NCBI GenBank assembly: GCA_963813065.1 | Contig: CAWEXP010000010.1 | Span: 96,250 to 160,249 of the forward strand | Direction of reading: 5' to 3' | DNA length: 64,000 nucleotides | Origin: Candidatus Kaiserbacteria bacterium | Lineage (GTDB): Bacteria > Patescibacteriota > Minisyncoccia > Phycocordibacterales > Phycocordibacteraceae | Shown here: positions 1-64,000 of the stretch, piece by piece | Layout: each line of letters begins with the position of its first letter | Position numbering within the stretch: the first letter of the stretch is position 1 | Program-made: the position numbers and the translations under genes | The notes under the pieces: generated by a model | The model's input: the letters and a program-made list of their open reading frames with translations, nothing else | The model's database searches: none | What the model was told of the DNA's origin: nothing

Positions 1-1
1 C

Positions 2-838
2 TTCTGGCGCATAGTTTTTCCTCTCAGGGTTATTTTTGAATGTCACGGGCTACACTGTCCCGCATCCGATCCTTATGTATGTCGGAATGCGGACGCACTC
101 ATATTCGTCTCGGACAAGACAATGAATATCGCGCAAAAAGAATTTGGATCGAAAGTGCCCATGTTCCTGATGCCAGTCGTCGTTGATGTATCCGAGTACG
201 ATTCTTTCCGTCATAAGAAAACTGCCCTGCGGCAGACATTAAGACTTCCGGCAGACAAACTCCTGATTGGCTATGTTGGGCGCTTTACGGCACTTGGCGC
301 GAATAAAGGCATCACGACCAGCCTCAACGCATTCGCGCGCGCGGAGCTCCACGGGTCAGAGTTGTGCCTGATTGGCGGTACTAATGAAGAGATTGCCTCT
401 GCGCGAGCAGAGGCGGAGAGGCTCGGTATCACGGAGCGCGTGCGCTTCATCCCATTTGTCCATGATCGGCAGAAGGTCGTGCAATATCTGTGTGCGATGG
501 ACATTGTTTTCTATCTCCCGCCACCGGAGCATTTTTTCGTCGAGGAGACATCGCCTATGAAGCTTTTCGAATATATGGCCGCCGAGAAGCCAATCATCGT
601 CTCTGACTTCCCGACGATGCGCGCCATTCTCGATGACGACAGCGCGGTATTTGTCGATCCGACCAACATTGGCGCGGTCGCAGACGCATTCCAGCGACTC
701 GCGGGCGATCCCACACTCCGCGACCGATTGGCTACTGAGGCTTTCAAGAAGGTGCGCGGACAGAGTTGGGACGAGCGCGCCAAGGAGATGCTCAATATTG
801 TATCCGAGGCCACAACTAATAGTAGGGAACCCCGATAA
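2..838 (+). CDS. Glycosyltransferase family 1 (GT4-type), C-terminal domain; 5'-partial. The frame is open from the window start and the first in-window Met is at 122.
   Basis: Translation shows GT1 C-domain motifs (ADALIFVS..., EETSPMKLFEYMAAEKPIIVSD). Frame 2 is open from nt 2 with no upstream stop. Confidence 0.7.
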   Translation, partial: FWRIVFPLRVIFECHGLHCPASDPYVCRNADALIFVSDKTMNIAQKEFGSKVPMFLMPVVVDVSEYDSFRHKKTALRQTLRLPADKLLIGYVGRFTALGANKGITTSLNAFARAELHGSELCLIGGTNEEIASARAEAERLGITERVRFIPFVHDRQKVVQYLCAMDIVFYLPPPEHFFVEETSPMKLFEYMAAEKPIIVSDFPTMRAILDDDSAVFVDPTNIGAVADAFQRLAGDPTLRDRLATEAFKKVRGQSWDERAKEMLNIVSEATTNSREPR

Positions 839-958
839 TTTCTTTTATCAATTGTGCGGATAACGCATATTGCTCAGGATAGAGTCAAGCGCCACGGAAA
901 GTGATATCATAGCGCACATGTTCAGAGAATATTTGCGCAGTATATGTAATGAGCATGC

Positions 959-1582
959 ATGACACTTTTTTATAAAATATCTGGAATAATCGGGAGGATC
1001 CCCGCCCAGCTGTATAAAAGCAAAATACGCCAAGCATACGGCATTGATTTGACAAAAGTTCACATTACGGGCAGACCTTGGATACGACAGGCGGAAGGAT
1101 CGCGAATTGCCATTGGTGATTCGACCCATTTGGTATCAAAGTTCGAATATAACGTGGCAGGTATAAATCATCCGTGCATCGTGGCTACCACGAGGAAGAA
1201 CGCCACGATACGAATTGGTTCCGATGGAGGATTTTCAGGAGTGACGATTGTGGCGGCCAAAGCCATTTTGATTGGTGATCGTGTTAGTTGCGGCGTAAAC
1301 GTGTGTATCTACGACAATGATTTTCATCCGCTCAACGCTCATTTACGAACGGTAAACAACGAATCAGAAATTGCCGCTCTGCCAGTAACGATTGGAAACG
1401 ATATATGGATTGGTGCCAATTCACTTATCCTAAAAGGCGTTATCATTGGTGACCGCTCAATTGTTGGGGCAGGCTCTGTTGTGACTACGGATATTCCAGC
1501 CGACTCCATTTACGCCGGGAATCCAGCCCGGTTCATAAAAAGGATAGAAGAACATTCACTGGCGGCGCACTTGGGTCAATGA
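959..1582 (+). CDS. Left-handed beta-helix (hexapeptide-repeat) acetyltransferase, WbbJ/WcaF-like
   Basis: Repeated [LIV]-G-x-x-x-x-I hexapeptides (IGDRVSCGVNVCIYD, IGNDIWIGANSLILKGVIIGDRSIVGAGSVV) and a C-terminal AGNPARFI. Confidence 0.65.
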   Translation: MTLFYKISGIIGRIPAQLYKSKIRQAYGIDLTKVHITGRPWIRQAEGSRIAIGDSTHLVSKFEYNVAGINHPCIVATTRKNATIRIGSDGGFSGVTIVAAKAILIGDRVSCGVNVCIYDNDFHPLNAHLRTVNNESEIAALPVTIGNDIWIGANSLILKGVIIGDRSIVGAGSVVTTDIPADSIYAGNPARFIKRIEEHSLAAHLGQ

Positions 1583-1599
1583 TGATATAGTACCAACCA

Positions 1600-2349
1600 A
1601 TGAATGTCGCTAAATTGATTGAAAAGATTAAATGCAAGATAGTTTTTTTCCTTCGATGGTCACGACGGGCGGCGAAGAATGCAGTGCTTCGAGCTCTGTT
1701 GGCGCTGGGAGTCCTACCAGAGAGATACCGCTACTCCCTCAAAGAGGACTACGTCTCTCGTAATGTGAATCTGGCGTGGTGGGAGAAACATATTAGCTAT
1801 ACCGTCCTAAAGCAGTACGCGCCCCAGTTGCGGGGAGTCGTTGCGGATTTTGGGTGTAATCACGGGACCGGCACCATTCTCGCGGCACGGAATCAAAATG
1901 TCGAAACCATCATCGGTTTCGATCTAAACGCCAAGGCGATACGGACGGCAGAGAAGCTTCTAAGAGACTGCGGAGAACCGGAGGAGGTGAAGCGTAAAGT
2001 CCATTTCGTCAAAAGTATGTTGGACCATATCGAGGTTCCAGACGATTACTTTGATGGCGCCATTATGTTCCATGTGTTAGAGCACATCTATCCAGCAAAT
2101 CGTCCTGCTGTGTTCAAGGAGCTGCAGCGCGTGCTCAAGCCCGGCGCTTTTTTCCTTATCGTTCTGCCGTACGAGCATGCCTATGACGATGGGATCCAGC
2201 ACGTCGCATTCTTCAATGTCGAAACTCTCACCGATCTGCTCCAGCAGTCAGGATTCGAGGTGGTCGAATGCTACCGAGATACCCGGGGCGACGCGTATCG
2301 ACCTGAAGGCCACGATTGTCTTAACGCCGTGTGCCGGAACAAAAGGTAA
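1600..2349 (+). CDS. Class I SAM-dependent methyltransferase
   Basis: Motif I VADFGCNHGTG, post-I acidic residue, FDGAIMFHVLEHI and LKPGAFFLIV, typical of the Methyltransf_11/25 fold. Confidence 0.65.
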   Translation: MNVAKLIEKIKCKIVFFLRWSRRAAKNAVLRALLALGVLPERYRYSLKEDYVSRNVNLAWWEKHISYTVLKQYAPQLRGVVADFGCNHGTGTILAARNQNVETIIGFDLNAKAIRTAEKLLRDCGEPEEVKRKVHFVKSMLDHIEVPDDYFDGAIMFHVLEHIYPANRPAVFKELQRVLKPGAFFLIVLPYEHAYDDGIQHVAFFNVETLTDLLQQSGFEVVECYRDTRGDAYRPEGHDCLNAVCRNKR

Positions 2350-3142
2350 TAATTCGATACAATATTTGTTTGAGCGCGGCGTGTAATCGTGGGAAATAGG
2401 CGCGCGAATATGAGAACGGGAAGTGGGCAGTTAGGCGCCAGATATCTTTCGGATTAATCGGTGATAAACCATAGTTCTTCTGGACCGTGCGCCATTCGGC
2501 GACAAACTTTTCGCGCGCGGTGCTCGTTTTCGATTCGCCCCAGATGCGGAAGGTCGCGAGCGGGGAGGGGATGCGCAGGGCGTGCGCTTGGCGGAGGATG
2601 CGCACCCAGAGCTCGTAGTCCATGACGTAATGGAGATGCTCATCGAGCGGGCCGACCTGGGCGATGATGCGCTTGGTAAAAAAAGTGGCCGGCTGGTAGA
2701 GCCGATGCCCGCGCACAGTAACATTTTCGAGCGTCGGTTCCTCGGGGATGCGCAGGTCGGTGGTGTGCGTCGATTCATTTTCGAAATAGCACTGCCCGCA
2801 GAAGAGATCAATTGCAGGGTGCTCGTGGTGCGCGCGGGCAACGGTGGCGAATGCGCCCGGCGCGTAATAATCGTCAGAATTAATCCATGCGAAGATATCG
2901 CCGGTCGCGCGGGCGAACCCCTCGTTGATCGCCTGCGACTGGCCCTTGCCGCTTTGCTTCCACCAGCGGAGTCGTCCCTGATTCTGATATTCATCTAATA
3001 TCGCAACGGTCTCGTCGGTTGAGCCGCCATCGACCACGAAGTACTCCACCTTGAAATCGCCCTGCTGGGCGAGCACGCTCTCGATGGTCTGCCGGATATA
3101 TCGGCCTTGATTGAGCGAGGGGGTGACGATGCTGAACTTCAT
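2321..3142 (-). CDS. Glycosyltransferase family 2. The likely true start is Met 41 of the listed ORF (MKFSIVTPSLNQG...).
   Basis: GT2 signature MKFSIVTPSLNQGRYIRQTIESVLAQ..., DGGSTDET, and a DxD-like SDDYY. Convergent overlap with the methyltransferase 3' end. Confidence 0.75.
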   Translation of the reverse strand: MKFSIVTPSLNQGRYIRQTIESVLAQQGDFKVEYFVVDGGSTDETVAILDEYQNQGRLRWWKQSGKGQSQAINEGFARATGDIFAWINSDDYYAPGAFATVARAHHEHPAIDLFCGQCYFENESTHTTDLRIPEEPTLENVTVRGHRLYQPATFFTKRIIAQVGPLDEHLHYVMDYELWVRILRQAHALRIPSPLATFRIWGESKTSTAREKFVAEWRTVQKNYGLSPINPKDIWRLTAHFPFSYSRAYFPRLHAALKQILYRIITFCSGTRR

Positions 3143-3945
3143 ACGCGGTTTTGTTGATATTTCCAGAGCGAGCGATAACATTCGAACGTATACCAGCCGT
3201 AGAGCAGACTCATTTCCAATCCGAGGGATCCGTCGACGTAACCCTTTTTTGTGACGAAACATTCCCAGAAGGCCGCGAGTGGGCGGTAGAGGAAACTCTT
3301 CCAGCTCGCGCGCTCGCTACGCTCATATCGTTTTGGTCCCTCCAGCGCGGCATACCGCCGATGCTTCGGCACAAAATCTTTCACACCTGAAAGCCACAAA
3401 TGTTCGACATAGTTCTTGTCCTTTCGGTGAGTCGTCTCGATTTTGTAAGGGGCCTGTATGTCATAGCCACCATGTACCACCGGCCGTCGGATCGCACGGT
3501 CACGATGCATGAGGAGCGGCCGCGCTCGACTACCCCAGACCGTGCCGCGCAGGGCGCGGCCGCCGACGTGGAAGAGGCATGGCACACTGATAAGCGCGAC
3601 ATCGTCGCGCATCCGCGCTACCAAGTCAGGAATGAGTTCGGGCATGACGCGCTCGTCGGGGTCAAGAAAGAGGATCCATTTCTGTGATGCATGGTCGACG
3701 CCGAACTGCGCCACCATTTCTCCAATCTCGACTGGCGCATGCGATAGGACGATCGCGCCATGCGCACGGGCAATAGCGACCGAATTATCCGAGGATTCGA
3801 GATCGATATAGATTTTCTCTTTGCAAAAGTCCAGAGAATCGAGACAGTTGGGGAGCAAATGTCCTTCGTTGCGTCCAACAACGACCGCAGAGATAGGCAG
3901 GATCAATGGCGTCTCTTTTTCCTTCATGGGGACATAGTATCGCAT
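3139..3945 (-). CDS. Glycosyltransferase family 2-like
   Basis: N-terminal PISAVVVGRNEG..LLPNCLDSL and DLESSDNS resemble the GT2 nucleotide-binding region. 4-bp overlap with the downstream GT2 start. Confidence 0.55.
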   Translation of the reverse strand: MRYYVPMKEKETPLILPISAVVVGRNEGHLLPNCLDSLDFCKEKIYIDLESSDNSVAIARAHGAIVLSHAPVEIGEMVAQFGVDHASQKWILFLDPDERVMPELIPDLVARMRDDVALISVPCLFHVGGRALRGTVWGSRARPLLMHRDRAIRRPVVHGGYDIQAPYKIETTHRKDKNYVEHLWLSGVKDFVPKHRRYAALEGPKRYERSERASWKSFLYRPLAAFWECFVTKKGYVDGSLGLEMSLLYGWYTFECYRSLWKYQQNRV

Positions 3946-3961
3946 TTACGGAAAGCGAAAG

Positions 3962-5233
3962 TTACGTTTGCGCTCTTTCGCGTGCGGTAAGCATTTCCCA
4001 CTGGATAATGCCGATGGTCGTCGAGATAGTGAGCTGGAGATAGAGACTCATCACGACGCCCGCAAGGCCGTAGAGCGGTATCAGGATAACGAGCGAGGCG
4101 ACTAGGGAGAGTGGCGGAATGGTACCCCAATAGATCCAGGACTTCGGCATGAGGTGAACCTTGGACTGCATCGCGGCGCCGAGGAAGTTGCCAGGGAGGA
4201 TGAATGCGAGGGTGAACGCATAGAACTGCGTGACCGTGATAGCGGCGTGATACTTGGGGAAGACGAAGGTGAAGACGTAAGGCGCGAGGAGCGCATACGC
4301 GGTCGCTGTGACGAGCCCGATGACGAAAAGAAGGAAGAGTCGCCCGTATATTTGAGTATTGATTTCGAATATGGTCCGGTGCGAGAGCTTGGGGACGGCG
4401 ATAGGCACGATATTTTTTGCCCACGCGCGGATCTGGTCGAGTGGGCCGGTCGCGAGATTGTAGACCGCGACGGGTATGGGCCCGAGGAAGTGGAAGATGA
4501 ACAGGTCGTCAACATATTTAATGATGGTATTCAAAAGGCCCGCGAAGGTGAGGTGGCGGCCATAAGAGATGATGCGTGGATCGTGAGTCGTATTGGGCGA
4601 ATAGCGACGGAGCGTCACGCGATGCGCGACGTAGCGTGCCAAGGTCCACGAGCCGAAATAGGCGAGGAGCAGGACATAGAGATTGTGGGTGAGCACCACG
4701 GCCGCGGCCACGACCACGGTGCTGAAGAGTTGTCCAACGACGAAATAGACTGTGGACGCGCGAAAATCTTTCTTGCCCTGGAGGAAGGTCTGGAAAAGTG
4801 AGAACGGATCCATGATGGGCACGAAAAGTGCCGCGAGGACGAGCGCCCACGCGAGTACGCTGTTCCCTTGGAGGAAGTAATAACCTGCCACGAGGAGGCC
4901 GCCACCGAGACCCAGAAGTCCCCAGCGCATCTTCTCCCGCAGAGCGATAAGGAACGAGCCTTCGCTACCGCGCGCTACGCCGGGCCCGAGGGTGGTGTTG
5001 ATGCCCGAGAGTGTTGTCAAGGTCAGGATGCTAATGACGGCGAGGACGTAATCGTACGTGCCATACACCGCGGGCGAGAGGAAGTTCGCGAAGAGGATAA
5101 CGAGGAGGAGGGAGGAGGCGCTGGCGGCGAACTGTCCCGCGGTGACCCAGAAGCCGCTGGTCGTTAAATAGACCATATCGGTCTTGGTATAGCGCTCCGT
5201 CGAGCGCAGGAAGGAGATAAGCCGTTCTTTCAT
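3962..5233 (-). CDS. Polysaccharide biosynthesis/export membrane protein (Wzx-like flippase, MOP superfamily)
   Basis: About 12 predicted TM helices; N-terminal MKERLISFLRSTERYTKTDMVYLTTSGFWVTAGQFAASASSLLLVILFANFL resembles the start of O-unit flippases. Confidence 0.55.
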   Translation of the reverse strand: MKERLISFLRSTERYTKTDMVYLTTSGFWVTAGQFAASASSLLLVILFANFLSPAVYGTYDYVLAVISILTLTTLSGINTTLGPGVARGSEGSFLIALREKMRWGLLGLGGGLLVAGYYFLQGNSVLAWALVLAALFVPIMDPFSLFQTFLQGKKDFRASTVYFVVGQLFSTVVVAAAVVLTHNLYVLLLAYFGSWTLARYVAHRVTLRRYSPNTTHDPRIISYGRHLTFAGLLNTIIKYVDDLFIFHFLGPIPVAVYNLATGPLDQIRAWAKNIVPIAVPKLSHRTIFEINTQIYGRLFLLFVIGLVTATAYALLAPYVFTFVFPKYHAAITVTQFYAFTLAFILPGNFLGAAMQSKVHLMPKSWIYWGTIPPLSLVASLVILIPLYGLAGVVMSLYLQLTISTTIGIIQWEMLTARERAQT

Positions 5234-5282
5234 TGCGGTTGCCCTACTATACTAGCCTATAACCGCCCAGCCAACGTGCACG

Positions 5283-6377
5283 TTACCTCAGCCTATGGAG
5301 GAAGGCGTAGAGCCCGTCGTGCCCGCCAATGTGGACGAAGAGGGCGCTCGCGAGAAACGGAAGCACGAAGAGTGCAACCCAGAGCCATGTGCGCCAGCGG
5401 TGTGCGTGCGCGAGGAGCCACTCAGCGCCGATGAGCGCGAGCGGCACGATAATAAAAAACTGACTGTAGAGAATACGGTCGGTGAAGAAGGGCCACTCGA
5501 TGACCGGCAGTGCAGAAATCGCGAGTGCGACGAACAGGAGCCAGCGTTCGCGCGCGATTTCAGCACGATATCGCAAGAGAACCCAACAACCGACAAGCAC
5601 CGGAATCCACAAGATGTTAAAGGTGGCGAATTCCGCGCCGAGGAAGAACTTCAGTGTATGCACGTTCTGGTAGAGATGCTGGTTGAGTGCAAACCAGCCG
5701 AGAAAAGTGGGTAGGCCGGAGAAGTGGATGGCGATGAAGAGGATGGATTCGGCAATGAGGAAAGGAATCGAGATGAAAAGAATTCTTCGCGCCGTCTTCA
5801 CGAATCCCCATTCCGGGTAGTGCAAGAGCAGATACACACCACCGAAAAGGAGCCCGACAACGCCGGTCTCTTTGCTCGCCGCGCCAAGAAATCCGATGAG
5901 CGAAGCGAGGAGCAAGAGACGATTATTCTCGGTGCGCACGGCGACGAGCACTGCGAGCATGGTCGCGGTCGCGAAGAACCATCCGGAGGCATCGGTGCCG
6001 TAGGCGAAAGCCATCCCGAGTACCGGATATCCGACGGTAATCCAGAAGCTCCCGAGGAAGGTCATGCGCTCGTCGAATCCAATCTCGCGGAGGAAGAAAT
6101 AACTCGTGAAAGAAAGTCCAATGAGGAAAAGCCCATTGAGGAAGAGGAGGACGCTCTCGGGCGAGAGGAAGGAGAGCGCGAGCCCCACGACGGCGTACAG
6201 CGGTTTGAAGGCGCGCAGAGCCGCCCACTGGTCGGGTGAGGAGAGCGAGAGGTGCCGCAGAGCAGTGATTTGATCTATGTACGAAGCGGCATCGATTCTG
6301 GCAATGCTGAATACAAAAACGGTGAGTAGAATCACTGCACCATCGAGGGCAATCAGCCAGAGCAAGGGGCGACGCAT
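5283..6377 (-). CDS. Polytopic membrane protein, possibly a GT-C-fold glycosyltransferase or polymerase. The listed ORF (to 6686) is probably over-extended and the true start is likely ATG at 6377 (MRRPLLWLIAL...).
   Basis: Hydrophobic throughout from MRRPLLW onward. The upstream 104 codons are hydrophilic and overlap the promoter region of the divergent gene at 6417. Confidence 0.35.
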   Translation of the reverse strand: MRRPLLWLIALDGAVILLTVFVFSIARIDAASYIDQITALRHLSLSSPDQWAALRAFKPLYAVVGLALSFLSPESVLLFLNGLFLIGLSFTSYFFLREIGFDERMTFLGSFWITVGYPVLGMAFAYGTDASGWFFATATMLAVLVAVRTENNRLLLLASLIGFLGAASKETGVVGLLFGGVYLLLHYPEWGFVKTARRILFISIPFLIAESILFIAIHFSGLPTFLGWFALNQHLYQNVHTLKFFLGAEFATFNILWIPVLVGCWVLLRYRAEIARERWLLFVALAISALPVIEWPFFTDRILYSQFFIIVPLALIGAEWLLAHAHRWRTWLWVALFVLPFLASALFVHIGGHDGLYAFLHRLR

Positions 6378-6416
6378 GGATTTCAGTCTACTATAAAAAG
6401 ACGGTATACTCGCGGC

Positions 6417-8108
6417 ATGAGTCGGAGTCTTCTCATACAGATTGGCTTCCTCGCTTTTTTCATTTTCCTTGCCATCGGCATTCTTTCGCCGAACCCTTTT
6501 GGTAATAATCCCGACATCATCCAGGACGAAAGTTATTTCCTCACCAGCTCGCTCTCGGCTATCGAGAAGGGAACACTCCCTGGGTTCGAGTTCTCGCACT
6601 CGGGAAGTTATTACGGCGGCCCGCAAATCTATCTGGATACCGTGGTGCTGGTTCCGGTGGTGGCCGTCATCTTCATCGCCGAACACGGTTCACGCGTCGC
6701 GACGGAGGTCTGGGTCGCTCTGCACACGGGCGACCTCCTCTCTCTCTTGCGACTCGTGAATGGCATCCTGGGGCTCGGCGCACTCGCGTGGTGCGTGTGG
6801 TTCTTCCGTAAGAAATCAATTCCGCGGCCACTTGCTCTCTCGCTCGCGCTCTTCCTCTTTTTGCTCTTGAGCACGGTGTTCTGCATCGAGTTCCTGCACA
6901 CGGCGAAGGTCTGGACGATCTATATACTCACTGTCGCGGTGATGGGCGCGTTCTTCCTCGCGCAAGAATACTATCTGCGTCACTATACGAGTGCGTTTGT
7001 GGAGAAGGGAACGTACGTCGCGCTCCTCGTCTGGAGCGGCGTGCTCGTGTTCTTGCAGAATTATTTCGGCGTTTTTTCTATCTTCCTTCTTGCGCTCTAC
7101 GCTCTGCTTCTTGAGCACATTAGGTTCAGCGATATCCTCCAGTATCTGAAGAAATATTGGTATCTCGTCGCTCTCGCGGTGCTCGCCCAACTCTCATTCT
7201 TCTATCGCGCGGCATTCGTCAACGGCATCGCCTCGTTCTACGACCTCTCGGCGAAGACCGGTACTAATCATATTGATTGGATTGGCCGACTCTACGACCC
7301 TCTCGTGTATGCAGTGACGGGTCAACCGTTGGTCGTGCTCTATCTCGTTCTCGTCGCGACCATCGCTTTCCTCTTTTTCTACCAGAAAAACTTCTTCGTT
7401 GATTGGCATCGGCGAATGCTGGTTGGTATCGCCCTGCTGAATCCGCTCGCGGTCTATCTATTCTTCCATGTGCTGATTGGATTCAGTGGCGCGCCACGGT
7501 ACGGCATCCTGCTGACGATGGCGTGCTCGTTCTCGATTGTGCTCCTGCTCGCCGAATTCGATATATTTTTTACCAAGCTTGCACTCGGCGTGAGCATCAT
7601 CTTGTTCTGCATCATCAATATCCATGCCATCGCGCTCTACTGGCGCCCCTCCTCCGAGACCATTTTGCTCGGCATACTTTCCACGCAGTACAACACTTCG
7701 AATACGGTCTTCATCCAGGATTCATCGGCAGTGCGGCTGGCCCTGCCCACCAACGCCGACTCACTCCCGCTTCTCGGTGATCGTTCTGACTTCACTCGTT
7801 TTCAATTCTTGCTCCAGCACCTAGATGCCGTGCGCGCACAGGTCGCCTTCCGCCCTCTGACCATCGTTACGACCAGTTCGGCAGACGAGGCGGCGGCCAT
7901 CGCGCGTTTCAGCACCACCACCGACGCGGTGTGGCTCATCACGACTGACTGTACAAATCTCTGCAGCGCGGCCGAGACCGGTGCCGGAACGTGCTTCTCG
8001 GTCCATCTCGACGCGTGCGGCGTTTCGCCACAGGAGGTGAATGACCTCCCTGTATTCCTCTCTTCTCGCCAACTCGGCGACGCGTATATCGTGCGGAGAG
8101 TGCACTAG
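6417..8108 (+). CDS. Polytopic membrane protein (GT-C-like/DUF2079-like), likely involved in envelope glycan assembly
   Basis: 563 aa with more than 12 TM segments. Sits between the flippase/GT genes and the O-antigen-ligase-like gene. Confidence 0.35.
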   Translation: MSRSLLIQIGFLAFFIFLAIGILSPNPFGNNPDIIQDESYFLTSSLSAIEKGTLPGFEFSHSGSYYGGPQIYLDTVVLVPVVAVIFIAEHGSRVATEVWVALHTGDLLSLLRLVNGILGLGALAWCVWFFRKKSIPRPLALSLALFLFLLLSTVFCIEFLHTAKVWTIYILTVAVMGAFFLAQEYYLRHYTSAFVEKGTYVALLVWSGVLVFLQNYFGVFSIFLLALYALLLEHIRFSDILQYLKKYWYLVALAVLAQLSFFYRAAFVNGIASFYDLSAKTGTNHIDWIGRLYDPLVYAVTGQPLVVLYLVLVATIAFLFFYQKNFFVDWHRRMLVGIALLNPLAVYLFFHVLIGFSGAPRYGILLTMACSFSIVLLLAEFDIFFTKLALGVSIILFCIINIHAIALYWRPSSETILLGILSTQYNTSNTVFIQDSSAVRLALPTNADSLPLLGDRSDFTRFQFLLQHLDAVRAQVAFRPLTIVTTSSADEAAAIARFSTTTDAVWLITTDCTNLCSAAETGAGTCFSVHLDACGVSPQEVNDLPVFLSSRQLGDAYIVRRVH

Positions 8109-8117
8109 GCACATGGT

Positions 8118-10322
8118 ATGATGGCGCCCATGTCACCCGCTACAAACACTGCCAAAACGATTGCGCGCTGGGTCGCCCTAGGCGCACTCTTCCTTATCCC
8201 GCTCGCGCCCCTCATTGTCGCCAATCAATTCTTCTTCCCCTTCATCACCGGGAAGGCATTCTTCTTCCGCATACTGGTCGAAGTCGCGGTATGCGCCTGG
8301 GCGGTGCTTGCACTCCTCGATAGGGAATATCGTCCGCGCTTCTCCTGGGTCGGTGCGGTCGTACTGGCCTTCATTGCGTGGATGTTCGTCGCAGATTTTT
8401 TTGCGATTAATGTGGCAAAAGCGTTCTTCAGCAACTTCGAACGCATGGAGGGTTGGATTCTGTTCATCCATCTCTTCGGCTTCTTCCTCGCGGCGGGTGC
8501 GGTACTGCGGGTAGAGAAACAATGGCGGAATTGGTTCTTCGTCTCGCTCGGCGTCTCGGTGATTATGGTGCTTTACTCGTTCTTCCAGCTCGGGGGCGTG
8601 TTCGCCATCCATCAAGGCTCGAATCGCATTGACGCAACGATGGGCAACTCCGCCTATCTGGCAATCTATTTCCTCTTCAATACCTTCATCGCGCTCTGGC
8701 TCGCGTTTACCCCGCCATCGGCGGGACAGGCCGAGAAACGCGCATGGCTCAAGTGGGGGCTGATTGCACTCGCGGTGCTTGAAGGAGTGCTGATTTTCAT
8801 GACCGAGACGCGCGGCACCATCATTGGGCTGACGGGCGGGCTCCTGCTCGCGGCGCTCCTTGCCGCACTGACCGGGAGCAAGCGCACGCGTAACCTCGCC
8901 TTGGGAGCGTGCGTACTCTTCTTGATTGTGGCGGGCGGATTCTACGCAGTCCGGAATAGTCCCGTCGTCCAGAATAATGATGTACTGAATCGCATCACCT
9001 CCATCAACGTGGCAGATGGCCAGACGCGCTTCACGCTCTGGCACATGGCATGGGAGGGTGTGCTCGCGCGCCCGGTCACTGGCTATGGCCAAGAAGGATT
9101 TAATTATGTGTTTAACAAATACTACGACCCATCGCTCTACGCGCAGGAATCGTGGTTCGATCGCGCACACAACGCCTTCATCGATTGGCTCGTGGCGGGT
9201 GGATTCCCGGCGTTCCTGCTCTACGTCTCACTCTTCGCCATCGCAATCCTCACGCTCTGGAAGAATTCAGAACTCTCGCGCGCGGAACGTATCTTGCTCA
9301 CGGCCGCATTTGTTGGCTACGCCTGCCACAATCTCTTCGTCTTCGACAACCTCTATTCGTATGTGTACTTCTTCGCACTGCTCGCGCTGATTGATTCACA
9401 AGTCGCGCGTCCCTTCGATGTTCTAGAAAAGTATCCCGAGATCGAGCCCTCAAGCGGCCTCACCTACGCGCTCCCCATCGCGGCGGCTGTTGCAGTCGGA
9501 CTCATCTGGTCGGTGAATATTCCGGGCATGGCGGTCGCGAGCGAACTCATCTCGGCGATATCTCCTGCGCAAAACGGTCCGGCAGGGAACCTCGCAATCT
9601 TCCAGGATGTGCTTCAACATCCGGCTTTCGCCGAACAGGAAATCCGCGAACAACTCGTCTCCTTTGCGGGTGGGGTTTCCCAGAGTCAGTCCGTGAGCGA
9701 CCAGGTTAAGCAGTCGTTCACTTCTTTTGCGGTTTCAGAAATGAGTAAGCAGGTCGCCTGGCATCCGCTCGATACACGCGAACATCTCGAGCTTGCCTTC
9801 GCGTATCGCGCGGCCGGTGACGAGCAAAGTGCCTTGCGCGAGGTCCAAGCGGCCGAAGCACTTTCACCTCAAAAAGAGGACTTGATCCTGCAGGCGGCCG
9901 GCATCGAATTGGATCTCGGCGAGGCCAAGGCGGCTCAGGCGGACTTCAATCGTGCGTACGAGCTCGGCCCGCAGTTTACTGATCTGGCCACTGATGCCGC
10001 CGCCGGCGACTACGCGGCGGGCGATACCGCCGCTGGTGATGCGTTACTGCTAAAAACATTCGCCACGACGACTCTCGACAACCAGATGCTCGCACTTGCG
10101 TACTACCAGACCAAAGATTGGTCGCGCCTCATCCGACTCTGGCAGTTGCGCGCGAGCGCACCCGACGCGAGCGAGCAGACGCTCTTCGGCCTCGCGGCGG
10201 CATACTACGTTGCGGGCGACAAAGCAGATGCCATTACTGCCGTGCAAAATGTGGTGAAAAAATATCCAGACGCCGCGCAGGATGCCGCCGCCGCACTCGC
10301 GCAGATTAGGGCAGGGAAGTAG
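8118..10322 (+). CDS. O-antigen ligase (Wzy_C/WaaL)-family membrane protein with C-terminal TPR repeats
   Basis: N-terminal half has the Wzy_C topology and an RFTLWHMAWEG...GYGQEGF motif. C-terminal 250 aa are Ala/Leu-rich TPR-like repeats (AFAYRAAGDEQSALREVQAAEAL...). Confidence 0.6.
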   Translation: MMAPMSPATNTAKTIARWVALGALFLIPLAPLIVANQFFFPFITGKAFFFRILVEVAVCAWAVLALLDREYRPRFSWVGAVVLAFIAWMFVADFFAINVAKAFFSNFERMEGWILFIHLFGFFLAAGAVLRVEKQWRNWFFVSLGVSVIMVLYSFFQLGGVFAIHQGSNRIDATMGNSAYLAIYFLFNTFIALWLAFTPPSAGQAEKRAWLKWGLIALAVLEGVLIFMTETRGTIIGLTGGLLLAALLAALTGSKRTRNLALGACVLFLIVAGGFYAVRNSPVVQNNDVLNRITSINVADGQTRFTLWHMAWEGVLARPVTGYGQEGFNYVFNKYYDPSLYAQESWFDRAHNAFIDWLVAGGFPAFLLYVSLFAIAILTLWKNSELSRAERILLTAAFVGYACHNLFVFDNLYSYVYFFALLALIDSQVARPFDVLEKYPEIEPSSGLTYALPIAAAVAVGLIWSVNIPGMAVASELISAISPAQNGPAGNLAIFQDVLQHPAFAEQEIREQLVSFAGGVSQSQSVSDQVKQSFTSFAVSEMSKQVAWHPLDTREHLELAFAYRAAGDEQSALREVQAAEALSPQKEDLILQAAGIELDLGEAKAAQADFNRAYELGPQFTDLATDAAAGDYAAGDTAAGDALLLKTFATTTLDNQMLALAYYQTKDWSRLIRLWQLRASAPDASEQTLFGLAAAYYVAGDKADAITAVQNVVKKYPDAAQDAAAALAQIRAGK

Positions 10323-10361
10323 CCATGATCGTCCGCGAGCACATCACGCTCGCTCCACCGT

Positions 10362-10622
10362 ATGTTCTATCTATACGTACTCAAGAGCGATAAAGATCAA
10401 GAATTGTATATAGGTTCGACCAACAATCTCCGTCGCAGGATTAGCGAACATCAACAAGGTAAATCTTTTTCAACTTCCTTTCGAAGGCCTTTTGCTTTGG
10501 TGTATTACGAGGCGTATAGGAACGAGACAGACGCTCGTACGCGTGAGCACAGGTTGAAATTACGAGGACAAGCCCGACGCCAGCTATTGGCGCGCATTGA
10601 ATTGAGCATAGGAACTGAATAA
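10362..10622 (+). CDS. GIY-YIG nuclease family protein (small, 86 aa)
   Basis: YLYVLKSDKDQELYIGSTNNLRRRISEHQQG is a textbook GIY-YIG motif. Confidence 0.7.
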   Translation: MFYLYVLKSDKDQELYIGSTNNLRRRISEHQQGKSFSTSFRRPFALVYYEAYRNETDARTREHRLKLRGQARRQLLARIELSIGTE

Positions 10623-10629
10623 AGTTATC

Positions 10630-10763
10630 TCGCACACCCAACTGCGCATCGTGTCTTTTGCTTCCACGGAAGCGATGGAGAAATATTATTGTTATCGAAT
10701 TTATTGATTGTGGTAAAAATTTAGCGAAGACACACTAGAAGCAATGCGCAATTGGGTGTGCGA
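10630..10763. mobile_element. MITE-like element of about 134 bp with 20-bp terminal inverted repeats and a 6-bp GTTATC target-site duplication
   Basis: Left TIR TCGCACACCCAACTGCGCAT (10630-10649) versus reverse complement of the right TIR ATGCGCAATTGGGTGTGCGA (10744-10763) gives 19/20 matches. GTTATC lies directly outside both ends (10624-10629 and 10764-10769). Confidence 0.5.
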
Positions 10764-10894
10764 GTTATCCACACATCGAGAAATAATTCGCGCATATTTT
10801 TTTCGCGCGAGTGATAATACAGAGCAGAAACGTTTGCGTGATATTTTTTCTCGCAAACGGGTCGACTATACCAGCCATCATTCATACACAACAC

Positions 10895-10963
10895 CATGGC
10901 AAAGAAGGCAAAGAAGACGAAGAAAGTCGCAAAGAAGGTTGCAAAGAAGAAGTCTCGCCGCTA
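10895..10963 (+). CDS. Tiny lysine-rich ORF (MAKKAKKTKKVAKKVAKKKSRR, 22 aa); speculative
   Basis: ATG-initiated, very basic, and followed immediately by a strong hairpin terminator. No recognisable RBS. Confidence 0.2.
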
Positions 10964-10976
10964 GTTCGGCAAAGAC

Positions 10977-11006
10977 GCAAAACGCTCCCCTCCGGGAGCG
11001 TTTTGC
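10977..11006 (+). terminator. Rho-independent-type hairpin (13-bp perfect stem GCAAAACGCTCCC / GGGAGCGTTTTGC, 4-nt loop)
   Basis: Perfect inverted repeat read directly from the sequence, located just before the secA start. Confidence 0.45.
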
Positions 11007-11021
11007 GTTATAGTGCACACC

Positions 11022-13604
11022 ATGTTCAACCCGCTGTCCCGCTTCTTCTCTAAGAACCAATCCGCGGCCTTTCTGAAGGCTGCGGCCTCGGTCGTTTCTG
11101 CCGCAGGAGCACTCGAAGCCGAGCTGGAGAAGCTCTCGCAGGAAGACCTGCGGGCGAAGGTTGCCGAGCTGAAGGCGCGCGCAGGAAACGGCGTTCCCGA
11201 AGCCGATATTCCGCTTGTGTTTGCGCTCGTGCGTGAGGCGGCGCGCCGCACCCTCGCCCAGCGCCCTTTCGATGTTCAGCTCATCGGCGGTCTCGCGCTC
11301 GCGCGGGGCAAGATTGCCGAGATGCGTACGGGCGAGGGCAAAACCTTGGTTGCAACTCTGCCTGTCACCCTCGCTGCGCTTGCGGGGAAGGGGGTGCACA
11401 TCGTGACGGTGAATGATTATCTTGCGCGTCGTGACTCCGCATGGATGGGGCAGATCTATGACTATCTCGGGCTCTCGGTCGGCGTGATTACCTCGAGTGG
11501 TGCATATCGCTACGATGCCTCGCATGTCGAGAAGAAAGAAGATGCCGAGCGCGACGCCGCCGGGTCGTTCAAAGTTTTTTATGATTTTTTGCGTCCTTGC
11601 ACCAAGCGCGAAGCGTATGCGGCAGACCTCACCTACGCGACCAACAACGAGCTCGGGTTCGATTATCTGCGCGACAACACTGCCTACACCGCCGAACAGA
11701 TTTCTCAGCGTGGCCACGCCTATGCCATCGTCGACGAGATTGACTCAATCTTGATTGACGAAGCGCGCACCCCGCTCATCATCAGCGGACCGGCCGGCGA
11801 CTGGGGAATCTCTATCAGCAATTTGCGCAGATCGTACATGGTTTTAGTAAGGATGAGGATTATACGGTCGACGAGAAGCAAAAAGCCATCCAGATAACCG
11901 AAGCGGGGATGAAGAAAGCCGAACAGGCCCTCGGGATGGAAAATCTCTACACCGAAGGCGGTATCAAATATGCGCATCACCTCGAGACCGCGGTGCGCGC
12001 CGCGGCACTCTTCCACAAGGATAAAGAGTACGTCGTGAAGGATGGTGAGATTATGATTGTTGACGAATTCACGGGCCGTATGCAGCCCGGTCGCCGTTGG
12101 AGCGAAGGTTTGCACCAGGCGATTGAAGCAAAAGAAGGCGTATTGGTAAAAGAAGAGACACGCACCTATGCCTCGGTCACGTTCCAAAATTATTTCCGCA
12201 TGTACGAGAAGGTCGCGGGCATGACCGGTACCGCGCTCTCGAGCGAGGAAGAATTTTTCACCGTCTATGGGCTCGATGTGGTCGTCGTCCCGACGCACCG
12301 GCCCTCGGCGAGAAAAGACTTTGATGATCTCATCTTCCAGACTGCGGCCGGGAAGTATCGCGCAGTGGCCAAGCGGGTCAAACAATTCCACGAGAAGGGC
12401 CAGCCAGTGCTCATCGGCACGGTCTCGATCGAGGACAACGAGCTCGTGAGCCACTATCTCGATTCTGCGGGCGTCCCGCACGAGGTGTTGAACGCCAAGA
12501 ATCATGAACGCGAAGGCGAAATCATCGCCGAGGCAGGTGCGCCCGGGCCGCGTGACGGTCGCGACCAACCTCGCGGGCCGCGGTGTGGACATCAAGCTTG
12601 GTGGCGCTCTGGCAACTGTAGAGTCTCGCGCGCTCGTGGTGGAGAAAGGCGGCTTGGCGGTCATCGGCACCGAGCGGCACGACGCGCGCCGCATCGACAA
12701 CCAGCTCCGCGGACGTTCCGGCCGCCAGGGCGACCCGGGCGAGACGCGGTTCTTCGTCTCGCTCGAGGACAAACTCATGCGCGTCTTCGCGAGCGAGACG
12801 CTGAAGCGCGTGATGGGCGGCTTCGGCCTCCCCGAGGACGAGCCGATTGAGAGTGGGATGATTACTAAGTCGCTTGAGAGCGCGCAGGAGCGTATCGAGG
12901 GATTCAACTTCGATTCGCGCAAGCAGGTGCTCGCCTACGACGACGTGATGAACACCCAGCGTCTCTCCATCTACGCGCGCCGTCGCCGCGCCCTGCTCGG
13001 CACAAACGAGGAGGTTGTCGAGGAGGCGCGCACACTGCTTCGTGGCGAAAATACGGAAGTCAGACTTCCGTACCAGGTAGGGAAGTCTGACTTCCGTACT
13101 ATACTGGAGGCCAAGCAGGCAGAACTCGGCGAGCAGTTCATACCGTTGCTGCGCCGCCTCATCTTGCAGGTCATAGACACCTTCTGGCTTGAGCATCTCG
13201 ACACGATGGAGTACTTGCGCCGCTCCGTGTCGCTGCGCGCCTACGGCCAGCGCGATCCGCTTATCGAGTATCGCCGCGAGGGCTTGCAGCGCTTCCGCGC
13301 GATGGAGGAGGGCATCGCGCGCATGTTTGGCGAGACACTCCCCAATCTCACCCTCGCGCAGGACGCGGCCATCAAGCAGGAGGAGGCGCGGCTACGCGCG
13401 CAGCTCGAGAAGGCGGGCAGCGCATCGTTGTCCCCGGCGGGGGGCAAGGAGAGTGCCGTTGGCGCTGCGCATGCGCCCATCGTCAACGCGACCGGCCACG
13501 GCAGGAACGATGTGGTCACGGTCAAGAAGGGCACCGAGACGCAAACTATTAAATATAAAAAGGCCGAGGCCCTCCTCGCCGAGGGCTGGGAATTGATGCC
13601 ATAA
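11022..13604 (+). CDS. secA: Preprotein translocase ATPase SecA, interrupted by two single-base frame shifts (near 11797 and near 12545). The middle 0.75 kb is in another frame and the two shifts compensate.
   Basis: The three listed ORFs (11013-11897, 11909-12850, 12504-13604) together carry contiguous SecA motifs: [39 protein letters not shown] | LGNLYQQ...[44 protein letters not shown] | [45 protein letters not shown]. Both junctions sit in G/C homopolymer-like runs. Confidence 0.85.
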
Positions 13605-13640
13605 GCACGAAATTCGAAGCTCGAAATACGAAACAAATAA
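13604..13640. repeat. Left arm of the inverted repeat flanking the four-helix-bundle gene (AAGCACGAAATTCGAAGCTCGAAATACGAAACAAAT)
   Basis: Its reverse complement recurs downstream at 14013-14072 (AAGCACGAAATCCGAAAATCGAAACAAAT...). Confidence 0.45.
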
Positions 13641-13643
13641 AAA

Positions 13644-14012
13644 ATGACAGAAACGAAAAAAGCAGCCCGATACGACTTAGAAGAGCGTACATTTACATTC
13701 GCGAAAGACGTACGGTTGTTCGTGCGTACGATACCTCGTTCTGTAGCAAATCAGGAAGATACCAGTCAACTCGTTCGCTCTTCTGGCTCGGTCGGTGCAA
13801 ACTACATAGAGGCGAACGAGGCTCTGAGCAAGAAGGACTTTCTCATGCGGATAAAAATTGCACGGAAGGAGGCCAAGGAGTCTGCATTTTGGCTCAAATT
13901 GATTGACGCGGGCAGTGTTCCTGCAGTGGAGGAGAGACGGAAGTTGCTCCAACGTGAGGCAGATGAGCTTATGTTTATTTTGAGTGCCATTATGCGTAAG
14001 AGCATGGGTTAG
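13644..14012 (+). CDS. Four-helix-bundle protein (TIGR02436; 23S rRNA intervening-sequence protein family)
   Basis: YDLEERTFTFAKDVRLFVRTIP...QLVRSSGSVGANYIEANEALSKKDFLMRIKIARKEAKESAFWLKL is the family signature. Confidence 0.75.
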   Translation: MTETKKAARYDLEERTFTFAKDVRLFVRTIPRSVANQEDTSQLVRSSGSVGANYIEANEALSKKDFLMRIKIARKEAKESAFWLKLIDAGSVPAVEERRKLLQREADELMFILSAIMRKSMG

Positions 14013-14072
14013 TTTCTGTTTTTCGTGCTTCGGATTTGTTTCGATTTTCGGATTTCGTGCTTCGGATTTTTT
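14013..14072. repeat. Right arm of the inverted repeat flanking the four-helix-bundle gene; contains a tandem TTCGTGCTTCGGATTT x2
   Basis: See the left arm at 13604-13640. Confidence 0.45.
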
Positions 14073-14151
14073 AATGCTAGGCCATGTAATTGTCCCCTCC
14101 CTTGTTTCTGGCGGGCCTTGTGCTCCGTTTGGATGCGGTATCATATGCTCC

Positions 14152-14826
14152 ATGAAGAAAATATTCTGGATATCAGGCTTGCTCGCGGCTGCGTCGCTTA
14201 TCGTTGTCATTTCTCCATTCTCGATGAGCGCGCCGGAGACGCGAGCGGCGACCGTTATCTCGACCGGTGGCCTCAAGAGCGCCGTCGTGAGCCTCGCGAG
14301 CTTCTTCAAGAACCAGAAGTACGAGTACGTGGACGATGCGACCACTACCACCGCCCGCTACAATGGTGCGAATAGTACCTGGATTACCGCCTCCGGCTCT
14401 CCCTTCTCCACTACGGGGACGATACTCGTGAGCGGCGCGGTCAAGGTGGACCTCGCGACGGGCTTGTGGTGGAGTGACAGGACCTCCTCCACTACGGATA
14501 ATCAATTCACCGAGGTATTCACGGGCGGCAAAGCCACCGGCATAACGGGCGGCAACTCCCTCGCGGTCTGCGCTGCCTTGAACGCTGCAAATGGCGGTGC
14601 TGGATTCGCCGGCCACAACGACTGGTACCTGCCATCGCAGAAGCAGCTCATGCAGGCATATATAGACGGATCAAATAACAACCTGCCTAATCCCGGCAAC
14701 AACTTCTGGTCGTCTACGGAGTACTACGGTACTCCGGCTAGCGCCTGGGGCGTGTACTTGAACAGCGGCTACACGGGCAGCAACGCTAAGGTGACGCTCG
14801 GCTATGTTCGTTGCGTTCGTCCCTGA
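14152..14826 (+). CDS. Secreted DUF1566 (Lcl C-terminal domain) protein. The true start is probably Met 57 of the listed ORF (MKKIFWISGLLAAAS...).
   Basis: Signal peptide; motifs GLWWSD, NDWYLPSQKQLMQAY, FWSSTEY, AWGVYLNSGY, VRCVR are characteristic of DUF1566. Confidence 0.5.
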   Translation: MKKIFWISGLLAAASLIVVISPFSMSAPETRAATVISTGGLKSAVVSLASFFKNQKYEYVDDATTTTARYNGANSTWITASGSPFSTTGTILVSGAVKVDLATGLWWSDRTSSTTDNQFTEVFTGGKATGITGGNSLAVCAALNAANGGAGFAGHNDWYLPSQKQLMQAYIDGSNNNLPNPGNNFWSSTEYYGTPASAWGVYLNSGYTGSNAKVTLGYVRCVRP

Positions 14827-14930
14827 GGCAAGGTTATTTGAATTATTTGCATTTTTGGATGATTTAATCCGTAAAAAGGCAGAATTACTTCTTGCAGAGG
14901 GTTGGGAGCTTATCTAAGCAAAAACCATAT

Positions 14931-15599
14931 ATGAAAAATGTCGTCATCACCGGAGTGGGGCGGGGGATTGGCAAAGCGTTGGCAGAGAAATTTTTGGCTG
15001 AAGGATTCCACGTGTTTGGGACGAGCATGACCGGCACCGCCGACTACACGCACCCCGAGCTCACGCTCTTCAAGCTCGACCTGCGCTCGTCTGCGAGTAT
15101 TGCCGAGGCGGCGATGGCTATTATCGCTGTGGCTCAGCCCGTCGACATCTTGATCAATAACGCTGGCGTCCTGCTCGATGAAGCGGAGACGAGTCTCAAG
15201 CCCGAGCTCCTGCGCGACACGCTTGCGGTCAATCTTATTGGTACCGCGAATTTCACCGAGCTCTTGAAGGGAGCGGTGGCGGCGGGCGGACATATCATCA
15301 ATATCTCTTCGAGCGCCGGTTCGCTCGAGTTGGTAGGGATGGAGAGTCACGAGCCCGGCCACTATCCTGCGTACAAAATCTCGAAGGCTGCGCTCAATAT
15401 GTATACGCGCACCCTCGCCGCAGAGCTTGTTGGGAAGGCGATTGTCTCGTCGGTGCACCCGGGTTGGGTGCAGACCTCGATGGGCGGGGCAGAGGCCGAG
15501 AGCACCCCAGCCGAAGCCGCCGAAGGCATTTTCAATTTTTCAATTTCCAATCCGGCAACGGGGCGGTTCTGGTTCCGTAGCGAAGAAATCCCATGGTAA
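14931..15599 (+). CDS. Short-chain dehydrogenase/reductase (SDR). The true start is likely MKNVVITGVGRGIGK at 14931.
   Basis: TGxxxGIG Rossmann motif, NNAG motif, and YxxxK catalytic pair (YPAYKISKAAL). Confidence 0.7.
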   Translation: MKNVVITGVGRGIGKALAEKFLAEGFHVFGTSMTGTADYTHPELTLFKLDLRSSASIAEAAMAIIAVAQPVDILINNAGVLLDEAETSLKPELLRDTLAVNLIGTANFTELLKGAVAAGGHIINISSSAGSLELVGMESHEPGHYPAYKISKAALNMYTRTLAAELVGKAIVSSVHPGWVQTSMGGAEAESTPAEAAEGIFNFSISNPATGRFWFRSEEIPW

Positions 15600-15600
15600 A

Positions 15601-16326
15601 AAACTAGGACACGGCGTGTCCTAAATTTAGAGTTCGATGCTTTTGCTCTCGCTGGCGATAATTGGATCCGAAATAATGGAGCGTATTTCTTTCTGTTGTT
15701 CTTGGGTCGTGCCAAGAACTGGGCGTAATTCACTCATCTGCAAAATGGAGGGAAAATTCTTAGACTCATTGTAGTCGAGATAACTACTCCAGCGATAGGC
15801 ATGCAATTCGTCGAGTGCATCTTTTGCATGGCGAACACCTCCCTGTCGCCATTCAGGATGGCTCAAATCAAGGGGATTAAGATGAATATAGTAAGGAACA
15901 TACATAAAATGTGCATCACGAGTGACGAGAACCTTTCTGAAAGTTCCTTGCCAGAGAACGCCAGAGCGTTGATATTTTTCATTTACATATTTCGCGTAGC
16001 CCATATTCAGTTTCCGCATGAATAAAGAGAGCGAGCCTTCTTTTGTGGGGGAGACGAGCAAGTGGTAGTGGTTTGGCATGAGTGCGTACGCATGAATGTG
16101 CACAAGGAGATCCCGTTTATGCGGTGCCTCACGTGCTTTCAGTATATAGTTTGGCGCCGAGCAAGTATCATTGAATATGTACATATCATGGATAAAACGA
16201 AGATAGTCTCCGTCTTCCATAAAGACTTTTCGTTTATCGACACCCCGATTTACCAAGTGATAAAACTCCATCGAATGTCATATTAGCAAGCCGTTTCAAA
16301 CTAGGACACGGCGTGTCCTAAATAAG
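15601..16326 (-). mobile_element. REPtron 1: RayT/IS200-type Y1 transposase gene flanked by identical about 27-bp direct copies of palindrome REP1 (TAGGACACGGCGTGTCCTA)
   Basis: REP1 lies at 15605-15623 (immediately 3' of the stop) and at 16302-16320 (5' of the start). The extended identical flanks are AAACTAGGACACGGCGTGTCCTAAAT. Confidence 0.65.
15627..16271 (-). CDS. REP-associated tyrosine transposase (RayT/IS200-like, Y1 HUH) copy 1
   Basis: HUH motif NHYHLLV, and Y-motif HAYRWSSY. N-terminus MEFYHLVNRGVDKR is typical of Y1_Tnp. Confidence 0.75.
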   Translation of the reverse strand: MEFYHLVNRGVDKRKVFMEDGDYLRFIHDMYIFNDTCSAPNYILKAREAPHKRDLLVHIHAYALMPNHYHLLVSPTKEGSLSLFMRKLNMGYAKYVNEKYQRSGVLWQGTFRKVLVTRDAHFMYVPYYIHLNPLDLSHPEWRQGGVRHAKDALDELHAYRWSSYLDYNESKNFPSILQMSELRPVLGTTQEQQKEIRSIISDPIIASESKSIEL

Positions 16327-16389
16327 AGTGGATAAGTTGAGTCATAAATTTCTGACACGAAATCTGAAAATGTGCTAGGGTGAGGTTCT

Positions 16390-17370
16390 ATGGCATTTGT
16401 TGATGAGGTACGGATACACGCAAGCGCCGGCAAGGGCGGCGACGGCGTCATTCGCTGGTTGCGCAATAAAGAGACCGCACGCGGCGGGCCCAGCGGTGGC
16501 GACGGCGGCAGAGGCGGCGATGTGATCGCGATCGGTGTTCGCGATCTCGCAGTACTTTCGAATTACCGGTACGAAAAAGAGTTTCGCGCCGAGAATGGTG
16601 AAGATGGCGCCGGACAATTGAAGCACGGCAAGAATGGCTCCTCGGTTATTTTGAAAGTTCCGGTTGGTACCGTTGCCAGAATTATTGAGACGGGAGCAAC
16701 GTACGAGATAACCAACGAAGGTGAGGAGGTCGTCATCTTCAAGGGCGGCTCGGGAGGGAAGGGGAATGCCCGATTCAAGGGTGCGACGAATCAGAACCCG
16801 TTCCAGCAAACGATGGGCAAGCCAGCCCAGGGTGGGGATATCGATCTGACGCTCAAGATCATCGCGGACGCCGGTCTCGTCGGCCTGCCCAACGCGGGCA
16901 AGTCCTCCCTCCTCAACGCGCTAACCCGTGCCAAGAGCAAGGTCGGTGCCTACGCCTTCACCACCCTCGAGCCGAACCTCGGCGACTTCTTCGGGTTCAT
17001 TCTTGCGGACATTCCGGGCCTCATCGAGGGTGCCTCGTCCGGCCGAGGGCTCGGCACAAAATTTCTTAAGCACGTAGAAAGAACAGGAATCCTCTTACAT
17101 CTCGTCTCGGCTACCCAAGATGACCCTGTCGCGGCGTATAGGGAGGTGGAGAAAGAGCTCTCGGCCTTCGGTCATGGCCTGGAGGCGAAGAGGGAAGTTA
17201 TTATCCTCTCAAAAACTGACCTCATTAGTCCTGCCGAGCGAGAAACCAAGCTCGAACTGCTGGCCCGCGAGACCGGTCGGGAGGTGGTGGGCGTCTCAAC
17301 CCTGGACCCCGACTCCCTTAAGGATTTTTCGGACTATCTCGCCAAGCTCTTCCGTACCAAACCCGCTTAG
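16390..17370 (+). CDS. obg: GTPase Obg/CgtA
   Basis: Obg-fold glycine-rich N-terminus (GGDGGRGGDV), then G1 GLPNAGKSSLLNA, DIPGLIEGA, and the C-terminal domain. Confidence 0.9.
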   Translation: MAFVDEVRIHASAGKGGDGVIRWLRNKETARGGPSGGDGGRGGDVIAIGVRDLAVLSNYRYEKEFRAENGEDGAGQLKHGKNGSSVILKVPVGTVARIIETGATYEITNEGEEVVIFKGGSGGKGNARFKGATNQNPFQQTMGKPAQGGDIDLTLKIIADAGLVGLPNAGKSSLLNALTRAKSKVGAYAFTTLEPNLGDFFGFILADIPGLIEGASSGRGLGTKFLKHVERTGILLHLVSATQDDPVAAYREVEKELSAFGHGLEAKREVIILSKTDLISPAERETKLELLARETGREVVGVSTLDPDSLKDFSDYLAKLFRTKPA

Positions 17371-17385
17371 TGCTAGGATGGCCGC

Positions 17386-18801
17386 ATGGAGTTCCGCCCA
17401 ACTATCGGCCTCGAGATTCACGCCGAATTAGCCACCGCAACCAAGATGTTTTGTTCGTGCGAGAACAATCCGGACGAGGCTCGTCCGAATGTGAACGTGT
17501 GCCCGATCTGCCTCGCGCATCCCGGCACTTTGCCCGTTATCAATCGCGAGGCCGTGCGCCAGGTGCTCCGCGTCGGCACCGCGCTCGGCTCGCGGCTCGC
17601 GGACTATAGCGAGTTCGACCGCAAGAGTTATTTCTATCCGGACATCCCGAAGGGGTATCAGATTAGTCAGTACGAACACCCACTCGTTGCAGGTGGCTTG
17701 CTCGCCGGCGTCGCGATAACGCGCGTGCATCTCGAAGAAGATACTGCACGCTCAACGCACGCAAAAAATAAATCACTCATCGATTTCAATCGTGCAGGCG
17801 TGCCGCTCATGGAGCTCGTCACCGAGCCAGTCATCCACGATGCCGAGACGGCGGGGAAGTTCGCGCGCGAACTCCAGTTACTTCTGCGTACCCTCGGCGC
17901 TTCCGAGGCGAATCTCGAGAAGGGAGAGATGCGTATCGAAGCGAATGTCTCCATCTCTGCGGAAGAAGGGAAGTTCGGTACCAAGACCGAGGTGAAGAAT
18001 CTTAACTCGTTCCGTTCAGTCGAGCGCGCCATCGCGCACGAGATCGAGCGACAGACCAAAGCACTGCTCGCCGGAGAGAAACTTATTCAAGAAACACGCG
18101 GCTGGGACGAGTCTAAGCAGACGACCTTCCATCAACGCTTTAAGGAGGGGAGCGCAGACTACCGCTATTTCCCGGAGCCCGATCTCCCCTCGCTTCGCCT
18201 CTCTGAGGTGCCAGAATTTTCGACAGAGGTTCTGCGCGCAACACTTCCAGAATTGCCTTGGATTCGCCGCGCACGCTACGAAGCACTCGGCGTCAAGAAA
18301 GAATATGTCGACGTCCTGGTCAGCGATGATTTTTTACAAGCGCTCTTCGAAGGTGTGGTGAAGCGAAGTGAAGAATCTGATTCGAAGATTATTGCGCTCG
18401 CGGTAAATTACCTCATGTCAGACGTGGTCAGTTTGATGCCGGGCTCTGCACGCGAGGCGAGCGAAGATTTTATTGATGCGTTTTTCACGTTGATGCGCAT
18501 GGTGGAGAAGGGCACCGTCTCTTCACGCGGTGCCAAGGATATACTCGGTGAGCTGTATCGGAATGGCGGTGAGCCCACTACAATCGCAGAGGAACTCGGG
18601 CTTGTGCAGGTGCACGATGAGGGGGCACTCAAGATAGCGGTGGCAGACGTCATTGCGGCCAATTCCGGGCCAGTTGCGGACTATCGAGCAGGGAAGGAGG
18701 CGGCGCTTCAGTTCCTTGTTGGGGCCGCCATGAAGAAGACAAAAGGCGCTGGTAACCCAGGCAAGTTACGGGAGATCTTCGTCGCCGAGCTGAATAACTA
18801 G
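17386..18801 (+). CDS. gatB: Asp-tRNA(Asn)/Glu-tRNA(Gln) amidotransferase subunit B
   Basis: PTIGLEIHAELATATKMFCSCEN...CPICLAHPGTLPV, then the GatB/YqeY C-terminal region. Confidence 0.9.
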   Translation: MEFRPTIGLEIHAELATATKMFCSCENNPDEARPNVNVCPICLAHPGTLPVINREAVRQVLRVGTALGSRLADYSEFDRKSYFYPDIPKGYQISQYEHPLVAGGLLAGVAITRVHLEEDTARSTHAKNKSLIDFNRAGVPLMELVTEPVIHDAETAGKFARELQLLLRTLGASEANLEKGEMRIEANVSISAEEGKFGTKTEVKNLNSFRSVERAIAHEIERQTKALLAGEKLIQETRGWDESKQTTFHQRFKEGSADYRYFPEPDLPSLRLSEVPEFSTEVLRATLPELPWIRRARYEALGVKKEYVDVLVSDDFLQALFEGVVKRSEESDSKIIALAVNYLMSDVVSLMPGSAREASEDFIDAFFTLMRMVEKGTVSSRGAKDILGELYRNGGEPTTIAEELGLVQVHDEGALKIAVADVIAANSGPVADYRAGKEAALQFLVGAAMKKTKGAGNPGKLREIFVAELNN

Positions 18802-18861
18802 ATTTTTGGGCTATACACAGTACCTCTCGCATCCGAGCCGAGAAAGCCTTATACTGAAAGC

Positions 18862-19602
18862 ATGAATGAGATAACTATTGAGGACAAGAAATATGTCTCG
18901 TCCAAAAAAGCCGCAGAGATGACGGGCTATGCAAAGGATTACGTCGGCCAGCTCTGTCGCGAAGGGCGTGTTCCGGCTCGCCTTATCGGTCGGAACTGGT
19001 ACGTACTTGAGTCCGCGATAGAGGATCATCGCTTCGGACCCGAAGAAAAGGCTTCAAAAACCAAGGAATCAAAGGTTGAGACAGCTGGCGCTACTACTGA
19101 TACCTGGCCGATCTCGCATTACGAGTCTGCAGAATTGGCTCACATCCCAAGCATTAACCGCCTCGCTATGCCGTCTCAAAAAAAAGAAAGCGTATACGAG
19201 CAACCAAAGCCCGTAGAAGAGATGGGAAGTGTCTGGAAGGAGTGGTTCGTGCAGGCATCGGGAGCCTCAGAAGCCGCACAAGAGCAAATAGAGGTCGTAG
19301 AGAGCGAGCCGGAACAACCAGAAGTAGTCACAGAAGAGGAGATAGAGAGCGAAAGCGTCGAGGTCAATGTTCCCCTACGCACTGTCCAGCACGCCCCTGC
19401 GGCTCCCAGTGAGGAGATAGAGGATGAAGAAGAGGAAGTAGTGGCTCCGCCGAGATCTATGTTCATACCGAAGCTTGTTGCAACCGCACTCGCCATCATT
19501 TTTTTGGTTCTGTTCGCCGCAAACAGTGGCTATCTAGATACTTTCATAGGCTCGAGTCAACAAGCTTCCATATTCACTGGCATCTCTACCTATAGTAAAT
19601 AG
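18862..19602 (+). CDS. Membrane-anchored protein with an N-terminal excisionase/MerR-like HTH (HTH_17), acidic linker and C-terminal TM helix. Paralogous to the N-terminus of the giant protein at 20213.
   Basis: KKYVSSKKAAEMTGYAKDYVGQLCREGRVPARLIGRNWYVLESAIEDH parallels ITTKEAHDISGYSPDYLGRLARSKKVVAKRIGRAWLIERSSLEHF of the next gene. Glu-rich linker, then TM IPKLVATALAIIFLVLFAA. Confidence 0.5.
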   Translation: MNEITIEDKKYVSSKKAAEMTGYAKDYVGQLCREGRVPARLIGRNWYVLESAIEDHRFGPEEKASKTKESKVETAGATTDTWPISHYESAELAHIPSINRLAMPSQKKESVYEQPKPVEEMGSVWKEWFVQASGASEAAQEQIEVVESEPEQPEVVTEEEIESESVEVNVPLRTVQHAPAAPSEEIEDEEEEVVAPPRSMFIPKLVATALAIIFLVLFAANSGYLDTFIGSSQQASIFTGISTYSK

Positions 19603-20212
19603 CGTATTTTATAATTTTCTCGTCTCGGATAGCAGAGATATAAAAATAGAACAGAAAGAAGTGAATTGAGTCTAAAATGCTCAAACCAATTGATGCTGAA
19701 GCATACTAAGTAGTTTGCTGATCAATTTTTGAATGATGGCCCTGATGTGAGAATTTGGAGTAATTATCTATTTCTTTTACTCACCTGTGAATATTGTATA
19801 TAAAGAATGCCTCTCCCCGTGTGTAAGAACCAACGTGTAGTATTTTTATACTTCTACAAGCACATCGATACATACAATACATACGTTATAGCTAGGCTTT
19901 ATAAGCCAATGTCGGAGAGCCGTCCTGCTGATCTAAATATATAGTCTCTATTTCAAATTTTTGCGCAAATATATCTCAGATCGTCATCGCCGAGGTCATT
20001 TTAACTCATCTGAATTGTTCCGAGGCTTATGCTTGTGCTGTCAGCGTGACTTCGTCGATTTTGGAGGTGCTGATCTATACAGAAAACATCCTTACTCGCC
20101 CATTTATTTTCCGTACAAAAAATTCTCGAAAAAACTGCTTTGACTATCCACAAGCAAACACTAACGGATACCGGATAAACCAGATAAACTATAGTTAATT
20201 CGGTTATCCGAC
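19603..20212 (+). promoter_or_regulatory. 610-bp AT-rich, non-coding leader upstream of the giant surface-protein gene (candidate promoter/regulatory region)
   Basis: Sharp local drop in GC, no ORF longer than 60 codons, and several short inverted repeats (for example CGGATAAACC...GGTTATCCG just before the ATG). Confidence 0.3.
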
Positions 20213-23200
20213 ATGAACCCTCTACTTGAAAATAATTTCATCACGACAAAAGAGGCTCATGATATTTCTGGGTACTCTCCGGACTATCTCGGACGACTCG
20301 CTCGATCAAAAAAAGTAGTTGCAAAAAGGATTGGCCGCGCGTGGCTTATCGAGCGGAGCTCTCTTGAGCATTTCATACAGAAACAAAACACGCGCAAGGT
20401 CGAATTCTCTAGGGAACTCTCGCGGACTCGCGAGAACGAGTATCATGCGGAGCAATCACTGATTGTCAAAACGGCGCGCGCACTCACGACGCCACTCTTG
20501 ACGCCATCGGTTCCGGTTGCCGCAAGCTCGTTCTCCCTCCGTAGGGAAGTCTTCGCTGTAGTAGCCGCATTTCTTGTGGTGGGAAGTGGCGCATTTATTG
20601 CACACGCAGGAAGCATCAGTGAACTCGGCGCATTCGGTAGCACGCTCGCACTCAAGTCTGCAGAAGGATTCCAAGCAGTAAGCAGTGCGCTCTCCGCGAC
20701 GATTCGTGAGCGAGTCGCGTTGGTGAACCGCACCGAGAGCGATGCGCATCTCGCCGCCGCGACGCGGATCAATCGCGCATCGGCGTCGGTCGCACCGATT
20801 GCATTCACCGTGCCGAGCAATACTGCGCTCGCTCTGCGTACGGGCGCGAGCCAGATTGCGATCAACACCGTGCGGGTCGCCGAACTGGTCCACGTATCCG
20901 CACCCGCACGCGTTGCGGTCTCGGTCCCAACCGTGCAAGAAATACTTTCTGCCATTGAACACGCGCCACTCGATGCAACACTTGCGCTTGGTAACACCAT
21001 CATCGCAGTGACGCACGCGAGCATTGGTGGCGAGGTATCGCTCGCGTATGGATTCGCCAATGGCGCGCCGATAGTCGCACAAGGGAGCGTCGCGCTCATC
21101 GAAGAGTCTGGTGCAGAACTCGCACTCGCGACCGCGCACCTCCCGAGCATCGCGACGGCTCTGTATCTCGGTAGCGCTGGAGCAATCGCGAACGCGGCAC
21201 CCACAGTTGCGAACGCGGCGTGGAGTCAGGAATACGCACTCGCACAGAACTTCGTTGCGGGGACGAACACGATCCTCGCACTCGACTGGGGCGCGCTCGC
21301 GGGCACGAGCGATATTGCCGGCACGATTGCAGTCACCACGACGCAGATAGGCGCAAAAATTGCAGCAGTTGCGCCGCAATTCTCGGCTATTGCTGAAGAT
21401 CGCGTGCTCGGCGCACTGGGCAAAACAGCACTCGCGCTCGACCAGCTCACACCCACCATCATCCGGACACCGCTCAATCGCCTCGCCGTTGCCGCGGTCG
21501 CCGCCGCACTGCCGCCGCTCTCGGCAGGCGAGCAGGCGGCGCTCTCGACCTACATGACCATCAACAGCCTCTTCAAGAGCGCCTCGGATGAACTCGCCCT
21601 CATTCTCTCACCCGAACCAAATATTATTTTGCCGAGCCCGGTCGCGATTACGCACCCCGCACCAATCACCGCGACCAGTTCGGCGGTGCGTACCATCGCG
21701 ACACGCGCGACCTACAACACCATCGTGCAGGGTGTCTCGCAGAATTATGTTGACCAGTCAATCGCGGATGCAAAAAATAATTTGATCGCGCAGATGAACG
21801 CGCTCGTCGCACCGCTCTCGCGGCAGGTCGTGACCAACGAGACCACCATCCAGCAGGTGAACATGATCCAGTCGCTCACGGACCTTATCCTCCACACGCC
21901 GGTAATCGATGGTGCACAGATTTCTAATTCTAACTTCGGCGGTCACACGGTCTCGGCGGACCTGGGCACCTTCGGCTCGCTCATTGCGATTGCGGCGAAT
22001 CTCGGCAGTACGACGGTGAACACACTCAATGTGATGGGCGACACCACGCTCGCGGGCAATCTCACCATCGGTGGCAACACCACACTCGGCTCTACCACCA
22101 TCGCCAGCAGTTCTATCGCCTCGCTTACGGCAACGAACGCGACAATCACGAATGCAACCACTACCAATCTCATCGCGCAGAATTTTTCGATCACCGGCAC
22201 GGGCGCAAACATTTTGCTCTCGACTGATTCACTCGGTCACGTCACGGGCACGACGACGCCCTCGGTCGCCGCACTCTTCGCGACCTCGACCACGGCCACC
22301 TCGACCTTCGCGGGCGGCCTCGCCGTTGGAAATAATTTCTTAAACATTCTCCAGAACGGTCGCATCGGCATCGGCACTTCGACGCCCGCGGTCGCCTTCG
22401 ACATCTACGCCACGGACGCCATGCGACTCCCCGTCGGCACGTCGCTAGATTGTCCGGCCGTGGGCGACGTCGGGTACGTTCGCTACAACACCACCACGCA
22501 CCAGTTCGAAGGCTTCGGCGATAACCAAGTCTGGCAAGGGCTCGGCGGCGTCATCAACGCGGCGCAGACCACCTACATCACCGCAGACGATGCGAATATT
22601 CTCCACTTCGTCACCAACTCTACCGAGCGCATGAGCATCCTTGCCAACGGCAACGTCGGCATCGGCTCGACAACGCCATTTTCTCGCCTCTCGCTCGCGG
22701 GCCTCGCGGGCGACAGTACGAATCTTTTCACTATTTCTACTTCCACATCGAATTCAACCACCACTGCACTGACTGTCGACAACAACGGCAATCTCTCATT
22801 GCTGAACGGCACCACGCTCACGGCACCGACCATCAATGCGGGCACGGCTCTGCAATTGAATGGCACCAACATCAATACCGCCGGCACGCTCTCGAATGTT
22901 GCATACCTCAATCAGGCGCAGACCTTCTCACAGCTCCAGCAGTTCGCGGGCGGTGCCTCCTCCACCGCGCTCGCGCTCAATTACACCTTCGGCGGTACGG
23001 CGCCGCTCACCATCATGCAGAATGGTATCTCGACGCCGGTCTTCACTATTGACCACTCGGGCCTCCTCACTGCTTCGCCCTCGACTGCCACCTCGGGCGG
23101 GGCGCTCTTCAACTTCGGCAACGGCTCCGGGCAAGTCTTCTCGGGTGGCACCGCGTTCCTGCTCAATCCTGCGACCGTCGATGGAACCAGCTATCTCCTT

Positions 23201-26200
23201 GCCGCACAGATTGGCGGAAACACCAAGTTCGTCATCGACCACAGCGGTAGCGTGGGCATTGGCAACAACAATCCGGGCAAGACGCTCGATGTCACAGGCA
23301 CCACGCGCATCTCGGGCGTGCTCACGCTCTCTGGGCTCGGCTCGCCCTGCGTCGGCGCGCAAGCTCTGCAGGCTGACTCCTTGGGCAATATTTCCTGCGG
23401 TTCTATTTCAACCACGGGCATCTCGAGTGCCGGTGGCTGGACCACCAACAATGTCGGTCTCGTGACGCTCTCGACTAGCACCGACGCCGTTGCGCTTGGC
23501 GCGACCTCCACTCCGTATGCCAAGTTCGTCGTCATCGGCAGTAAGACCGCGAGCACCACACTCGCCATCATTCCTTTCGCCGGACAGACCGCGAACATTC
23601 TCGATCTCTACAACAACAGCGGCAACCTTTTCTCGGTCATCACCGGCAATGGCAATATCGGCATCGGCACCTCTACTCCGGCCTCGAGCGTAGATATTTA
23701 TGCCACCGACGCGCTCCACTTGCCGGTGGGCACGAGCGCACAGCGCCCCGCGATGGCGCTCGCCGGTCAGGTCCGCTACAACACCACGACGCACCAGTTC
23801 GAGGGCTTCGGCGATAACTCGGTCTGGCAAGGGCTCGGTGGCGTCATCAACGCCGCGCAGACCAGCTACATCACGGCTGACGCCTCCGACTTCCTCCACT
23901 TCGTCACCGCTTCCATCGAGCGCATGACCATCGCGAGCAATGGGAATGTGGGAATTGGAAGCACCTCGCCCTACGCCGCGCTCTCTGTCTCCACTTCGAC
24001 TTCGTATTACGCCGGCCAAACCCTCTTCGCCATTGCGAACTCCGCGAGCTCGACGCTCCTCTCGGTACTCGGCAATGGCAACGTCGGCATCGGCACCACG
24101 ACTCCCGGTACGCTGCTCGGCGTCCAAGGGACTGGCGTATTTGCAGGCAATCTCTATGCGACCAATATCGTCGCGACTTCGTCAATCACTGCACCGAGCC
24201 TCACGCTCGCCTCCGCTCTCACCGTCCCCAACGGCGGCACGGGCCAGGTTTCGTTCCCCTCCGGCAACCTTATATATGGAGCGGGCACGGGCGCTCTGCA
24301 ATCGGCCGCCACCACCACCCTCACTACCGGCGGCGCGCTCTCGTTCTCGGCAAATCCTGTCATCATTGGTGCCTCTTCACCATCCCTCTCGCTTTCTAAT
24401 AACTCCACTCTCACCACCTCGGGCAACACCCTCGGCATCAACCTCGCGAATCCGAACATTTACACCGCGCTCCAGACCTTCGCCAATGCCTCCTCGACCC
24501 TCTTCTCCTCCACCTACGCCTCCTCGACTAACGCCTTCTTCGGCACTTTGAGCGTCGGCGGCTCTGCGACGATTAGCTCTCTCTCGGTGGGGAATCTGAA
24601 CGGACTCCTTTCCGGCACGAACGGGGCAGTCTCTGCTACGGCCAACGGCACCAACGGCCAAGTGCTCGCTATGAGCGGCGGCATACCGACCTGGGTCGCC
24701 TCGACCACACTCGCCAACATCAGCGGCACGCTCGGTGTCGCGAGCGGCGGCACAGGAAGCGCAGTCACCTTCACCCAGGGCTCCGCGATATTTGCGGGAG
24801 CGGGCGGTATCTATTCGCAAGACAACGCCAACTACTTCTATGACGCGATTAATCATCGCCTCGGTCTCGGGACAACATCACCCTACGCCCAGCTCTCCGT
24901 CTTCGCGGGTGGCGACTATCTCTCGCACGCGTTCTCGACACTCTTCGCCATCGGCTCTTCCACGGCAGGCACAGCGACCACCACGCTATTCTCCGTCGAT
25001 AGCGCGGGCAATGTGAACGAGGGTACCGCGGCCGCGACCACGACTATCGCAGGTGGCCTCTTCGTCACTGGCACGGCGGACGTGGAGAACTCCATACTCG
25101 GCAGCCTCACCTTCGCGAACGACGCGGGCGCTGGTTTGAGCTGGATGAATCTCCCCCTCCTCTCCGCAGCCGCCGCCACGCCCGAGAGCTACTCCGCGAG
25201 CATCGCCGGCACGCCCATCCTCACTGTCTACGGCACCTCAAACGGCTCTGGGGGCGTCGCCTCCTACGGTGTCGGCATCGGGACGACGGTACCCCTGTCA
25301 AAGCTTGATGTAAATGGCGGTGTGGCAATCGGTGCGTATGCCGGCGCTAACGCCGCGCCGTCGAACGGGATGATAATAAGCGGCAACGTCGGCATCGGCA
25401 CTACCTCGCCCTACGCAAATCTCTCGGTGATGGCGGGCGGCGACTACGCAAATCACGCACCCTCGACGGTATTTGCGATTGGTTCTTCGACCGCAGGCAC
25501 GGCGACGACGACGCTGTTTAGCGTGAACTCGAACGGGAATGTGAATGCGCTCGGCTATTTGCGGGTGGGATCGACTGCAACACCTGCGAACACGACCGCA
25601 GGCGACCTTACCGCCACGCGACTTTCTATTGGCAACAGTTCGCTGAGCAATGCCGCGACTGACTTTGGTCTTGTGACAGGGACGATGAGCGCAACCTCGG
25701 GCGGCGATATTGGCTTCTATATCAATCCAACTATCGCACCCGTCTCTGACTCAAGCGCCGAGTTCCGCGCCTTCAACATGAACGCGACGATAAATGCCGC
25801 AGGCATCAACTTCACCGGCTCTAACCTCACCTCTCCAGAAGCGCTCCGTAACGAGGTTCGTGTCACTAACTCCGGCAATATAACCGAGGTGCATGGCGCG
25901 ACGATGTACGGTCTCGTCCTCGGGAGTGCTGCTGCAACCATGGGCACGGTGACGGCGGTGACCGGGATATATGTGCGCGCGGTAGACTCCTTCAGCAACG
26001 CTCTCACATCAACAATCTCTAATGCTTATGGCATCCGCATATCCAACAATTCCAACTCGGGGACCGGGCCGCTCACGTACACTAACCAGGCAGGACTCAC
26101 GGTAGAGGCGCAGACCACCGCGACCAACAACACCGGCATTCTGCTCGGTACCGCCACCATCCCCACCGGCAACTTCGGCATCTATAACTCCTCGACCAAT

Positions 26201-29200
26201 AACAACTACTTCGCGGGCAACCTTGGTGTCGGCGTCACTTCGCCCAGCTACAAGCTCGACGTCGCGGGATTCATCAACACCGACCAGTACAGCGGCTACA
26301 AGCAGGCGGGAAATACGGTCTTGTATGCGAGCACGACGAACGCGAGTCTTGCGGTGGGTGCATCGAGCGCAGCTGCATGGATGGCGGCGAGCTCCACACT
26401 TCTTTACAATATCGCTATCGGCAGTGGCGCACTCAACACAGCTCCCACTTCTGCCGGTACGGCACAGTTCAACACTGCCATTGGTGCCAACTCGCTGTTG
26501 AGGCAACACCACGGGAAATAGAAACTTCGGGTTGGGGTTCAGTGCGCTCAACCTCAACACGAGTGGTTCCTACGACACAGGGATTGGTTACCTCGCCCTT
26601 AGCACCAACATTGCTGGTTCGAACAGCATCGGTATCGGCGGCAATGCTCTTCGTTTCAACACTGCCACAAATAATATTGTTGCTATAGGTCATGATGCGG
26701 CGTGGGGCAACACTGTCAGTTACTCAAACCAAGGCGGTACCTATATTGGTTATCAGTCTGGAGCTAATGCTTCTACCAACTCCGACTACAACACATTCTT
26801 GGGCTACCAGTCCGGTTTTGGAGTGACAACAGGTAATGACAATATTATCCTCGGCGTGAACCCTAATACGGGAGGTGGCAATAATCTCACCACTGGCGCC
26901 AATAACATCTTGATTGGCTACAACGCCATTGCGCCCTCGGGAGCCGCCGCCAACAACCAGCTCAACATCGGCAACTTCCTCTTCGGCACGGGGCTCACGG
27001 CAACTTCGTCTTCGACTTCGCTGCCCACGGCGCTCACCGGCAACTTGGGCCTCGGCACCTCCACTCCCTCTTCGACTCTCTTCGTGCAGAACAATTACGG
27101 TGCCGGCCCCGCCTTCACCATCGCCTCCTCCACCAACTCCTCGGGCACCACTGCCAACACCCTCCTTACTGTCTTGAATAATGGCAACGTCGGCATCGGG
27201 ACGACCTCGCCGCTCACCTCGCTCGATGTCGGCGGCCAGGTCACCTACGTCGGCCCATTCTCCGCCTCCAACATCCCGGTCGCTTCGTTCTCTGCGAACT
27301 CCAATGCGGTATCAGGGGTCCAGTTTACCAACGTCAACACCGGCACTGTTGCAGACTTCCGCTTCGCGATTGCCGACCAGACCGGCAACTACACTGCGCT
27401 CACGATGCCTTCCACCGGCAACGCCGCTGCTACCGTCTTTGGCCTCGCGCGAAGCACGGCGACGTTCCTCTTCAATAACGGCGGCACTACGCGCGCCTTC
27501 GGCATCGGGACGCTCGGTGCAAACGATCTCGTGCTCGGCACCAACGGCACTGATCGCCTCCACATCACCTCCGCCGGCAACGTCGGCATCGGCACCACCT
27601 CACCCTACGCCAATCTATCGGTGATGGCAGGGGGGAATTATGCGAGCCTCGCGCCAAGCACGGTCTTCGCGATTGGTTCGAGCACGGCGGGCACAGCGAC
27701 GTCGACACTATTCAGTATCAATAGCTCTGGTCTAGTGACAAATAATGGGAGCGAGACTATCGCGGGTAAACTTGGGATAAACAACACCAACCCGCAATAC
27801 ACTCTCGACGTCGCGGGCTTCATCAACACCGACCAGTACAGCGGCTACAAGCAGGCGGGGAACACCATTCTCTATGCGAGCACGACCAACAGCACGCTCG
27901 CCGTTGGTGCCTCAAGTGCGGCGGTATGGATGGCAGCCTCCTCGACGCAGTGGTATGACACAGCGGTCGGGTATGGCGCACTTGCTACGACACCCACCAC
28001 GGGCACAGCACAATATAACTTCGCGATCGGTTACCAAACCCTCAATTCCAACACTGCTGGACTCGGCAATACGGCGATTGGAATGCAATCCTTGCTAAAC
28101 AACAGCACTGGTTCCAATAATATTGCCATGGGTGGTGCTACTCTTGGTCAGAATACTACTGGCAGCAACAATACAGCTGTCGGTGTGAGTGTACTTCGTT
28201 ACAACACGCTCGCAGCAAACTCGACTGGTTTCGGTGCATACGCCGGATACGGTAACGCGCTCTCATACTCAAACACCGGCGGCACCTACATCGGCTTTAG
28301 AACAGGGTATTTTGCCTCCACCAACTCCGACTACAACACCTTCCTCGGATACCAGGCGGGGTATGACGTTACGACTGGCAATGACAACATAATCATAGGT
28401 GCGAACCCGAACACGAGTGGCTCCCACCTCACCACGGGGATGAACAACATCCTCATCGGGTACAACGCCATCGCGCCCGAGGGAGCGGCCGCGAATAACG
28501 ACCTCAACATCGGCAACATCATCTTCGGCACCGGGCTCACCGCGACGAGCTCGGCGACCACGGTGCCGACCGCGCTCTCGGGGCTCATCGGTATCGGGCA
28601 CGAGCACGCCGTGGGCGAATCTCTCAGTACAGAGCAATTACGGTAGCAGTGGGGTCGGCGCGACGACGACTCTCTTCGCCATCTCCTCATCCACCAATGC
28701 GAGCGGGAGCACGAGCAACGGCCTCTTCATCGTGCAAAACACACCCTATACCAATTCCAACGTGCGTGTGCTTGTCAACGAGAACCAACTACTAAACGTC
28801 AATGACACGATGGAGGTTAACGGCACGCTGAACGTCAATGCGCTCACTATCAACCAGGCGAGTCTCATCGGCAACACCAATGGCTACAGCTGGGTACGCG
28901 GCGCGGCCGCGCAGGGGATTGCTTTCCTCGTGAACGGCACGACTGGTGCCACAGCACCTACTGGCGCCGCAGCAGTCATCACTTCGGGAGGGAACGTCGG
29001 CATCGGGACGACGACTCCCGCATATCCTCTGGATGTAGTGGGAAGCGGCGAGCAGTTCGAGAACACATACCTTTCGTTGAATCCGTATGCGAGCACCAAC
29101 GCACAGATCTCAGTGAGCGGCGGCAGGGCTTACTTCGGCTATGACAGTTCGAACGGGAATGCGGTCGTACAGGGAGCTGGCGGCAAGGGAATCGAGTTTA

Positions 29201-32200
29201 ACGTCAGTAACTCCACTTTCGCCTCCGGCACTGCGGCAGTCCTCAGCTCAGCCGGTAACCTCGGCATCGGGACGACATCGCCTTACGCCAATCTCGCCAT
29301 ACAGAATAATTACGGCTCCAACAACACGACGCTCTTCTCGATTGGCTCCTCGACCGCGAGGAACGGGAGCACGGCGAGTACGCTACTCAAGGTGAGCAAC
29401 ACCGGCGCACTCACCCTCGCCAACTTGGCAGGGAATGCGAACGGGGTGGTCTATCCAGACGCCAACGGCACCCTCAACGTCACCGCCGCAGGCGGTGCAG
29501 GCACGCTCTGCCTCATCGCGACCAACGGCGGCGTGCCCACCTGGGGCTCCTGCGCAGGCTCGGCCTCCACGGTCTGGAGCCAGCTCTCCAACCCCACCGG
29601 CAATCTCGCGCTCTCGATGGGCGCCAACACTACCACCTTCACGGCCCAGAACACGGGCAGCAATAACCCCTTCACCTTCGCCGACAACACCAGCAACGCT
29701 GGCACGGGCATCCTAGTCAATATCGCGAGTGCGGCCTCCTCGGCCATCACGCCCTTCCAGGTCTCGGCGGTAGGGAATCCGGCGTTGACGGTCGCCGCCT
29801 CCGGCAACGTGGGCATCGGGACCACCTCTCCCTATGCCAATCTCTCGGTGATGGCGGGCGGTAATTATGCGAGCCAGGCGGCGAGTACGGTGTTTGCGAT
29901 TGGTTCCTCCACCGCGGGCACGGCGACGAGTACGTTGTTTAGTGTTAACAGCGCGGGGAATACGAACATTGCAGGGTCGCTGACAGTCGCGGGCAATCTT
30001 GTCTCGGTGCTCAATCAGACTGGCACTGGTAATGTGGTGTACTCGGCAAGCCCGAGCCTTACAGGAGGTCTATTCATTACGCCCGGTCCCCTTACGATGG
30101 GCACTTCAGGTCAACGAGGTGTTATTTCAGTACCACTTGCTAACCAAATACAGATAGGTCCGGCCGATGTTGATACGACTGCCGCTATGGGCGCCCAAAT
30201 CCTTCGTTCCCAAGGCGCGCTCGCAGGCGGCACGGCAGATCAGGCGGGCGTGAACTGGACATTCATCGCTTCGCCCGGCAAAGGTCTAGGTGCGGGCGGT
30301 TCCTTCGTCTTCCAGACGGTGCCCGCTGGTTTGGTGAGTAATACAGTCGTCAACGCGCCGGTTACAGCATTGGTTATTAATTCAGCGGGCCTCGTCGGCA
30401 TCGGGACTACATCCCCTTATGCGAAGCTCTCGGTGATGGTGGGAGGGAACTATGCGAGCCAGGCGGCGAGTACGGTGTTTGCGATTGGTTCCAGCACGGC
30501 GGGCACAGCGACGTCGACACTATTCAGTATCAATAGCTCTGGTCTAGTGACAAATAATGGGAGCGAGACTATCGCGGGTAAACTTGGGATAAACAACACC
30601 AACCCGCAATACACTCTCGACGTCGCGGGATTCATCAACACCGACCAGTACAGCGGCTACAAGCAGGCGGGGAATACGGTCTTGTATGCGAGTACGACGA
30701 ACGCGAGTCTTGCGGTGGGTGCATCGAGCGCAGCTGCATGGATGGCGGCGAGCCCGACCCTTTTACAGAATGTTGCCATTGGAGTCGGAGCTCTTGCGGC
30801 AACTCCGGCTGTGGGCTCACCTGGCGACCAGTACAACACGGCAATTGGCTATAACGCGCTCAATGCAAATACCACCGGCTCGTACAACTTCGCTCTCGGG
30901 TCTTGGGCGCTCCTCAACAATACAAGCGGTGTACGCAATACCGCTCTCGGTACGAGTGCTCTCTACACAAACAACGGTTCATACAATTCCGCATTTGGCA
31001 TGAATGCTCTTTATTCCAATACCACTGGCTCCAACAACACAGTTTTCGGTTATTCGGCAATTCGTTATGCATCCGCGGTAAACAACGTTACTGCAATCGG
31101 TTATCAAGCTGTAAGTGGGGGTACCACCTTCTCCAATCAAGGCGGCACCTACGTCGGTTATGGTTCAGGCTATTCGGCGGGCACCAACTCCGACTACAAC
31201 ACCTTCCTCGGGTACCAGGCGGGGTACCCCAACACCACAGGATTCGACAACATCCTGATAGGGGCGCAGAAGAACACCATCGGGGCAGGGTACCTCTCCA
31301 CCGGCGGGGACAACATCGGCATCGGTTTTAACACTCTCTTCCCGAGCGCGACCGCCAACAACCAGCTCAACATCGGCAACTTCCTCTATGGCACGCTCCC
31401 TGCCACTACCACCGCCTCCACCTTCGGCCTGCCGACCACCGGCAACTTCGGTATTGCCACCACCACCTCCGCACTCTTCGGCATCCACGCCAACAACGGC
31501 GCGAGCTACTCCTCGCTCTTCATGATTGGTTCTTCTACCGCGAGTGCGACTACCACGCTCTTCACGGTCTTGAACACGGGCAGCGTCGGCATCGGCACCA
31601 CCAGCCCGCAGTGGCTGCTCTCGCTCTCCGGCGGTGGGCAGAGGATTAAGGAGACGAGCGACATCCTGAACGCGTTCTCGATAGAGAACTCGGTCGGCTC
31701 TACGACCGTCGCCGCCGATACGATCGACACGAGCGGCAACATCTTCTCGGTCGCGACCAGCTCCGGCACCGATTACTTCGACGTCGCGGCGAACGGTAAC
31801 ATCGCGCTCTCGACGAGCGTGTACTCGACCTGTAGCAGTCTCTCCACCAGCGGTGGCGTCATCCAGTGCTCGGTCTCTGATCAGCGATTGAAGCAGAACA
31901 TCACCACGCTCGCGCCAGCGACTGGCCTCGCCGCCATCGACGCATTGAATCCGGTTTCCTACACCTTCATCGACCCGACGCGTCCGCAGGGCACGCAGTA
32001 CGGATTGATTGCGCAACAGGTACAACAAGTGCTCCCGGCGCTCGTCGCCACTTCCTCGCCGACGGCGCTCACGCCCGACGGTACGCTGACCGTGAACTAT
32101 GACGGCCTCATCGCGCCGCTTATCGAGGCAGTCCAACAGCTCGACGCGCGGACGAAGGGGATTTCGAATTCGGCTTCAAGCACCGTGATGACCTTCGACA

Positions 32201-33600
32201 TCTCGGGCAACGTCGGGCTCGGCGTCGCACCGAGTGCCGCAGATAAATTGACCGTCGGCGGCAACATTTTCGCGCAGGCATACGAGGTGCCAGCCGGCAC
32301 GGTGACGGCGTATACGTTTGGCGCGGCAAGTGGAAGTCAGACTTCCAGTTCCGACGGAGGAAGTCAGACTTCCTTTGCCGCGCCGATACCGAGTGTGGTG
32401 CTTACGGCAGGTGGACGGGTCGACCTCTACAAGCTCGCAACCTACAATCTCTCGGGTATCTCCGCGCTTGCGGTGCGCCTCCAGACCGACGAGATGCGCC
32501 TGACCTCGCTCGAGGCACGCGTCGCAGAGCTCGAGAATGGTTCCATCGCCGTCTCGACCTCGACGCCGTTCTCCACCTCGACCCTCGCCTCCGCCTTCTC
32601 CGGCCTCGGCGCATACATCCAGCAGGGCATCGCGCAATTTGGCATCCTCGTCGCCGACCAGTTCGTCGCCGCGACCAACTCGGCGGGTACGAGCTCCGCG
32701 GGCACCGTGACGATTCCGGCCGGCAACACGGTCGCGGTGGTGACGAACGCGTACGTCAATCCGGCGTCCAAGATTTTCGTCACCTTCACTGCCTCGACCA
32801 CCGCCTCTTGGTACATCAGCGACAAGCAGAACGGCTCCTTCAAACTCATCCTCTCTGCGGCGCCGACGAGCGATATCTCCTTCGACTACTTCATCGTCCA
32901 GACGCAGGGCCAGATCGCGACCAGCACGCCCGTTTCTGAAGGAGGTCAGACCTTCACAAATCCTCAAGGTCTGACCTCCCAGCCCGTGATTACTCTGCTC
33001 GGCGACAATCCGCTCCATCTCTCGGTCGGTGGTACCTTCGTCGAGCCGGGCGTGAGCGTGCATGACTCTGATGGCACCAATGCGTACGTCACCTTCGTCA
33101 ATGGTGTGCAAGAAACCATTTCCTCGACGACGCTCGACACGTCGAGCCCGACCACTTATATCATCACGTACAGCGCGACCGACAGCTCGGGCAACACTGC
33201 GACCGCGCGCCGCTCGGTGATCATCGGCAATCCAGACGGAACCGTTTCTTCCGGCGCCGGTGGAGGTCAGACCTTAAATCCGAATCCTCAAGGTCTGACC
33301 TCCTCGGCACCGGCTGATACCACGCCACCCGTTGTCACTCTCAATGGTTCGGCGGCACTCACCACCTCGCAAGGCACGACCTTCACTGATCCAGGCGCAA
33401 CGGCAACCGATGATACCGATGGTGACCTGACCAGCAAGATTAAAGAAACGGGTACCGTCGACACGACAACCCTCGGCCTCTACACGCTGACCTACTCGGC
33501 CACCGACTCAGCAGGGAACACCGGTACCGCCTCGCGCGTGGTCTCGGTTGTCGCGGCTCCGAGTGCGCCAAGCGACGCTTCCACAACGCCCGCGGGTTAA
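20213..33600 (+). CDS. Giant (about 4,460 aa) HTH-TM-anchored, Gly/Thr/Ser/Ala/Asn-rich repetitive surface protein. It has tail-fibre-like repeats, an S74-type intramolecular-chaperone motif and two DUF5011 Ig-like domains. One gene, split by two frameshifts near 26500 and near 28600.
   Basis: ORFs 20213-26521, 26532-28646 and 28732-33600 carry the same repeat unit (GNVGIGTTSPYANLSVMAGGNYA...AGFINTDQYSGYKQAGNT(V/I)LYASTTN...) straight across both junctions; the reading frame just slips at GC runs. Other domains: HTH_17-like N-terminus plus TM (VFAVVAAFLVVGSGAFIAHAG); SDQRLKQNITTLAPATGLAAIDALNPVSYTFIDP...YGLIAQQVQQVLPALV near 31870; C-terminal DUF5011-like segments (PVITLLGDNPLHLSVGGTF...; PPVVTLNGSAALTTSQGTTF...TYSATDSAGNTGTASRVV). 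Confidence 0.7.
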
Positions 33601-33602
33601 AC

Positions 33603-34046
33603 ATGGAAAAAGATTTTGACGGCTGGAATGTGCTCAAAAAGTCGATACATGTGGAGCGGGGCGCCTTAAACGCGAATCAACGCGAACTCTGGTGGATATC
33701 ATTCGGCATGAATGTCGGTGTTGAGATTGATGGCAAAGATGAGAGCTATGAGCGACCCGGCATAGTGTTGAGGAGGTTCAACCGTGAAATGGCGTGGGTA
33801 ATCCCGACAACCTCACGAGAGAAGAATTTACCCTTTTACTCCCGTTTCTCGTACGAAGGGAAGGATTATTGGGCAGTACTTACTCAAGTACGAGTCGTTA
33901 GTACCAAGCGTTTCTTACGGAAGGTTGGGATGATATCTCAAGAACGTTTTTCTGAAATGCAGAAGAAGCTTGCGGAATTCGTTTTCTTTGATGAAAACGA
34001 ACGGAACCCCGCACGGGGCGGGGTTCCTCGGAGGCCGAAGCCGTAA
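33603..34046 (+). CDS. PemK/MazF-family endoribonuclease toxin-like protein (orphan; no adjacent antitoxin ORF)
   Basis: WWISFGMNVGVEIDGKDESYERPGIVLRRFNREMAWVIPTTSREK... follows the PemK/MazF SH3-like barrel pattern (GD-I-W-V-DF...RP-LVLS...V-P-TS). Its start sits 2 nt after the giant gene's stop. Confidence 0.5.
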   Translation: MEKDFDGWNVLKKSIHVERGALNANQRELWWISFGMNVGVEIDGKDESYERPGIVLRRFNREMAWVIPTTSREKNLPFYSRFSYEGKDYWAVLTQVRVVSTKRFLRKVGMISQERFSEMQKKLAEFVFFDENERNPARGGVPRRPKP

Positions 34047-34054
34047 TCAAGACT

Positions 34055-36139
34055 ATGATACTCCCCGCAACTAAAAAGTCAATGAAGGTGTGGATAGCAC
34101 TCGCGCTCCTCCTCTGCGGCGCGGCTTTCGCCGCGCCACACTCCGCTCTCGCCACCGAAGTGACGAAACAAGGTCCGACTACTAATGGTTTGGTTGGGTA
34201 TTGGAAGTTTGATGACGCGAGCGGTACCGTGGCCGCCGACAGCTCGGGCAACAGCAAGAAACTTACCTGCACTAGTACCGGATGGTCCAGAGGGAAGCTG
34301 GGGTCAGCAAGTGTTTTTGCTGGAAATAGCGCAAGTGTATGTGTGAGAAGTTCTGCGAGTGACTTTCAAGTACCAGGTGACGTCACCGTTTCGGCATGGA
34401 TATTTGCGACATCGACTGGTAGTGGACAGGAGATCGTCAGGAAGGGACAGCTGACCGATGAGCAGTATGGGTTACTCTACAATGGTTCGATAAAAAGTAT
34501 CGGTTTCCAACAATACAACGGTACAGCTTTCGAAGGTCCGGGTTCATTGGCGGGATCGGTGCCCCTCAACACGTGGGTTCAAGTTACCGCAGTTCGCAGT
34601 GGCACCACAGTGACTATGTATGTGAACGGTACGTCTAACGCTTCCGGAACAGTAGGGACTCCCGCGACTCCAACCAGCGGTCTTTCAATCGGATCAAACT
34701 CGGTTACAGGTGGACAGAACTTTGCCGGCTCCCTCGACGACGTCCGCATTTACAACCGCGCACTCTCCGCCGCCGAGGTGCAGGCGCTCTACAAGGCAGG
34801 CGAGGTAGACCTCAAACAGGGCCCGACTAACGGCGGCCTCGTTGGGTACTGGAAATTTGACGAGGGTGTGGGCACTAAGGCTACAGACTCCTCCGGTATT
34901 ATTGGCGATACACTCGGGTGTACCAGTTTCATCTGGACACCCGGCAAGCTTGGCGGAGCCATCCAGCTTAACGGCAACACGACGAGTTGGTGCCAACCGG
35001 CTTCAAATAATCGTCCCTCGCTTTCCCTAACGGGCAATATGACTACGAGCGTATGGATGTATTCAACTTCCACCTCTGCTATCCAGGGGGTCATTCGCAA
35101 TGGACAAGGAACGGATGAACAATATTCTATCTATTATGATGGCGGGAATCAGAGGATTGGATTTGGGTGGTATGACGGTAGTGCGTTCCAGGGCCTTGCC
35201 TCTACAGTGGGCAGTGTCCCTCGTAATCAATGGATACTAGTTACCGTAACGCGGACCGGCAGTGCGCTCGCTTTCTATGCGAATGGGGTGCCTGTCGGGA
35301 CAGCCACTTTCACCAGTGCACCAAATACGCCGAGTATTTTCACCATCGGCGGGACAAACAGTGGTAGCCAAGCCTTCGTCGGCAAGCTTGACGACGTCCG
35401 CCTCTACAACCGCGCGCTCTCCGCCGCCGAGGTGCAGGCGCTCTACAAGGCGGGCGAGACGAAAGCTCAGACCAGCTCCGCGCCCCTCACCAACGGCTCC
35501 ACTCTACAAAGCGGCCTCACTGGCCTCTGGACCTTCGACGGCAACGACTTCTCGATCCCGCAGGGTATTCTTGATAAATCCGGTAATGGCAACAGTGGTT
35601 ATTTCATTGGCGGCGCGACCTCCAGCGCCATAACGATAGGGAAGATGGGCCAGGCGTTGAAGTTTAATTCAGCGAGCAGTCAGAAAGTCTCGCTCTCAAA
35701 TCTACCAACGTCGGGTACGTCAAACTTCTCTATATTCGCGTGGGTCAACTCATCTACAGTTGGCACGAGAAAAGGAATCGTCGCATACGGGAGCAACACG
35801 ACAGATACTGGCGTCAATCTGTTTATAAACCCATCTAATCAAGTTGAATCGGATTTATCGGCCGATCCCGGTCCCAGCTCAACGGCAACTGTCACTGATG
35901 GTAAGTGGCATTTGGTCGGAGTGACAAATGCCGGCGGCACAATGCAAGTCTACGTTGATGGAGTGGCGAGTGGTTCAAGTCGAGCGAAGACTCCAAACAT
36001 AGTGTCAAGACCAAATTTCAATCTTATTGGTGAGGATTTCTTTCCCGCTTATTTCAACGGCTCCATCGACGACGTCCGCGTCTACTCTCGCGCTCTCTCC
36101 GCGTCCGAAATCAAGCAGCTCTACAACCTCGGCAAATAG
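34055..36139 (+). CDS. Secreted protein with three tandem LamG (concanavalin-A-like lectin, Laminin_G_3) domains
   Basis: Signal peptide; three repeats of LVGYWKFDE..G....DSSGN...(G)SLDDVR(I/L)YNRALSAAEVQALYKAGE. Confidence 0.6.
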   Translation: MILPATKKSMKVWIALALLLCGAAFAAPHSALATEVTKQGPTTNGLVGYWKFDDASGTVAADSSGNSKKLTCTSTGWSRGKLGSASVFAGNSASVCVRSSASDFQVPGDVTVSAWIFATSTGSGQEIVRKGQLTDEQYGLLYNGSIKSIGFQQYNGTAFEGPGSLAGSVPLNTWVQVTAVRSGTTVTMYVNGTSNASGTVGTPATPTSGLSIGSNSVTGGQNFAGSLDDVRIYNRALSAAEVQALYKAGEVDLKQGPTNGGLVGYWKFDEGVGTKATDSSGIIGDTLGCTSFIWTPGKLGGAIQLNGNTTSWCQPASNNRPSLSLTGNMTTSVWMYSTSTSAIQGVIRNGQGTDEQYSIYYDGGNQRIGFGWYDGSAFQGLASTVGSVPRNQWILVTVTRTGSALAFYANGVPVGTATFTSAPNTPSIFTIGGTNSGSQAFVGKLDDVRLYNRALSAAEVQALYKAGETKAQTSSAPLTNGSTLQSGLTGLWTFDGNDFSIPQGILDKSGNGNSGYFIGGATSSAITIGKMGQALKFNSASSQKVSLSNLPTSGTSNFSIFAWVNSSTVGTRKGIVAYGSNTTDTGVNLFINPSNQVESDLSADPGPSSTATVTDGKWHLVGVTNAGGTMQVYVDGVASGSSRAKTPNIVSRPNFNLIGEDFFPAYFNGSIDDVRVYSRALSASEIKQLYNLGK

Positions 36140-36161
36140 GTAAGACCCAATGTTCAATTTA

Positions 36162-36900
36162 CTCCCATGTAGGGTTTCGTAAATCCTACATTCCGTCATT
36201 CAAGCCTGAATCCAGGTTCTAGGTCGCCCTGAGCATCCTTCAGATACTCGGCAAGCGCGCGAGGGTAATTCCCGAGCGCGTTCTTAAAAAGGGAAGTGGT
36301 AAGGACGGAAGGAAAATTTTTCTTGCCGGTGTAATCGAGATAACTGCTCCAGCGATAGGTGTCGAGATATTCCAAAGCTTTCTTTGCACTCTTGATGCCG
36401 TTCTTACTGCGCACGCGCCACTCCTCGGCGCCTTCGAGGTAGTCGAGCGGGTTAAGGTGGATATAGTGCAGGATGTAGTTGAACTGCGCGTCGCGCTCAA
36501 TCAATATTTTCTTCGTCCGCCCTTGGAAAAGAGTGCCCTTGCGCTCGTACCGTTCATTAAAGTAATTCGCATACCCGACATTGAGCTTGCGCAAGAATAA
36601 ACTCACTCCGCCTTCGATTTTTTCTGACAACAGCAGGTGATAGTGGTTCTTCATCAGGCACCACCCATGTATCTCCACAATCCGCTCTCGCTCAATGTAG
36701 GGTTTCGTAAATCCTACATCTGGCGCACAGCGACGCTCAGAGGCCGCAGCAGGTGAGCGGTCGTTGAATTGGTATAAGTTATGGATAAAACGAACGTAGT
36801 CGGAAGAATCAGAAAATAAGTGTCGCCCGTCAACTCCCCGATTGAGTGCATGATATAGCTCGGCCATATAGATGTAGGGTTTCGTAAATCCTACATTCAA
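36162..36900 (-). mobile_element. REPtron 2: RayT-type transposase with palindrome REP2 (TGTAGGGTTTCGTAAATCCTACA) at its 3' flank, 5' flank and inserted in-frame inside the gene
   Basis: REP2 copies at 36168-36190, 36696-36718 (internal; encodes APDVGFTKPYI, absent from copy 1) and 36873-36895. Confidence 0.65.
36196..36867 (-). CDS. REP-associated tyrosine transposase (RayT/IS200-like) copy 2. The likely start is MAELYHALNRGVDGR at 36867; the listed ORF starts at a TTG inside the upstream REP.
   Basis: HUH motif NHYHLLL and Y-motif DTYRWSSY; 55-60 percent identical to copy 1 outside the REP insertion. Confidence 0.75.
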   Translation of the reverse strand: MAELYHALNRGVDGRHLFSDSSDYVRFIHNLYQFNDRSPAAASERRCAPDVGFTKPYIERERIVEIHGWCLMKNHYHLLLSEKIEGGVSLFLRKLNVGYANYFNERYERKGTLFQGRTKKILIERDAQFNYILHYIHLNPLDYLEGAEEWRVRSKNGIKSAKKALEYLDTYRWSSYLDYTGKKNFPSVLTTSLFKNALGNYPRALAEYLKDAQGDLEPGFRLE

Positions 36901-37001
36901 TTATACCCAATGCATAAGGACATTATTGCCCGTGGGTGGAGAACTTCTTATTTTTGTGTAAAATAATTCGGTTCGCTCGCTTTCTTATTCATAAGCTCGC
37001 T

Positions 37002-38153
37002 ATGATGAGGAAATTACTCTGGGCTCTTTCGCTATTTGTATTTCTCACGCCGATGGGTGCTCATGCGCTCACCATCTCTCCCAGCTCCGGCACGGATGGG
37101 ATTATTCATTGGAGTAGCCCAACGATGCCTGCGGCTATGGATGGCAGTCGGCAAATATTATTTTTTAATTCCGAGGGTTACTTTACCGATTATCTGTATC
37201 AGACCAATGACCCCGGAAGCGTTCCTGATTGTTATGCGGGGACAGGGATTTGGAATATTAACGGCGTCAATTGTTATCCATGGCGTGGATACAGTGCCCC
37301 CAACGATTATCCCGAAAATGGTCGCTCCGGATTTGCTCCCAAATACGGAACCTATAGGATGCTCGAGATTAGTTCATGGCCCGCAGACAGTGGGAACAAT
37401 TGTTGGACAGCGCCCGATAATCCTAGCGGAATGAGCCCAGACTATCGTGGCGGCGATTTGTCTTTTGATTGCTGGAAGTCCATGATAATTGCAAACGGCT
37501 TGTACGTTGGAGACGCTACATATACCTACAATCCGCCTGACATAACAGCTCCAGTTATTGCCCAATCATTTGATATCGCTACTCAAGCTACCTCAAGCGA
37601 TGGCATATCGGTTGACTACTTGGTTCCAACTGCAACTGACGACGTCGACGGTACTGACTCAGTCTTATGCACGCCGCCGTCCGGAAGTTTCTTTGCAATC
37701 GGCACGTCAACCATTTCCTGTACAGCAACTGATGCGGCGGGGAATACCGCGACCTCAACTTTTGAAGTCATAGTCCAAGATGCGACTGCATCGATGCCAA
37801 CAAATTCTTCTCCATCACCGCAAACTTCCGTCAGCAACGGTAGCATCGGCATTTTTCCCGTGCTCGCGAGCGGGAGTGGAGCGGGTGCACTATCGCCCGT
37901 GATAGTGGCAACCAGCACTGCGACTTCTTCGACGCTTGTCGCACAGGCATCGAGCACCTCGTTCGCGGTGATTGCCAGCACAACGCATCGGATAAGCCTC
38001 GCTCTGCATCATCAAAAAACCGATATTCCTAGCCATATTTCTGCGCCTGCCATCCCCAATTTCAGCCAAGCGGCGGCGGTTGTGGCGGCTCCTAGTACGG
38101 GGATCGGCGCCTGGCTCTGGGCCGTTATCCACAAGCTTTTCGGTATGCGATAA
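37002..38153 (+). CDS. Secreted HYR (hyalin-repeat, Ig-like) domain protein with a Ser/Thr-rich stalk and C-terminal TM anchor
   Basis: Signal peptide MMRKLLWALSLFVFLTPMGAHA. HYR-like PDITAPVIAQSFDI...VDYLVPTATDDVDGTDSVLCTPPSGSFFAIGTSTISCTATDAAGNTATSTFEVIVQD. C-terminal hydrophobic IGAWLWAVI. Confidence 0.55.
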   Translation: MMRKLLWALSLFVFLTPMGAHALTISPSSGTDGIIHWSSPTMPAAMDGSRQILFFNSEGYFTDYLYQTNDPGSVPDCYAGTGIWNINGVNCYPWRGYSAPNDYPENGRSGFAPKYGTYRMLEISSWPADSGNNCWTAPDNPSGMSPDYRGGDLSFDCWKSMIIANGLYVGDATYTYNPPDITAPVIAQSFDIATQATSSDGISVDYLVPTATDDVDGTDSVLCTPPSGSFFAIGTSTISCTATDAAGNTATSTFEVIVQDATASMPTNSSPSPQTSVSNGSIGIFPVLASGSGAGALSPVIVATSTATSSTLVAQASSTSFAVIASTTHRISLALHHQKTDIPSHISAPAIPNFSQAAAVVAAPSTGIGAWLWAVIHKLFGMR

Positions 38154-38160
38154 TAGGTGG

Positions 38161-39255
38161 ATGCAGAAAGCGTTTGCCGGTATCGTTGTCGTCGCCGTTT
38201 TCGCCCTTTTCTCCTTCGGCCTCGTTGCGCCGAGCGCGAACGCTGGTAGTACCGTTATATATCTAACTAATACCGCCGCGACGACTTGGACTGTTCCTCC
38301 AGATTGGAATCCGAATAACAACAAGATTGAGTGTATTGGCGCGGGCGGGAGTGGAGGTGGGAGTACTCATACGGTCGACAAGCCGGGTGGTGGCGGTGGT
38401 GGTGGCTCGTACGCATCCACCACAAACCAAGCACTAACTGGTCCAACCGTTACGATTCAAATTGAAGCGGGTGGTGTCGGGGCCGCTCCCATCAATGATA
38501 CCTACATTGAGAATGCTGTTGGTGGCACGACTATCCTCGATTGCGGCGGAGGTGCAAACGGTGGTCCCGCGAGCGGAGGTGCAGGCGGAGCGGCTTCGGT
38601 TGGCTCAGGGTACGTGGGCGGGCACGGAGGCAACGCAACCAACGCTCCTCGTGATGGAGCTGGAGGAGGGGCAGGAGCCGCGGGTCCTATGGGTGCTGGT
38701 TGGAACGGTGGAGCAGGATATGCAGGAGCATCGGGCGATGGCGGCGGCGGCGGCGGGTCAAATGGGGGAAGTGGTTCTGTGGGAACTTCTGGTTCTGGTA
38801 ATACAGGTGGCACTGGCACTGGCGGTAACGGTGGAGGGGGGTCGGGTGGTGGTGCTGCGGGCACCGCGAGCGCTGTTGCGGTAAATGGAACTGCAAATTC
38901 AGGCGGTGGTGGCGGTGGTGGCGCAGGCGGCAACGGAAATCAGGCATTTTCAGGTGGCGCCAATGGCGCAGGCGATAATTCCTTCGGCTCTGGCTATGGA
39001 GCAGGTGGTGGCGGTGGTGGAGCGGGCGGCAATAATACTTCGAGCGGCTCCATCGGAGGATCCTGTCTCACCAGTGCCGGTTGCTACGGCGGTGGCGGTG
39101 GCGGGAGTAATGATGATGGTGGTTCAACAGTCTCCGGCGGCACCGGCGGCCAGGGCATTATCGTGATCACGTACGTACCAATTCCACCACACGCGATGGT
39201 GAAGATTAATGCAGGACGGCTTCGCATCAGCGGCGGTCGTGTGCGTATTAAGTAA
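38161..39255 (+). CDS. Secreted glycine-rich (GGxGG-repeat) protein
   Basis: Signal peptide MQKAFAGIVVVAVFALFSFGLVAPSANA, then about 300 aa of G-rich repeats ending GGQGIIVITYVPIPP. ATG overlaps the stop of the HYR gene. Confidence 0.5.
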   Translation: MQKAFAGIVVVAVFALFSFGLVAPSANAGSTVIYLTNTAATTWTVPPDWNPNNNKIECIGAGGSGGGSTHTVDKPGGGGGGGSYASTTNQALTGPTVTIQIEAGGVGAAPINDTYIENAVGGTTILDCGGGANGGPASGGAGGAASVGSGYVGGHGGNATNAPRDGAGGGAGAAGPMGAGWNGGAGYAGASGDGGGGGGSNGGSGSVGTSGSGNTGGTGTGGNGGGGSGGGAAGTASAVAVNGTANSGGGGGGGAGGNGNQAFSGGANGAGDNSFGSGYGAGGGGGGAGGNNTSSGSIGGSCLTSAGCYGGGGGGSNDDGGSTVSGGTGGQGIIVITYVPIPPHAMVKINAGRLRISGGRVRIK

Positions 39256-39270
39256 GGTAAGATAGACGAT

Positions 39271-40278
39271 ATGAAACCAATTCGAGTTGCGATAAATGGA
39301 TTTGGGCGGATCGGGCGAGCCTTCGTGCGGAGGAGCCAGGGGAGGAATATTGAGATTGTTGCGGTCAACGATCTCGGCTCGCTCGAGAATCTCGCGTATC
39401 TTTTGAAATACGACACGGTCTACAAACGCGCGGCATTTCCCGTTGAAGCAAAAGACGGTGCTTTGTGGATTGATGGGAAGGCCGTGAAGTTTTTGCAAGA
39501 AAAAGATCCCGCGCACTTGCCGTGGAAGGATCTCGACGTTGATGTCATCGTCGAGTCGACCGGATTTTTTACTGACTATGAGAAGGCGAAGGCGCACCTC
39601 GATGCGGGTGCGAAACATGTGGTGATTACCGCACCAGTGAAGGGAGAGTCGGAACTCGGCGCGACGGTGTTGATGGGGCTGAACGAAGAAAAAATAAAAT
39701 CCTGCCCGATCACGAGCAACGCCTCTTGCACCACCAACTCCGCGAGTCCGCTCATCGCGATTCTCGACGAGGCGATTGGTATCGAGAAGGCAATTCTCTC
39801 CACCACGCATGCCTACACTGCGTCGCAGGCGATTGTCGACGGTCCGAGCAAGAAGGACATGAAGGAAGGCAGAGCCGCGGCGCAAAATATCGTCCCGACC
39901 TCGACCGGTGCGGCCGTCGCGGTGACGCAGGCGTACCCCGCGCTCGTGGGGAAGTTTGACGGCATCTCGCTCCGCGTGCCGGTGCCTGCGGGCTCGATTG
40001 CGGACATCACTTTCATTGCGAAGCGGTCAACGAGCAAAGAAGAAGTAAATGAGATATTGCGCGCCGCCGCAACGGCGGCGCGCTGGGCTGGCATTTTCTC
40101 GGTTACCGAGGATGAGCTGGTTAGCAGTGACATCATCGGCGAGCCCTACGCCTCGATTGCCGACCTCGGGATGACGCGCGTGGTCGATGGCAATCTAGTG
40201 AAGGTGCTCGCCTGGTACGACAACGAAATGGGGTACACCGAAAGCCTCGTCCGGCACGTGCTCGCCACGGCGCAATGA
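39271..40278 (+). CDS. gap: Glyceraldehyde-3-phosphate dehydrogenase, type I
   Basis: INGFGRIGR NAD-binding motif, the catalytic Cys motif SNASCTTN, and WYDNEMGY. Confidence 0.9.
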   Translation: MKPIRVAINGFGRIGRAFVRRSQGRNIEIVAVNDLGSLENLAYLLKYDTVYKRAAFPVEAKDGALWIDGKAVKFLQEKDPAHLPWKDLDVDVIVESTGFFTDYEKAKAHLDAGAKHVVITAPVKGESELGATVLMGLNEEKIKSCPITSNASCTTNSASPLIAILDEAIGIEKAILSTTHAYTASQAIVDGPSKKDMKEGRAAAQNIVPTSTGAAVAVTQAYPALVGKFDGISLRVPVPAGSIADITFIAKRSTSKEEVNEILRAAATAARWAGIFSVTEDELVSSDIIGEPYASIADLGMTRVVDGNLVKVLAWYDNEMGYTESLVRHVLATAQ

Positions 40279-40727
40279 ACAAAATCTATTTTGCGAGTGA
40301 TCACGCCGGTTTCAAGTTGAAAGCAGTGTTGGTCCCGTATACGCAGAGCCTCGGCTATGAGGTCGAGGATGTCGGGCCATATGAAATTGTCGCCACCGAC
40401 GATTATCCGGAATATATTACGCCACTCGCGCGCGCGGTGGCAGGAGACGCCACCGCGCGCGGCGTCATCATCGGCAAGAGTGGCCAAGGCTGAGGCGATG
40501 TGTGCCAATCGCATCAAAGGTGCTCGTGCTACGGTCTTCTACGGTGGTTCGCTCGAGATCGTCACGCTTGCGCGCGAACACAACGATGCAAATATTCTCG
40601 CTCGGCGCGCGGGTTCGTGAACGACGACGAGGCGAAATCGGCGTCAAACTTCTTCTCGATACGGCCTTCAGTGGCGAAGAGCGACATGTTCGCCGCTCGC
40701 AAAGTTTTAATCATGATGACATCGTAA
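40275..40727 (+). pseudogene. rpiB: Ribose-5-phosphate isomerase B, disrupted by about three frameshifts
   Basis: MNKIYFASDHAGFKLK... (frame 0), then ...AEAMCANRIKGARATVFYGGSLEIVTLAREHNDANILA (frame 1), then GFVNDDEAKSA (frame 0), then KLLLDTAFSGEERHVRR (frame 2): RpiB motifs in order but in three frames. Confidence 0.6.
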
Positions 40728-41424
40728 CGCCAGCGATACTCGCGACTTCTGCCGAAGAGTTCGAGGCGAAGCTCGCGCGCTTCACGTTGATTCCCGCCGT
40801 TCGACGTATCCAGATTGATGTCGTTGACGGTCGCTCGCGAAGCCCGCGTGCTGGCCCTTTCACAGAAAGGGCAGTTCGAGAATTGCTCGCGCGGCAGTCG
40901 CTCCGCACATCGGACGATTCGAATTCGAGATCGATCTTATGGCGCTCGAGCCAGAGACCATTGCGCTCGCGTTTCTTGAGCTGGGCGCCTCACGCTTCGT
41001 CTTCCATGCCGAGAGCGCGACCTCGCTCGGCCGCCTGCTCGCACTCTTCCGTCGCCTTGCGGGGCACGAAAAAGGATTCACCAATCTTATTTCTATCGGC
41101 CTCTCACTCGGGAACGCGAGCGACCTCTCGCTGATCGAGCCGTATCTCGACCAGGTCGATTTCGTACAATTCATGGGCATCGCGAAGATCGGTTCTCAGG
41201 GCCAACCCTTCGATCGCCGCGTCGTCGAGCGAATACGTGCGTTCCGTCTCCGCCATCCAGAAATTCCCATCCAAGTGGACGGTGGTGTCACGCTCGAGAC
41301 CGGACGCGCACTCCTCATGCAGGGCGTCGAGACATTGGTGGTCGGGCACGACCTGCTCGAAGCGAAAGACATTCGCACCGAGCTCGCGCGATTCGAGGAT
41401 TTGCAGAATCCGTATAGCATCTAG
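40712..41424 (+). pseudogene. rpe: Ribulose-phosphate 3-epimerase-like gene, frameshifted. Its N-terminus is in-frame continuous with the rpiB C-terminus (possible rpiB-rpe fusion).
   Basis: IVTPAILATSAEEF...IQIDVVDG (frame 2) matches the Rpe N-terminus (IAPSILSADF...IHxDVMDG). ...FEFEIDLMALEPE...FVQFMGIAKIGSQGQPFD...IQVDGGVTLETG...LVVGHDLL (frame 1) matches the Rpe C-terminus. Confidence 0.5.
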
Positions 41425-41441
41425 CGTGGTATCGTTCTCCT

Positions 41442-42315
41442 ATGGCACTCCTCGACACTGACATCCAAGCGCTCGAACAGAAGGCGGTCGAGATTCGTAC
41501 GACCGTCATCGAGATGCTCGTGTCTGCAGGGAGCGGACACACCGCAGGGCCACTCGATATGGCGGACATTTTCACTGCCTTTTATTTTCATATTCTCAAG
41601 CATGATCCGAAGAATCCGGCGTGGGAAGAACGTGATCGGCTGATTCTCTCAAATGGCCACATTGTCCCGGTGCGCTACGCGGCGATGGCGCACGCGGGCT
41701 ATTTCCCGGTCGAGGAGTGTTTGACTCTGCGGAAGTTCGGCTCGCGTCTCCAGGGTCACCCCGAGCGATTGCGTTTGCCTGGTCTCGAGACGACCTCGGG
41801 CCCACTCGGCGAGTGGCCTCTCGCAGGCCGCGGGCATCGCGTATGCGCTCCGCATGCAGGACACGGCGTATCAATTCAGAAGTTGGACACGCCGTGTCCA
41901 ACTTGGGAAACCGCGGTGTATTGCCTCACGAGCGACGGCGAGCACGATGCGGGCAACACGTGGGAGGCGGCGCTTTGGGCGGGGAAAAATAAATTATCGA
42001 ATCTCACCGCGCGTGGTCGATCGCAACAATATCCAGATTGACGGTATGACCGAGGACGTCATGCCGCTCGAACCTTTTGCCGATAAATATCGCGCATTCA
42101 ACTGGCACGTCATCGAGGTCGACGGTCACAACATCCGCGCATTCATTGAGGCCGTTGAAGAAGCGAAGGCGATCGAAGAGAAACCGACAATGATTATCGC
42201 GCACACCATCGCGGGCAAAGGCGTGAGAGAGATTGAAGGCGACTATCACTGGCACGGCAAACCGCCCACCGCTGAAGAAGCGAAACGATTCCTCGCTGAA
42301 ATTCACCATGCATAA
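41442..42315 (+). pseudogene. tkt: Transketolase N-terminal subunit (split TK), disrupted by three frameshifts and carrying a 25-bp REP1-like hairpin inside the coding sequence
   Basis: SGHTAGPLDMADIFTAFYF..., GHPE...PGLETTSGPLGE | GLSQAAGIAYALRMQD | AVYCLTSDGEHDAGNTWEAALWAGKNKLSNLTA | VDRNNIQIDGMTEDVM...FNWHVIEVDGHN alternate between two frames. Confidence 0.65.
41880..41904. repeat. REP1-related perfect palindrome AAGTTGGACACG-C-CGTGTCCAACTT inside tkt coding sequence
   Basis: 12-bp arms. Its core GGACACG.CGTGTCC is shared with REP1 of REPtron 1. It lies exactly where the tkt frame switches. Confidence 0.6.
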
Positions 42316-43317
42316 TCCTTCTGCAAAATTAGTCGAGAATCTGTTTGACGCGAAGATTGCGCAGGCGCCGACGCGCGACGGATTCGGCAAGGGGACCATT
42401 GAAGCCGGGAAAAAAGACCAGCGTGTGGTGGTGCTCTGCGCCGATCTCGCGGAGTCGACGCGCGCTGAATGGTTCGAAAAAGAATTTGTCGACCGATTTA
42501 TTGAAGTGGGTGTTGCCGAACAGAATCTGGCGGCGCTCGGGAGCGGTTTCGCGGCCGGCGGGAAAATCCCCTTCATCGCGAGTTATGCCGCGTTTTCGCC
42601 GGGCAGAAATTATGAGCAGATTCGTACCACCATCGCGCTCAATCAGCAGAACGTGAAGATTTGCGGCATGCACGCGGGCGTCTCGGTGGGGCCCGATGGC
42701 GCGACGCACCAGATGCTCGAGGATATCGGGCTCATGCGCATTTTGCCGCATATGATTGTGCTCAACCCGTGCGACGCCGAGGAGGCGCGGAAGTCGGTCA
42801 TCGCGGCGGCCCTGCACGACGGGCCCGTCTACATCCGCTTCGGTCGCGAGGCAGTGCCTGTGTTCACCACGAGTGAGACGCCCTTCGCCATCGGCAAAGC
42901 GCAAATTTATTATGAAAATCCGGATGAAGGTGAGTCGGGTTCCAAAGTTGCGCATACTCGCGACCGGGCCTCTGGTCTACGAGGCGCTCAAGGCCGCGGA
43001 GGCGCTCGCGAAGGAGGGCATCCGCGCAATTGTCGCGAATGTTGCCACCATCAAGCCGCTCGACGAAGACACCATCTCTCGATCGCGCGCGCGACCGGGC
43101 GCATCATCACGGTCGAAGAGCATCAGACCGCGGTGGATTCGGCAGTGCGGTCGCCGAACTGCTTGCAGAAAAATTACCGACCCGCATCGAGCGCATCGGC
43201 GTCCGCGATCAGTTCGGTCAGTCCGGCACACCCACCGAGCTCCTCAAGCACTACGGTCTCGATTCTGCGGCAATCCTAGAACGCGCTCGCGCGGTAGTCC
43301 GCGGGAGCATTTCGTAA
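42308..43317 (+). pseudogene. tkt: Transketolase C-terminal subunit (split TK), disrupted by about three frameshifts
   Basis: MHNPSAKLVE...FIEVGVAEQNLAALGSGFAAGGKIPFIASYAAFSPGR...CGMHAGVSVGPDGATHQ (frame 2), then KLRILATGPLVYEALKAAEALAKEGIRAIVANVATIKPLDEDTI (frame 0), then GRIITVEEHQTAVDSAV (frame 2), then GGFGSAVAELLAE...RIGVRDQFGQSGTPTELLKHYGLD (frame 1). Confidence 0.65.
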
Positions 43318-44259
43318 TTTTTCTTCGAGCACGGCGCGGGTGAGTAAGCCTTCTTGCGCGCCGATTTTTTGTACCACGCCGCCTGCATTGATGGGGCCCC
43401 ACGCGAGCGCCTCAGGAACGGTCTTGCCGAGCACGAGTGCGGCGACCGCTGTCGAAGAGAACGCATCGCCCGCGCCGGTGCGTTCATACGCGTTCTCGCC
43501 ATCCGGGTACAGACCGATTTTCCATGCGCCATCCGCAGAGAGAGCATACGCGCCCACGGGTCCATCGGTGAGAAAACAAACTTTTGGCCCCTTCGCATGC
43601 ATCAGCTCCATCAATTTCTTCTCGTCTTCTTCTTGCGTGTCGAGAATAATTTGATATTCCTCTTTGTTCGCAATAAAAATGTCAGTGCGCGCGTAGGTGC
43701 GCGCGAGTTTCTCACTGCCTTCTGCAATTTGGAACGTGCCGGGCTGGAAGGCGAGCAGGATCGAGGGGCTCTGTTCCAGCCAATCCGCGAGCGGCTCGTG
43801 GAGGAACATGCCAGCTTCACCGATCGAAGAGAGATACACCGCTTTCGGCGTGGGCATGGGGCTTGGCAAGTGGTACTCAAAAGCCGTGTGTTTGATAAGA
43901 ATGGTGCGCTCGGGACCATACCAGAGGACGTAATGTTCGTTGGTATCTTTGCCGTCTTCGACCGCGACGAAATTTTCGGCCACGCCTTCCTTCGTGAGTG
44001 TTGCGAGGCAATCCTCGCCGCCACGATCTCGACCCACCGCCGCGAAGAGCGCCGAGGAGAGCCCGAGACGCGCGGCCGCGACGGCCGCATTCGGCGCGTT
44101 GCCGACGGCCGTGACGCGCTTGGCGAATTCGTAGGGAATTTTGTCGCCGAAGCGCATTGTGAGCGTGCAGTGTTCGTTGTGCTCGTCACATTTGACCTCA
44201 GCCTCCTTAAGCCGGATGAAGGTGTCGTTGACCAAGTCTCCAATCGCGAAAAAATCCAT
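43276..44259 (-). CDS. PfkB-family carbohydrate/ribokinase-like kinase
   Basis: N-terminal GDLVND substrate-lid, and C-terminal TGAGDAFSSTAVAAL (the PfkB signature GAGD anion hole). Intact 327 aa. Confidence 0.75.
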   Translation of the reverse strand: MDFFAIGDLVNDTFIRLKEAEVKCDEHNEHCTLTMRFGDKIPYEFAKRVTAVGNAPNAAVAAARLGLSSALFAAVGRDRGGEDCLATLTKEGVAENFVAVEDGKDTNEHYVLWYGPERTILIKHTAFEYHLPSPMPTPKAVYLSSIGEAGMFLHEPLADWLEQSPSILLAFQPGTFQIAEGSEKLARTYARTDIFIANKEEYQIILDTQEEDEKKLMELMHAKGPKVCFLTDGPVGAYALSADGAWKIGLYPDGENAYERTGAGDAFSSTAVAALVLGKTVPEALAWGPINAGGVVQKIGAQEGLLTRAVLEEKLRNAPADYRASAF

Positions 44260-44273
44260 GCTACGATTCTACC

Positions 44274-45293
44274 ATGACTGATCTTGTCGCTACCGCGCGC
44301 TCGCTTTTCGTGAAAGGGAAAGGGCTTCTTGCGGCCGATGAGAGTGTGCACACGGCCGACGCGCGACTCGAATCATTTGGTATCACCCCTCGACCTGGCT
44401 CGGGGCAAGCAGGTCGCGAAGAAATGCGCCGCCAGGATCGCGCACTTTTCCTCGAAGCTCCCGGTATCGAGCAGTACCTCTCGGGCGTCATTCTCTTCGC
44501 GGAGACCTTCGACGAGAAGGGCAGTACGAAAAAATTATTTCCTAAGCAACTCATCGCGCGCGGTATTGCGGTAGGGATTAAAGTCGACGAAGGTACCGAG
44601 CCTCTTGCCGCGAGCCCGAAGGAGACCATCACGAAAGGCCTTTTCGGTCTCCCCGAGCGATTCAAGGAGTTTCGTGACAAGGGTGCGACCTTCGCCAAGT
44701 GGCGCGCGGTCATCCACATTGATGGCGACCAGTTGCCCACGGCACACGCAATTCATGAAAATATGAAGCGTCTCGCCAACTATGCGCGCGAGGCGCAGGA
44801 GTTCGGCCTCGTGCCGATCATCGAGCCGGAAGTTTTGCACAGCGGCAAGCATTCGCGCCGTCGCGCCGAGCAGGTCCTCGAAGACACGCTCGGCACACTC
44901 TTCTCGGTGCTCGAGGAACATGCCGTCGATCGCGCGAGCGTCATCCTCAAAACGTCGATGGCACTCTCGGGGAGTGAATCGAAGAAAAAAGATACGCCAG
45001 AAGAAGTCGCCGAGAGCACGCTCGACGTCCTGCTCAAGACTGTACCGAAACAGATTGCGGGTATCGTTTTCCTCTCGGGCGGACAGACACCGGATCAGGC
45101 AACTGACAACCTCGCGGCCATTGCGCGCGCCGCCGCGGCGCGCGCGACTCCTTGGCCACTCACTTTTTCGTACGCCCGCGCACTCCAAGAGGAGGCACTC
45201 GCTATTTGGAAGGGCGACCCCAAGAATGTTCCCGCCGCTCGTGCGGCCTATCTCGCCCGGCTCGAGAAGGTTGCAGGCGCGCTCAATATATAG
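44274..45293 (+). CDS. fba: Fructose-bisphosphate aldolase, class I
   Basis: KGLLAADES..., IVPIIEPEVL, and the Schiff-base region LLKTSMAL; collinear with eukaryote-type class I FBA along its length. Confidence 0.85.
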   Translation: MTDLVATARSLFVKGKGLLAADESVHTADARLESFGITPRPGSGQAGREEMRRQDRALFLEAPGIEQYLSGVILFAETFDEKGSTKKLFPKQLIARGIAVGIKVDEGTEPLAASPKETITKGLFGLPERFKEFRDKGATFAKWRAVIHIDGDQLPTAHAIHENMKRLANYAREAQEFGLVPIIEPEVLHSGKHSRRRAEQVLEDTLGTLFSVLEEHAVDRASVILKTSMALSGSESKKKDTPEEVAESTLDVLLKTVPKQIAGIVFLSGGQTPDQATDNLAAIARAAAARATPWPLTFSYARALQEEALAIWKGDPKNVPAARAAYLARLEKVAGALNI

Positions 45294-45308
45294 TATCCTC
45301 CCGGGACA

Positions 45309-45942
45309 ATGTTTACGCTCGAAGTAACCCAGAGAAAGGCGGGTAGCCCAGGCGCGCTCCGGCGCGCCGGGTCGGTCCCTGCGGTCGTCTATGGCGCCCA
45401 CCAGGCGTCAACGCCGATTGCGGTCGATGCCCGCGCATTCGACAAGGCCTTCAAGGTCGCCGGCGAGTCGTCGGTCATTTCGCTCACCGGTCTCGGCGCG
45501 GCTATTCCCGTACTCGTCCAGGAAGTTGATCTCGACCCGCTGACCTACCTCCCGCGCCACATCGATTTCTACGCCATCACCAAGGGCGAGAAGGTCGAGG
45601 TCGCCGTGCCACTTGTCTTCGTCGGCGAGTCGGCGGCGGTCAAGGGCGGCGCCAATCTCATCAAGGTGCTCCGCGAGCTCGAGGTCAAGGCCGACCCGAT
45701 GAATCTCCCCGCCTCCTTCGAGGTTGAATCTCGCGCTCCTCGTCAACATCGACGACCAAATTCACGCCGGCGATCTCAAGCTCCCGGCGGGTGTCGAGCT
45801 CATGGTTGAGCCCGAGGAAGTCGTTGCACTCGCGCAGGAAGTGGTTGAGGAGAAGGAGGAAGTCGCACCGGCTGACCTCTCGGCTATCGAGGTGGAGAAG
45901 AAGGGCAAGGAGGAGGCTACAGAGCCCGAAGCCAAAATTTAG
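45309..45942 (+). CDS. rplY: Ribosomal protein L25/general stress protein Ctc, with one frame shift near 45729
   Basis: N-terminal L25 domain ...RRAGSVPAVVYG. The C-terminal LALLVNIDDQIHAGDLKLPAGVELMVEPEEVVA continues in the +1 frame. Confidence 0.75.
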
Positions 45943-45984
45943 GACATCCGATGTCCTAAATGCATTTGGACATCGGATGTCCTA
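45940..45984. repeat. Pair of REP1-family palindromes in opposite orientation (BIME-like doublet): TAGGACATCCGATGTCCTA and TGGACATCGGATGTCCTA
   Basis: Copies at 45940-45958 and 45967-45984, immediately after the rplY stop. The loops CCG and CGG are inverted relative to each other. Confidence 0.55.
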
Positions 45985-46008
45985 ATTCGCGTGCTAAACT
46001 AGCCGGAC

Positions 46009-47376
46009 ATGCGCCGGTTTTTTGTTTTCCTCACAGGACTCGTCCTCTTCACGGTACCACTCACTGTATCTGCACAAGCTAGCCCGAGCGGCTCGGTCGC
46101 TCTAGGGTCGGTCGCCGATCGCCAGGCCCAGCTCCAGGCCCAGCTCAACTCGCTCGAGAGCCAGATTGCCGACCAACAATCACTCCTGAATCTCGCGCAG
46201 AATCAGCACCAGACGCTCCAGACGCAGATCGACGCCTTGAATGCCCAGATCAAGAAGACCCAGCTCCAGATCCAAGCGATCAACCTGACTATCCAACAGC
46301 TCCAGGGCGGTATCGGCACCGACAATCAGACCCTCGCCTCGCTCTCGTCACAGCTCGCGAGCGAGCAAGAATCGCTCGCACAGATTATGCGTCAGACGCA
46401 GATGCTCGATGACTACTCGGTCGTCGAGGTCGCGCTCTCCTCGCAGGACGTGTCCGGATTCTTCAGCGATCTCGATGCGTTCACTTCTATCAAGAGTTCG
46501 CTCGCCGATTCTTTTAATCAGATCCACCAGACGAGTGCCTCGACTGAGGCTGAGAAAGCACAACTCGAAGCGAAACTCACCGAGGAACAACAGCTCCAAT
46601 CCGAGGCCCAGCTCGCCAAGCAAGAGGTCCAGCAACAAGAAGCGGACAAGGCTCAGCTCCTCGCGACGACGAAAGGCCTCGAGACGAACTATCAGAAATT
46701 AATTACGAATAATCAGAAGACGGCCGCGCAGATTCGTTCTGAACTCTTCGCGCTGGCCGGTGGTGGCGGGCAGATACCGCTCCCGACCGCCATCACGCTC
46801 GCCAAGCAAGCGGGCGCGGCCACGGGTGTGCGCCCCGCGCTCATCCTCGGCATTTTGAAACAGGAAACCGATCTCGGTGCGAACGTGGGACAGTGTCTCC
46901 TCACTAATTCGCCGAACAAGGGCGACGGTAAAGGGAAAAATACGGGCACTTATTTCCGCGGGGTGATGAAGCCCTCGCGCGATGTTGATCCATTTATGGC
47001 GATTACTTCTGCACTCGGTCTCGATCCGTATTCGATGCCGGTCTCATGCCCGCCCTCCTATGGTTACGGCGGCGCGATGGGGCCGGGGCAATTCATCTCC
47101 TCGACGTGGGTGCTCTATCAGAATCGCATTGCAAAATTGGCGGGGCATTACGGTACGCCCGCGAACCCGTGGAATAATCTCGATGCCTTCACCGCCATCG
47201 CGCTCCTGATGGCAGACGACGGCGCCGCGCTCCAGACGCCCTCTGCTGAGCGCACGGCCGCGCTCCAGTATTTCGCCGGCGGCAATTGGCGCAATCCCGC
47301 CTATGCGTTCTACGGCGACGGCGTGATGGAATTCGCCAGCGACTTCCAGCAAGACATTCAGCAACTCGGCGGGTAG
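46009..47376 (+). CDS. Secreted peptidoglycan lytic transglycosylase (SLT_2/MltB-like C-terminal domain) with a long N-terminal coiled coil
   Basis: Signal peptide, then about 230 aa of Q/L-rich heptads. C-terminal ...LGILKQETDLGAN...GAMGPGQFISSTW... matches the lytic transglycosylase catalytic region. Confidence 0.55.
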   Translation: MRRFFVFLTGLVLFTVPLTVSAQASPSGSVALGSVADRQAQLQAQLNSLESQIADQQSLLNLAQNQHQTLQTQIDALNAQIKKTQLQIQAINLTIQQLQGGIGTDNQTLASLSSQLASEQESLAQIMRQTQMLDDYSVVEVALSSQDVSGFFSDLDAFTSIKSSLADSFNQIHQTSASTEAEKAQLEAKLTEEQQLQSEAQLAKQEVQQQEADKAQLLATTKGLETNYQKLITNNQKTAAQIRSELFALAGGGGQIPLPTAITLAKQAGAATGVRPALILGILKQETDLGANVGQCLLTNSPNKGDGKGKNTGTYFRGVMKPSRDVDPFMAITSALGLDPYSMPVSCPPSYGYGGAMGPGQFISSTWVLYQNRIAKLAGHYGTPANPWNNLDAFTAIALLMADDGAALQTPSAERTAALQYFAGGNWRNPAYAFYGDGVMEFASDFQQDIQQLGG

Positions 47377-48060
47377 TTAGTCCCTCCAAGGTTGAACCTC
47401 GGCGAAAGTACGCGCATCACTAATCAACGCGTTAATGTTCGGAATTTGCGAATGCTCGTAATAATTCCGCATATTCACCCGGTTCAGTATCGCCGCTTCT
47501 GGTCGGGTTGAGCCGAGGTAATCAGGAAGACTCGAGTAACGATATTCTGCGAGAAAAACATGCGCATCTTTCTGGTTTCGGATCAGGCCCTCTTTCCACC
47601 TCGGTTCCACTAACTCCGCTGGATTCGCATGAATGTAATTTACGAGCCGTTTAAAATAACGGTCGTCGTCAACGTGTTTTGATTTGAAGCGGCCGCCGAA
47701 GAGGGCGCCAGTTCGTTCCTCTTTCTTATTAAAATACATAGTATAGCCGGTGCCGATTTTTTGCATAAAGAGAGCGACTCCATTATTGGAGGTTTGTTGT
47801 AACAGAATGTGGAAATGGTTAGGCATAAGGCAATATGCGCCGATGGCAACCAGCGGATGTTCTCGTGGCCACTCAACAATCTCCTCCAAGGTTGAACCTC
47901 GGTGGTTATCGCCCAAGTGGACGGGTGATTCGTCATTCGCACTCACGAGCAACATGAGAAAACGTTCATAGTCTCGCTCGAAAAGAAAGACATCGCGCTT
48001 ATCGACTCCGCGATTGTAACAGTGATACCACTCGTCTGTTGCGAATGGTTCTCGATTCAT
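47377..48060 (-). CDS. REP-associated tyrosine transposase (RayT/IS200-like) copy 3. The likely start is MNREPFATDEWYHCYNRGVDKR at 48060; the longer listed ORF reads through the upstream REP.
   Basis: HUH motif NHFHILL, and Y-motif EYRYSSLPDY. Confidence 0.7.
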   Translation of the reverse strand: MNREPFATDEWYHCYNRGVDKRDVFLFERDYERFLMLLVSANDESPVHLGDNHRGSTLEEIVEWPREHPLVAIGAYCLMPNHFHILLQQTSNNGVALFMQKIGTGYTMYFNKKEERTGALFGGRFKSKHVDDDRYFKRLVNYIHANPAELVEPRWKEGLIRNQKDAHVFLAEYRYSSLPDYLGSTRPEAAILNRVNMRNYYEHSQIPNINALISDARTFAEVQPWRD

Positions 48061-48102
48061 CCAACGATTGTAGCAATCCCTCCAAGGTTGAACCTCGGTT
48101 TT
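47377..48102 (-). mobile_element. REPtron 3: RayT-type transposase with imperfect palindrome REP3 (CTCCAAGGTTGAACCTCGG) at its 3' end, inside the gene and 5' of it
   Basis: REP3 at 47384-47402 (encodes the last 7 codons, EVQPWRD), 47884-47902 (internal) and 48080-98. Confidence 0.6.
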
Positions 48103-48328
48103 TTCCAGTAGGCGATAACTTACCTCTGGTCCGAGGCCGATTGCCCAGACACCCTCCGCATGCGCAGCGGACGCCAGTATGCCTACCGCCGAAGCGGCCA
48201 ACAGGAGTGTACGCATGGTAGAACCTCGCTGATGTGAAGATCGTTTTCGGACAAATCGTCCGAGTTGGGCACGAGCCCATCCGGGGGCACCTTAGCACGA
48301 GGGTGATTTATGTCAAAAATAGAAAAAG

Positions 48329-48359
48329 AAACCCCGTTCTCTTGGAGAGAGCGGGGTTT
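48329..48359 (-). terminator. Rho-independent terminator for the OMP gene (stem AAACCCCG/CGGGGTTT, followed on the minus strand by a T-run)
   Basis: Hairpin plus CTTTTTCTATTTTT on the minus strand, directly 3' of the gene ending at 48388. Confidence 0.5.
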
Positions 48360-48387
48360 AAGTGTTGGCAGCGATGCCAAAGAGCTG

Positions 48388-49077
48388 TTACCAGCGGAAG
48401 CTGACGCCGAAACGGAGAACGTCCGCAGTAACGTAGAAGTTGTCGATGTTGCTACCACTGGGGAAGATGTCGCGATCATGCGACGAGCTCAAGTCGGTGT
48501 GTATGAGATGCAAACCGACGGTCCAATGCTCGGTGAATGCGGCGTTCAATCCGGTCTCGCAAGAAGTTCCCATCAGGGCATTGCTCGATGTGGACTTGCC
48601 GTTGACACCATAATCGTACTTGTACCCGTACATGCCGTATGCGCCGCCGCACGACACGGTCCATTGGACAGGCTCGCCGAGGACGTAAAACCCATCCCAG
48701 ACGCCGAGGCGGATGCTGCCGAGGCCAGAGAGGCCTTGGTAGTCATTCTCGCCCCATGCGGGGAACTGCTGTTCCTTCTGGAAGAAGTTTTGCTGATAGT
48801 CGGCGCTGATGGACCAGCCAATCGTCGTATCGCCGATAGGGAAGAGTTCCCGGTCGTACTCGACGCCAACGCCGGCACCAAGACCGCTTGAGGCAGTGGA
48901 GGCCTTATAGAGCGATGGTGCTCCGCCAGACGTTGACCACTCCTTTGAGTTGTTCTTCACGGACGTCTCGCCCATAAAGGCGGTGGTGCGGAGGCCGTTC
49001 CAGTAGTTATCAGCCTTTGCAGCTGGAGCTGCGAATGCCGACACGACCGCCAAAGCGGCAAGCATGGATGTGCGCAT
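48388..49077 (-). CDS. Outer-membrane beta-barrel (OmpA/OmpW/porin-family-like) protein. The likely start is MRTSMLAALAVVSAFAAPAAKA at 49077.
   Basis: Signal peptide with AKA|D cleavage site, alternating amphipathic beta-strands, and a C-terminal ...FGVSFRW aromatic terminus typical of OMP barrels. Confidence 0.55.
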   Translation of the reverse strand: MRTSMLAALAVVSAFAAPAAKADNYWNGLRTTAFMGETSVKNNSKEWSTSGGAPSLYKASTASSGLGAGVGVEYDRELFPIGDTTIGWSISADYQQNFFQKEQQFPAWGENDYQGLSGLGSIRLGVWDGFYVLGEPVQWTVSCGGAYGMYGYKYDYGVNGKSTSSNALMGTSCETGLNAAFTEHWTVGLHLIHTDLSSSHDRDIFPSGSNIDNFYVTADVLRFGVSFRW

Positions 49078-49259
49078 GTTTTTACCCTCGTTGAATAGAT
49101 CTGTGCCGGACAGTGCCGGGTCGTGGGACACCCCACTCCGGGGAAGAGGATAGCATAGTCTAAATTTTTTGTCAAGCTCACTATCCCCATGCTCGCGCCC
49201 ACTGCGGGCGCGGGTGCCCCCTGCGTGCTACGATAAAGCTATACAAGCTACCCAATACC

Positions 49260-51914
49260 ATGATTACTAACCGCCTCGCGCTCTCGGGCATCGTTACCGC
49301 AGTGCTCCTCTTCGCGCCGCTCGTCGCCAATGCGCAGGCCGCTGTATCCTACTCAGCTAATTCCAACACTGGCTTCACCGTCTATAACGGAACGTGCAAT
49401 AGCGGCAGCGGAGGTTGTACCGATTACAATTCAAGCTGGGGCGCGAATCTTAAGTCTGACGCGCTCGCAAATGGTGGCCAATCCAACAACGGCTCGGCGA
49501 GTGGTATGTATCTTGAGCCCGGCTCTCACAGCTACAACAGTAGCTACTTCACTAATGGCTACCCAGATAATGCATGGTACGCAACGTCAGGCGGCGGGAG
49601 CCAATATTCGCAGTCCACGCTCAATCGTCTTTGCTACGATATTGACCCGAGCTACCCAGACCCGACTGCGACCGGCAGCGGCACCCATTATGATTACTCC
49701 AGCGGCAGCTCGAAAGATAACACCCTCCTATTCAGCGGCACACGTTGGTATCTGCTCGAGAACGACAGCACGTACAACACGCTCCTCTCGGGCAACAATG
49801 CGCTCCATGTCGTAAAGAGCCTCACCTGTAAGTCCTACCAATTACCACAGAACACACTGTCGGCAAGCGCCTACACTTCTTCGGTTCCCGGTACTGGCAT
49901 TACGCTCTCCTGGAGAGACACGTCCTATCACGATTCCCTCAAGCTGGGGCCGCTCGGAATCGGAACCGTCGGTATTGGAGCGAGTCATTGCTCCTTCAGC
50001 TGGTCAGATGCAACGACACAGAGTAACTATTACAGCCAGAGTTATGGACAATACACGGGTAGCGACACCGTCTATCCCGGTGCCGGTACCACCGTCTACC
50101 ACTACACCTGCACCAATGTGAATGGCACGACGGATGCCACTGCGACCATTACAGTCACTGCCGCCTGCGTCAGCAACCAGGGTCAGGCATGCAACATAAA
50201 CTCCTGCGGGGTGCAGGGCGGAACGTTCAATTGCGACGGCTCGTGCTCGGGAGCGACGCCTCCGACGAATAACAACCAGGCCTGCTCTGCGTCGAGTGCG
50301 TGTGGTACCAATAACGGTACCTACAATTGCAGCAATGTCTGCAGCGTTAGTGCGCCTCCGGTGCCAGGCAATCTCAATCAGGCCTGCCCATCTGCTCCTA
50401 ATGCTTGCGGACAGACGCAGTCGAACGGCACTTGGCAATGCAACGGCAGCTGTACTTCAACACCTCCCTCCAACGCCTCGTGCAACCAGCCACCCGCTAC
50501 ACCCACGCTGCAGGGGCTCTATAGCGCCGACGGCGGCACCTACTACGGCGCCTCTGCTCCGGCCAATAATCCAAGCGGCTATCGCATGTATGCCGCTGCA
50601 ACTGACCCAAACGGTGACAATACTGCGCTCTACTTCACCTGGTCGGGCATAAGCGCCGAGTGGGGTACACCCGTCTGGGTTGGCTCTGGCTCGTGGAGCT
50701 ACGACACCAAGCTCGCGAACGCTGGCCCTGGTACCTACTACGTGAACGCCGCTGCCTACGATAATCAAGCATGGGGGCCAACCTCCGGCTGGTATACGAT
50801 TACTCTCACGGCGCCTGCGCTCCCCGACCTCATCTCCGGCAATGTAACTCCGACGACCGCCGCTGCCACGGTTCCTCAAACGTATACAGCAACCATCTCG
50901 AATAACGGCACGGCGGCCGGTGCTTCAACAGCGCGCCTGCGCCGCGCGACCGACTCCTCAGGCACCGGTTCCACCGACATCGCTACAGCATCGGTAGCGG
51001 CGATTGGAGCGAATGGTAGCGCGCCGGCCTCCTTTACCGGCGTCGCGCTTCCATCCGGTACCTGGTACTTGAGCGCTTGCGCCGACAGCACCAATGTTGT
51101 CACTGAATCAGTCGAGACCAATAACTGTAGCCCACTGTGGACTGCAGTTGTGTCGAGCTACCCCTCCATCCCCTCGGGCGGGAACAGTATCTCCTGCTCA
51201 GTCTCGCCGACTACGGGTAACACGAGCACCACCTACACCTGGACGGCCTCGGGTGCCTCGGGCGGCAATGGCGGCCCCTATACCTACCACTGGGGAGGCA
51301 CCGCTCTTGCCGGGATGACCGGTAACCCAGTGACGGTCAACAACTATAGTGCCGGTGGTCCCTATGGCGGTACGGTGTACGTGACCGACTCTGCGGGGGA
51401 TACATCGAGTACGGTTACCTGCGGCAATTCAGTGACCGTGAGCGCGGCGCCTGCCTGCTCGACGCTCACCGCGAGCCCCTCCACTATTGTTGCAGGCGGG
51501 CAAGTCACGCTCACCTGGTCGTGTCAGAATGCCGCCTCTTGCACCGCGCTCCCTAACTCCGACGGATTCTCCACCGGTGCGACCAATCCTGCCTCGGGGT
51601 CGACTCCCGTGACGCCGAACGAGAGCGGCGGCCAGGTGACTTATGGCATGACCTGCGGCGGTGCATCCTTCAACTTCCCGGCGGTTACCATTCTCCAGCC
51701 GCAGGCAACCATCACTGCTAATCCGGTGCGCGTCGCCTCGGGAGCTAATTCCACCATCACCTGGAGTTCTTCGAACGTGAGGAGTTGTACCGAGAGCGGC
51801 CCGGGACTCTCAACGAGTACGCAGTCGGGTAATCAGACGATCAGTAACATTGCGAAGCAGTCGGTCTATACCATCACCTGTCAGACAAATAGCTCAAGCG
51901 CGTCCCGACCGTGA
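49260..51914 (+). CDS. Large secreted Cys/Ser/Thr/Gly/Asn-rich protein with CARDB-like and Cys-knot-like repeats
   Basis: Signal peptide MITNRLALSGIVTAVLLFAPLVANA; multiple C-x-C repeats; a CARDB-like segment PDLISGNVTPTTAAATVPQTYTATISNNGTAAGAS. The last few codons may continue in another frame (...PTVTNSVTVNVNGSINQF*). Confidence 0.5.
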   Translation: MITNRLALSGIVTAVLLFAPLVANAQAAVSYSANSNTGFTVYNGTCNSGSGGCTDYNSSWGANLKSDALANGGQSNNGSASGMYLEPGSHSYNSSYFTNGYPDNAWYATSGGGSQYSQSTLNRLCYDIDPSYPDPTATGSGTHYDYSSGSSKDNTLLFSGTRWYLLENDSTYNTLLSGNNALHVVKSLTCKSYQLPQNTLSASAYTSSVPGTGITLSWRDTSYHDSLKLGPLGIGTVGIGASHCSFSWSDATTQSNYYSQSYGQYTGSDTVYPGAGTTVYHYTCTNVNGTTDATATITVTAACVSNQGQACNINSCGVQGGTFNCDGSCSGATPPTNNNQACSASSACGTNNGTYNCSNVCSVSAPPVPGNLNQACPSAPNACGQTQSNGTWQCNGSCTSTPPSNASCNQPPATPTLQGLYSADGGTYYGASAPANNPSGYRMYAAATDPNGDNTALYFTWSGISAEWGTPVWVGSGSWSYDTKLANAGPGTYYVNAAAYDNQAWGPTSGWYTITLTAPALPDLISGNVTPTTAAATVPQTYTATISNNGTAAGASTARLRRATDSSGTGSTDIATASVAAIGANGSAPASFTGVALPSGTWYLSACADSTNVVTESVETNNCSPLWTAVVSSYPSIPSGGNSISCSVSPTTGNTSTTYTWTASGASGGNGGPYTYHWGGTALAGMTGNPVTVNNYSAGGPYGGTVYVTDSAGDTSSTVTCGNSVTVSAAPACSTLTASPSTIVAGGQVTLTWSCQNAASCTALPNSDGFSTGATNPASGSTPVTPNESGGQVTYGMTCGGASFNFPAVTILQPQATITANPVRVASGANSTITWSSSNVRSCTESGPGLSTSTQSGNQTISNIAKQSVYTITCQTNSSSASRP

Positions 51915-51963
51915 CCAACTCCGTGACCGTCAACGTGAACGGTAGCATTAATCAGTTCTAGTT

Positions 51964-52329
51964 ATGGCACCTACCCGCATGAAAATCTCACCCGCACTCT
52001 TCCTGGCGCTCGTGCTGCTGGCCGCTCCGCTGGCCGCGTTTGCCCAGACGCCACCACCACCGGTCGACCTCTCGCACGTCGCTCCGCCTCCTGAGCCGGC
52101 GCCGACGAAGCCGCTCCCGTCGACTCCGCTCCCCACGGTCAAGCACAATCTCTCAGGTGGGGAAATAGCCCCTGCCGCTACCGTCCCGCCCTCCGCTGCA
52201 ACAAGCACAGCCGCCAAGGCTGCTCCTCATGCTGCCTCGACGCTCTATCTCGTGCTCGGCCTTATCGTCGTCATTGGGCTCGCACTCATCATCTACGCGG
52301 TTGCGCATAGGAGGCAGCGGCTCGTCTAG
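51964..52329 (+). CDS. Small secreted proline-rich protein with a C-terminal TM anchor
   Basis: Signal peptide MKISPALFLALVLLAAPLAAFA, P-rich core, and C-terminal LYLVLGLIVVIGLALIIYAVAHRRQR. Confidence 0.35.
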   Translation: MAPTRMKISPALFLALVLLAAPLAAFAQTPPPPVDLSHVAPPPEPAPTKPLPSTPLPTVKHNLSGGEIAPAATVPPSAATSTAAKAAPHAASTLYLVLGLIVVIGLALIIYAVAHRRQRLV

Positions 52330-52371
52330 GCACTTGGCGGCGCGCGGGCCATCTGCTATAGTCCTGTGGCA

Positions 52372-52620
52372 ATGAAGAAAGACATCCATCCCACCACCTA
52401 TCGCCAGGTCATCTTCGAGGACCTCGCCTCCGGTGCTCAGTTCCTTATCGGCTCTACTGTCCGTACGAGCGAGAAGGGTACCTATCAGGGCAAGGAGTAC
52501 TCTAAGATGGTGGTCGAGATTTCGAGCAAGTCGCACCCGTTCTACACCGGCGAAGATCGCTCGCTCGACACCACAGGCCGTGTCGAACGTTTCAAACAGC
52601 GCGCCTCTAAGAAAAAGTAG
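52372..52620 (+). CDS. rpmE: Ribosomal protein L31 (type B, no Cys)
   Basis: MKKDIHPTTYRQVIFEDLASGAQFLIGSTV...HPFYTG. Confidence 0.85.
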   Translation: MKKDIHPTTYRQVIFEDLASGAQFLIGSTVRTSEKGTYQGKEYSKMVVEISSKSHPFYTGEDRSLDTTGRVERFKQRASKKK

Positions 52621-52647
52621 GAATGTGAGGACTTACGAAGTCCAAAC

Positions 52648-53646
52648 ATGGGCGCGTATTCGTGCTTTACTTTGCCTGTGGACTATTCTCCTGAATTCAA
52701 AATCAATCATCAGACCGCGTACCTCGCGGAGGAATACGAGCGCCTCGCGCGCGAGCTCCTCGGCGTGCATGCGGCCGCCGGCGAGGACCCGGAGCTGATG
52801 CAGATGGCCGACGAAGATGCCGCGCGCATCAGCAATCGACAGAAAGAAATTCTCGTCGACATCGAGCGCATTATGAATAAAGAAAAAGAAGAAGCCGCGA
52901 AGCCGCTCGCGGTCGTGCTCGAACTCCGTGCGGCCGCCGGTGGCGATGAAGCAAGTATTTTTGCACGTGAGCTCAAGGAGATGTACGAGAAATATGCAGC
53001 GACCAAAGGCTGGAAGGTGCGCACCATCGACGACTTAACCCTCGAGATCGCGGGCACCGACGCCTACGACGCGCTCCGCTACGAGACCGGCGTGCATCGC
53101 GTCCAGAGAGTGCCCGCGACCGAGAAGAATGGGCGCATCCACACCAGCACCGCATCGGTTGCGGCGCTCCCTATCCGCACCAAGCCGCTTTTCGAAATAA
53201 ATCCCGCCGACATCGAGATGGAATTCTCGCGCTCGGGTGGGGCAGGGGGCCAGAACGTGAACAAGGTCGAGACCGCGGTGCGCCTCATCCACAAGCCAAC
53301 GGGTGTCGACGTGCGCTCTTCGAGCGAGCGATCGCAAAAGGCAAACCGAGAGAAGGCCCTGCAGATTCTCGCCGCCAAACTCGAGCAAGCATACGAAGAG
53401 GAGGTGGCACAGAAGAACGCCGCCGAACGCAAGGCGCAGATCGGCACCGGCGACCGCTCGGAAAAGATTCGCACCTACAACTTCCTCCAGGATCGTGTCA
53501 CCGACCACCGGCTTAAAGAGTCCTGGCACAACCTACCCGCGATCATGGCGGGCGGCATCGGCGGTATTGTGTCTGCCTTGCAAACTGCGGCGGAGTCGGG
53601 TACAGTAGCCGGAAATGACGGAGATGAGTCAGACCAAGGAGATTGA
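52648..53646 (+). CDS. prfA: Peptide chain release factor 1
   Basis: [16 protein letters not shown]..., the GGQ motif [26 protein letters not shown], and [10 protein letters not shown]. Confidence 0.85.
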
Positions 53647-54313
53647 GCGCCTGTACAACGCAGGCGCGCATTTTGCGCAGGTGCGGAGCCGCCGCCACCC
53701 CTCGATGAAGCCCTTCCTCGTGGGCGCTTCCGGCCGCACCGAGATAATCGACCTCGCCAAGACCGAGAGCCAGATTGAGGCGGCCAAGGCCGTCCTCGCG
53801 GCCATGGCCAAAGAGGGCAAGACCGTCCTCTTCGTCGGTGGTAAGGCCGAAATTGCCGGACTCGTGAAGTCCGCGGCCGTGAAGGCTGGCGCGCCCTATG
53901 TCGCGACGCGTTGGCTCGGCGGTACCATCAGCAATTGGGTCGAGATCAAGAAGCGCATCGACCGCCTCGCTGACCTCGCTGAGCGCCGCGCCGCGGGTAC
54001 CCTCGCCAAGCAACACACCAAGCTCGAAGTCGTGCTCCTCGACCGCGAAGAGAAGCGCCTCGCCGAGCGTCTCGATGGCATCACCGCGCTCGCGAAACGT
54101 CCGGACATGCTCCTCGTCGTCGACCCGAAGCACGAGAAGCATGCAATCAAAGAGGCCAAGGACGCCGGCATTCCGGTGGTCGCGCTGATGAGCTCTGACT
54201 GCAATCTCGCCGACGCGACGTATCCGATTATCGTGAACGACGCCTCGCGCTCCACCATCGAGCTCGTGCTCGGCGAGCTGGTCGAGGCGTTCGAGAAGGG
54301 ACGGGCGGCATAA
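53615..54313 (+). CDS. rpsB: Ribosomal protein S2
   Basis: [72 protein letters not shown]. Confidence 0.9.
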
Positions 54314-54451
54314 CCGCGCCTCGCGGCATCCATAATTTTGGGTACGCGATTTTCTTGCTAGAAAATCGCTCAGTCCTCACGCCGTCGCGTTGCGGAGCCC
54401 CAAAATTACGGACGCCGCCCGGCACTATCACATGATATAATTTTCACACTT

Positions 54452-55033
54452 ATGGAAATCACCACCGACATCATTAAACAGCTCCGCGACAAGACCGGCC
54501 TCTCGGTCATGCAGTGCAAGAAGGCAATCGAGGAGGCGAAAGGCGATCTCGCCCAGGCCGAAGTCATTTTGAAAAAGCGTTCGGCAGAGGCCGCAGAGAA
54601 GAAGGCGGAGCGCACGCTCGGCGCAGGCGTGATTGGTGTGTATGTCCACGAAGGCGCCATTGGTGCGATGGCGCACCTCTCCTCGGAGAGCGATTTCGTT
54701 GCGAAAAATCCTGAATTTGTCGCCCTCGCGCGCGAGATTGCGATGCAGGTTGCGGCCACCGACCCGAAGTATGTTTCCGTTGCCGCGATTCCCGCAGAGG
54801 TGAAGAACGCGGCGACCGCCGTCTTCGAGAAAGAGATCGCAGGTAAGCCCGCCGAGATGCAGGCCAAGATTCTCGACGGCAAACTCGCATCCTATTTCCG
54901 CGAGCAAGTCCTGCTTGAACAGCCATACATCAAGGATGAGAGCAAGACCGTTCATGATCTCTTGAACGAAGCCACACAGAAATTCGGCGAGCGCGTTGAG
55001 GTGACGCAATTCGCGCGCCTCTCGGTGCGCTAG
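54452..55033 (+). CDS. tsf: Elongation factor Ts (short form)
   Basis: N-terminal UBA-like IKQLRDKTGLSVMQCKKAIEEAKGDLAQAEVILKK, then the dimerisation core. Confidence 0.85.
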   Translation: MEITTDIIKQLRDKTGLSVMQCKKAIEEAKGDLAQAEVILKKRSAEAAEKKAERTLGAGVIGVYVHEGAIGAMAHLSSESDFVAKNPEFVALAREIAMQVAATDPKYVSVAAIPAEVKNAATAVFEKEIAGKPAEMQAKILDGKLASYFREQVLLEQPYIKDESKTVHDLLNEATQKFGERVEVTQFARLSVR

Positions 55034-55037
55034 TGCA

Positions 55038-55457
55038 ATGGCGTATCTTATTTTTCTTCTTTTCACCATCGCGCTCCTCGGCGGTTTCCTTGCAGTGACC
55101 GCCCTCGAGACGCGACGCGGGGTGCGTGTCTTTCCCCAGCAACGCGCACGTCTCGATCGTGAGGCAGAGCGTGCCGCGTTCATCATTGCGCATGTCGATT
55201 TCGCGAGTTACCTGCGTGAAGAATCGCGTCGCCTCATCGAGCGCATGAGCCACGACCTCGTGCACCTCTCGCTCCAGACCGTGCGCGCGGCTGAGCGTAT
55301 CTTGACACGTCTCGTGCGTCGCCTCCGGACACGCGAGGGGAGCACGCTCGACGCGCCGCGCGAGAGTGCACGCGAGTTCGTGAAGACCTTGGCCGACTTC
55401 AAGGGTCATCTCGAGGCGACACGTCCCGAGATCCCTGATATCAACGAGGTACAATAA
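55038..55457 (+). CDS. Hypothetical protein with an N-terminal TM helix
   Basis: MAYLIFLLFTIALLGGFLAVTAL then an Arg-rich helical region; no recognisable family. Confidence 0.35.
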   Translation: MAYLIFLLFTIALLGGFLAVTALETRRGVRVFPQQRARLDREAERAAFIIAHVDFASYLREESRRLIERMSHDLVHLSLQTVRAAERILTRLVRRLRTREGSTLDAPRESAREFVKTLADFKGHLEATRPEIPDINEVQ

Positions 55458-55462
55458 AAACA

Positions 55463-55537
55463 CGCCGCCCTAGCTCAGTTGGTAGAGCGCCACTTTTGTA
55501 AAGTGGATGTCCCAGTTCGAATCTGGGGGGCGGCTCC
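55463..55537 (+). tRNA. tRNA-Thr (anticodon TGT)
   Basis: 75 nt with a cloverleaf that folds: acceptor GCCGCCC/GGGCGGC, D-arm GCTC...GAGC, anticodon stem CCACT/AGTGG with loop TTTGTAA, T-arm CCCAG-TTCGAAT-CTGGG, and an encoded CCA. Confidence 0.8.
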
Positions 55538-55544
55538 AAAATCC

Positions 55545-56292
55545 ACTCGTGGCGGTGAAACCGCCACACCGTCAGAAAGCTCAGTGCTAAACTATTTTCG
55601 ATATGAGTACGAGGAAGACCCCATTTGCAATTGGTGAGTTCTATCACATCTTCAATCGGGGAGTCGACAAGCGAATAATTTTTACCGATACACACGACAC
55701 AGACAGATTCTTCAAAAGTTTGGTCGAATTCAACGCCACCGATCCGATAGGAAGTCTTTATGAAAACTCTCGTTACCAACGTGGCGGTGAAACCGCCACA
55801 CCGTCAGAGAAACTAGTTAACATAATTGCCTACTGTCTCAATCCGAATCACTATCATCTTATTTTGGAACAGTTAGTTGATGGCGGTATTAGTGAATTTC
55901 TGAAAAGGATTGGCGGATACACTTGGTATTTCAATAACAAATATAAAAGAAACGGCTCCCTGTTTCAGGGCGTATTTAAATCAGTCCACATAGACTCAAA
56001 TGAGTATCTGCTTCACGTCAGCGCGTACGTAAACCTGAATGGTCATGTACACAAACTTGATAGCACGAATACCCAGCTAGTTTCGAGCAGATCAAGCTGG
56101 GGAGAATATACCGAAAAAGGAGCGAGAGGAATTTGTGAAAAAGAGATTGTTCTTGGGCAATTTGGAAATAACGATGAGTACAAAGAGTTCGCGCTCTCGT
56201 CCTTGGAAGCAATCATCCAAAGAAAAGAGGAACTGAAGGATTTCGATACTTTCTTGCTCGAAGAGCCCGAATGGCGGTGAAACCGCCACGAT
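55545..56292 (+). mobile_element. REPtron 4: RayT-type transposase immediately downstream of tRNA-Thr, with perfect palindrome REP4 (GTGGCGGTGAAACCGCCAC) upstream, internal and overlapping the stop
   Basis: REP4 at 55548-55566, 55781-55799 (internal; encodes RGGETATP) and 56273-56290 (contains the TGA stop). Confidence 0.65.
55603..56280 (+). CDS. REP-associated tyrosine transposase (RayT/IS200-like) copy 4
   Basis: EFYHIFNRGVDKR, HUH motif NHYHLIL, and a Y-motif region. Confidence 0.75.
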   Translation: MSTRKTPFAIGEFYHIFNRGVDKRIIFTDTHDTDRFFKSLVEFNATDPIGSLYENSRYQRGGETATPSEKLVNIIAYCLNPNHYHLILEQLVDGGISEFLKRIGGYTWYFNNKYKRNGSLFQGVFKSVHIDSNEYLLHVSAYVNLNGHVHKLDSTNTQLVSSRSSWGEYTEKGARGICEKEIVLGQFGNNDEYKEFALSSLEAIIQRKEELKDFDTFLLEEPEWR

Positions 56293-56328
56293 TAATAAAA
56301 AAGCGGCGGGAAGATTCCCGCCGCCTGA

Positions 56329-56514
56329 TCATTGTTTCGATTTTTTGATGGCTTCGACGATGCTATCCGTCGCAGCCGCAACAGCAAGCACGATGCATAT
56401 CATACCCACTAAAATCAGGACGCCTAGAGAGCCGATGGTCGATATGTTTGGGCCAACGACGACTCCTACCACTACCAGCGGGAGCAGGCTAAACAAAACG
56501 CGCAAATACGTCAT
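56329..56514 (-). CDS. Small hydrophobic (two-TM) peptide; speculative
   Basis: 61-aa ORF made almost entirely of two TM helices; no other support. Confidence 0.2.
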   Translation of the reverse strand: MTYLRVLFSLLPLVVVGVVVGPNISTIGSLGVLILVGMICIVLAVAAATDSIVEAIKKSKQ

Positions 56515-56598
56515 GAGGGAACCTCTTCATTCAACTTACGACACCGCGTGTATCGCAAGGCCTTCTATAGTATATACAAACCTACAGAACTGTCAAGT

Positions 56599-57267
56599 TT
56601 ATTTCGTCGGCGTGCTCGTGGAGAGTGCGCCTTTCGGGAATTCTTTTTCGAGATCGGCGAGAGTAGTGAAGCCGCTATAGGATTTCCCGTTGATGATGAA
56701 CGAGGGAAGCCCGGAACCATTCACCTTCGAGATAGTGAGCAGTGTTTTCAATGCGCTCAGGTCGAGATGGTAGTCAAACGAGTAGACGCGCAGGTTGGGA
56801 TACGTCGTGCGCAAATAAGAAAGCGCGTAGCCGGCCTTATTGCAATCACTGCAGTCGCCCGCGTTACTGTAGAAATAGAGCACGGTCACCGGGTGCGTAC
56901 CGCAGGCGGCGGCGAGCTGTTTCGTCACGAGATAGTCGCGAATCTCGAGGAGTGAATACTGTTGCTTCAGTCGCACCACTTGCTGATTCGTCGCGCCGAG
57001 CTGACTCTCAGCATAGGAGAGGCGGTCACCGAGATCCGTGAGCTCGCCGGTCAGGTCGGTCGACGAGGCGGTGCTGTCGCAAGGCGCCGCCTCGAGGAGC
57101 GAGAACTGAGTGTCGAGCGAGAGGGTATCGATCGAGAGTTGGTCCTCGATGGCGCTCAGGTCGGCGACGCGCTGACTGTTGAGATAATCGATGGCGTACG
57201 CAATCGTGCCCACGAGGACAAGAGTGATACCAAGTGCGATGAGCGCATTGCGCAGGACGAGAGACAT
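56599..57267 (-). CDS. Membrane-anchored thioredoxin-fold (DsbA/TlpA-like) protein with a CxxC motif
   Basis: N-terminal TM helix, VTVLYFYSNAGDCSDCNKAGYAL, and a C-terminal FIINGKSYSG typical of a thioredoxin fold. Confidence 0.4.
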   Translation of the reverse strand: MSLVLRNALIALGITLVLVGTIAYAIDYLNSQRVADLSAIEDQLSIDTLSLDTQFSLLEAAPCDSTASSTDLTGELTDLGDRLSYAESQLGATNQQVVRLKQQYSLLEIRDYLVTKQLAAACGTHPVTVLYFYSNAGDCSDCNKAGYALSYLRTTYPNLRVYSFDYHLDLSALKTLLTISKVNGSGLPSFIINGKSYSGFTTLADLEKEFPKGALSTSTPTK

Positions 57268-57276
57268 GGCTCCAAC

Positions 57277-58545
57277 TTAACGCCAAAGGCGCCGCTTGCC
57301 AAGGGCGACATCAACCGAGGCGCGAACGAGCCACAGAGGCGCGATAAGCCCATAGAGCAGGACATACGAAAATATCCCGAGACCTAAGGAACCGGGCGTA
57401 TTCGAAATTTTCTTGCCGATGGCAATCATGGTGATTGCGCCGATGACGGTAATGGCCGCGAGCAGGGTATAGAGGCTGGCGGGGAAGTAGAACCAATCGA
57501 TTCCTCTGTGCGGGAGGAGCGAGTATGAAAGGGGGACGCCCACGCGGATTTCGATGGCGGTGATGAGATGACGAGCGAATTCGAAGAGGGCGAGACCGAA
57601 GAGGAGAATACTGCTCCCGATGGTCAGGATGCCGACGGGGAGCGTGATGAGGCCGAGCGCGCCATACTGGGAACTGCCAATCATATCGCGATATTCGTTA
57701 AACACGTTGCGCATGAAGCCGCTGGTCCAGCGCGTGCGTTGCTTCACGAGCGCGAGGACGTTGGTCGGCGCTTTGGTGTAGACGCGGGCGCGTTGTGCGT
57801 TCGCGATCTGGTAGCCGCCCTTCTGGAGGCGGAGCGCCATCTCGAGATCCTCGGTCTGGTGGCCATGCTTAAAGCCGCCGAGCGCGACCACCGCTGAGCG
57901 TCGATAGATGGAGAATGGTCCCGGTGTCACGTGAATGCCGCCCACCACGGAGAGCGCGTTCTGACGGATGATGCCGAAAATGTATTCGGCGTTCTGCATA
58001 TGCTGGAGTAAGTTTTGCGGGCGATAGACCGACATCGCCGCAGTTGTCGCGCCGATGTGTGGATCCGCGAAGTGCGGCGTCATCTCGCGCAAGCTCCCAG
58101 GCTCGACGAATGAGTCCGCGTCGAGGCAACCGATGAGTTCTGCGTTGGTGAGTGCGATGCCCGCATTGACCGCGTAATGCTTGCCGCGCTTTTCTTCGCG
58201 CAAGATGCGTATCTGCGGATTCCCGCGATAGCGCTCCATCACCTGCGGCGTATCGTCGGTCGAAGAATTGTCGACCAAAATAATTTCGAGACGGTCCTTG
58301 GGATAATCGAGCGCGAGGAGTGAGTCGGCCGTCGCCGCGACGGTCTCGCCCTCGTTCCAGCAGGGGACGATAATCGCGACGGTGGGGAGCAGGTCAGAAT
58401 TGCCCGTGGCTGGTGCCATCTTGCGCGACGTGCGTGCGGGCTTGGAGAGGAAGGTTACGAGGATAAACGACTCTATGAAGAGCGCGAGAATGAGGAAGGG
58501 GTAGGCGATCAGCTCTGGGCCCATGGTGGCGCTACTATACCACAA
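57277..58545 (-). CDS. Membrane glycosyltransferase family 2 (PgaC/cellulose-synthase-like processive GT)
   Basis: VAIIVPCWNE, LVDNSSTDDT, CLDADSF, QTEDLE, and QRTRW (the QxxRW motif), followed by C-terminal TM helices. Confidence 0.7.
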   Translation of the reverse strand: MWYSSATMGPELIAYPFLILALFIESFILVTFLSKPARTSRKMAPATGNSDLLPTVAIIVPCWNEGETVAATADSLLALDYPKDRLEIILVDNSSTDDTPQVMERYRGNPQIRILREEKRGKHYAVNAGIALTNAELIGCLDADSFVEPGSLREMTPHFADPHIGATTAAMSVYRPQNLLQHMQNAEYIFGIIRQNALSVVGGIHVTPGPFSIYRRSAVVALGGFKHGHQTEDLEMALRLQKGGYQIANAQRARVYTKAPTNVLALVKQRTRWTSGFMRNVFNEYRDMIGSSQYGALGLITLPVGILTIGSSILLFGLALFEFARHLITAIEIRVGVPLSYSLLPHRGIDWFYFPASLYTLLAAITVIGAITMIAIGKKISNTPGSLGLGIFSYVLLYGLIAPLWLVRASVDVALGKRRLWR

Positions 58546-58562
58546 TCTGGTATATTTGCTGG

Positions 58563-59342
58563 ATGAATCCCGGCCGCCTCCACCCGATCACGATTGCTAT
58601 TCGTGATATCGCGGATATCTTCGGCCGGATGGGATTCGACATTGGGTACGGGCCGGAGCTCGAAGACGAGTTCCATAACTTCGACGGACTCCGCATGTTT
58701 CCTGATCACCCTGCGCGCGACATGCAGGACACCTTCTGGCTAAAACCCGCCCTGGGCGGGTTCGCCCGACCCGACTCGTCTGACGAGTCGGGTTTAGGGG
58801 CAAGGATACCGAGAGTGCTGCGCACGCACACGACCTCGGTCACCATTCGCGAGCTCGAGCAGATGGCGAAAGAGGGCACGATCTCAGCACGAATGATTAA
58901 TCCGGGGAAAGTGTTCCGTAACGAAGCTACGGACCAATTCCACGAAGCGCAGTTCTATCAGCTCGACGGTTTTGCGGTTGGGCCAATCGGTTCGGTTACG
59001 CTCGCTGATTTGAAGGGCACCTTCGACCGTTTCTATCGCGAATATCTCGGCCCCGAGGCGAAGGTGCGTTTCCGCCCCAGCTATTTCCCCTTCGTGGAGC
59101 CGGGCGTCGAGATCGATGTGTGGTTTGCGCCCGCGCAGAAGTGGCTCGAGATGGCGGGTGCGGGCATGCTTCATCCCGACGTGCTCCGTAACGCCGGACT
59201 CGATCCGCAAAAGGTCGCGGGCTTCGCCTTCGGCGGCGGACTTGAACGTTTGCTGATGGTGAAGTACGGCATCCCTGATGTGCGACTCTTCCACTCGGGC
59301 GACATTCGTTTCGTTTACGGTTTCCCCGAAAAGAAAATATGA
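58563..59342 (+). CDS. pheS: Phenylalanine--tRNA ligase alpha subunit (short form lacking the N-terminal about 85 aa), with a roughly 20-aa in-frame insertion encoded by nested palindromes
   Basis: HPITIAIRDIADIF..., class II motifs FRPSYFPFVEPGVEIDV and GFAFGGGLERLLM. The insertion KPALGGFARPDSSDESGLGARIP falls between DTFWL and RVLRTHTTS. Confidence 0.85.
   Translation: MNPGRLHPITIAIRDIADIFGRMGFDIGYGPELEDEFHNFDGLRMFPDHPARDMQDTFWLKPALGGFARPDSSDESGLGARIPRVLRTHTTSVTIRELEQMAKEGTISARMINPGKVFRNEATDQFHEAQFYQLDGFAVGPIGSVTLADLKGTFDRFYREYLGPEAKVRFRPSYFPFVEPGVEIDVWFAPAQKWLEMAGAGMLHPDVLRNAGLDPQKVAGFAFGGGLERLLMVKYGIPDVRLFHSGDIRFVYGFPEKKI
58743..58795. repeat. Nested palindromes inside pheS coding sequence: AACCCGCCC-t-GGGCGGGTT and CCCGACTCGTC-t-GACGAGTCGGG, enclosed by AAACCCG...CGGGTTT
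   Basis: Perfect 9-bp and 11-bp inverted repeats read directly from the sequence. Confidence 0.6.
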
Positions 59343-61591
59343 AAGTCTCCCGCGCGTGGTTGCAGAACTATTTTGATACGCCGCTTCCGAGCGTGGCGGA
59401 GATTGCCGATGCCTACACTTTTCACGCATTTGAAATAGAAGAAACCGATGGCGACGTGCTCGATGTAAAAGTGCTCCCGAATCGCGCGGCGGATTGCCTC
59501 TCAGTGCGCGGCTTGGCGAAAGAGCTCTCGGCCATTCTCAATATTCCGCTCAGGCACGATCCGCTCCGCGACCCTCTCTCCGCATTTCCGAAAACCAAAG
59601 AACTCACCGTCGCAATAGATGACCCGAAGAAATGCCTGCGCTACATGGGCGCGCTGGTGAAGGGCGTGCAGGTTGGCTCCTCGCCCGCGTGGCTTAAAGA
59701 AGCGCTTGAATCAGTCGGCCAGCGTTCAATCAACAACGTCGTCGACGCGACAAACTATGTGATGCTCAATCTCGGCCAGCCTCTGCACGCGTTCGATGCA
59801 GGGAAACTAGACGATTGTGTGCATGAAGGAAAGTACGGCATCGGCGTGCAGATGGGGTGGAACGATAGAGACTTCACGACGCTCTCGGGAGACACGGTGC
59901 CACTTTCTGACAACACACTCATTATTGTGGATGACAATTGTGGGACGCCGCTTGCCATTGCGGGCATCAAGGGCGGCAAAGCCGCTGAAGTCTCTGCGGA
60001 AACAAAAAACATCATCGTTGAGTCCGCGAATTTCGACGGCACTTTGGTGCGTCGCACCGCCCAAGCTTTGAAACTGTTTACCGATGCATCGCTCCGCTTC
60101 CAGAATCGCCCGTCGCCCGAGCTGGTGGCGTACGGCATGCGCGATGTACTTGCGCTTATCAAAGATATTGCGGGTGGGGAGGTGGTGGGCGTTGTTGACG
60201 AATACCCCAAGCCGGTTAAGCCCTACAAGACCGGCGTCTCGGCGAGCGAGATACACTCGCTTCTCGGTAGAGCATTTTCAGAAAAAGAAATCTCAGATGT
60301 TTTTGAACGATTGAACCTGCCTTTTGAACTCGTCGACCCGCTCCAGCGTATTCTCGACGTCGCGCAGACGCAGGTGGGCAAGCCCTATAAACACGGAGCA
60401 TCAGTGCTTCGCGATTCTCCTGACGCGTTCGACTGCTCCTCTCTCATTGCGTGGTGTTTCGCGCAGGCGGGCATCGGCGGCGTTCCGCGTATCTCGATTG
60501 ATCAATATGTCTGGAGCGATCCGATCGAAGAAAAAGATCTTGCGGCAGGTGACTTGATATTTTTCAGCACACCGACCAGCTATGTGTGGCACGAGTCGCA
60601 GGAATATCTGCCGGGGACAAAGGTGCCAGGCGGAATCAGCCACGTTGCGCTCGCGCTCGGTGACGGGAAGATGATTCATGCGCACGGCAAGGACGAACAT
60701 GCGGTTGTCATCCACGTCATCGCGGATTCACCGCGTCGAGGTGAGATTATCGGGTATCGTCGCCCCCGCGGACTCGGCGAAAAACGATTTGCAGTCACAG
60801 TCCCTTTCGAGCGCGTCGATCTGCGTATCAAAGAGGATTTGATAGAAGAAGTTGGTCGCATCCGCGGCTACGACACAATCCCCGCATCTGATGTAGGACT
60901 TACGAAACCCTACACGCCAGATCAAGCCAGATATAGAGGTATTGAGCGGATGAAGGACGAGCTCGTTGCGCAAGGATTTACGGAAGTTTCTACACAATCG
61001 TTTGCAAAAAAAGGCGACATCGCGCTTGCGAACCCACTCGACAAAGCGAAGCCGTTTCTCCGCACAACGCTGGAAGAAAACTTGAAAGAGGCCCTCGCCA
61101 AGGCCAAGCTATACGCGCCTCTCGTGCTCACGCCGGGCGAGAAGCCGAAACTTTTTGAAGTGGGGACGGTTTTCCCTAAGACAGGAGAATATATGGAATT
61201 GCGAACTACTGATGGTTCAGTCACGAATCTCTCAACACAAGAGATTGACGCTCCAGACTATGTGCCGGTGCGCTACGAGCTTGGGGCGTACAAGTCGTTT
61301 TCTGTCTACCCGTTCATCACCCGCGATATCGCATTTTGGGTTCCCGAGGGAACAACTGCCGATGTTGCAGGGGCCGCTCTCGACGATGTATTACGTACAA
61401 GCTCCTCCTTCAACCTCGCGATAAAAACGCAGATATGGCCACTCGACAAATACGAGAAGGATGGACGTACGTCTTTCGCGTTTCGAATCATTTTTCAACC
61501 AGTCGAAAAAACCCTTACTGATGAGGAGGTAAATACGGTGATGGATAAGATTTACGCGGTACTCAAGAACGAGGGTTTCGAGGTTCGCTAA
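59339..61591 (+). CDS. pheT: Phenylalanine--tRNA ligase beta subunit, carrying an in-frame NlpC/P60 (C40 papain-like peptidase) domain within its B5 domain and an in-frame REP2 copy
   Basis: B3/4 region (LHAFDAGKL...IAGIKGG); B5 halves FERLNLPFELVD and RFAVTVPFERVDLRIKEDLIEEVGRIRGYDTIP; C-terminal FDX-ACB. 4-nt overlap with the pheS stop. Confidence 0.85.
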   Translation: MKVSRAWLQNYFDTPLPSVAEIADAYTFHAFEIEETDGDVLDVKVLPNRAADCLSVRGLAKELSAILNIPLRHDPLRDPLSAFPKTKELTVAIDDPKKCLRYMGALVKGVQVGSSPAWLKEALESVGQRSINNVVDATNYVMLNLGQPLHAFDAGKLDDCVHEGKYGIGVQMGWNDRDFTTLSGDTVPLSDNTLIIVDDNCGTPLAIAGIKGGKAAEVSAETKNIIVESANFDGTLVRRTAQALKLFTDASLRFQNRPSPELVAYGMRDVLALIKDIAGGEVVGVVDEYPKPVKPYKTGVSASEIHSLLGRAFSEKEISDVFERLNLPFELVDPLQRILDVAQTQVGKPYKHGASVLRDSPDAFDCSSLIAWCFAQAGIGGVPRISIDQYVWSDPIEEKDLAAGDLIFFSTPTSYVWHESQEYLPGTKVPGGISHVALALGDGKMIHAHGKDEHAVVIHVIADSPRRGEIIGYRRPRGLGEKRFAVTVPFERVDLRIKEDLIEEVGRIRGYDTIPASDVGLTKPYTPDQARYRGIERMKDELVAQGFTEVSTQSFAKKGDIALANPLDKAKPFLRTTLEENLKEALAKAKLYAPLVLTPGEKPKLFEVGTVFPKTGEYMELRTTDGSVTNLSTQEIDAPDYVPVRYELGAYKSFSVYPFITRDIAFWVPEGTTADVAGAALDDVLRTSSSFNLAIKTQIWPLDKYEKDGRTSFAFRIIFQPVEKTLTDEEVNTVMDKIYAVLKNEGFEVR
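60335..60790 (+). other. NlpC/P60 peptidase domain (about 150 aa) embedded in pheT between the two halves of the B5 domain
   Basis: VGKPYKHGAS...PDAFDCSSLIAWCFAQAGIGGVPRISIDQY...LAAGDLIFF...GGISHVALALGDGKMIHAHG matches the NlpC/P60 pattern (G-PY-GG...FDCSGL...GI-LPR-S--Q...GDL-FF...HVGIY-G-G--IHA), with a candidate Cys-His-His triad. Confidence 0.6.
60892..60914. repeat. REP2 copy (TGTAGGACTTACGAAACCCTACA) inserted in-frame inside pheT, encoding DVGLTKPYT
   Basis: 22 of 23 identical to the reverse complement of REP2 flanking REPtron 2. Confidence 0.6.
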
Positions 61592-61592
61592 C

Positions 61593-62075
61593 ATGCCGGT
61601 GCCGTTTTATTCCCAGCATGCCGAGGACGTCCCCCTAGAGTGGCGCCACCGCGCGTGCGGTATCATTGCGCTTCGCATGGCGCTCGCACACTTTGGTAAA
61701 GAGGTGTCGCCCACGGAACTTATCGAGACCGGTGTCGCGACCGGCGCGTACGACCCGAAGTTTGGTTGGCGGCACGATGGTCTCATCGCGCTCGCGCAGA
61801 AGTGGGGCGTGAAGGCTGAGCGGAAAGAATTTAAGAAAAACCTCGAAGAGGGGAGTGTGTATCTTCGCGAGTCGCTCGCGAATGGCCAGGTCCCCATCGT
61901 CTCGCTCCGCGTCGAGGGCATAACTGACACGCACCTCGTCGCGCTCGTCGGCGCCGACGCAAACGGCTTCCTCTACAACGACCCCGCGCTCGACGCCACG
62001 ACCGGCTCGCATCTCGCTATCTCCAACGTCGACTTCCTCCGTCGCTGGCGCGCTCTCGCGATTTTCGTGGGATAA
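61593..62075 (+). CDS. Papain-like cysteine peptidase domain protein (Peptidase_C39_2/BtrH-N-like)
   Basis: YSQHAEDVPLEWRHRACGIIALRMALAHFG resembles the C39-like catalytic Cys region (Y-Q...CGP-S-AM-L). Starts 2 nt after the pheT stop. Confidence 0.45.
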   Translation: MPVPFYSQHAEDVPLEWRHRACGIIALRMALAHFGKEVSPTELIETGVATGAYDPKFGWRHDGLIALAQKWGVKAERKEFKKNLEEGSVYLRESLANGQVPIVSLRVEGITDTHLVALVGADANGFLYNDPALDATTGSHLAISNVDFLRRWRALAIFVG

Positions 62076-62130
62076 AAAAAGCGCCTGCGGTGAAGCAGGT
62101 CGACTTCTCCGCAGGCGCTTTTTTTATCCC
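62069..62130. terminator. Bidirectional rho-independent terminator: 22-bp perfect inverted repeat GGGATAAAAAAAGCGCCTGCGG ... CCGCAGGCGCTTTTTTTATCCC
   Basis: GC-rich stem flanked by an A-run and a T-run, between the pheT operon and gyrB. Confidence 0.6.
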
Positions 62131-62171
62131 CAAAAGGGGTCGATTTGTGATACAATAGAGGGATAGTAGAT

Positions 62172-64000
62172 ATGGCGAAAAAGGCTGAAAATACGGAGCA
62201 GAAACGCGGCGCCAAGGGCGCCGCGGGGCATGCGTATGACGCTTCCTCGATTACCGTCCTCGAGGGCCTCGAGCCGGTGCGTAAGCGCCCCGGGATGTAC
62301 ATCGGCACGACCGGCCCCGATGGTCTCCATCACCTGATCTGGGAAATTTTCGACAACTCGCGCGACGAGGCGATGGGCGGCTTTGCGAATGATATTGAGG
62401 TTGCGCTCCTGCCCGGCGGCTACGTGCGCGTGGTCGACAATGGCCGCGGCATCCCGACCGGCATCCACCCGAAGACAAAAGTCTCCGCGCTCGAAACAAT
62501 CATGACGACGCTCCATGCCGGCGGTAAGTTCGGTGGCGCTGACTCGGGCTACAAGGTCTCGGGCGGCCTCCACGGCGTCGGCGCTTCGGTGGTGAACGCG
62601 CTCTCGACGCACACCAAGGTCACGGTCCATCACGATGGCGAAGCGTTCACACAGGAGTACAAAATCGGCAAGCCGGTCGCGAAGGTCAAGAAGATTGGTT
62701 CGAGCAAGCACCACGGCACCATCGTGCTCTTCAAGCCCGACGAAACCATCTTCACCGATGGCATCAATTGGGATTGGAACAAAATTGTTGCGCATCTGCG
62801 CCAGCAGGCCTACCTAGTGAAGGATCTCCGCGTCTCGATTCTCGATGCACGTGAGGATATCGGCGCGACCGACGAAGAGTGTTTCTATCTGCGCGAATTG
62901 CAACTCGATGTTCCTTCGATGACGTTCTACTTCGAAGGTGGGTTGAAGTCGCTGGTCGCGTTCTATAATCGCCACCAGACCGTCGTCCACAAAAATATTT
63001 TCTATGTTGATCACGAAGCCGAGGGCGTTGCGGTCGAGGTCGCGCTCCAATACATCGACGACATAACTCCAAGGATTCTCGCCTTCGCCAACAATACCTA
63101 CAACGCCGAGGGCGGCACGCACACCACCGGATTCAAGACGGCGCTCACGCGCTCGCTCAACACCTACGGCCGCTCGGCAAATATCTTGAAGGAGAAGGAT
63201 GAGAACTTCACTGGTGATGACGTGCTCGAGGGATTAACCGCGGTCATTTCGGTCAAGTTGCCCGAGATTCAATTCGAAGGACAGACTAAAGCGAAACTCG
63301 GCTCGGTCGAAGCGCAGTCTGCAGTCGCCACCGTGTTCGGCTCCGCCTTCGGCACCTTCCTCGAAGAGAATCCCGACGACGCCCGCGCCATCGTCAACAA
63401 AGTCTTACTCGCGCTGAAGGCACGCAAGGCCGCGAAGGCCGCGAAAGATTCAGTGCTTCGCAAGGGCGCACTCGAGGGCATGACGCTCCCGGGCAAGCTC
63501 GCTGACTGCCAGACCAAGAGCGCCGAGGAGTCCGAACTTTTCATCGTCGAGGGCGATTCGGCCGGTGGCACTGCCAAGACCGGTCGCGATCGACGCACGC
63601 AAGCGATTCTCCCCTTGCGCGGAAAGATTTTGAATATTGAACGCGCGCGCATCGACCGTATGATTGCCTCCGAGCAAATCAAGAATCTCGTCGTCGCGCT
63701 CGGCACCGCCATCGGCGACGTCTTCGACCTCTCGAAGCTTCGCTACCACAAGGTGATTATTGCTACCGACGCCGACGTCGACGGTGCGCACATCCGCACC
63801 CTGCTCTTGACCCTGCTCTATCGTCACTTCCGCCCCGTGATTGATGGCGGCTTTGTCTACATTGCCCAACCACCGCTCTACAAGATTACGAAAGGGAAGG
63901 CGACTGCCTACGCGTATTCTGATCCAGAAAAAGATGCCGCGCTGAAAGAGTTCGGCGTTGCGCCGACTGAGGTCGCGATTGTGGGCGAAGGCGACGAGGA
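62172..64000 (+). CDS. gyrB: DNA gyrase subunit B (3'-partial; runs off the window end)
   Basis: GHKL ATPase motifs (LHHLIWEIFDNSRDEAMGG, DNGRGIP, GLHGVGASVVNALS) and the TOPRIM motif (EGDSAGG, ATDADVDGAHIRTLLLT). Confidence 0.9.
   Translation, partial: MAKKAENTEQKRGAKGAAGHAYDASSITVLEGLEPVRKRPGMYIGTTGPDGLHHLIWEIFDNSRDEAMGGFANDIEVALLPGGYVRVVDNGRGIPTGIHPKTKVSALETIMTTLHAGGKFGGADSGYKVSGGLHGVGASVVNALSTHTKVTVHHDGEAFTQEYKIGKPVAKVKKIGSSKHHGTIVLFKPDETIFTDGINWDWNKIVAHLRQQAYLVKDLRVSILDAREDIGATDEECFYLRELQLDVPSMTFYFEGGLKSLVAFYNRHQTVVHKNIFYVDHEAEGVAVEVALQYIDDITPRILAFANNTYNAEGGTHTTGFKTALTRSLNTYGRSANILKEKDENFTGDDVLEGLTAVISVKLPEIQFEGQTKAKLGSVEAQSAVATVFGSAFGTFLEENPDDARAIVNKVLLALKARKAAKAAKDSVLRKGALEGMTLPGKLADCQTKSAEESELFIVEGDSAGGTAKTGRDRRTQAILPLRGKILNIERARIDRMIASEQIKNLVVALGTAIGDVFDLSKLRYHKVIIATDADVDGAHIRTLLLTLLYRHFRPVIDGGFVYIAQPPLYKITKGKATAYAYSDPEKDAALKEFGVAPTEVAIVGEGDE

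Follow-up and report, generated by a model that had tools for sequence, protein, structure and literature searches.

Reading frames of the rpiB-rpe-tktN-tktC operon

The genes rpiB, rpe, tktN and tktC (40275-43317) of an uncultured Paceibacterota bacterium are readable only via 16 frame changes (5, 5, 3 and 3, respectively). They lie in a 64,000-nucleotide stretch of DNA ('the window'; all coordinates refer to it), flanked by uninterrupted genes:

39271-40278, plus strand: gap (glyceraldehyde-3-phosphate dehydrogenase), intact, 335 aa; 86-87% amino acid identity to L081, frameshift-free
40275-40710, plus strand: rpiB (Mtb-type RpiB/LacAB), 145 codons after correction of 5 indels
40713-41424, plus strand: rpe-like gene (Ribul_P_3_epim family), 5 indels; Pfam, orthologue and L084 alignments
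41442-42315, plus strand: tktN (transketolase N-terminal subunit), 3 frame changes; 85% amino acid identity to L081 TktN
42308-43317, plus strand: tktC (transketolase pyrimidine-binding plus C-terminal subunit), 3 indels; Pfam, orthologue and MAFFT alignments
43276-44259, minus strand: pfkB-family sugar kinase, intact, 327 aa; orthologues with PF00294
44274-45293, plus strand: class I fructose-bisphosphate aldolase (fba), intact, 339 aa; orthologues with PF00274

The gap stop overlaps the rpiB start in an ATGA, and the tktN stop overlaps the tktC start in ATGCATAA. Fragments of the four genes match the Pfam families LacAB_rpiB, Ribul_P_3_epim, Transketolase_N, Transket_pyr and Transketolase_C, and the orthologues of gap carry PF00044/PF02800. 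A preliminary description of this DNA had proposed that RpiB, Rpe and both transketolase subunits can be read only by hopping between frames; the orthologue and DNA alignments agree, and the junctions that it gave as examples (GPLGE/GLSQAAG..RMQD/AVYCL..NLTA/VDRNNIQIDG, slashes marking the shifts) are correct. Its figure of at least 11 frameshifts in 3 kb was right as to the existence of the shifts and too low as to their number, which is 16. Gap, pfkB and fba, which it described as uninterrupted, are indeed single ORFs with no internal shifts relative to their orthologues.

The list of events combines protein-to-DNA alignments that allow for frameshifts, in which the references were intact orthologues in L001-L003, L081 and L083, with two DNA comparisons, an alignment to the 92%-identical L084 and a MAFFT alignment to L081/L083. 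With a strict penalty the frameshift-aware alignment missed 7 events (the compensating -1/-1/-1 in rpe and short interludes in rpiB); a laxer penalty recovered 2 of these, and the others come from inspection by eye of the rpiB stop and rpe start together with the L084 DNA alignment. A crude codon-usage Viterbi frame tracer served only to nominate junctions, and its apparent frame switches at 51890, 53614, 54298 and 55030 were rejected as ordinary gene boundaries.

In rpiB the events are +T at 40491, -2 (TC) after 40595, +G at about 40609, and -1 after each of 40643 and 40695. Once corrected, RpiB is 86% identical to, and as long as, the intact protein P0123 from L084, with the catalytic Glu in GQGEAM and the natural stop (..RRLAKF-stop) at 40708-10. 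The rpe gene has one event at 40717-18 (+2 or -1) and -1 after each of 40834, 40860, 40879 and 40902; since the last three are -1 each, the reading frame returns. Those in tktN are +1 at about 41811-14, a net -1 at about 41905-15 beside a 42-nt insertion, and +C at 42012; 9 C-terminal codons are absent from this gene, in frame. In tktC we find +1 at about 42932 and -1 at about 43076 and about 43131; protein P0037 is the deposited frameshifted ORF of this gene. All frameshifting events are of 1-2 nt, and there is no net loss of DNA relative to L084 and L081/L083: the length differences to L084 run +1, -2, +1, -1, -1, +2, -1, -1, -1, -1, and the remaining events are single-base against L081/L083 after in-frame length differences are set aside. 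Deletions outnumber insertions by about 10 to 6.

Clustering of the indels and the accompanying substitutions

Indels are 64 times as dense in the patch (5.3 events per kb) as elsewhere (0.08 per kb); with 0.25 events expected, the Poisson probability of 16 or more is about 1e-23. Two features had escaped the preliminary description, namely the grouping of the events into three tight sub-patches and a REP-like palindrome in a net +41-nt insertion in tktN. The sub-patches are:

40491-40902: sub-patch A, 10 events in 412 nt; DNA alignment to L084
41811-42012: sub-patch B, 3 events in 202 nt, REP-like hairpin at its centre; orthologue and MAFFT alignments
42932-43131: sub-patch C, 3 events in 200 nt; orthologue and MAFFT alignments

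They are spaced about 1.1 kb apart, with event-free stretches of 909 and 920 nt in between (P about 1e-5). The close relative L084 reaches no further than rpiB and the 5' portion of rpe, which corresponds to sub-patch A; the events of sub-patches B and C were therefore placed by alignment to more distant sequences, as full-length relatives of TktC and TktN reach at most 75-85% identity. The events are not concentrated at long homopolymers, and the A6 and A5 runs inside the patch are intact. Rfam and tRNA scans of the patch gave no matches. A link to methylation motifs, considered because GAATCTC/GANTC lies near several shifts, was not convincing by a distance test: the motif is found within 12 nt of 3/14 patch sites and 2/5 background sites, compared with 9-15% of random positions, and the same test gave no association of the shift sites with GATC, CCWGG, GCGC or CGCG.

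The substitutions in sub-patch A were assessed by comparison with L084, a short-read-style ENA contig (92% DNA identity) in which rpiB and rpe are intact. The window has ten specific indels at 40491-40902; the adjoining 280 nt upstream and 240 nt downstream have none. The 64 substitutions in this 412-nt tract are distributed 10/4/50 over codon positions 1/2/3 (78% at the third position), and differences at positions 1+2 amount to 14/274 inside the patch versus 14/344 outside (Fisher P = 0.56). If the ten indels were natural and came with 3 to 10 substitutions each (ratios of 1:3 to 1:10), positions 1+2 should have gained another 20-67 changes; the probability of five or fewer is then 7e-5 to 1e-22. 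Over its first 143 codons, rpe has 90 identical, 41 synonymous, 8 non-synonymous and 4 gap-hit codons relative to L084. The corrected path through all four genes contains 1000 sense codons and 0 internal stops, where ratios of 1:5 and 1:10 would predict 2-4 stops, and all four genes terminate at the same stop as their orthologues; the ATGA overlap of gap and rpiB, the rpiB ..LAKF-stop, the rpe ATG and the ATGCATAA overlap of tktN and tktC are all preserved.

Relative to its sister L081, the window branch is not longer for rpiB (ratios 0.8-0.9) or tktN (0.9-1.75), and the tktC and rpe branches are somewhat longer (1.3-2.1) in some outgroup comparisons. A test for relaxed selection found no excess of non-synonymous change in rpe against L084 (41 synonymous, 8 non-synonymous) and no lengthening of the rpiB and tktN branches. 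Nor do the four genes have the indel spectrum of pseudogenes, with its deletion bias, long size tail and nonsense mutations. Across 151 real bacterial pseudogenes, 396 deletions averaging about 19 nt took out 7,421 nt in all (PMC6054270), and substitutions are far more numerous than indels in such genes (PMC4978911).

Of 78 Patescibacteria loci, 54-65 have each gene of the operon as one uninterrupted, full-length ORF, nearly all the others running off contig ends; the comparison with rpiB, rpe and tkt of related genomes, which the preliminary description had recommended, thus yields about 60 relatives with intact genes. Elsewhere on the contig, the isolated shifts that it had noted are present: two in secA (at about 11803 and 12548), leaving three pieces that are each SecA, the C-terminal one aligning to PDB SecA chains; one in rplY, split at 45726; and two in a giant gene (at about 26497 and 28592). 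The breaks in all three genes, the essential secA and rplY among them, are single-base shifts of the same kind as the operon events.

A palindromic insertion in tktN

Two further features of the window concern the insertion in tktN:

41863-41904, plus strand: lineage-specific tktN insertion, net +41 nt relative to L081/L083; MAFFT alignment
15627-16271, minus strand: IS200-like Y1 transposase (RAYT-like) gene; PF01797, E = 1.2e-8

The insertion contains a perfect REP-like palindrome, AAGTTGGACACG-C-CGTGTCCAACTT, at 41880-41904 (arms 12+1+12). Its core, GGACACGCCGTGTCC, recurs in reverse complement as the hairpins at 15607 and 16304; the window has 3 copies of the 15-nt core in all, and 5 of GGACA-N5-TGTCC versus 0.07 expected. 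The two hairpins belong to direct copies of CTAGGACACGGCGTGTCCTAAAT, at 15604-15626 and 16301-16323, which flank the Y1 transposase gene and share the core of the tktN insertion. The tktN copy is intragenic rather than extragenic and lacks a GTAG/CGTC tag, having AAGTT/AACTT extensions instead. The 25-nt tktN palindrome had 0 exact matches in a scan of JGI metagenome contigs. In-frame palindromic insertions occupy the same TktN loop in many Paceibacterota; among close homologues, 69 of 118 have such insertions. The insertion in L085 carries GTAG/CTAC, and the relatives' insertions resemble inverted REP pairs. REP-like palindromes also lie in frame inside secA and the giant surface protein of the window.

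On these alignments the tktN insertion is a genuine feature separate from the frame changes, a REP-like palindrome in a putative surface loop tolerant of insertions in many relatives. We read its length as an in-frame 42 nt from which one base is missing; if it were truly 41 nt, it would be a genuine disruption of the gene.

Origin of the indels and comparison with known systems

The indels exist, are 1-2 nt long and specific to this sequence, and come without decay-type substitutions, stops or larger deletions. The preliminary description had left two explanations side by side, decay of the non-oxidative pentose-phosphate branch in a reduced genome and a local low-quality patch of the assembly. 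We consider it probable that the latter is correct and that the frame changes of the operon are sequencing or assembly errors in the deposited consensus, a reading that fits every sequence-level test we ran, including the like shifts in secA and rplY; rpiB, rpe, tktN and tktC would then most likely be real, ordinary genes with a function in the organism. The frame changes, 16 in all, would be single-base (in one case two-base) indel errors that arose in sequencing, assembly or polishing rather than in the cell. They would fall in three sub-patches that were poorly resolved, on a contig with indel errors already frequent enough overall to break essential genes. An indel-prone platform combined with a local failure of polishing may be the source. 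Against this stand the coincidence of the 64-fold excess with one functional unit, to about 200 nt on each side, the nature of the indel sites, which are unlike the textbook homopolymer pattern of nanopore data, and the grouping into three sub-patches with clean gaps between them.

The confinement of the shifts to the four-gene unit, ending within about 200 nt of its borders, would follow naturally if rpiB-rpe-tktAB had undergone genuine, very recent pseudogenisation in this Paceibacterota lineage while the glycolytic neighbours stayed under selection, perhaps with a frame-breaking REP insertion in tktN as the initial event. The 64-fold local excess, the net +41 nt of that insertion, which is not a multiple of 3, and the somewhat long tktC and rpe branches in some comparisons could be counted in its favour. 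We nevertheless regard such decay as unlikely, and the evidence does not support it: the 1000 codons contain 0 internal stops, positions 1 and 2 show no excess and third positions take 78% of the changes in the densest sub-patch, and identical-looking shifts are found in essential genes of the same contig. Gene boundaries and translational-coupling overlaps are intact, and about 60 relatives have the operon as single ORFs. The frameshifting indels, all of 1-2 nt, show no deletion bias in length, in contrast to real pseudogenes (PMC6054270), and ten indels next to about three excess non-synonymous changes invert the natural ratio (PMC4978911).

Another reading is a real, indel-only mutational process that would have struck three operon tracts of 200-400 nt; candidates would be, for example, a frameshift-prone repair polymerase acting at break-repair tracts or single-strand/hairpin processing linked to Y1 (RAYT-like) transposases. 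The three tight, unevenly placed tracts, the REP-like hairpin at the centre of tract B, the three Y1_Tnp genes in the window and the preponderance of deletions (about 10 to 6) speak for it. Tracts A and C, however, have no REP copies, no hairpin adjoins the background shifts of secA and the giant gene, 16 independent fixations without any substitution signal would be unprecedented, and we know of no mechanism that yields 1 indel per 41 nt, so that we hold this process to be highly improbable. There is likewise only a slim chance that a real, very recent burst of this type has silenced the whole non-oxidative pentose-phosphate operon, which is otherwise almost universally kept in Paceibacterota; it might be tied to RAYT-type Y1 processing of hairpins or single-stranded DNA, or to frameshift-prone repair synthesis. 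Expression despite the shifts, by programmed ribosomal frameshifting, transcriptional slippage or RNA editing, has next to no probability and is effectively refuted by the site contexts. While every fragment has kept its coding potential, which is all that speaks for recoding, the 16 sites have no common motif and lack both slippery heptamers and long A/T runs, shifts of either direction occur, one event being -2, and the relatives' genes are read straight through.

In these bacteria the non-oxidative pentose-phosphate pathway connects ribose from nucleosides with glycolysis. If sequencing or assembly error is indeed the cause, the locus serves mainly as a warning: proteins predicted from the deposited contig are truncated, public protein collections already contain the frameshifted tktC product as P0037, and any metabolic reconstruction would mistakenly list this CPR genome as being without the pathway. 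The by-product may matter more, namely Y1-linked REP-like palindromes in frame within conserved genes (tktN, secA and the giant surface protein).

As in error-prone, especially long-read, assemblies, conserved genes including essential ones are split here by single-base indels without accompanying substitutions. Small-indel frameshifts are known to trouble long-read (meta)genome assemblies, and artificial frameshifts are usually remedied by consensus polishing (bioRxiv 10.1101/2021.08.23.457338, PMC9262707). The present case differs from the usual assembly errors in its extremely uneven density, 64-fold higher in one 3-kb operon and gathered into three sub-patches, and in that long homopolymers are not favoured sites. 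Pseudogenes of reductive evolution (leaf-nodule Burkholderia, Rickettsia, M. leprae) likewise combine several frame-disrupting indels with intact relatives and a small symbiont-type genome, but the operon is without stops, a relaxed-selection signal or large deletions (the mean deletion in pseudogenes being about 19 nt, PMC6054270), and its indel:substitution ratio is inverted.

The palindromes resemble REP/REPIN-RAYT (TnpA-REP, Y1 HUH) systems (PMC3333891, PMC3116915, PMC3733652) in being short, perfect and present in several copies, with a hairpin on both sides of a Y1_Tnp gene. They differ in that the tktN copy lies within coding sequence and not between genes, has no GTAG/CGTC tag and belongs to a CPR host. 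Rickettsia palindromic elements, reportedly described by Ogata and colleagues in 2000, are selfish palindromes that lie in frame within protein-coding genes. Together, the palindromes and Y1 transposases point to a possible phenomenon of this type in Paceibacterota: here, too, palindromic DNA lies in frame in conserved genes, in putative surface loops, apparently tolerated by the protein, although the insertions are shorter (about 40-85 nt versus 100-150 nt), unrelated in sequence and linked to Y1 transposase genes.

Frameshifts in the rpiB–tktC operon

The window belongs to a Paceibacterota (Parcubacteria, CPR) genome; its gap protein matches 75 Patescibacteria loci at 55–80% identity, and the window's own proteins are singletons. 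The gene order, gap(+), rpiB, rpe, tktN, tktC(+), pfkB(-), fba(+), where tktN and tktC encode the N-terminal and the pyrimidine-binding plus C-terminal transketolase subunits, is shared by the close relatives L001, L003, L081 and L083 and, to the extent of their shorter contigs, by L002 and L082. In all six loci rpiB, rpe, tktN and tktC are single ORFs, and the window's fragments retain Pfam matches to LacAB_rpiB, Ribul_P_3_epim, Transketolase_N, Transket_pyr and Transketolase_C. Related genomes, where the preliminary description had proposed looking for intact rpiB, rpe and tkt, do carry them: 54–65 of 78 Patescibacteria loci have them as full-length single ORFs, and nearly all of the others run off contig ends.

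We located shifts with a frameshift-aware dynamic programme that compares intact orthologous proteins with the window DNA, and aligned the DNA itself with L084 (ENA ERZ27245406 k141_101846, 935 nt, 92% identical to the window) and with L081/L083. The initial count of at least 11 shifts was sound but too low, as the protein and DNA alignments place 16 in the operon, and the flanking gap, pfkB and fba are, as claimed, free of internal shifts. The isolated shifts reported for secA, the giant surface-protein gene and rplY are likewise real features of the assembly, numbering two, two and one, respectively.

Frameshifting events in the window
rpiB, 5 events: 40491 +T; after 40595 -TC; ~40609 +G; after 40643 -1; after 40695 -1
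rpe, 5 events: 40717-18; after 40834, 40860, 40879, 40902, -1 each
tktN, 3 events: ~41811-14 +1; ~41905-15 net -1; 42012 +C
tktC, 3 events: ~42932 +1; ~43076 -1; ~43131 -1
outside the operon, 5 single-base events: secA ~11803, 12548; giant gene ~26497, 28592; rplY 45726

The rate is 5.3/kb in the patch as compared to 0.08/kb elsewhere, a 64-fold excess (Poisson P ~1e-23), the figure of 0.08/kb being the background indel error rate of the contig as shown by the five outside shifts. Three of these five fall in essential genes (two in secA, one in rplY); since essential genes are broken by similar single-base events, the assembly demonstrably holds indel errors. In the assembly of the closest relative, L081 (ENA ERZ25039472 contig_68373; 12109-13101 and 13117-13500), fba is broken into two ORFs (184 and 86 aa) and the L25 gene is short (127 aa, lacking the TL5_C domain); frameshift-type damage is therefore present there too.

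Assembly error or gene decay

Judged from the sequence, the cluster is probably an artefact of small indel errors, this being the likeliest reading, and not a real feature. Of the two explanations originally offered, decay or a low-quality patch, the position 1–2 changes, stops and indel sizes support the second and do not support the first. In L084 rpiB is intact (145 codons), as is rpe over its first 143 codons. Ten indel events distinguish the window from L084 over 40210-41140, every one within 40491-40902. Of the 64 substitutions in this 412-nt stretch, 10, 4 and 50 fall at codon positions 1, 2 and 3, respectively, once the frame is corrected (that is, with the indels undone), and the rpe codons comprise 90 identical, 41 synonymous and 8 non-synonymous. 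Positions 1+2 differ at 14/274 sites inside the indel cluster and 14/344 outside (Fisher P = 0.56), with no excess inside. Ten natural indels in neutral DNA should come with dozens to hundreds of substitutions, evenly spread across codon positions; even at an indel:substitution ratio of 1:3, the chance of at most five extra position 1–2 changes is 7e-5. The source process therefore produces essentially indels only.

The corrected path of 1000 sense codons contains no internal stop, where ratios of 1:5 to 1:10 would predict 2–4 nonsense changes; all four genes terminate at the orthologous stop, and the rpiB terminus, ..RRLAKF*, is exactly that of L081, L083, L003 and L084. All frameshifting events are of 1–2 nt without overall loss of DNA, whereas in 151 curated bacterial pseudogenes 396 deletions took out 7,421 nt (PMC6054270). 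Translational-coupling overlaps are preserved (ATGA for gap/rpiB, ATGCATAA for tktN/tktC), and the rpe ATG is intact. The tktN/tktC overlap is retained despite the in-frame lack of nine C-terminal tktN codons (27 nt, ..RTMGGKIKN.., at 42286-42315) that L081, L083 and most homologues have. Corrected RpiB keeps SDHAG, the Glu in GQGEAM, EHNDAN and RHVRR, and corrected TktN keeps GSGH and SDGE...DRNN, motifs that we take to have catalytic roles in their families. Relative to its sister L081, the window's branch shows no lengthening for rpiB (ratio 0.8–0.9) and mild lengthening at most for tktN (0.9–1.75); the ratios for tktC (1.3–1.7) and rpe (0.7–2.1) are ambiguous. The operon displays no clear signal of relaxed selection, no deletion-biased size spectrum and no nonsense mutations, and so fails the defining tests of a decaying pseudogene.

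Several observations count against error. The excess stays within a single functional unit; the shifts do not lie at long homopolymers, which nanopore errors favour, the patch's A5 and A6 runs being unaffected; and they are unevenly spread over three sub-patches (40491-40902, 41811-42012 and 42932-43131). The clean stretches between them measure 909 and 920 nt (P ~1e-5 under uniform placement), and distances of 1110 and 1119 nt separate the sub-patch ends. Possible causes include read dropout near hairpins and the windows used in polishing or tiling. Within rpiB (40429-40461), just upstream of the first sub-patch, there is a perfect GC-rich palindrome of 13 bp, CGCGCGCGGTGGC-7 nt-GCCACCGCGCGCG; the hairpin is not conserved, with two mismatches in the arms in L084. 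Because of the single-unit excess, the non-homopolymer sites and the uneven sub-patches, genuine recent pseudogenisation of the operon keeps some weight, albeit as an unlikely explanation, and an exotic mutagenesis making indels only is retained as a highly improbable one. Recoding is excluded, the site contexts being heterogeneous.

A palindromic insertion in tktN

The tktN event at ~41863-41915, a net gain of 41 nt relative to L081 and L083, differs in kind from the other shifts. Its simplest reading would be an insertion of 42 nt (14 codons) together with one missing base, placed inexactly; it could also be a true 41-nt insertion. It contains a perfect 12+1+12 palindrome (41880-41904), the 15-nt core of which is the reverse complement of hairpin CTAGGACACGGCGTGTCCTAAAT, and the window has five copies of GGACA-N5-TGTCC as compared to 0.07 expected. 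Since this core is shared with a hairpin flanking a Y1 transposase gene and the motif is in excess, the insertion is read as a REP-like element of a RAYT-type system, not an error. The window holds three such IS200-like genes (PF01797, RAYT-like) in 64 kb:

15627-16271, - strand: Y1 transposase 1, flanked by direct copies of CTAGGACACGGCGTGTCCTAAAT
36196-36900, - strand: Y1 transposase 2, GTAG-type hairpin TGTAGGGTTTCGTAAATCCTACA at the 5' end
47377-48216, - strand: Y1 transposase 3, PF01797, IS200-like

TGTAGGGTTTCGTAAATCCTACA recurs inside the second ORF (36695-36721), translated in frame as ..VGFTKPYI... The window has ~10 different hairpins whose arms reach 10 nt or more, whereas 20 shuffles mostly gave 0–1 and never more than 5. 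We also observed 'double palindromes', two inverted copies of a 13–15-nt palindrome ~11 nt apart that form stems of 14–18 bp:

13052-13098: secA, translated in frame, in a region without match to solved SecA structures
32332-32373, 32941-32979, 33262-33303: giant gene, translated in frame within Ser/Gly/Thr-rich linkers
45937-45985: 3' of rplY, a terminator-like hairpin
58769-58793: double palindrome

As a by-product, the palindromes in tktN, secA and the giant gene would represent REP-like elements in frame within conserved CPR genes.

Among 118 close homologues (P0243–P0362), 69 have 5–28 extra residues in the TktN loop between ..A(L/F)RM and VYC..SDGE, with recurring peptides including DLRGPTSDVGPRRS, DVPRPTSDVGRGTS and DVVRPDIMSGRTTS; E. 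coli transketolase has a longer loop here. At the DNA level we examined two relatives, L085 (~1930-1990) and L087 (~1930-2010), both short-read assemblies, in which intact ORFs hold the insertions as perfect palindromes, the stems being 20 and 25 bp long; the one in L085 resembles two GTAG-tagged REPs in inverted orientation (REPIN-like). This probable surface loop of TktN is an apparent hot spot of in-frame palindromic insertion in Paceibacterota. The window's insertion is typical of the lineage, is probably tolerated by the protein and is compatible with a working tktN. In L001 (JAQVIY010000002, 12360-13613) the tktN frame has no stop and continues into an N-terminal segment of prepilin type (..GFTLIELLVVIAIIGIL..), and the 438-aa protein P0290 likewise joins PF07963 to transketolase domains, either a transketolase–pilin fusion or a lost stop.

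Set against known systems, the frameshift cluster behaves like, and most probably is, one of the well-known small-indel artefacts of error-prone assemblies, and the tktN insertion is likened to the REP elements of REP/RAYT systems (PMC3333891, PMC3116915).

Follow-up and report, generated by a model that had tools for sequence, protein, structure and literature searches.

A candidate REPIN-type palindrome doublet in a length-variable loop of a transketolase subunit gene in a Kaiserbacteria genome

The window, that is, the whole 64,000-nt stretch of Kaiserbacteria DNA analyzed here, contains the gene order gap-rpiB-rpe-tktN-tktC-pfkB-fba-L25 (pfkB on the minus strand), which is syntenic with locus L001. 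In this array, tktN is followed by a separate transketolase C-subunit gene, tktC, at 42308-43305. The tktN product is a split transketolase N-terminal subunit: the repaired protein contains the Transketolase_N domain with the conserved GPLG and (G/S)DGE motifs and, with the frames spliced and the extra hairpin segment omitted, is 85% identical to its best homologue, P0001, which itself matches the solved split-chain transketolase 6YAK (1e-76). All close homologues belong to the Paceibacteria or the Kaiserbacteria, both of them lineages of the candidate phyla radiation (CPR). As assembled, the open frame is discontinuous. The ORFs and the three-frame translation show conserved blocks that switch between two frames, with MALLD...GPLGE and VYCLTSDGEHD...SNLTA read from 41442, and GLSQAAGIAYALRMQD and VVDRNN...EIHHA read from 41443. 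Frameshift-aware alignment with three intact orthologues locates the breaks at an extra T (41814), in the hairpin region and at an extra C (42012). The two breaks at about 41814 and 42012 do not appear in the first-pass annotation of this DNA. The features of this gene are as follows.

41442-42315, plus strand: tktN, transketolase N-terminal subunit gene, with three frame breaks
41859-41873, unstranded: degenerate left REP unit GGACACGGCGTATCA, its centre 26 nt upstream of the centre of the right unit
41880-41904, unstranded: right (intact) REP unit, a perfect palindrome with the same core as the copies flanking a RAYT gene
41863-41904, plus strand: probable 42-nt (14-codon) insert encoding TAYQFRSWTRRVQL, in RMQD^GKPR-VYCL, with boundaries suggested by homologue loop lengths
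41914-41916, plus strand: probable one-base loss, CGG GTG read as CGGTG, between the frame from 41443 and the frame from 41442

The right unit is a perfect 25-nt palindrome, AAGTTGGACACG-C-CGTGTCCAACTT, with 12-bp arms and a 1-nt centre, which found no match in shuffled sequences; if two mismatches are allowed, the arms reach 17 nt with 88% complementarity. Its core, GGACACG-N-CGTGTCC, occurs three times in the window with zero mismatches (15607, 16304 and 41885) and once with two (41859). These four matches with at most two mismatches compare with a chance expectation of 0.34, and four were reached in none of 100 shuffles. The looser pattern GGACA-N5-TGTCC has five exact copies in the window, those at 45942 and 45968 being additional. 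Overall, perfect palindromes whose arms measure 9 nt or more number 16 in the window, compared to 0-2 in shuffled sequence. Three GC-rich palindromes, at 40059 (gap), 40429 (rpiB) and 45123 (fba), were considered as insertions and rejected, as they correspond to runs of Ala/Arg codons at conserved residues. At the foot of the hairpin, the place of the conserved GTAG or CGTC tetranucleotide of REPs, the tktN copy has GTTG, the copies flanking the RAYT gene have CTAG or TTAG, and GTAG is present in L003, L013 and L025 and in the second unit of a doublet in secA. A search of a metagenome collection for the exact 25-mer gave no matches.

The same core brackets a transposase gene about 26 kb upstream of tktN.

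15627-16271, minus strand: RAYT-A, REP-associated tyrosine transposase of 214 aa, a Pfam Y1_Tnp protein with HUH motif NHYHLL and Tyr motif YYIHLNP
15605-15623, unstranded: REP copy TAGGACACGGCGTGTCCTA, 3' flank of RAYT-A
16302-16320, unstranded: REP copy TAGGACACGGCGTGTCCTA, 5' flank of RAYT-A

A RAYT gene located between its own palindromes (a "REPtron") is the defining arrangement of REP systems. RAYT-A scores 35.6 bits against Pfam Y1_Tnp (cut-off 23) and 45.9 bits against the NCBIfam REP_Tyr_transpos equivalog model, which is under the cut-off of 80 for that model; comparison with solved structures yielded no useful match (best E 0.78-0.98). The core-flanked arrangement recurs in seven other CPR genomes (L004, L008, L013, L016, L031, L034 and L060), where pairs of the core, about 685-770 nt apart, bracket RAYT-A orthologues with 48-70% identity. 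When a collection of species-representative genomes was scanned with the pattern T[AT]GGACACG[GC]CGTGTCC[AT]A, 62 stretches were found, against about 17 expected by uniform-composition arithmetic, and about 44 of these carry labels of CPR lineages (Parcubacteria, Kaiser-, Saccharibacteria, Zambryski-, Niyogi-, Moran- and Berkelbacteria); in the same scan, no locus matched the 697-nt REP pair of the window. Matches from Holophagaceae/Acidobacteria, which represent one conserved coding sequence, look coincidental. One relative, NCBJ01, has at least 10 exact copies of the core over three contigs. The window itself encodes three more RAYT paralogues, at 36196-36900 (minus strand), 47377-48216 (minus) and 55603-56280 (plus), all above the Pfam cut-off, two of which are flanked by different palindromes. 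The hairpins of the paralogues are of the GGAAGTC or GTGGCGG type.

With respect to tktN, the window contains three other pairs of related palindromes.

45937-45987, unstranded: intergenic REPIN with inverted units GGACATC-C-GATGTCC and GGACATC-G-GATGTCC, centres 26 nt apart
13052-13099, plus strand: in-frame REP doublet in secA, GGAAGTC core, centres 26 nt apart
32332-32373, plus strand: in-frame GGAAGTC doublet in an intact 1622-aa ORF (28732-33600)

The cores GGACATC and GGAAGTC together account for six exact copies in the 64 kb, beside the three exact copies of GGACACG. In the left unit of tktN, GGACACGGCGTATCA, the first 11 nt are identical to the complement-strand core and the central base is inverted relative to the hairpin (G vs C). 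The intergenic pair (45942/45968) has the same 26-nt spacing and inverted centres, as does the secA pair (13055/13081), which adds about 12 residues relative to the SecA of L050. The pair in the 1622-aa ORF (32332/32359) is a looser geometric fit, with 27-nt spacing and the same centre base in both units. Folded as a single strand, each of the tktN, intergenic and secA doublets is predicted to form one long hairpin, with energies of -15.4 kcal/mol (z -3.2), -21.3 kcal/mol (z -8.6) and -22.7 kcal/mol (z -9.3), respectively; in the predicted tktN fold, the left unit pairs with 41889-41899. An inverted doublet of REPs that forms a long hairpin is the REPIN architecture of Pseudomonas and enterobacteria (PMC3116915, PMC3337134). 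The family thus combines a short palindrome, dispersed copies, RAYT flanks, a Y1 HUH protein and an inverted doublet, but it is not predominantly extragenic, given the in-frame copies in the window and in relatives.

Taken together, these sequence comparisons assign the tktN hairpin to a repeat family associated with RAYT. Within a probable REPIN-type doublet, it would form the intact unit on the right, and it probably is a member of the family served by RAYT-A. The first-pass annotation had already reported a hairpin with 12-bp arms at 41880-41904 and attributed it to a REP family, and both statements hold, the coordinates exactly and the family membership with the addition that the GGACACG core also flanks both ends of RAYT-A. 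Its placement of the hairpin between ...GIAYALRMQD (frame from 41443) and VYCLTSDGEHD (frame from 41442) is likewise confirmed by three-frame translation. The palindrome it described as a single hairpin is, in all likelihood, only the right half of a doublet with a degenerate upstream copy.

The extent of the element can be estimated from the homologues. From the ATG at 41854-41856 to the GTG at 41916-41918, the window has 59 nt, against 18 nt (six residues) in 111 of the 120 closest homologues, that is, a surplus of 41 nt; in the same 111 homologues, the distance from GPLG to DGE is 26 residues, and the consensus of the loop is RM-DGKKNR-VYC. Judged by this alignment, the tktN loop contains an insertion relative to the homologues. 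If 41863-41904 is removed and one G is restored in CCG CG(G) GTG, the result is RM-QDGKPR-VYCL, a loop of the normal homologue length. We favor this reading, a 42-nt in-frame insert encoding TAYQFRSWTRRVQL combined with the loss of one G in CGG GTG, and consider it fairly likely, because it retains the consensus loop length and, within the loop, D, G and K as well as the R/H that almost invariably precedes VYC; because the hairpin is then translated as WTRRVQ, which is the commonest translation frame among the in-frame copies in relatives; and because tktC is broken at 43127-43135, a site devoid of any hairpin, by the same GGG to GG lesion within the same ACCGCGG(G)TG context. A single 41-nt insert at 41859-41899, the complete doublet of 15+11+15 nt, leaves the native loop RM-QTWETA-VYC and restores both the frame, in one step and without a second event, and the consensus loop length, but QTWETA is an atypical loop devoid of the conserved R/H before VYC, and the AACTT arm extension becomes native, so that a 5-nt complement (AAGTT/AACTT) would have to arise by chance. 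This reading is less likely, and so is a 46-nt element with one extra base and the native loop RM-QGNR-VYC. Owing to the degeneracy of the left unit, the element can be delimited on this side in more than one way, and the GGAC at 41859-41862 can be assigned either to the native sequence or to the element. The insert is not surrounded by a direct repeat of the MITE target-site duplication type, its left flank being ATGCAGGAC and its right flank GGGAAACCG.

These comparisons bear on the remaining proposals of the first-pass annotation. The palindrome was suspected to be an insertion, and alignment to intact split transketolases indeed gives the 41 extra nucleotides. Two alternatives had been offered, a disrupting insertion of non-3n length and a frame-preserving insertion next to a separate indel; the second is favored, and the first (41 or 46-47 nt) is less likely. 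The frame does change in this region, but not exactly at the hairpin as had been stated: the break lies about 10 nt downstream.

The site of insertion is a short, length-variable loop that joins the GLSQAAGxAYAxRM helix to the VYCxxSDGE strand. Intact homologues have other perfect palindromes in the same loop, namely 53 nt with 25-bp arms in L065 (P0033), 31 nt in L067 (P0015) and 27 nt in L070 (P0104). The transketolase loop appears to have been struck independently by three or more unrelated palindromes. Among more distant loci, the same loop varies further in length. P0003 and P0033, which are 96% identical, provide a pair of empty and filled loops (L152/L065), in which the filled allele has 63 nt in place of 12 native nt (GKKN), with no target duplication. 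An AlphaFold model of P0033, of moderate quality only (mean pLDDT 69), shows the insert as a coil of low confidence that connects helix 123-144 to strand 161-166. In full-length transketolases, for example E. coli TktA, this position is occupied by a far longer segment, in agreement with a tolerant loop. From the homologue sequences and the model, the loop appears to be permissive to insertion, and the enzyme may well tolerate the additional residues.

The GGACACG core also lies within long open frames of relatives. Four proteins, MnmA (L009), GuaA (L017), UvrB (L030) and TsaD (L025), yield single full-length equivalog matches above the cut-off that span the repeat, and by this sequence-based measure intact genes of relatives contain in-frame copies. 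Further apparent cases among relatives include PheT, ValS, MiaA, PyrD, TatD, a helicase and glycosyltransferases. In the window, PheS (58563-59342) contains two adjacent perfect palindromes inside one domain match and probably carries copies of the REP family in frame. Intragenic copies were judged by full-length matches to family models, a procedure that replaced the search for the longest ORF spanning the repeat; the latter produced antisense artefacts in GC-rich loci, such as a 901-aa ORF in L060 that is the antisense of secA.

The break near the hairpin is one of many. Across the window, frameshift-aware alignments identified at least 13 places where a single base breaks the frame, three in rpiB, one in rpe, three in tktN, three in tktC, two in secA and one in L25.

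Break sites, approximate: 11802, 12539, 40491, 40600, 40641, 40835, 41814, 42012, 42935, 43075, 43130 and 45729, besides 41914-41916

Several of these breaks are contractions of runs, for example, GGG to GG or TT to T. Since the tktN break follows the hairpin at a distance of about 10 nt and belongs to a set of at least 13, the hairpin does not appear to be its cause. Two breaks affect the essential gene secA, which implies that some breaks, at least, are probably technical. Once repaired, the reading frames of the pentose-phosphate proteins are free of stop codons. In a three-taxon branch test, the fraction of the window lineage was 0.19-0.32 for the pentose-phosphate genes and 0.12-0.32 for three flanking genes, the unbroken gap and pfkB and the broken L25. 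The pentose-phosphate genes thus show no acceleration and no excess branch length in the window lineage, and this lack of accelerated divergence of the repaired proteins favors assembly error over real decay. Overall, we consider it likely that the frame breaks are technical, originating from assembly or base-calling errors. A methylation-motif error at CCGCGG was rejected as a general source, as there are 33 such sites against 32.7 expected, most of them in intact ORFs; it is the longer context ACCGCGG(G)TG alone that two of the breaks have in common. Independent assemblies were sought through an exact-protein lookup with the GAPDH of the window, which gave no match, and a pfkB-based locus search, which found nothing closer than 67% identity.

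Combining these observations, we interpret the segment in tktN as a mobile REPIN doublet residing in a tolerant surface loop, with a separate frame break that is most likely technical, and assign this reading a probability of roughly 60%. The doublet would occupy about 42 nt, that is, the 14 codons for TAYQFRSWTRRVQL, in the loop of the tktN product. If IS200/IS605 and REP-RAYT systems are taken as a guide, the RAYT would recognize the REP hairpin in single-stranded DNA, cut the REP and re-join it at a new site with no target duplication, and it may be RAYT-A that mobilized the tktN element. In small, gene-dense CPR genomes, the surviving intragenic copies would be only those that keep the frame and are located in tolerant loops. 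The frame discontinuity would come not from the element but from the separate loss of a G about 10 nt downstream (CGG GTG to CGGTG).

The strongest competitor, which we nevertheless regard as unlikely, is that a doublet insertion with a length not divisible by three (41 or 46-47 nt) inactivated tktN, so that the module of rpiB, rpe, tktN and tktC became useless and is now decaying. The distribution of the breaks is in its favor: 10 of the 13 fall exactly within these four pentose-phosphate genes (40491-43130), their neighbors gap, pfkB and fba are intact, and in other parts of the window open frames run without a break for 6.3 kb and 4.9 kb. This clustering (P < 1e-7 by binomial arithmetic, even when only the approximately 35 kb with homologue coverage is counted) is predicted by real decay of a module and not by uniform sequencing error, and the removal of the 41-nt doublet in a single step also speaks for this explanation. 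Against it are the breaks in secA, the intact repaired frames and unremarkable branch fractions, the atypical QTWETA loop with its fortuitous arm complement, and the tktC lesion that arose with no hairpin nearby. A broader version, under which CPR REPIN-RAYT systems have moved out of intergenic DNA and now reside mainly in coding loops, with preferred sites such as that in transketolase, and this particular insertion broke tktN and started the loss of the pentose-phosphate module, strikes us as quite improbable. If it were true, that is, if tktN is really broken and the module is being lost, a mobile element would have been caught remodeling core metabolism in a minimal genome.

A local origin of the palindrome, in which template switching or an inverted duplication would have produced it while the native loop was replicated, with no insertion of a pre-existing REP, appears very unlikely. 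The 11-mer GGACACGGCGT does start in possibly native codons (CAG GAC), the palindrome of L067 extends into the conserved GTG T of Val-Tyr, and the filled site of L065 replaces 12 native nt instead of being a clean insertion, all of which would fit such an origin; but tktN has exactly the same 15-nt core as the copies on either side of RAYT-A, at a distance of 26 kb, and as dozens of copies from other CPR genomes, the 26-nt geometry of the doublet is that of independent doublets, and a local event would not reproduce a sequence conserved across the family. The proposal that the palindrome is an operator, a terminator or a stimulator of programmed frameshifting through which tktN is expressed despite the frame change is barely credible: symmetric palindromes can serve as operators, but the copies are dispersed in unrelated coding loops, not promoters; a T-run follows the RAYT-flanking copy at 15605-15623 on the minus strand, but the tktN copy is followed by GGGAAACC, with no terminator T-run on the plus strand (GGGAAACCGCGG) or on the minus strand (CTGAATTGATACG); and the classic slippery heptamer GGGAAAC that follows the hairpin at 41905-41911 is in the wrong phase for the shift from 41443 to 41442 and has the hairpin upstream, where a position 5-9 nt downstream would be required, while the other two tktN breaks need opposite (+1-type) corrections and have no comparable signals.

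The interpretation of the tktN segment as a REPIN doublet in a tolerant loop can be compared with several known systems. REP/REPIN elements are usually regarded as intergenic passengers, and the work of Nunvar from 2010 is said to have dealt with REP elements and RAYT transposases. Such elements, together with RAYT transposases, are described in E. coli and Pseudomonas (Bertels & Rainey 2011; PMC3116915, PMC3337134). The family in the window resembles them in its short palindromes, in the inverted doublets that fold into one hairpin, in the copies flanking a transposase gene with HUH and Tyr motifs, and in the conservation of the core together with the RAYT in related genomes. Unlike classical REPs, which are mostly extragenic, three of the five REP loci in the window lie inside genes and are translated; unlike the usual single-copy RAYTs, four paralogues are encoded within 64 kb; and, unlike in the E. 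coli and Pseudomonas systems, the host belongs to the CPR/Patescibacteria. Searches of one literature library brought up no paper on REP-RAYT systems in Patescibacteria. The tktN element also shares features with IS200/IS605 (IS608, ISDra2), namely the HUH/Y1 fold family (Pfam Y1_Tnp) of the transposase, which in IS200/IS605 recognizes sub-terminal hairpins in single-stranded DNA, and the absence of a visible target-site duplication, but, in contrast to IS200/IS605, it contains no transposase gene and shows neither defined left and right ends nor an identified target tetranucleotide.

In-frame intragenic REPs have precedents. GTAG/CGTC REP monomers and dimers occur in frame in genes of Opitutus terrae and Thauera and, as RPE-4/RPE-6, of Rickettsia conorii (Di Nocera et al. 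2013, PMC3733652). The "REP-decorated" genes have housekeeping or DNA-repair functions (uvrA, uvrB, tRNA synthetases), gain about 10-30 residues and, because the inserts are in loops, are presumed to encode proteins unaffected by the decoration (PMC3733652). The family described here is similarly in frame and intragenic, but has a different core and comes from a different phylum; it goes beyond the decorated proteins in that one enzyme loop has been hit repeatedly by independent palindromes and that a transposase with matching flanks is encoded in the same window. The Rickettsia palindromic element RPE-1, a textbook example, is another mobile palindrome, found in frame in unrelated metabolic genes and co-translated with them, according to the account of Ogata et al. 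2000 given in PMC10969869. RPE-1 has a length of about 150 bp and codes for a conserved peptide of approximately 45-50 aa, whereas the element in tktN measures 25-47 nt and is RAYT-associated. To our knowledge, no transposase associated with RPE-1 is known. In-frame REPs are thus already known elsewhere, and what is new is their occurrence in the CPR, the high intragenic fraction and the repeatedly hit loop.

The apparent transketolase pseudogene probably is an artefact of single-base errors, and calling tktN a pseudogene in this window requires caution. More generally, the family could serve as a marker in the annotation of CPR genomes, in which insertions and hairpins of this kind can be mistaken for assembly errors, or provoke them. 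The conserved 15-nt core with its cognate RAYT would make a tractable system for studying target choice by REPINs, and the in-frame copies may provide natural maps of insertion tolerance in conserved enzymes. For the biology of these bacteria, the finding points to a RAYT-served repeat family that, in CPR bacteria with their ultra-small genomes, resides within essential genes: in the window, those for transketolase, SecA and probably PheS, and in relatives, those for MnmA, GuaA, UvrB and TsaD.

Ten of the 13 single-base frame breaks detected in the window fall within rpiB, rpe and the split transketolase subunit genes tktN and tktC (40275-43305), which constitute exactly the non-oxidative pentose-phosphate module, and the genes alongside, gap, pfkB and fba, are unbroken. 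Sequencing errors spread uniformly along the DNA do not account for such a concentration. Two breaks, at 41910-41918 and 43127-43135, share the identical 9-nt context ACCGCGGTG, a motif with only 4 occurrences in the window, and look like contractions of GGG to GG; at the break at 42008-42016, removal of one C would yield the same context. Outside this module, secA contains two breaks (~11802, -1; ~12539, +1), and the L25/Ctc gene (45309-45930) is split by a one-base insertion at ~45729. An intergenic REPIN (45937-45987), a doublet of inverted REP palindromes, begins shortly after the end of the repaired L25 gene.

Palindromes also lie in frame within genes of the window, which, in addition, encodes four paralogous RAYT-like (REP-associated tyrosine transposase) proteins within 64 kb:

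Palindromes and RAYT-like genes in the window
13052-13099, REP doublet in frame in secA (11013-13604), TACGGAAGTC-A-GACTTCCGTA + GTAGGGAAGTC-T-GACTTCCGTAC
58744-58762 and 58769-58793, neighbouring perfect palindromes in frame in the PheS gene (58563-59342), AACCCGCCC-T-GGGCGGGTT and ACCCGACTCGTC-T-GACGAGTCGGGT
15627-16271 (-), RAYT-like Y1_Tnp gene (RAYT-A)
36196-36900 (-), RAYT-like Y1_Tnp gene
47377-48216 (-), RAYT-like Y1_Tnp gene
55603-56280 (+), RAYT-like Y1_Tnp gene
36167-91, palindrome of RAYT-B, ATGTAGGGTTTCGTAAATCCTACAT
55549-67, flank of RAYT-D, GTGGCGGTGAAACCGCCAC, repeated at ~56275-90

The REP doublet lengthens SecA by ~12 residues in comparison with the L050 SecA. The PheS pair, located in the class-II core domain of the Phe-tRNA synthetase alpha subunit, looks like a further translated palindromic insert. 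The intact 1622-aa surface-protein ORF 28732-33600 contains an in-frame GGAAGTC doublet (region 32322-32384), nested within a larger near-palindrome, GGCGCGGCAAG...CTTTGCCGCGCC. RAYTs are, as a rule, single-copy; RAYT-A and the product of 47377-48216, the only pair compared directly, are 37% identical.

In three genomes, the C-terminal part of gap contains GC-rich palindromes (window, 40059-40083; L001, 4568-4590; L070, 6759-6783). These differ in sequence among the genomes, the one in the window encoding an Ala/Arg-rich peptide, RAAATAARW, and may be mere artefacts of codon composition. In L070, a related genome, perfect palindromes lie within gap, rpiB and rpe (6121-6982, 7193-7219, 7703-7731), gap encodes 369 aa compared to the usual 335 or so, and each of the two RAYT-like genes is surrounded by its own palindrome family (TGTCGAACAC... 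and ATGAAAGACCTC...). In two further genomes, GuaA contains a GGACACG REP, translated as GPFRTRRVLNGP, at the same position (L017, ~2027; L036, ~1810); either the insertion was inherited or the site is a second hot spot.

Follow-up and report, generated by a model that had tools for sequence, protein, structure and literature searches.

Palindromes within pheS of a Paceibacteria-type bacterium as a probable copy of a small two-hairpin insertion element

Two adjacent perfect palindromes lie in frame within the essential pheS gene of a bacterium that, judged by the names of its homologues, belongs to the Paceibacteria-type CPR. What are they, and how did they come to lie in the gene? A sequence-only reading of the 64,000-nucleotide stretch of DNA analysed here (the window) had taken them for a selfish insertion in the style of the Rickettsia palindromic elements (RPEs). 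Comparison with homologous loci makes it probable that they are one copy of a family of non-coding two-hairpin insertion elements of 49-58 nt in Paceibacteria-type CPR, a family that is apparently undescribed. The features of the locus are as follows.

58563-59342, + strand: pheS (PheRS alpha subunit, 259 aa), the host gene (ORF list, Pfam, PDB matches)
58738-58739, + strand: left flanking GG, the second and third base of the TGG codon (Trp) and the target dinucleotide (filled/empty comparison)
58740-58797, + strand: inserted element, 58 nt, consisting of CTAAAAC, hairpin 1, CGCCCG, hairpin 2 and (G)GTTTAG (filled versus empty sites)
58740-58749, + strand: left terminal inverted repeat CTAAAACCCG, with its partner CGGGTTTAG at 58789-58797 (the 'third hairpin' of the earlier reading)
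58744-58762, + strand: hairpin 1, AACCCGCCC T GGGCGGGTT, a perfect palindrome with 9-bp arms
58763-58768, + strand: unpaired linker CGCCCG, conserved, reading CGCTCG in the copies at pheT site 2 (alignments)
58769-58793, + strand: hairpin 2, ACCCGACTCGTC T GACGAGTCGGGT, a perfect palindrome with 12-bp arms
58798-58799, + strand: right flanking GG, apparently a duplication of the 2-nt target site (filled/empty comparison)
58800-58814, + strand: remnant of the native loop (5-7 aa; ARIPR), pushed downstream by the insertion (homology to the loop AKEIAGKPKQ of L007/P0002)

The product of the host gene matches Pfam family tRNA-synt_2d (PF01409, 1.1e-78) and, in the PDB, PheS of T. thermophilus and E. 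coli (3e-60). It lacks the usual N-terminal region, as the sequence-only reading had observed. The short N-terminus is common to all 120 best homologues, each of 236-279 aa, and is thus a lineage trait with no relation to the insert; the gene is the short CPR form of pheS, without the N-terminal coiled coil. The same reading had measured the insertion against an E. coli-like loop as the canonical form. This choice was arbitrary, because PheS of Thermus thermophilus bears an insert of ~18 aa at the equivalent loop. The loop, which lies between DTFW and VLRTHT, also takes other, unrelated insertions. In L009 and L010 these are of low complexity, marking the loop as a hot spot in other lineages, and in L008 a hairpin is formed by the conserved FW codons themselves (GTTCTGGAT/ATCCAGAAC).

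Both palindromes were found exactly where they had been reported. The arms of hairpin 1 (58744-58752/58754-58762) and of hairpin 2 (58769-58780/58782-58793) are 100% complementary, with 1 nt between them in each case. A third hairpin had been described as enclosing the two. The outer pair AAACCCG/CGGGTTT is indeed present (58743-58749/58789-58795), however it exists because hairpins 1 and 2 share the base ACCCG/CGGGT. It is hence a short terminal inverted repeat and not independent evidence of an inserted unit. The terminal repeats are short (6-9 nt), and the termini CTAnAAC and GTTTAG are kept in 11/11 copies of the element known to us from this analysis. Folding of 58735-58805 gave -41.7 kcal/mol as RNA (z -3.95; 1/200 shuffles equally good); for the DNA the value was -25.8 kcal/mol (z -5.5; 0/200 shuffles equally good).

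Since the element and the 2-nt repeat together make 60 nt, the reading frame of pheS is kept. Length and frame of the insertion had been described correctly; its extent had not, as the 20 added codons run from 58740 to 58799, encoding LKPALGGFARPDSSDESGLG, and the residues ARIPR that follow belong to the native loop. AlphaFold models the insert as an unstructured loop (pLDDT about 50), and each of three indels among the copies is a multiple of 3. From this model and the conservation of frame we infer that the ribosome would read through the element, adding 20 residues to a disordered loop.

Alignment against homologous PheS delimits a discrete insert by means of filled and empty sites. The same element occupies the same pheS site in five other Paceibacteria-type genes from independent assemblies, and the insert peptide GGFARPDSSDESGLG is alike among the six pheS carriers. 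On the PheS backbone the carriers are scattered and interleaved with relatives having 6-aa loops. Carriers include P0004 (JBAYHQ01) and the 105-kb contig ERZ4209298 NODE_29. In the closest relatives of carriers the site is cleanly empty, P0002 being the counterpart of the window and P0071 that of P0004. W-IQGEKGK in P0071 stands against W-[20 aa]-IQGEQGN in P0004, and ARIPR in the window corresponds to the loop AKEIAGKPKQ of P0002, a relative without the element. At the nucleotide level (^ marks the junction) empty sites read TGG^ATA (L008) or TGG^GCA (L007), and filled sites read TGG, element, GG and then ATA or GCA. Decayed versions of the element were found in P0006/L008 and P0056. With the ancestral loop intact in the genomes nearest to carriers, these comparisons imply that the insertion may be gained or cleanly lost. 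Relatives that carried the same residues without any symmetry in their DNA would have spoken against an inserted palindrome; in the relatives the palindromes are retained, with compensated changes.

The element is not confined to pheS. A covariance model built from the pheS copies alone (R1) detected a copy in pheT of L012 (32.9 bits, E 7e-7), and the match is exactly a 19-aa insertion that other PheT lack. With model R2, pheT copies were detected in L025 (50.4 bits), L026, L024 and L004. In the first three of these the copy is an 18-aa in-frame insertion, in L004 one of 17 aa. The window element itself scores 88-96 bits with models R1-R3. Together there are 11 copies at three sites in two adjacent genes, from 9 distinct genomes or assemblies, and all share the orientation of the mRNA. 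In pheT the copies occupy two in-frame sites, for which relatives offer the empty forms CAGG^GT and GCAG^A(A/G)CTC. The flanking 2-nt repeat is GG at pheS, GG at pheT site 1 and AG at pheT site 2, except in L025, where the left flank copy reads GA. All three sites have a YRG^ target, and the shared RG may be read as a duplication or as matching cleavage sites. The pheT copies measure 49-55 nt, compared with 58 nt in the window; the element lengths of 58, 55, 52 and 49 nt are all 1 mod 3, so that length plus 2 is divisible by 3. In pheS and pheT the element is read in different frames, giving the peptide EVRPTExEARFR in pheT. Conservation therefore does not concern the peptide.

What is conserved is evident from the stems. 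When all 11 copies were given to MAFFT, it wrongly set hairpin 1 from pheT against hairpin 2 from pheS, and model-guided alignments were used instead. Among nine copies, 96.8% of cells are paired versus 77.9% in shuffles (0/500 shuffles reach the observed value), and both sides have changed in 10/19 pairs; controls with slid positions are 23-46% paired. The outer AAC/GTT of hairpin 1 is invariant among copies, and its inner pairs are compensated in pheT (CTTCTCC/GGAGAAG, CCCCTTC/GAAGGGG, CTTCGTC/GACGAAG). Hairpin 2 of the pheT copies is shorter (6-7 bp) and of other sequence, and still paired. Since the pheT paralogues keep the unpaired segments CTAnAAC, GTTCGC(C/T)CGAC and GTTTAG while both stems have been altered by compensated substitutions, the alignments imply that the hairpins would be a property of the element and not of pheS. 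Among the orthologues the apical pair is C:G, G:C or A:T, the palindromes being perfect to the single central base. The stems far exceed the host gene's synonymous sites in conservation (identity 0.71-1.00 inside versus 0.33-0.63 outside, Fisher p 6.6e-6), third synonymous positions being nearly invariant in the element and near saturation outside it. The apical loops have diverged, as has the native loop after its displacement. This pattern suggests that resident copies may be under selection, something not expected of a purely selfish relic. Counts of G.U versus A.C mismatches (6 sense G.U, 2 antisense-compatible) come mostly from one low-GC genome and do not separate RNA from DNA as the selected form.

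Dispersal across the genome is the hallmark of selfish DNA of the RPE type, however no copy was found outside pheS and pheT in any collection that was searched. The 64-kb window, searched with model filters off, contains one copy, that in pheS, and the pheS locus was also the sole match in the window for both palindromes at up to 3 mismatches. The loci of relatives (about 80 kb) hold at most 2 copies each, none outside pheS/pheT. Scans of 185,579 species genomes and of JGI metagenomes likewise gave no copy outside the two genes; they demanded exact pheS-type stems, so that diverged copies would escape, and apart from pheS copies they returned two lone hairpins with no relation to the element. 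Plasmids and phages showed no match to the element by blastn. Eight gapped-pattern matches in IMG/VR were attributed to chance, as none scores with the model. Two weak model matches were also set aside: one in L019 lies elsewhere than in pheS, and one at 33976-34025 of the window (E 0.15-0.3) is without the termini and the linker.

Other identities for the hairpins were considered. Rfam, applied to the window at the gathering threshold, recognised one tRNA; when the E-value was relaxed, the locus gave sub-threshold noise at the element. A scan for terminators and promoters reported nothing at the hairpins, and a candidate antisense terminator (GGGCGGGTTTTAG, minus strand) lies outside the criteria of that scan. 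The element is too small for an intein or intron, and its indels preserve the frame. Translational bypass disagrees with the conservation of frame and residues, and attenuation by a single Phe codon with the lack of a stop or leader logic. For mimicry of tRNA-Phe there is no consistent GAA loop or T-arm, and no anticodon mimic was recognised.

How might such a unit move? The element entered pheS directly 3' of the Trp codon (TGG^) and today has GG on either side. It may have been mobilised in trans, now or recently, by an enzyme that recognises structure. The most plausible class would be a hairpin-binding HUH transposase (Y1, IS200/RAYT-type) as the candidate; a recombinase exchanging strands at a 2-bp RG core could be the alternative. 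Pfam scans of the 51 ORFs of the window revealed four Y1_Tnp genes (IS200-type Y1 transposase; 15630-16271, 36199-36900, 47380-48216 and 55603-56277), three of which are bracketed by their own hairpins. One of these bracketing palindromes is also dispersed in a REP-like manner. The hairpins of the element did not match the four Y1-associated hairpins of the window in sequence, no element ends were found beside the four Y1_Tnp genes, and among the 51 ORFs no autonomous partner was found whose ends or hairpins correspond to those of the element. The same Pfam scans found no serine recombinase among the window ORFs. Insertion of IS200/IS605 elements produces no target duplication, and the 2-nt repeat therefore needs a special explanation if a Y1 enzyme is assumed. 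That copies are seen only in pheS and pheT is a further counterpoint to mobility. Copies are also more alike within a site than between sites, a pattern that suits a single old insertion at each site better than frequent hopping.

Among known systems, REP/REPIN-RAYT and IS200/IS605 resemble the element in that structure is kept over sequence and that copies have a single orientation, and the clean empty sites would suit the seamless single-strand excision of IS200/IS605. The two hairpins and the clean empty sites would also agree with a miniature derivative of IS200/IS605 (PATE), which bears a subterminal hairpin at each end and inserts 3' of a fixed short target. In contrast to IS200/IS605, the element has a 2-nt flanking repeat; in contrast to REP/REPIN, which are extragenic, it lies inside genes, and a GTAG head is absent. 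Like MITEs (Correia/NEMIS, ERIC, Nezha; PMC10969869) it is small and non-coding, with short terminal inverted repeats (CTAAA(A)C/GTTTAG) and a direct repeat at its flanks; relatives differ in whether the site is filled or empty, and fusions in frame occur now and then. However, its terminal repeats are far shorter, the 2-nt flank is RG where the IS630/Tc1 type has TA, the window ORFs revealed no parent IS that shares its ends, and its internal stems covary. IS607-family serine transposons insert at GG by exchange of a 2-bp core, leave GG junctions and excise without a scar; their ends bear direct-repeat motifs and no terminal inverted repeats or hairpins (PMC6188088). The GG..GG flanks at 2/3 sites of the element recall this family, whereas the AG of the third site, the short inverted termini and the lack of a serine recombinase in the window do not. 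Perfect inverted repeats of up to 284 bp also occur in mitochondrial genes of Nematomorpha, where, as here, the genes that contain them are translated and a strict secondary structure is maintained along with the function of the protein (PMC6649704). There, however, both arms encode conserved regions of the protein, and the repeats do not constitute discrete insertions for which empty sites exist.

The closest parallel in behaviour is with RPEs. The families RPE-1 to RPE-10 are interspersed repeats of 100-150 bp in intergenic and coding DNA of Rickettsia (PMC1779305, PMC10969869), where each genome has tens of copies, placed in genes that are unrelated to one another as well as between genes (PMC10969869, PMC1779305; Ogata et al. 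2000, 2002). Like them, the element is palindromic, non-autonomous and in frame in housekeeping genes, it adds a peptide where one is tolerated (here by predicted read-through), and orthologous copies are retained across species. Actual membership in the RPE families might seem favoured by this shared behaviour of a palindromic repeat in frame and read through, and by the RPE-7-derived in-frame insert of 63-84 bp in the PheRS beta gene (pheT) of Rickettsia (PMC1779305). It is nevertheless next to inconceivable and effectively refuted by size and host: the element has 49-58 nt in two adjacent short hairpins, a 2-nt flank, a length of 1 mod 3 and motifs of its own, is read in two frames, was seen only in pheS/pheT and occurs in another phylum (CPR). 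Of the original proposal, the in-frame palindromic unit stands, supported by the pheT copies, the filled and empty sites and the 2-nt repeat; RPE membership and dispersal are not supported. The element is RPE-like in behaviour and, by size and host, not an RPE.

Three further explanations dispense with a mobile family. A palindrome generated locally in a permissive loop by template switching or fold-back replication, with no transposed unit, would agree with the unrelated low-complexity insertions that the loop attracts in L009 and L010, with the FW-codon hairpin of L008 (GTTCTGGAT/ATCCAGAAC) and with perfect arms whose covarying apical pair resembles templated correction. As an origin it is contradicted by the pheT copies at two sites with the same linkers, termini and 2-nt flanks, and we hold it very improbable; template switching may, however, help to keep the arms perfect. 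Scarcely credible, too, is a lineage-specific functional peptide, in which selection would act on the 20 residues and the symmetry of the DNA would be incidental. The similarity of GGFARPDSSDESGLG across the six pheS carriers is what such a peptide would explain, but the frame difference, which gives pheT another peptide, and the near-invariance of synonymous third positions in the element, near saturation outside, already contradict it. The insert moreover has no structure in the AlphaFold model, and close relatives manage without it.

The remaining alternative is a domesticated cis-acting structure specific to the pheST operon, of whatever origin, that was duplicated within the operon; in mRNA or DNA it could, for instance, bind PheRS or another factor, determine processing or stability, or make translation pause. 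All 11 copies (11/11) lie in pheS or pheT and in mRNA orientation. Loci picked for their pheS element contained two extra copies, both within the roughly 9.5 kb of pheT, as against 0 in some 100 kb of remaining sequence (p about 0.008 by rough estimate); this pheST bias comes from few loci that were sampled non-randomly. The stems and unpaired linkers are kept in place above synonymous sites as the loops drift, and covariation maintains structure rather than sequence. On the other hand, many close relatives lack the element at each site, with ancestral loops intact, so that it is dispensable, and decayed versions exist (P0006/L008, P0056). Rfam offers no match, and no imitation of the anticodon or T-arm of tRNA-Phe was recognised. 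Several hairpins are perfect to one central base, which folding cannot select, and the G.U versus A.C mismatches give the sense RNA strand no clear preference. We regard this explanation as unlikely, and it is doubtful that the module is a structured element tied specifically to the PheRS operon, be it an in-frame regulatory RNA motif or a pheST-homing mini-element. If it were, the regulatory version could be, for example, a binding or processing site coupling expression of the alpha and beta subunits, and in either version resident copies would be under selection and able to exit without a scar.

A copy of a small two-hairpin insertion family thus remains the probable identity of the palindromes. 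To our knowledge, palindromic repeats translated in frame have so far been regarded as nearly a peculiarity of Rickettsia. The CPR would likewise have selfish or co-opted DNA hidden in essential proteins, at their surface loops, in the form of an element that is much smaller than RPEs and always reaches a multiple of three when its 2-nt flank is counted in. The restriction of all copies to pheS and pheT, together with resident stems conserved above synonymous sites, raises a puzzle of its own. Unexplained lineage-specific inserts are common in CPR core proteins and are sometimes taken as adaptive; the motif CTAnAAC, H1, CGCYCG, H2, GTTTAG provides a searchable model for CPR annotation. The element is also a test case for hairpin-recognising transposases, which may move very small cargo.

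The sequence-only reading had placed perfect palindromes in frame within pheS (58563..59342, encoding a PheS of 259 aa), and both were found at their exact coordinates. They lie in a 58-nt element (58740-58797) with GG on both sides:

58743-58749/58789-58795, pair AAACCCG/CGGGTTT enclosing both hairpins
58744-58752/58754-58762, hairpin 1, perfect inverted repeat, arms AACCCGCCC/GGGCGGGTT, 1 base between arms
58769-58780/58782-58793, hairpin 2, perfect inverted repeat, arms ACCCGACTCGTC/GACGAGTCGGGT, 1 base between arms

A 71-nt stretch folds stably as RNA (-41.7 kcal/mol, z -3.95) and reaches -25.8 kcal/mol as DNA (z -5.5), both against dinucleotide shuffles. Since the top PheS homologues carry the names Paceibacterota, Kaiserbacteria or Patescibacteria, the host is placed in the candidate phyla radiation (CPR). 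The short PheS N-terminus, remarked on together with the insert, is a real absence but unrelated to it: all of the best 120 homologues are 236-279 aa long, so that lack of the N-terminal coiled coil is a feature of the lineage as a whole.

A homologous insert, at the same position and with both hairpins kept, is present in five further distinct pheS genes (loci/proteins L001/P0003, L002/P0004, L004/P0005, L006/P0007 and L012), the carrier sequences being drawn from independent NCBI, ENA, JGI and Logan assemblies; in these relatives the residues thus do not occur without the DNA symmetry. In a codon alignment carriers read TGG-CTAAAAC...GGTTTAG-GG-ATA... and non-carriers TGG-ATA... (L008) or TGG-GCA... 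(L007), which delimits the insert to 60 nt, or 20 codons (58740-58799). The residues 3' of the element are the native loop, pushed downstream: the tail IQGEQGN of P0004 matches IQGEKGK, the loop of P0071, which is the nearest non-carrier (0.92 identity outside the loop), and ARIPR of the window matches AKEIAGKPKQ of the sister P0002/L007 (0.90 identity; same unusual PheT). Judged from the filled and empty sites and this displaced loop, the event added 58 nt and a second GG, 60 nt in all, and the element in pheS is a discrete insertion. In a neighbour-joining PheS tree (236 columns, no bootstrap) the window clusters with P0002, which is a non-carrier, P0007 is closest to P0061 and P0109 (0.83-0.84, against 0.73-0.76 to other carriers), and the P0003/P0004/P0005/L012 group is interleaved with 6-aa-loop sequences at 0.89-0.92 identity. 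This suggests, but does not prove, that the PheS backbone does not unite the carriers in one clade. The 6-aa loops are taken as ancestral because they fit the general consensus, and the scatter of carriers would seem to need either several gains at a single site or losses without a scar, again a suggestion rather than proof.

In most relatives the loop between DTFW(I/L) and VLRTHTT is 6 residues long, with KDQPGK and KDRPGY as typical sequences; only a handful have a longer one. Thermus thermophilus PheS has ~18 extra residues in this loop and E. coli PheS none; the loop is intrinsically permissive to insertion. AlphaFold2 (50-sequence alignment) gave residues ~61-83 a pLDDT of ~50 without secondary structure, and a confident catalytic core. 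Unrelated low-complexity insertions occupy the same loop in other CPR lineages, namely (GAGGGGY)n opposite (CCTCAAA)n in L009 (276-374), tandem GCAGAYTAAC units (peptide ADLTQINADE) in L010 (420-542) and a 23-aa loop in L008 (2177-2275). The last opens with the conserved FW codons in reverse complement (GTTCTGGAT/ATCCAGAAC) and may be a decayed element copy (PGDNSDK versus PDSSDE).

A covariance model built from the six pheS copies only (R1) identified an additional, diverged copy at L012 7057-7123 (32.9 bits, E 7e-7, 154 kb searched), inside pheT and exactly at 19 residues that are extra relative to related PheT. A PheT homologue search then gave two recurrent insert sites:

pheT site 1, after FEIDExQ, in P0121, P0129 and P0148; flanks GG..GG, empty site CAGG-GT
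pheT site 2, after GGKAA, in P0123 and P0135; flanks AG..AG, empty site GCAG-A(A/G)CTC

Model scores of pheT copies were 50.4 bits (L025), 31.6 (L026), 28.3 (L004) and 25.6 (L024). Common to all copies are CTAnAAC, hairpin 1 (9 bp, outer pairs AAC/GTT), the linker CGC(C/T)CG, hairpin 2 (6-12 bp) and (G)GTTTAG; at every site a 2-nt repeat flanks the element, and empty sites exist in relatives. Element lengths are 58, 55, 52 and 49 nt, all 1 mod 3, so that element plus 2-nt repeat preserves the frame. The frame itself is CTA AAA in pheS versus (G)CT AAA in pheT, and the peptides consequently differ (FARPDSSDESG versus EVRPTExEARFR). In a model-fitted alignment of nine copies, 96.8% of cells were paired versus 77.9% after shuffling (0 of 500 shuffles as high) and 23-46% in slid controls, and 10 of 19 pairs showed both-sided change. 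On these sequence features, the pheS and pheT copies form one family.

The pheT region of the window has further peculiarities:

59339-61591, pheT, PheRS beta of 750 aa
61593-62075, C39-like peptidase ORF, next after pheT

Residues 347-456 of this PheRS beta match an NlpC/P60 cell-wall hydrolase domain (4.8e-13) beside a truncated B5 match, an unusual case of a peptidoglycan hydrolase domain within an aminoacyl-tRNA synthetase subunit. It recurs only in L007 (748 aa), the closest relative, and is missing from the other relatives, whose PheRS beta has 603-630 aa. A second, unrelated in-frame coding palindrome (peptide PMWDLGGPTSL, DNA GTGGGACC-TCGGA-GGTCCCAC) occurs in relatives' PheT (L024 ~1090-1130, in pheT of P0123; proteins P0135, P0136, P0167 and P0233). 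Five proteins have this palindrome close to residue 85, P0167 has it a second time at residue 393, and the window lacks it. This suggests several families of translated palindromes in these CPR genomes. An ORF of the 23S rRNA intervening-sequence protein family (PF05635, 8e-13) lies at window 13644-14009, and the family also occurs near pheST in L004.

Resident copies are conserved in place. Agreement at synonymous third positions among the six pheS carriers is 0.71-1.00 inside the element versus 0.33-0.63 outside, and amino-acid-invariant codon columns have an invariant third base in 7/10 cases inside versus 10/140 outside (Fisher p 6.6e-6). Synonymous changes are scattered as usual in the immediate flanks, HPARDMQDTFW and VLRTH, which counts against a recently recombined patch. 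Such variation as there is among pheS copies lies in the apical loops and the displaced native loop. P0006/L008 and P0056 are decayed versions. Several hairpins are fully paired but for one central base, and in hairpin 1 the apical pair may be C:G, G:C or A:T, depending on the orthologue. Because folding cannot select for such perfection, we infer that the arms are subject to some templated correction at the DNA level.

Dispersal of the palindrome, for which a genome-wide search had been proposed, was not found. Neither palindrome recurs in the 64-kb window with up to 3 mismatches, and the most general model (R3) found no further copy there with filters off, nor any outside pheST in ~80 kb of relatives' loci. 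Exact-pattern scans, which demanded intact pheS-type stems and would let diverged copies escape, gave a single match among 185,579 species genomes (the P0004 genome, in pheS) and four in JGI metagenomes (two pheS and two unrelated lone hairpins); IMG/VR, plasmids and phages yielded no genuine copy. Among loci picked solely for their pheS copy, both extra copies lie in pheT (rough p ~0.008, few loci). A candidate at window 33976-34025 (minus strand) was rejected (13 bits, E 0.15-0.3), lacking termini and linker; it consists of adjacent hairpins AACCCCGC..GCGGGGTT and TTCGTTTTC..GAAAACGAA, located where a PemK/MazF-like toxin ORF ends.

A Pfam scan of all 51 window ORFs revealed four IS200-type Y1 (HUH) transposase genes, three of them with a hairpin of their own in identical copies on either side:

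15630-16271, minus strand, Y1_Tnp ORF (PF01797), hairpin TAGGACACGGCGTGTCCTA at 15605 and 16302
36199-36900, minus strand, Y1_Tnp ORF (PF01797), hairpin ATGTAGGGTTTCGTAAATCCTACAT at 36168 and 36872
47380-48216, minus strand, Y1_Tnp ORF (PF01797)
55603-56277, plus strand, Y1_Tnp ORF (PF01797), hairpin GTGGCGGTGAAACCGCCAC at 55549 and 56273
15605-15623, 16302-16320, 41883-41901, 45940-45958 and 45966-45984, copies of intergenic palindrome TAGGACAYSNSRTGTCCTA

The bracketed arrangement looks RAYT/REPtron-like or IS200-like. The ORFs (214-279 aa) are longer than classical IS200 TnpA, and the first two are 50% identical. Palindrome TAGGACAYSNSRTGTCCTA, with five copies versus 0.16 expected, is probably a REP-like repeat or operator; two copies flank a Y1 gene and two stand in tandem upstream of an ORF starting at 46009. 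Given the four Y1 genes, three of them hairpin-bracketed, and one palindrome present five times in the window, hairpin-dependent mobile DNA is abundant in the host genome. None of the Y1-associated hairpins in the window matches the pheS element, and the Y1 link is therefore no more than a lead. IS607-type elements insert at GG, leaving GG at both junctions and no scars (PMC6188088), like two of the three element sites; however, they lack the inverted termini seen here.

The restriction to one operon and the in-place conservation of copies would both be accounted for if the module had been recruited to a role specific to pheST, as RNA or as DNA, the main rival, which we nevertheless regard as unlikely. 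Purely local generation of palindromes and a protein-level explanation are contradicted by the features tested, as is true membership of the Rickettsia palindromic elements (RPE): of the RPE-style insertion first proposed, the in-frame, palindromic behaviour does hold. The closest analogue is an RPE-7-derived insert in Rickettsia pheT (PMC1779305), and the literature searched contained no account of Patescibacteria with palindromic elements that are MITE-like or in frame. We favor, as the likely reading, a miniature insertion element with two hairpins, representing a new family and RPE/MITE-like in behaviour, which PheS would tolerate through its landing in a disordered loop and which a putative structure-recognising enzyme would mobilise in trans.

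Follow-up and report, generated by a model that had tools for sequence, protein, structure and literature searches.

How does a hairpin of the REP type come to be read as part of an essential translation enzyme? REPs are extragenic by name, and both their role and their movement are debated; here, such elements lie inside essential translation genes of genomes that have almost no intergenic space. The case considered is a dispersed copy of a repeat termed REP2 in pheT, which encodes the beta subunit of phenylalanine-tRNA ligase, within a stretch of 64,000 nucleotides that was analysed as a whole (hereafter, the window). Four features of these hairpins deserve attention: a single codon register, permissive sites that recur, identity across diverged species, and a copy built into the transposase gene.

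The pheT gene (59339..61591, + strand) is an intact ORF of 750 aa, and the REP2 copy within it (GATGTAGGACTTACGAAACCCTACA) occupies 60890..60914 of the + strand, with its palindromic core, TGTAGGACTTACGAAACCCTACA, at 60892-60914. Three further copies, identical to one another, lie at 36168-36190, 36696-36718, and 36873-36895; the core has one mismatch to their reverse complement, which reproduces the 22/23 identity reported in a preliminary description of the locus. Against the copy inside the transposase gene (36696-36720), the match runs for 25 nt, 24 of them identical (GATGTAGGAyTTACGAAACCCTACA). Four REP2 matches with three or fewer mismatches were found in the window, where 100 dinucleotide-preserving shuffles gave an expectation of 0.00; chance resemblance is thereby ruled out. 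The segment is read as GAT GTA GGA CTT ACG AAA CCC TAC ACG, or D518-V-G-L-T-K-P-Y-T526, with D518-Y525 encoded by the repeat. Folded as single-stranded DNA, the pheT copy forms only a 6-bp stem of -3.4 kcal/mol, about half the folding energy of the copies at the transposase gene. It carries two substitutions, and it alone among 42 non-redundant family copies lacks the outermost A-T pair. An Rfam search found no family matching the hairpin, its sole match being a tRNA at 55464-55535, and a known RNA family was thus rejected as its identity; a plasmid origin was likewise set aside, with no megablast match. Hairpins with three-base loops number 18 in the window, against 2.35 expected.

The other three REP2 copies in the window lie at a gene for a RayT-like Y1 (HUH) transposase (36196..36867, - strand; 223 aa from MAELYH), which contains an LHYIHLNP sequence and in which alignment with orthologues located the HYH motif and the conserved Tyr region. 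As had been claimed, REP2 flanks this gene: the 5' master copy (36872..36896, + strand, -6.5 kcal/mol) ends 5 nt upstream of the ATG, and the 3' master copy (36167..36191, + strand, -6.2 kcal/mol) lies 5 nt after the stop codon. Between them, a further copy inside the gene (36695..36719, + strand) codes for DVGFTKPYI in the loop that connects helix 1 to the HUH strand. The preliminary description had stated that REP2 encodes VGFTKPYI within its own transposase, and the internal copy indeed does so, in the orientation and register seen in pheT. The 5' flanking copy would give NVGFTKPYI solely if the ORF is extended upstream, an extension absent from orthologues. Each of the three master copies folds into an 11-bp stem closed by a 3-nt loop, with energies of -6.2 to -6.5 kcal/mol and z-scores of -4.9 to -7.2. 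The unit is 25 nt long, A-TGTAGGGTTT-CGT-AAATCCTACA-T, and contains a GTAG tag, arranged as A-T-GTAG-G...C-CTAC-A-T.

The transposase scores 28.9 bits with Pfam Y1_Tnp (gathering cut-off 23) and 36 bits with the NCBIfam model REP_Tyr_transpos (NF047646), under its cut-off of 80; a second RayT-like gene at 15627-16271 reaches 46 bits with the latter. Judged by these profile scores, the enzyme is a divergent relative of RayT and not a curated RayT equivalog. An internal hairpin was found in every transposase examined in this clade, and most members of the clade have a peptide of the hairpin type in the equivalent loop. Internal and flanking hairpins match each other and change together across genomes, one genome having a different hairpin type. 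In the source genome, the gene call for the transposase begins past the internal hairpin and yields 152 aa rather than 223.

What the copy has done to PheT can be read from the protein. Its Pfam domains are B3_4, B5, tRNA_synthFbeta, FDX-ACB, and NLPC_P60, the NlpC/P60 domain sitting inside B5 at residues 347-456, and its closest relatives are Paceibacteria PheT proteins. Pfam B5 ends at residue 511, and the hairpin codons directly follow the last B5 helix (model helix 498-513), so that the earlier reading of DVGLTKPYT in frame, just after B5, stands. They lie in an inter-domain linker, P515-P527 (60881..60919, + strand), delimited by an AlphaFold2 model and orthologue alignment. In the model, helices 498-513 and 529-544 are joined by coil (514-528), and mean pLDDT is 74 for residues 511-520 and 61 for residues 521-530. 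The linker is hypervariable in sequence among PheT orthologues. From GYDxIP to PDQARY it measures 11 aa here, whereas about 115 of 120 orthologues have 10 aa; Thermus thermophilus PheT has 2 aa more, and by alignment the linker is no longer here than in solved PheT structures.

These lengths do not agree with the 9-aa insert originally proposed, and a clean insertion of that size is ruled out by the orthologue alignment together with the alignments to solved structures. Since the linker has 11 rather than 10 aa, and is longer still in Thermus, the hairpin codons stand in for native linker codons and lengthen the protein by a net 1 aa. Conservation of DVGLTKPYT in orthologues from genomes without REP2 had been named as the observation that would speak against a REP origin; the peptide is conserved in none of 120 PheT orthologues. 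The pheT copy therefore belongs to a general class, that of in-frame palindromes in an intact conserved ORF whose peptide is absent from orthologues. No hairpin-free allele of this particular pheT is present in the data, its closest relative being 72% identical, and so an insertion later trimmed, a replacement in one step, and the overwriting of an earlier hairpin would look alike. Elsewhere in the alignment, PFD[SA]AQGKP recurs as the linker of four orthologues; it is not repeated elsewhere in their loci and forms no clear palindrome.

Intragenic copies had also been described as biased in frame and orientation. In related Patescibacteria, all 19 Pfam-confirmed gene sites, which include IleS, LeuS, ValS, ArgS, TrmD, Dus, TGT, and PheT, use the register T GTA GGN .. 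NCC TAC A (peptide V-G-x-x-K-x-Y), and none of the 19 uses the third open frame, CR[VI]YETLH. Long open frames in this other stop-free register occur only in L005, L089, L110, and L061 (at 1355), and were discounted because they have no Pfam hit and a junk composition. The frame bias is partly trivial, because three of the hairpin's six frames contain TAG or TAA; for the same reason, the shared orientation and frame of the window's two intragenic copies have a chance probability of 1/3. On the coding strand, 10 gene sites have an ACG loop and 3 a CGT loop; if the three open frames were used equally, these 13 sites would have a probability of (2/3)^13 = 0.005. The frame bias thus holds, with one register throughout, while hairpins are only weakly biased in orientation (10 to 3). 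In the register used, the loop forms a single codon and each codon of the stem faces its own reverse complement; no other register avoids stops whichever way round the palindrome lies. GC skew, computed to set hairpin orientation against the direction of replication, was uninformative.

The occurrence of one peptide class in many translation-related enzymes might suggest accident, or selection on a peptide motif, V-G-F/L-T-K-P-Y, rather than on DNA. This account is scarcely credible: no chance matches are expected, synonymous positions are identical as well, and identical copies lie outside genes beside the transposase. Moreover, variants such as VGHPMSY, VGRTTSY, VRLTKSN, and VGLPKSY differ freely in chemistry yet always retain DNA complementarity. 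A motif acting at the protein level is ruled out by this tracking of complementarity rather than chemistry.

Comparison with relatives bears on how the hairpin arrived. Related MAGs each contain at least six hairpin loci, and different hairpins recur at three fixed PheT sites, one near aa 80, one in the post-B5 linker, and one in the first helix of FDX-ACB. The post-B5 linker carries one in only 2 of 121 PheT orthologues, leaving about 98% without, and the three nearest relatives (P0002, P0003, and P0005) have none there. The PheT of P0024 has another TGTAGG...CCTACA hairpin in this linker, equally far from PDQ and read in the identical register. At the FDX-ACB site, 12 of 121 orthologues have between them at least seven different palindrome-compatible 9-mers with length unchanged, four of which were confirmed as perfect palindromes in DNA; 90% of orthologues have no hairpin at this site. 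Hairpins are identical at 23 of 23 positions between Dus and LeuS orthologues that share just 67% and 72% overall, amid flanks that are 45-75% identical.

Such perfect conservation of hairpins at orthologous sites could mean function. A cis element under selection would account for it, whether as structured DNA or mRNA bound by the RayT-like protein, as a translational pause site between the domains of PheT, or as a determinant of message stability; it would equally account for the three fixed PheT positions and for the internal hairpin kept in most of the transposase clade. We nevertheless regard this explanation as improbable, given how few orthologues carry a hairpin at either the linker or the FDX-ACB site. 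In addition, stem pairs are missing from the pheT copy whichever strand is folded, with the weakened fold noted above, the host genes are functionally unrelated, and Rfam offers no match.

A second alternative concerns the event itself. An older hairpin, ancestral or brought in with a recombined foreign patch of pheT, may already have stood in the linker and later been exchanged for REP2 with length preserved, so that no fresh insertion ever took place. The pheT genes of P0045, with a hairpin, and P0019, without, are 88% identical overall; within some 145 nt surrounding the hairpin, identity drops to 55-80% per 60-nt window. At third codon positions it is 58% in such divergent patches versus 88% elsewhere, and the differences include synonymous changes in conserved flanking codons. 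A divergent patch of this kind speaks for the older-hairpin account, as do the scattered PheT lineages that bear different hairpins at identical codon positions without change in length, the covariation of internal and flanking hairpins at the transposase, and identical hairpins across diverged orthologues. The scarcity of hairpins at the linker and their absence from the three nearest relatives argue against it. It also relies on a putative exchange activity of the enzyme, and the first hairpin at any site would still need a separate origin. On balance, we hold this history possible but doubtful.

The likely explanation, in our assessment, is that the pheT copy is a slightly decayed, dispersed GTAG-tagged REP hairpin, carried as a passenger in a permissive linker. 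The master copies of the family lie 5' of, within, and 3' of the RayT-like Y1 gene, and the copy would have reached the linker by the family's own spreading, presumably, we infer, with the transposase cutting and joining the hairpins as single-stranded DNA. The event would have overwritten native linker codons, about eight REP codons replacing seven native ones, for which the consensus is ELPPISG. The copy would persist as a passenger because its register is stop-free and the linker between domains is unstructured and variable in sequence; it probably gives no benefit to PheRS. In gene-dense Patescibacteria, permissive sites in long housekeeping genes would be a main niche for REP hairpins, with sites being reused and resident hairpins kept identical to the current family of the genome. 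Points on the other side are the missing hairpin-free allele, the location of three of the four REP2 copies at the transposase, and the score under the RayT cut-off.

A more general proposal can be made, although we consider it rather unlikely as it stands: REPs in Paceibacteria would spread not by ordinary insertion but by transposase-linked, length-preserving overwriting of about 25 nt of coding sequence or of an older hairpin, in addition to allelic recombination of patches between lineages. If true, hairpins at fixed intragenic sites, that of the transposase gene included, would stay identical to the current family, and HUH-transposase-associated repeats would have a new mode of propagation and minimal genomes a new source of linker variation. 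Should the patterns described here hold, they would show where aminoacyl-tRNA synthetases and tRNA-modifying enzymes naturally tolerate insertions. The pairing of a short hairpin with an enzyme of 223 aa would further make a tractable system for hairpin copying or exchange by RayT-type proteins, and the transposase start called past the internal hairpin would serve as a warning for annotation.

GTAG-tagged REPs with RAYT transposases, for which GTAG at the repeat end is a criterion, were described by Di Nocera et al. (2013; PMC3733652), who found REPs inside genes of several species, including replication and repair genes, and different REPs near the same site of Xanthomonas recB; RPE are also mentioned there. 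Intragenic GTAG-tagged REPs are thus already described for other phyla, and our searches of the literature turned up no account of REP/RayT hairpins within genes of Patescibacteria. REP2 resembles the REPtrons in being a short stem-loop palindrome with GTAG at its end and G-T pairing in the stem, and in having copies 5 nt from the start and stop of a Y1/HUH transposase gene; a match to the curated RayT equivalog model, a further REPtron feature, is lacking here. It differs from those REPs in that the host is a member of the Patescibacteria, outside the phyla listed in that study, in the exclusive use of one codon register with little or no gain in protein length, in the third hairpin within the transposase gene, which is conserved across the clade, and in host genes that chiefly encode aminoacyl-tRNA synthetases and tRNA/rRNA modification enzymes.

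As in the REPIN-RAYT systems of Bertels and Rainey, the repeats belong with a RayT that is present in single copy and passed on vertically, with long-term persistence and co-evolution of repeat and transposase. The mobile unit of REPINs, however, is an inverted doublet in intergenic DNA, whereas all four REP2 copies in the window are singlets and several REP2 copies are intragenic; the doublet form occurs in the window's REP1 family (45937-45986) and in the SecA element (13052-13098). RPE are about 100-150 bp long, add 30-50 residues, are CGTC-tagged, and are not known to have a transposase of their own. These Rickettsia palindromic elements were reportedly presented by Ogata et al. in 2000 as selfish DNA in frame within protein-coding genes. 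REP2 shares with them the tolerance of in-frame palindromes at surface-permissive positions in essential genes of a reduced genome. At 25 nt, GTAG-tagged, RayT-associated, and with a net gain of 1 aa, it is nonetheless not an RPE. USS/DUS, the DNA uptake sequences found in coding regions, are motifs of 9-12 nt that are not known to be linked to a transposase and are not necessarily hairpins. With these, REP2 shares by analogy a short and presumably genome-wide motif within genes, in preferred frames and at less constrained positions, whose accumulation leaves length unchanged.

The sequence TGTAGGACTTACGAAACCCTACA lies on the + strand at 60892-60914 within pheT, an ORF of 750 aa (59339-61591) with Pfam matches to B3_4, B5, a catalytic-like module, FDX-ACB, and NlpC/P60. 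A search of the whole window with up to three mismatches returned just four REP2 sites: this one and three near 36 kb (36168-36190, 36696-36718, and 36873-36895), which are identical to one another and, as reverse complements, differ from the pheT copy at one base. Chance matches to the query numbered 0.00 in shuffles of the window, and a repeat finder extended the match with 36696-36720 to 25 nt, 24 of them identical. The copy is read as GAT GTA GGA CTT ACG AAA CCC TAC ACG (D518-T526); pheT reads through, and both sides of the hairpin match orthologues. The preliminary description of a REP2 copy within pheT was thus confirmed in position, one-base difference, and in-frame reading.

By the names of the PheT relatives, the organism belongs to the Paceibacteria (Patescibacteria/CPR). 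Alignment with 120 orthologues showed that the linker between GYDxIP and PDQARYRG comprises 11 aa in the window protein (ASDVGLTKPYT), as opposed to 10 aa in approximately 115 of the 120 (e.g., ATELPPISGT); relative to Thermus thermophilus PheT, it is 2 aa shorter. Therefore, about eight REP-derived codons replace seven native codons, and the nine-residue insert initially proposed was not borne out. DVGLTKPYT itself is conserved in none of the 120 orthologues, which leaves the claim of a REP2 copy standing. In an AlphaFold2 model of PheT (mean pLDDT 85.5), residues 514-528 form a coil of lowered confidence (74 and 61) between helices 498-513 and 529-544, a prediction that identifies the hairpin site as a permissive inter-domain linker. 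The model also depicts, as a separate and confident domain, an NlpC/P60 cell-wall hydrolase-type insert within B5 (residues 347-456, window 60377-60706; Pfam 4.8e-13), common to only seven of the 120 best homologues (P0001-P0005, P0028, and P0068).

The three identical REP2 copies belong to a RayT-like transposase gene on the - strand (36196-36867; 223 aa from MAELYH). One copy lies upstream, ending 5 nt from the ATG, one lies 5 nt past the stop codon, and the internal copy encodes DVGFTKPYI. With 28.9 bits, the protein clears the Pfam Y1_Tnp cut-off of 23; it falls below the NCBIfam cut-off for REP-associated tyrosine transposases (36 versus 80 bits) and carries an HYH motif and the conserved LHYIHLNP segment. 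The recorded gene call (NCBI and ENA; P0177 on the 173.6-kb source contig) is 152 aa long and starts at MKNHYH, directly after the internal hairpin, thereby losing 71 N-terminal residues that orthologues conserve. A second RayT-like gene (15627-16271, - strand), which scores 35.6 bits with Pfam Y1_Tnp and stays under the NCBIfam RayT cut-off at 46 bits, is flanked by a different hairpin, TAGGACACGGCGTGTCCTA, at 15605-15623 and 16302-16320. Across the window and related genomes, the REP2 unit is a 25-nt palindrome, A-TGTAGG...CCTACA-T, in 41 of 42 non-redundant copies, and opens with GTAG, the tag by which the major REP superfamily is defined (PMC3733652).

Scanning with TGTAGGRYTTNNNAARYCCTACA yielded 35 loci in one genome per species and 67 in a metagenome collection. 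In Patescibacteria contigs, the hairpin occurs inside long, Pfam-confirmed ORFs at 19 sites, each gene site being counted once; the contigs are metagenomic and come from relatives of the window's organism, not from that organism itself. The genes encode aminoacyl-tRNA synthetases (IleS, LeuS in its editing domain, ValS, and ArgS), tRNA- and rRNA-related proteins (TrmD, Dus, TGT at two sites, and KsgA/RsmA), a MurD-like ligase, ATP synthase gamma, HolB, DnaX, a phosphoribosyltransferase, a Wzy-type protein, and PheT (a second site). All 19 share the register T/GTA/GGN/NNN/loop/NNN/NCC/TAC/A, giving V-G-x-x-K-x-Y-type peptides. TAG or TAA closes three of the six frames, and the remaining open frame, CR[VI]YETLH, was seen only in ORFs with junk composition and without a Pfam match; were the three open frames used equally, its complete absence from the 13 sites whose loop is ACG or CGT would have p = (2/3)^13 = 0.005. 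Loop orientation shows a weaker skew, the coding strand reading ACG at 10 sites and CGT at three. Hence, of the frame and orientation bias proposed from the window, the former stands, whereas the latter is less pronounced. The register may be favored because it stays open after the palindrome flips. One HolB-like protein (locus L092, 5816-6628) contains a perfect REP2 peptide, DVGFTKPYM, and a degenerate HVGCTKPHI approximately 70 residues upstream; these sequences suggest two hairpin sites of different age.

PheT offers at least three hairpin sites. At site 1, the post-B5 linker, the homologue P0024, whose lineage lacks the NlpC/P60 insert, has a perfect palindrome, CATGTAGGACATCCGATGTCCTACATG, whose register and spacing to PDQ equal those of the window copy. 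Site 2 falls in the first FDX-ACB helix. Here, 12 of 121 orthologues show 9-mers compatible with a palindrome, built on seven or more distinct stems; four were checked in DNA (GTAGGGTTT/AAACCCTAC, GTAGGACGT/ACGTCCTAC, GTAGGACAT/ATGTCCTAC, and GTTCGACTT/AAGTCGAAC). All of these hairpins occupy the same codon positions and leave the length unchanged; relative to human mitochondrial PheRS, this stretch lacks one residue. Around residue 80, site 3 ranges from 33 to 50 aa, and many of its variants are hairpin-encoded; P0002, the nearest relative of the window PheT, has a perfect palindrome of 45 nt there. Four scattered orthologues (P0002, P0030, P0062, and P0089) bear a 12-aa linker at the post-B5 site, PFD[SAP]AQ[GD]KP (CCCTTCGACNCNGCTCAGGGTAAACCG; L036 2581 and L039 11111), with no clear palindrome and no second copy in its own loci.

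Hairpin-bearing PheT sequences are scattered in a quick neighbor-joining tree. The pheT genes of P0045 (with hairpin) and P0019 (without) are 88% identical overall; across approximately 145 nt around the hairpin, identity is 55-80% per 60-nt window, and third-position identity is 58% in the divergent patches versus 88% elsewhere. These patches point to import of a hairpin-bearing segment by allelic recombination.

In an alignment of six transposase genes, the internal hairpin falls in one and the same loop; its sequence varies between genomes, and its stem equals that of the flanking copies, with the loop sometimes flipped. This loop could be located by pattern in 97 of 120 homologues, 32 of which have V-G-type hairpin peptides; most others have different recurring short peptides (e.g., MDIVSPY, GFVNPH, and DLRNPY), with similar ones at PheT site 3 as well. 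For one homologue with such a different peptide, at locus L111, the DNA shows three identical TATGGACATCGTAAGTCCATA copies, one on each side of the transposase gene and one within it, in another codon register. An internal hairpin thus belongs to the conserved make-up of this type of element.

The TrmD hairpin differs from the PheT pattern, with a net gain of 8 aa relative to solved TrmD structures; in Dus, the hairpin again falls in a linker between domains and adds no length. In two genomes whose Dus and LeuS genes are 67% and 72% identical, respectively, the hairpins are 23/23 identical in both, and the adjoining 75-nt blocks are only 45-75% identical. Such constancy, together with that of the transposase hairpins, requires strong selection on DNA, repeated site-specific arrival, or conversion of the hairpins already in place to the current family. 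The pheT copy could have arrived by insertion followed by trimming, by one-step overwriting of native linker codons, or by overwriting of an older hairpin in the linker; length-neutral recurrent sites and constant hairpins at other loci would favor the two overwriting routes.

The window contains other hairpins. Overall, hairpins with a 3-nt loop number 18 (2.35 expected), and perfectly paired stems of 10 bp or more number five (0.025 expected). Perfect palindromes with an 11-bp stem and 3-nt loop in the housekeeping genes pheS (58769-58793), transketolase (41880-41904), and GAPDH (40059-40083) use other codon registers and lack the GTAG tag. An intergenic inverted doublet at 45937-45986, ATTTAGGACATCCGATGTCCTAAAT / ATTTGGACATCGGATGTCCTAAT, is related to the TAGGACACGGCGTGTCCTA hairpin and resembles a REPIN. 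A 47-nt REPIN-like doublet, TACGGAAGTCAGACTTCCGTA CCAG GTAGGGAAGTCTGACTTCCGTA (13052-13098), is translated within the SecA C-terminal ORF (12504-13604), exactly between two HMM-matched stretches (residues ~183-198); a related hairpin, GGAAGTCAGACTTCC, lies at 32328-32350 in a 1622-aa repeat protein. That protein is one of three very large ORFs (2102, 704, and 1622 aa; 20213-36139) with internal GNVGIGTTSP-type repeat units; after them comes a 694-aa protein whose three LamG-like repeats end in ...DDVR[IV]YNRALSAAEVQALY. All are probably surface proteins, and their region dominates local GC skew. The secA gene (11013-13604) extends over three reading frames (11013-11897, 11909-12850, and 12504-13604) and transketolase (41442-42315) over two, switching near 42010. 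Each split reflects either an indel error in the assembly or a genuine frameshift in an essential gene; indel errors may thus exist elsewhere in the assembly.

The pheT copy departs from the family consensus by two substitutions, each amino-acid-changing (F to L; I/M to T), and as single-stranded DNA folds at -3.4 kcal/mol through its outer six pairs alone, versus -6.2 to -6.5 kcal/mol for the master copies. A functional role is possible but unlikely, given this degraded stem and the lack of a hairpin at the post-B5 linker in 98% of orthologues. The best-supported reading is a true REP2 copy, a passenger without evident benefit to PheRS. It would have arrived through the transposase-linked spread of its family, would owe its survival to a register that is symmetric and free of stops and to the permissive linker, and would now be decaying.

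The literature searched contained no report of such hairpins in Patescibacteria, nor did we find in searchable literature their restriction to one codon register, their recurrence at fixed sites with almost no change in length, their conservation across diverged orthologues, or their presence within the transposase gene itself. The hairpin class is already known: intragenic GTAG-tagged REPs and the RPEs of Rickettsia have been published (PMC3733652).
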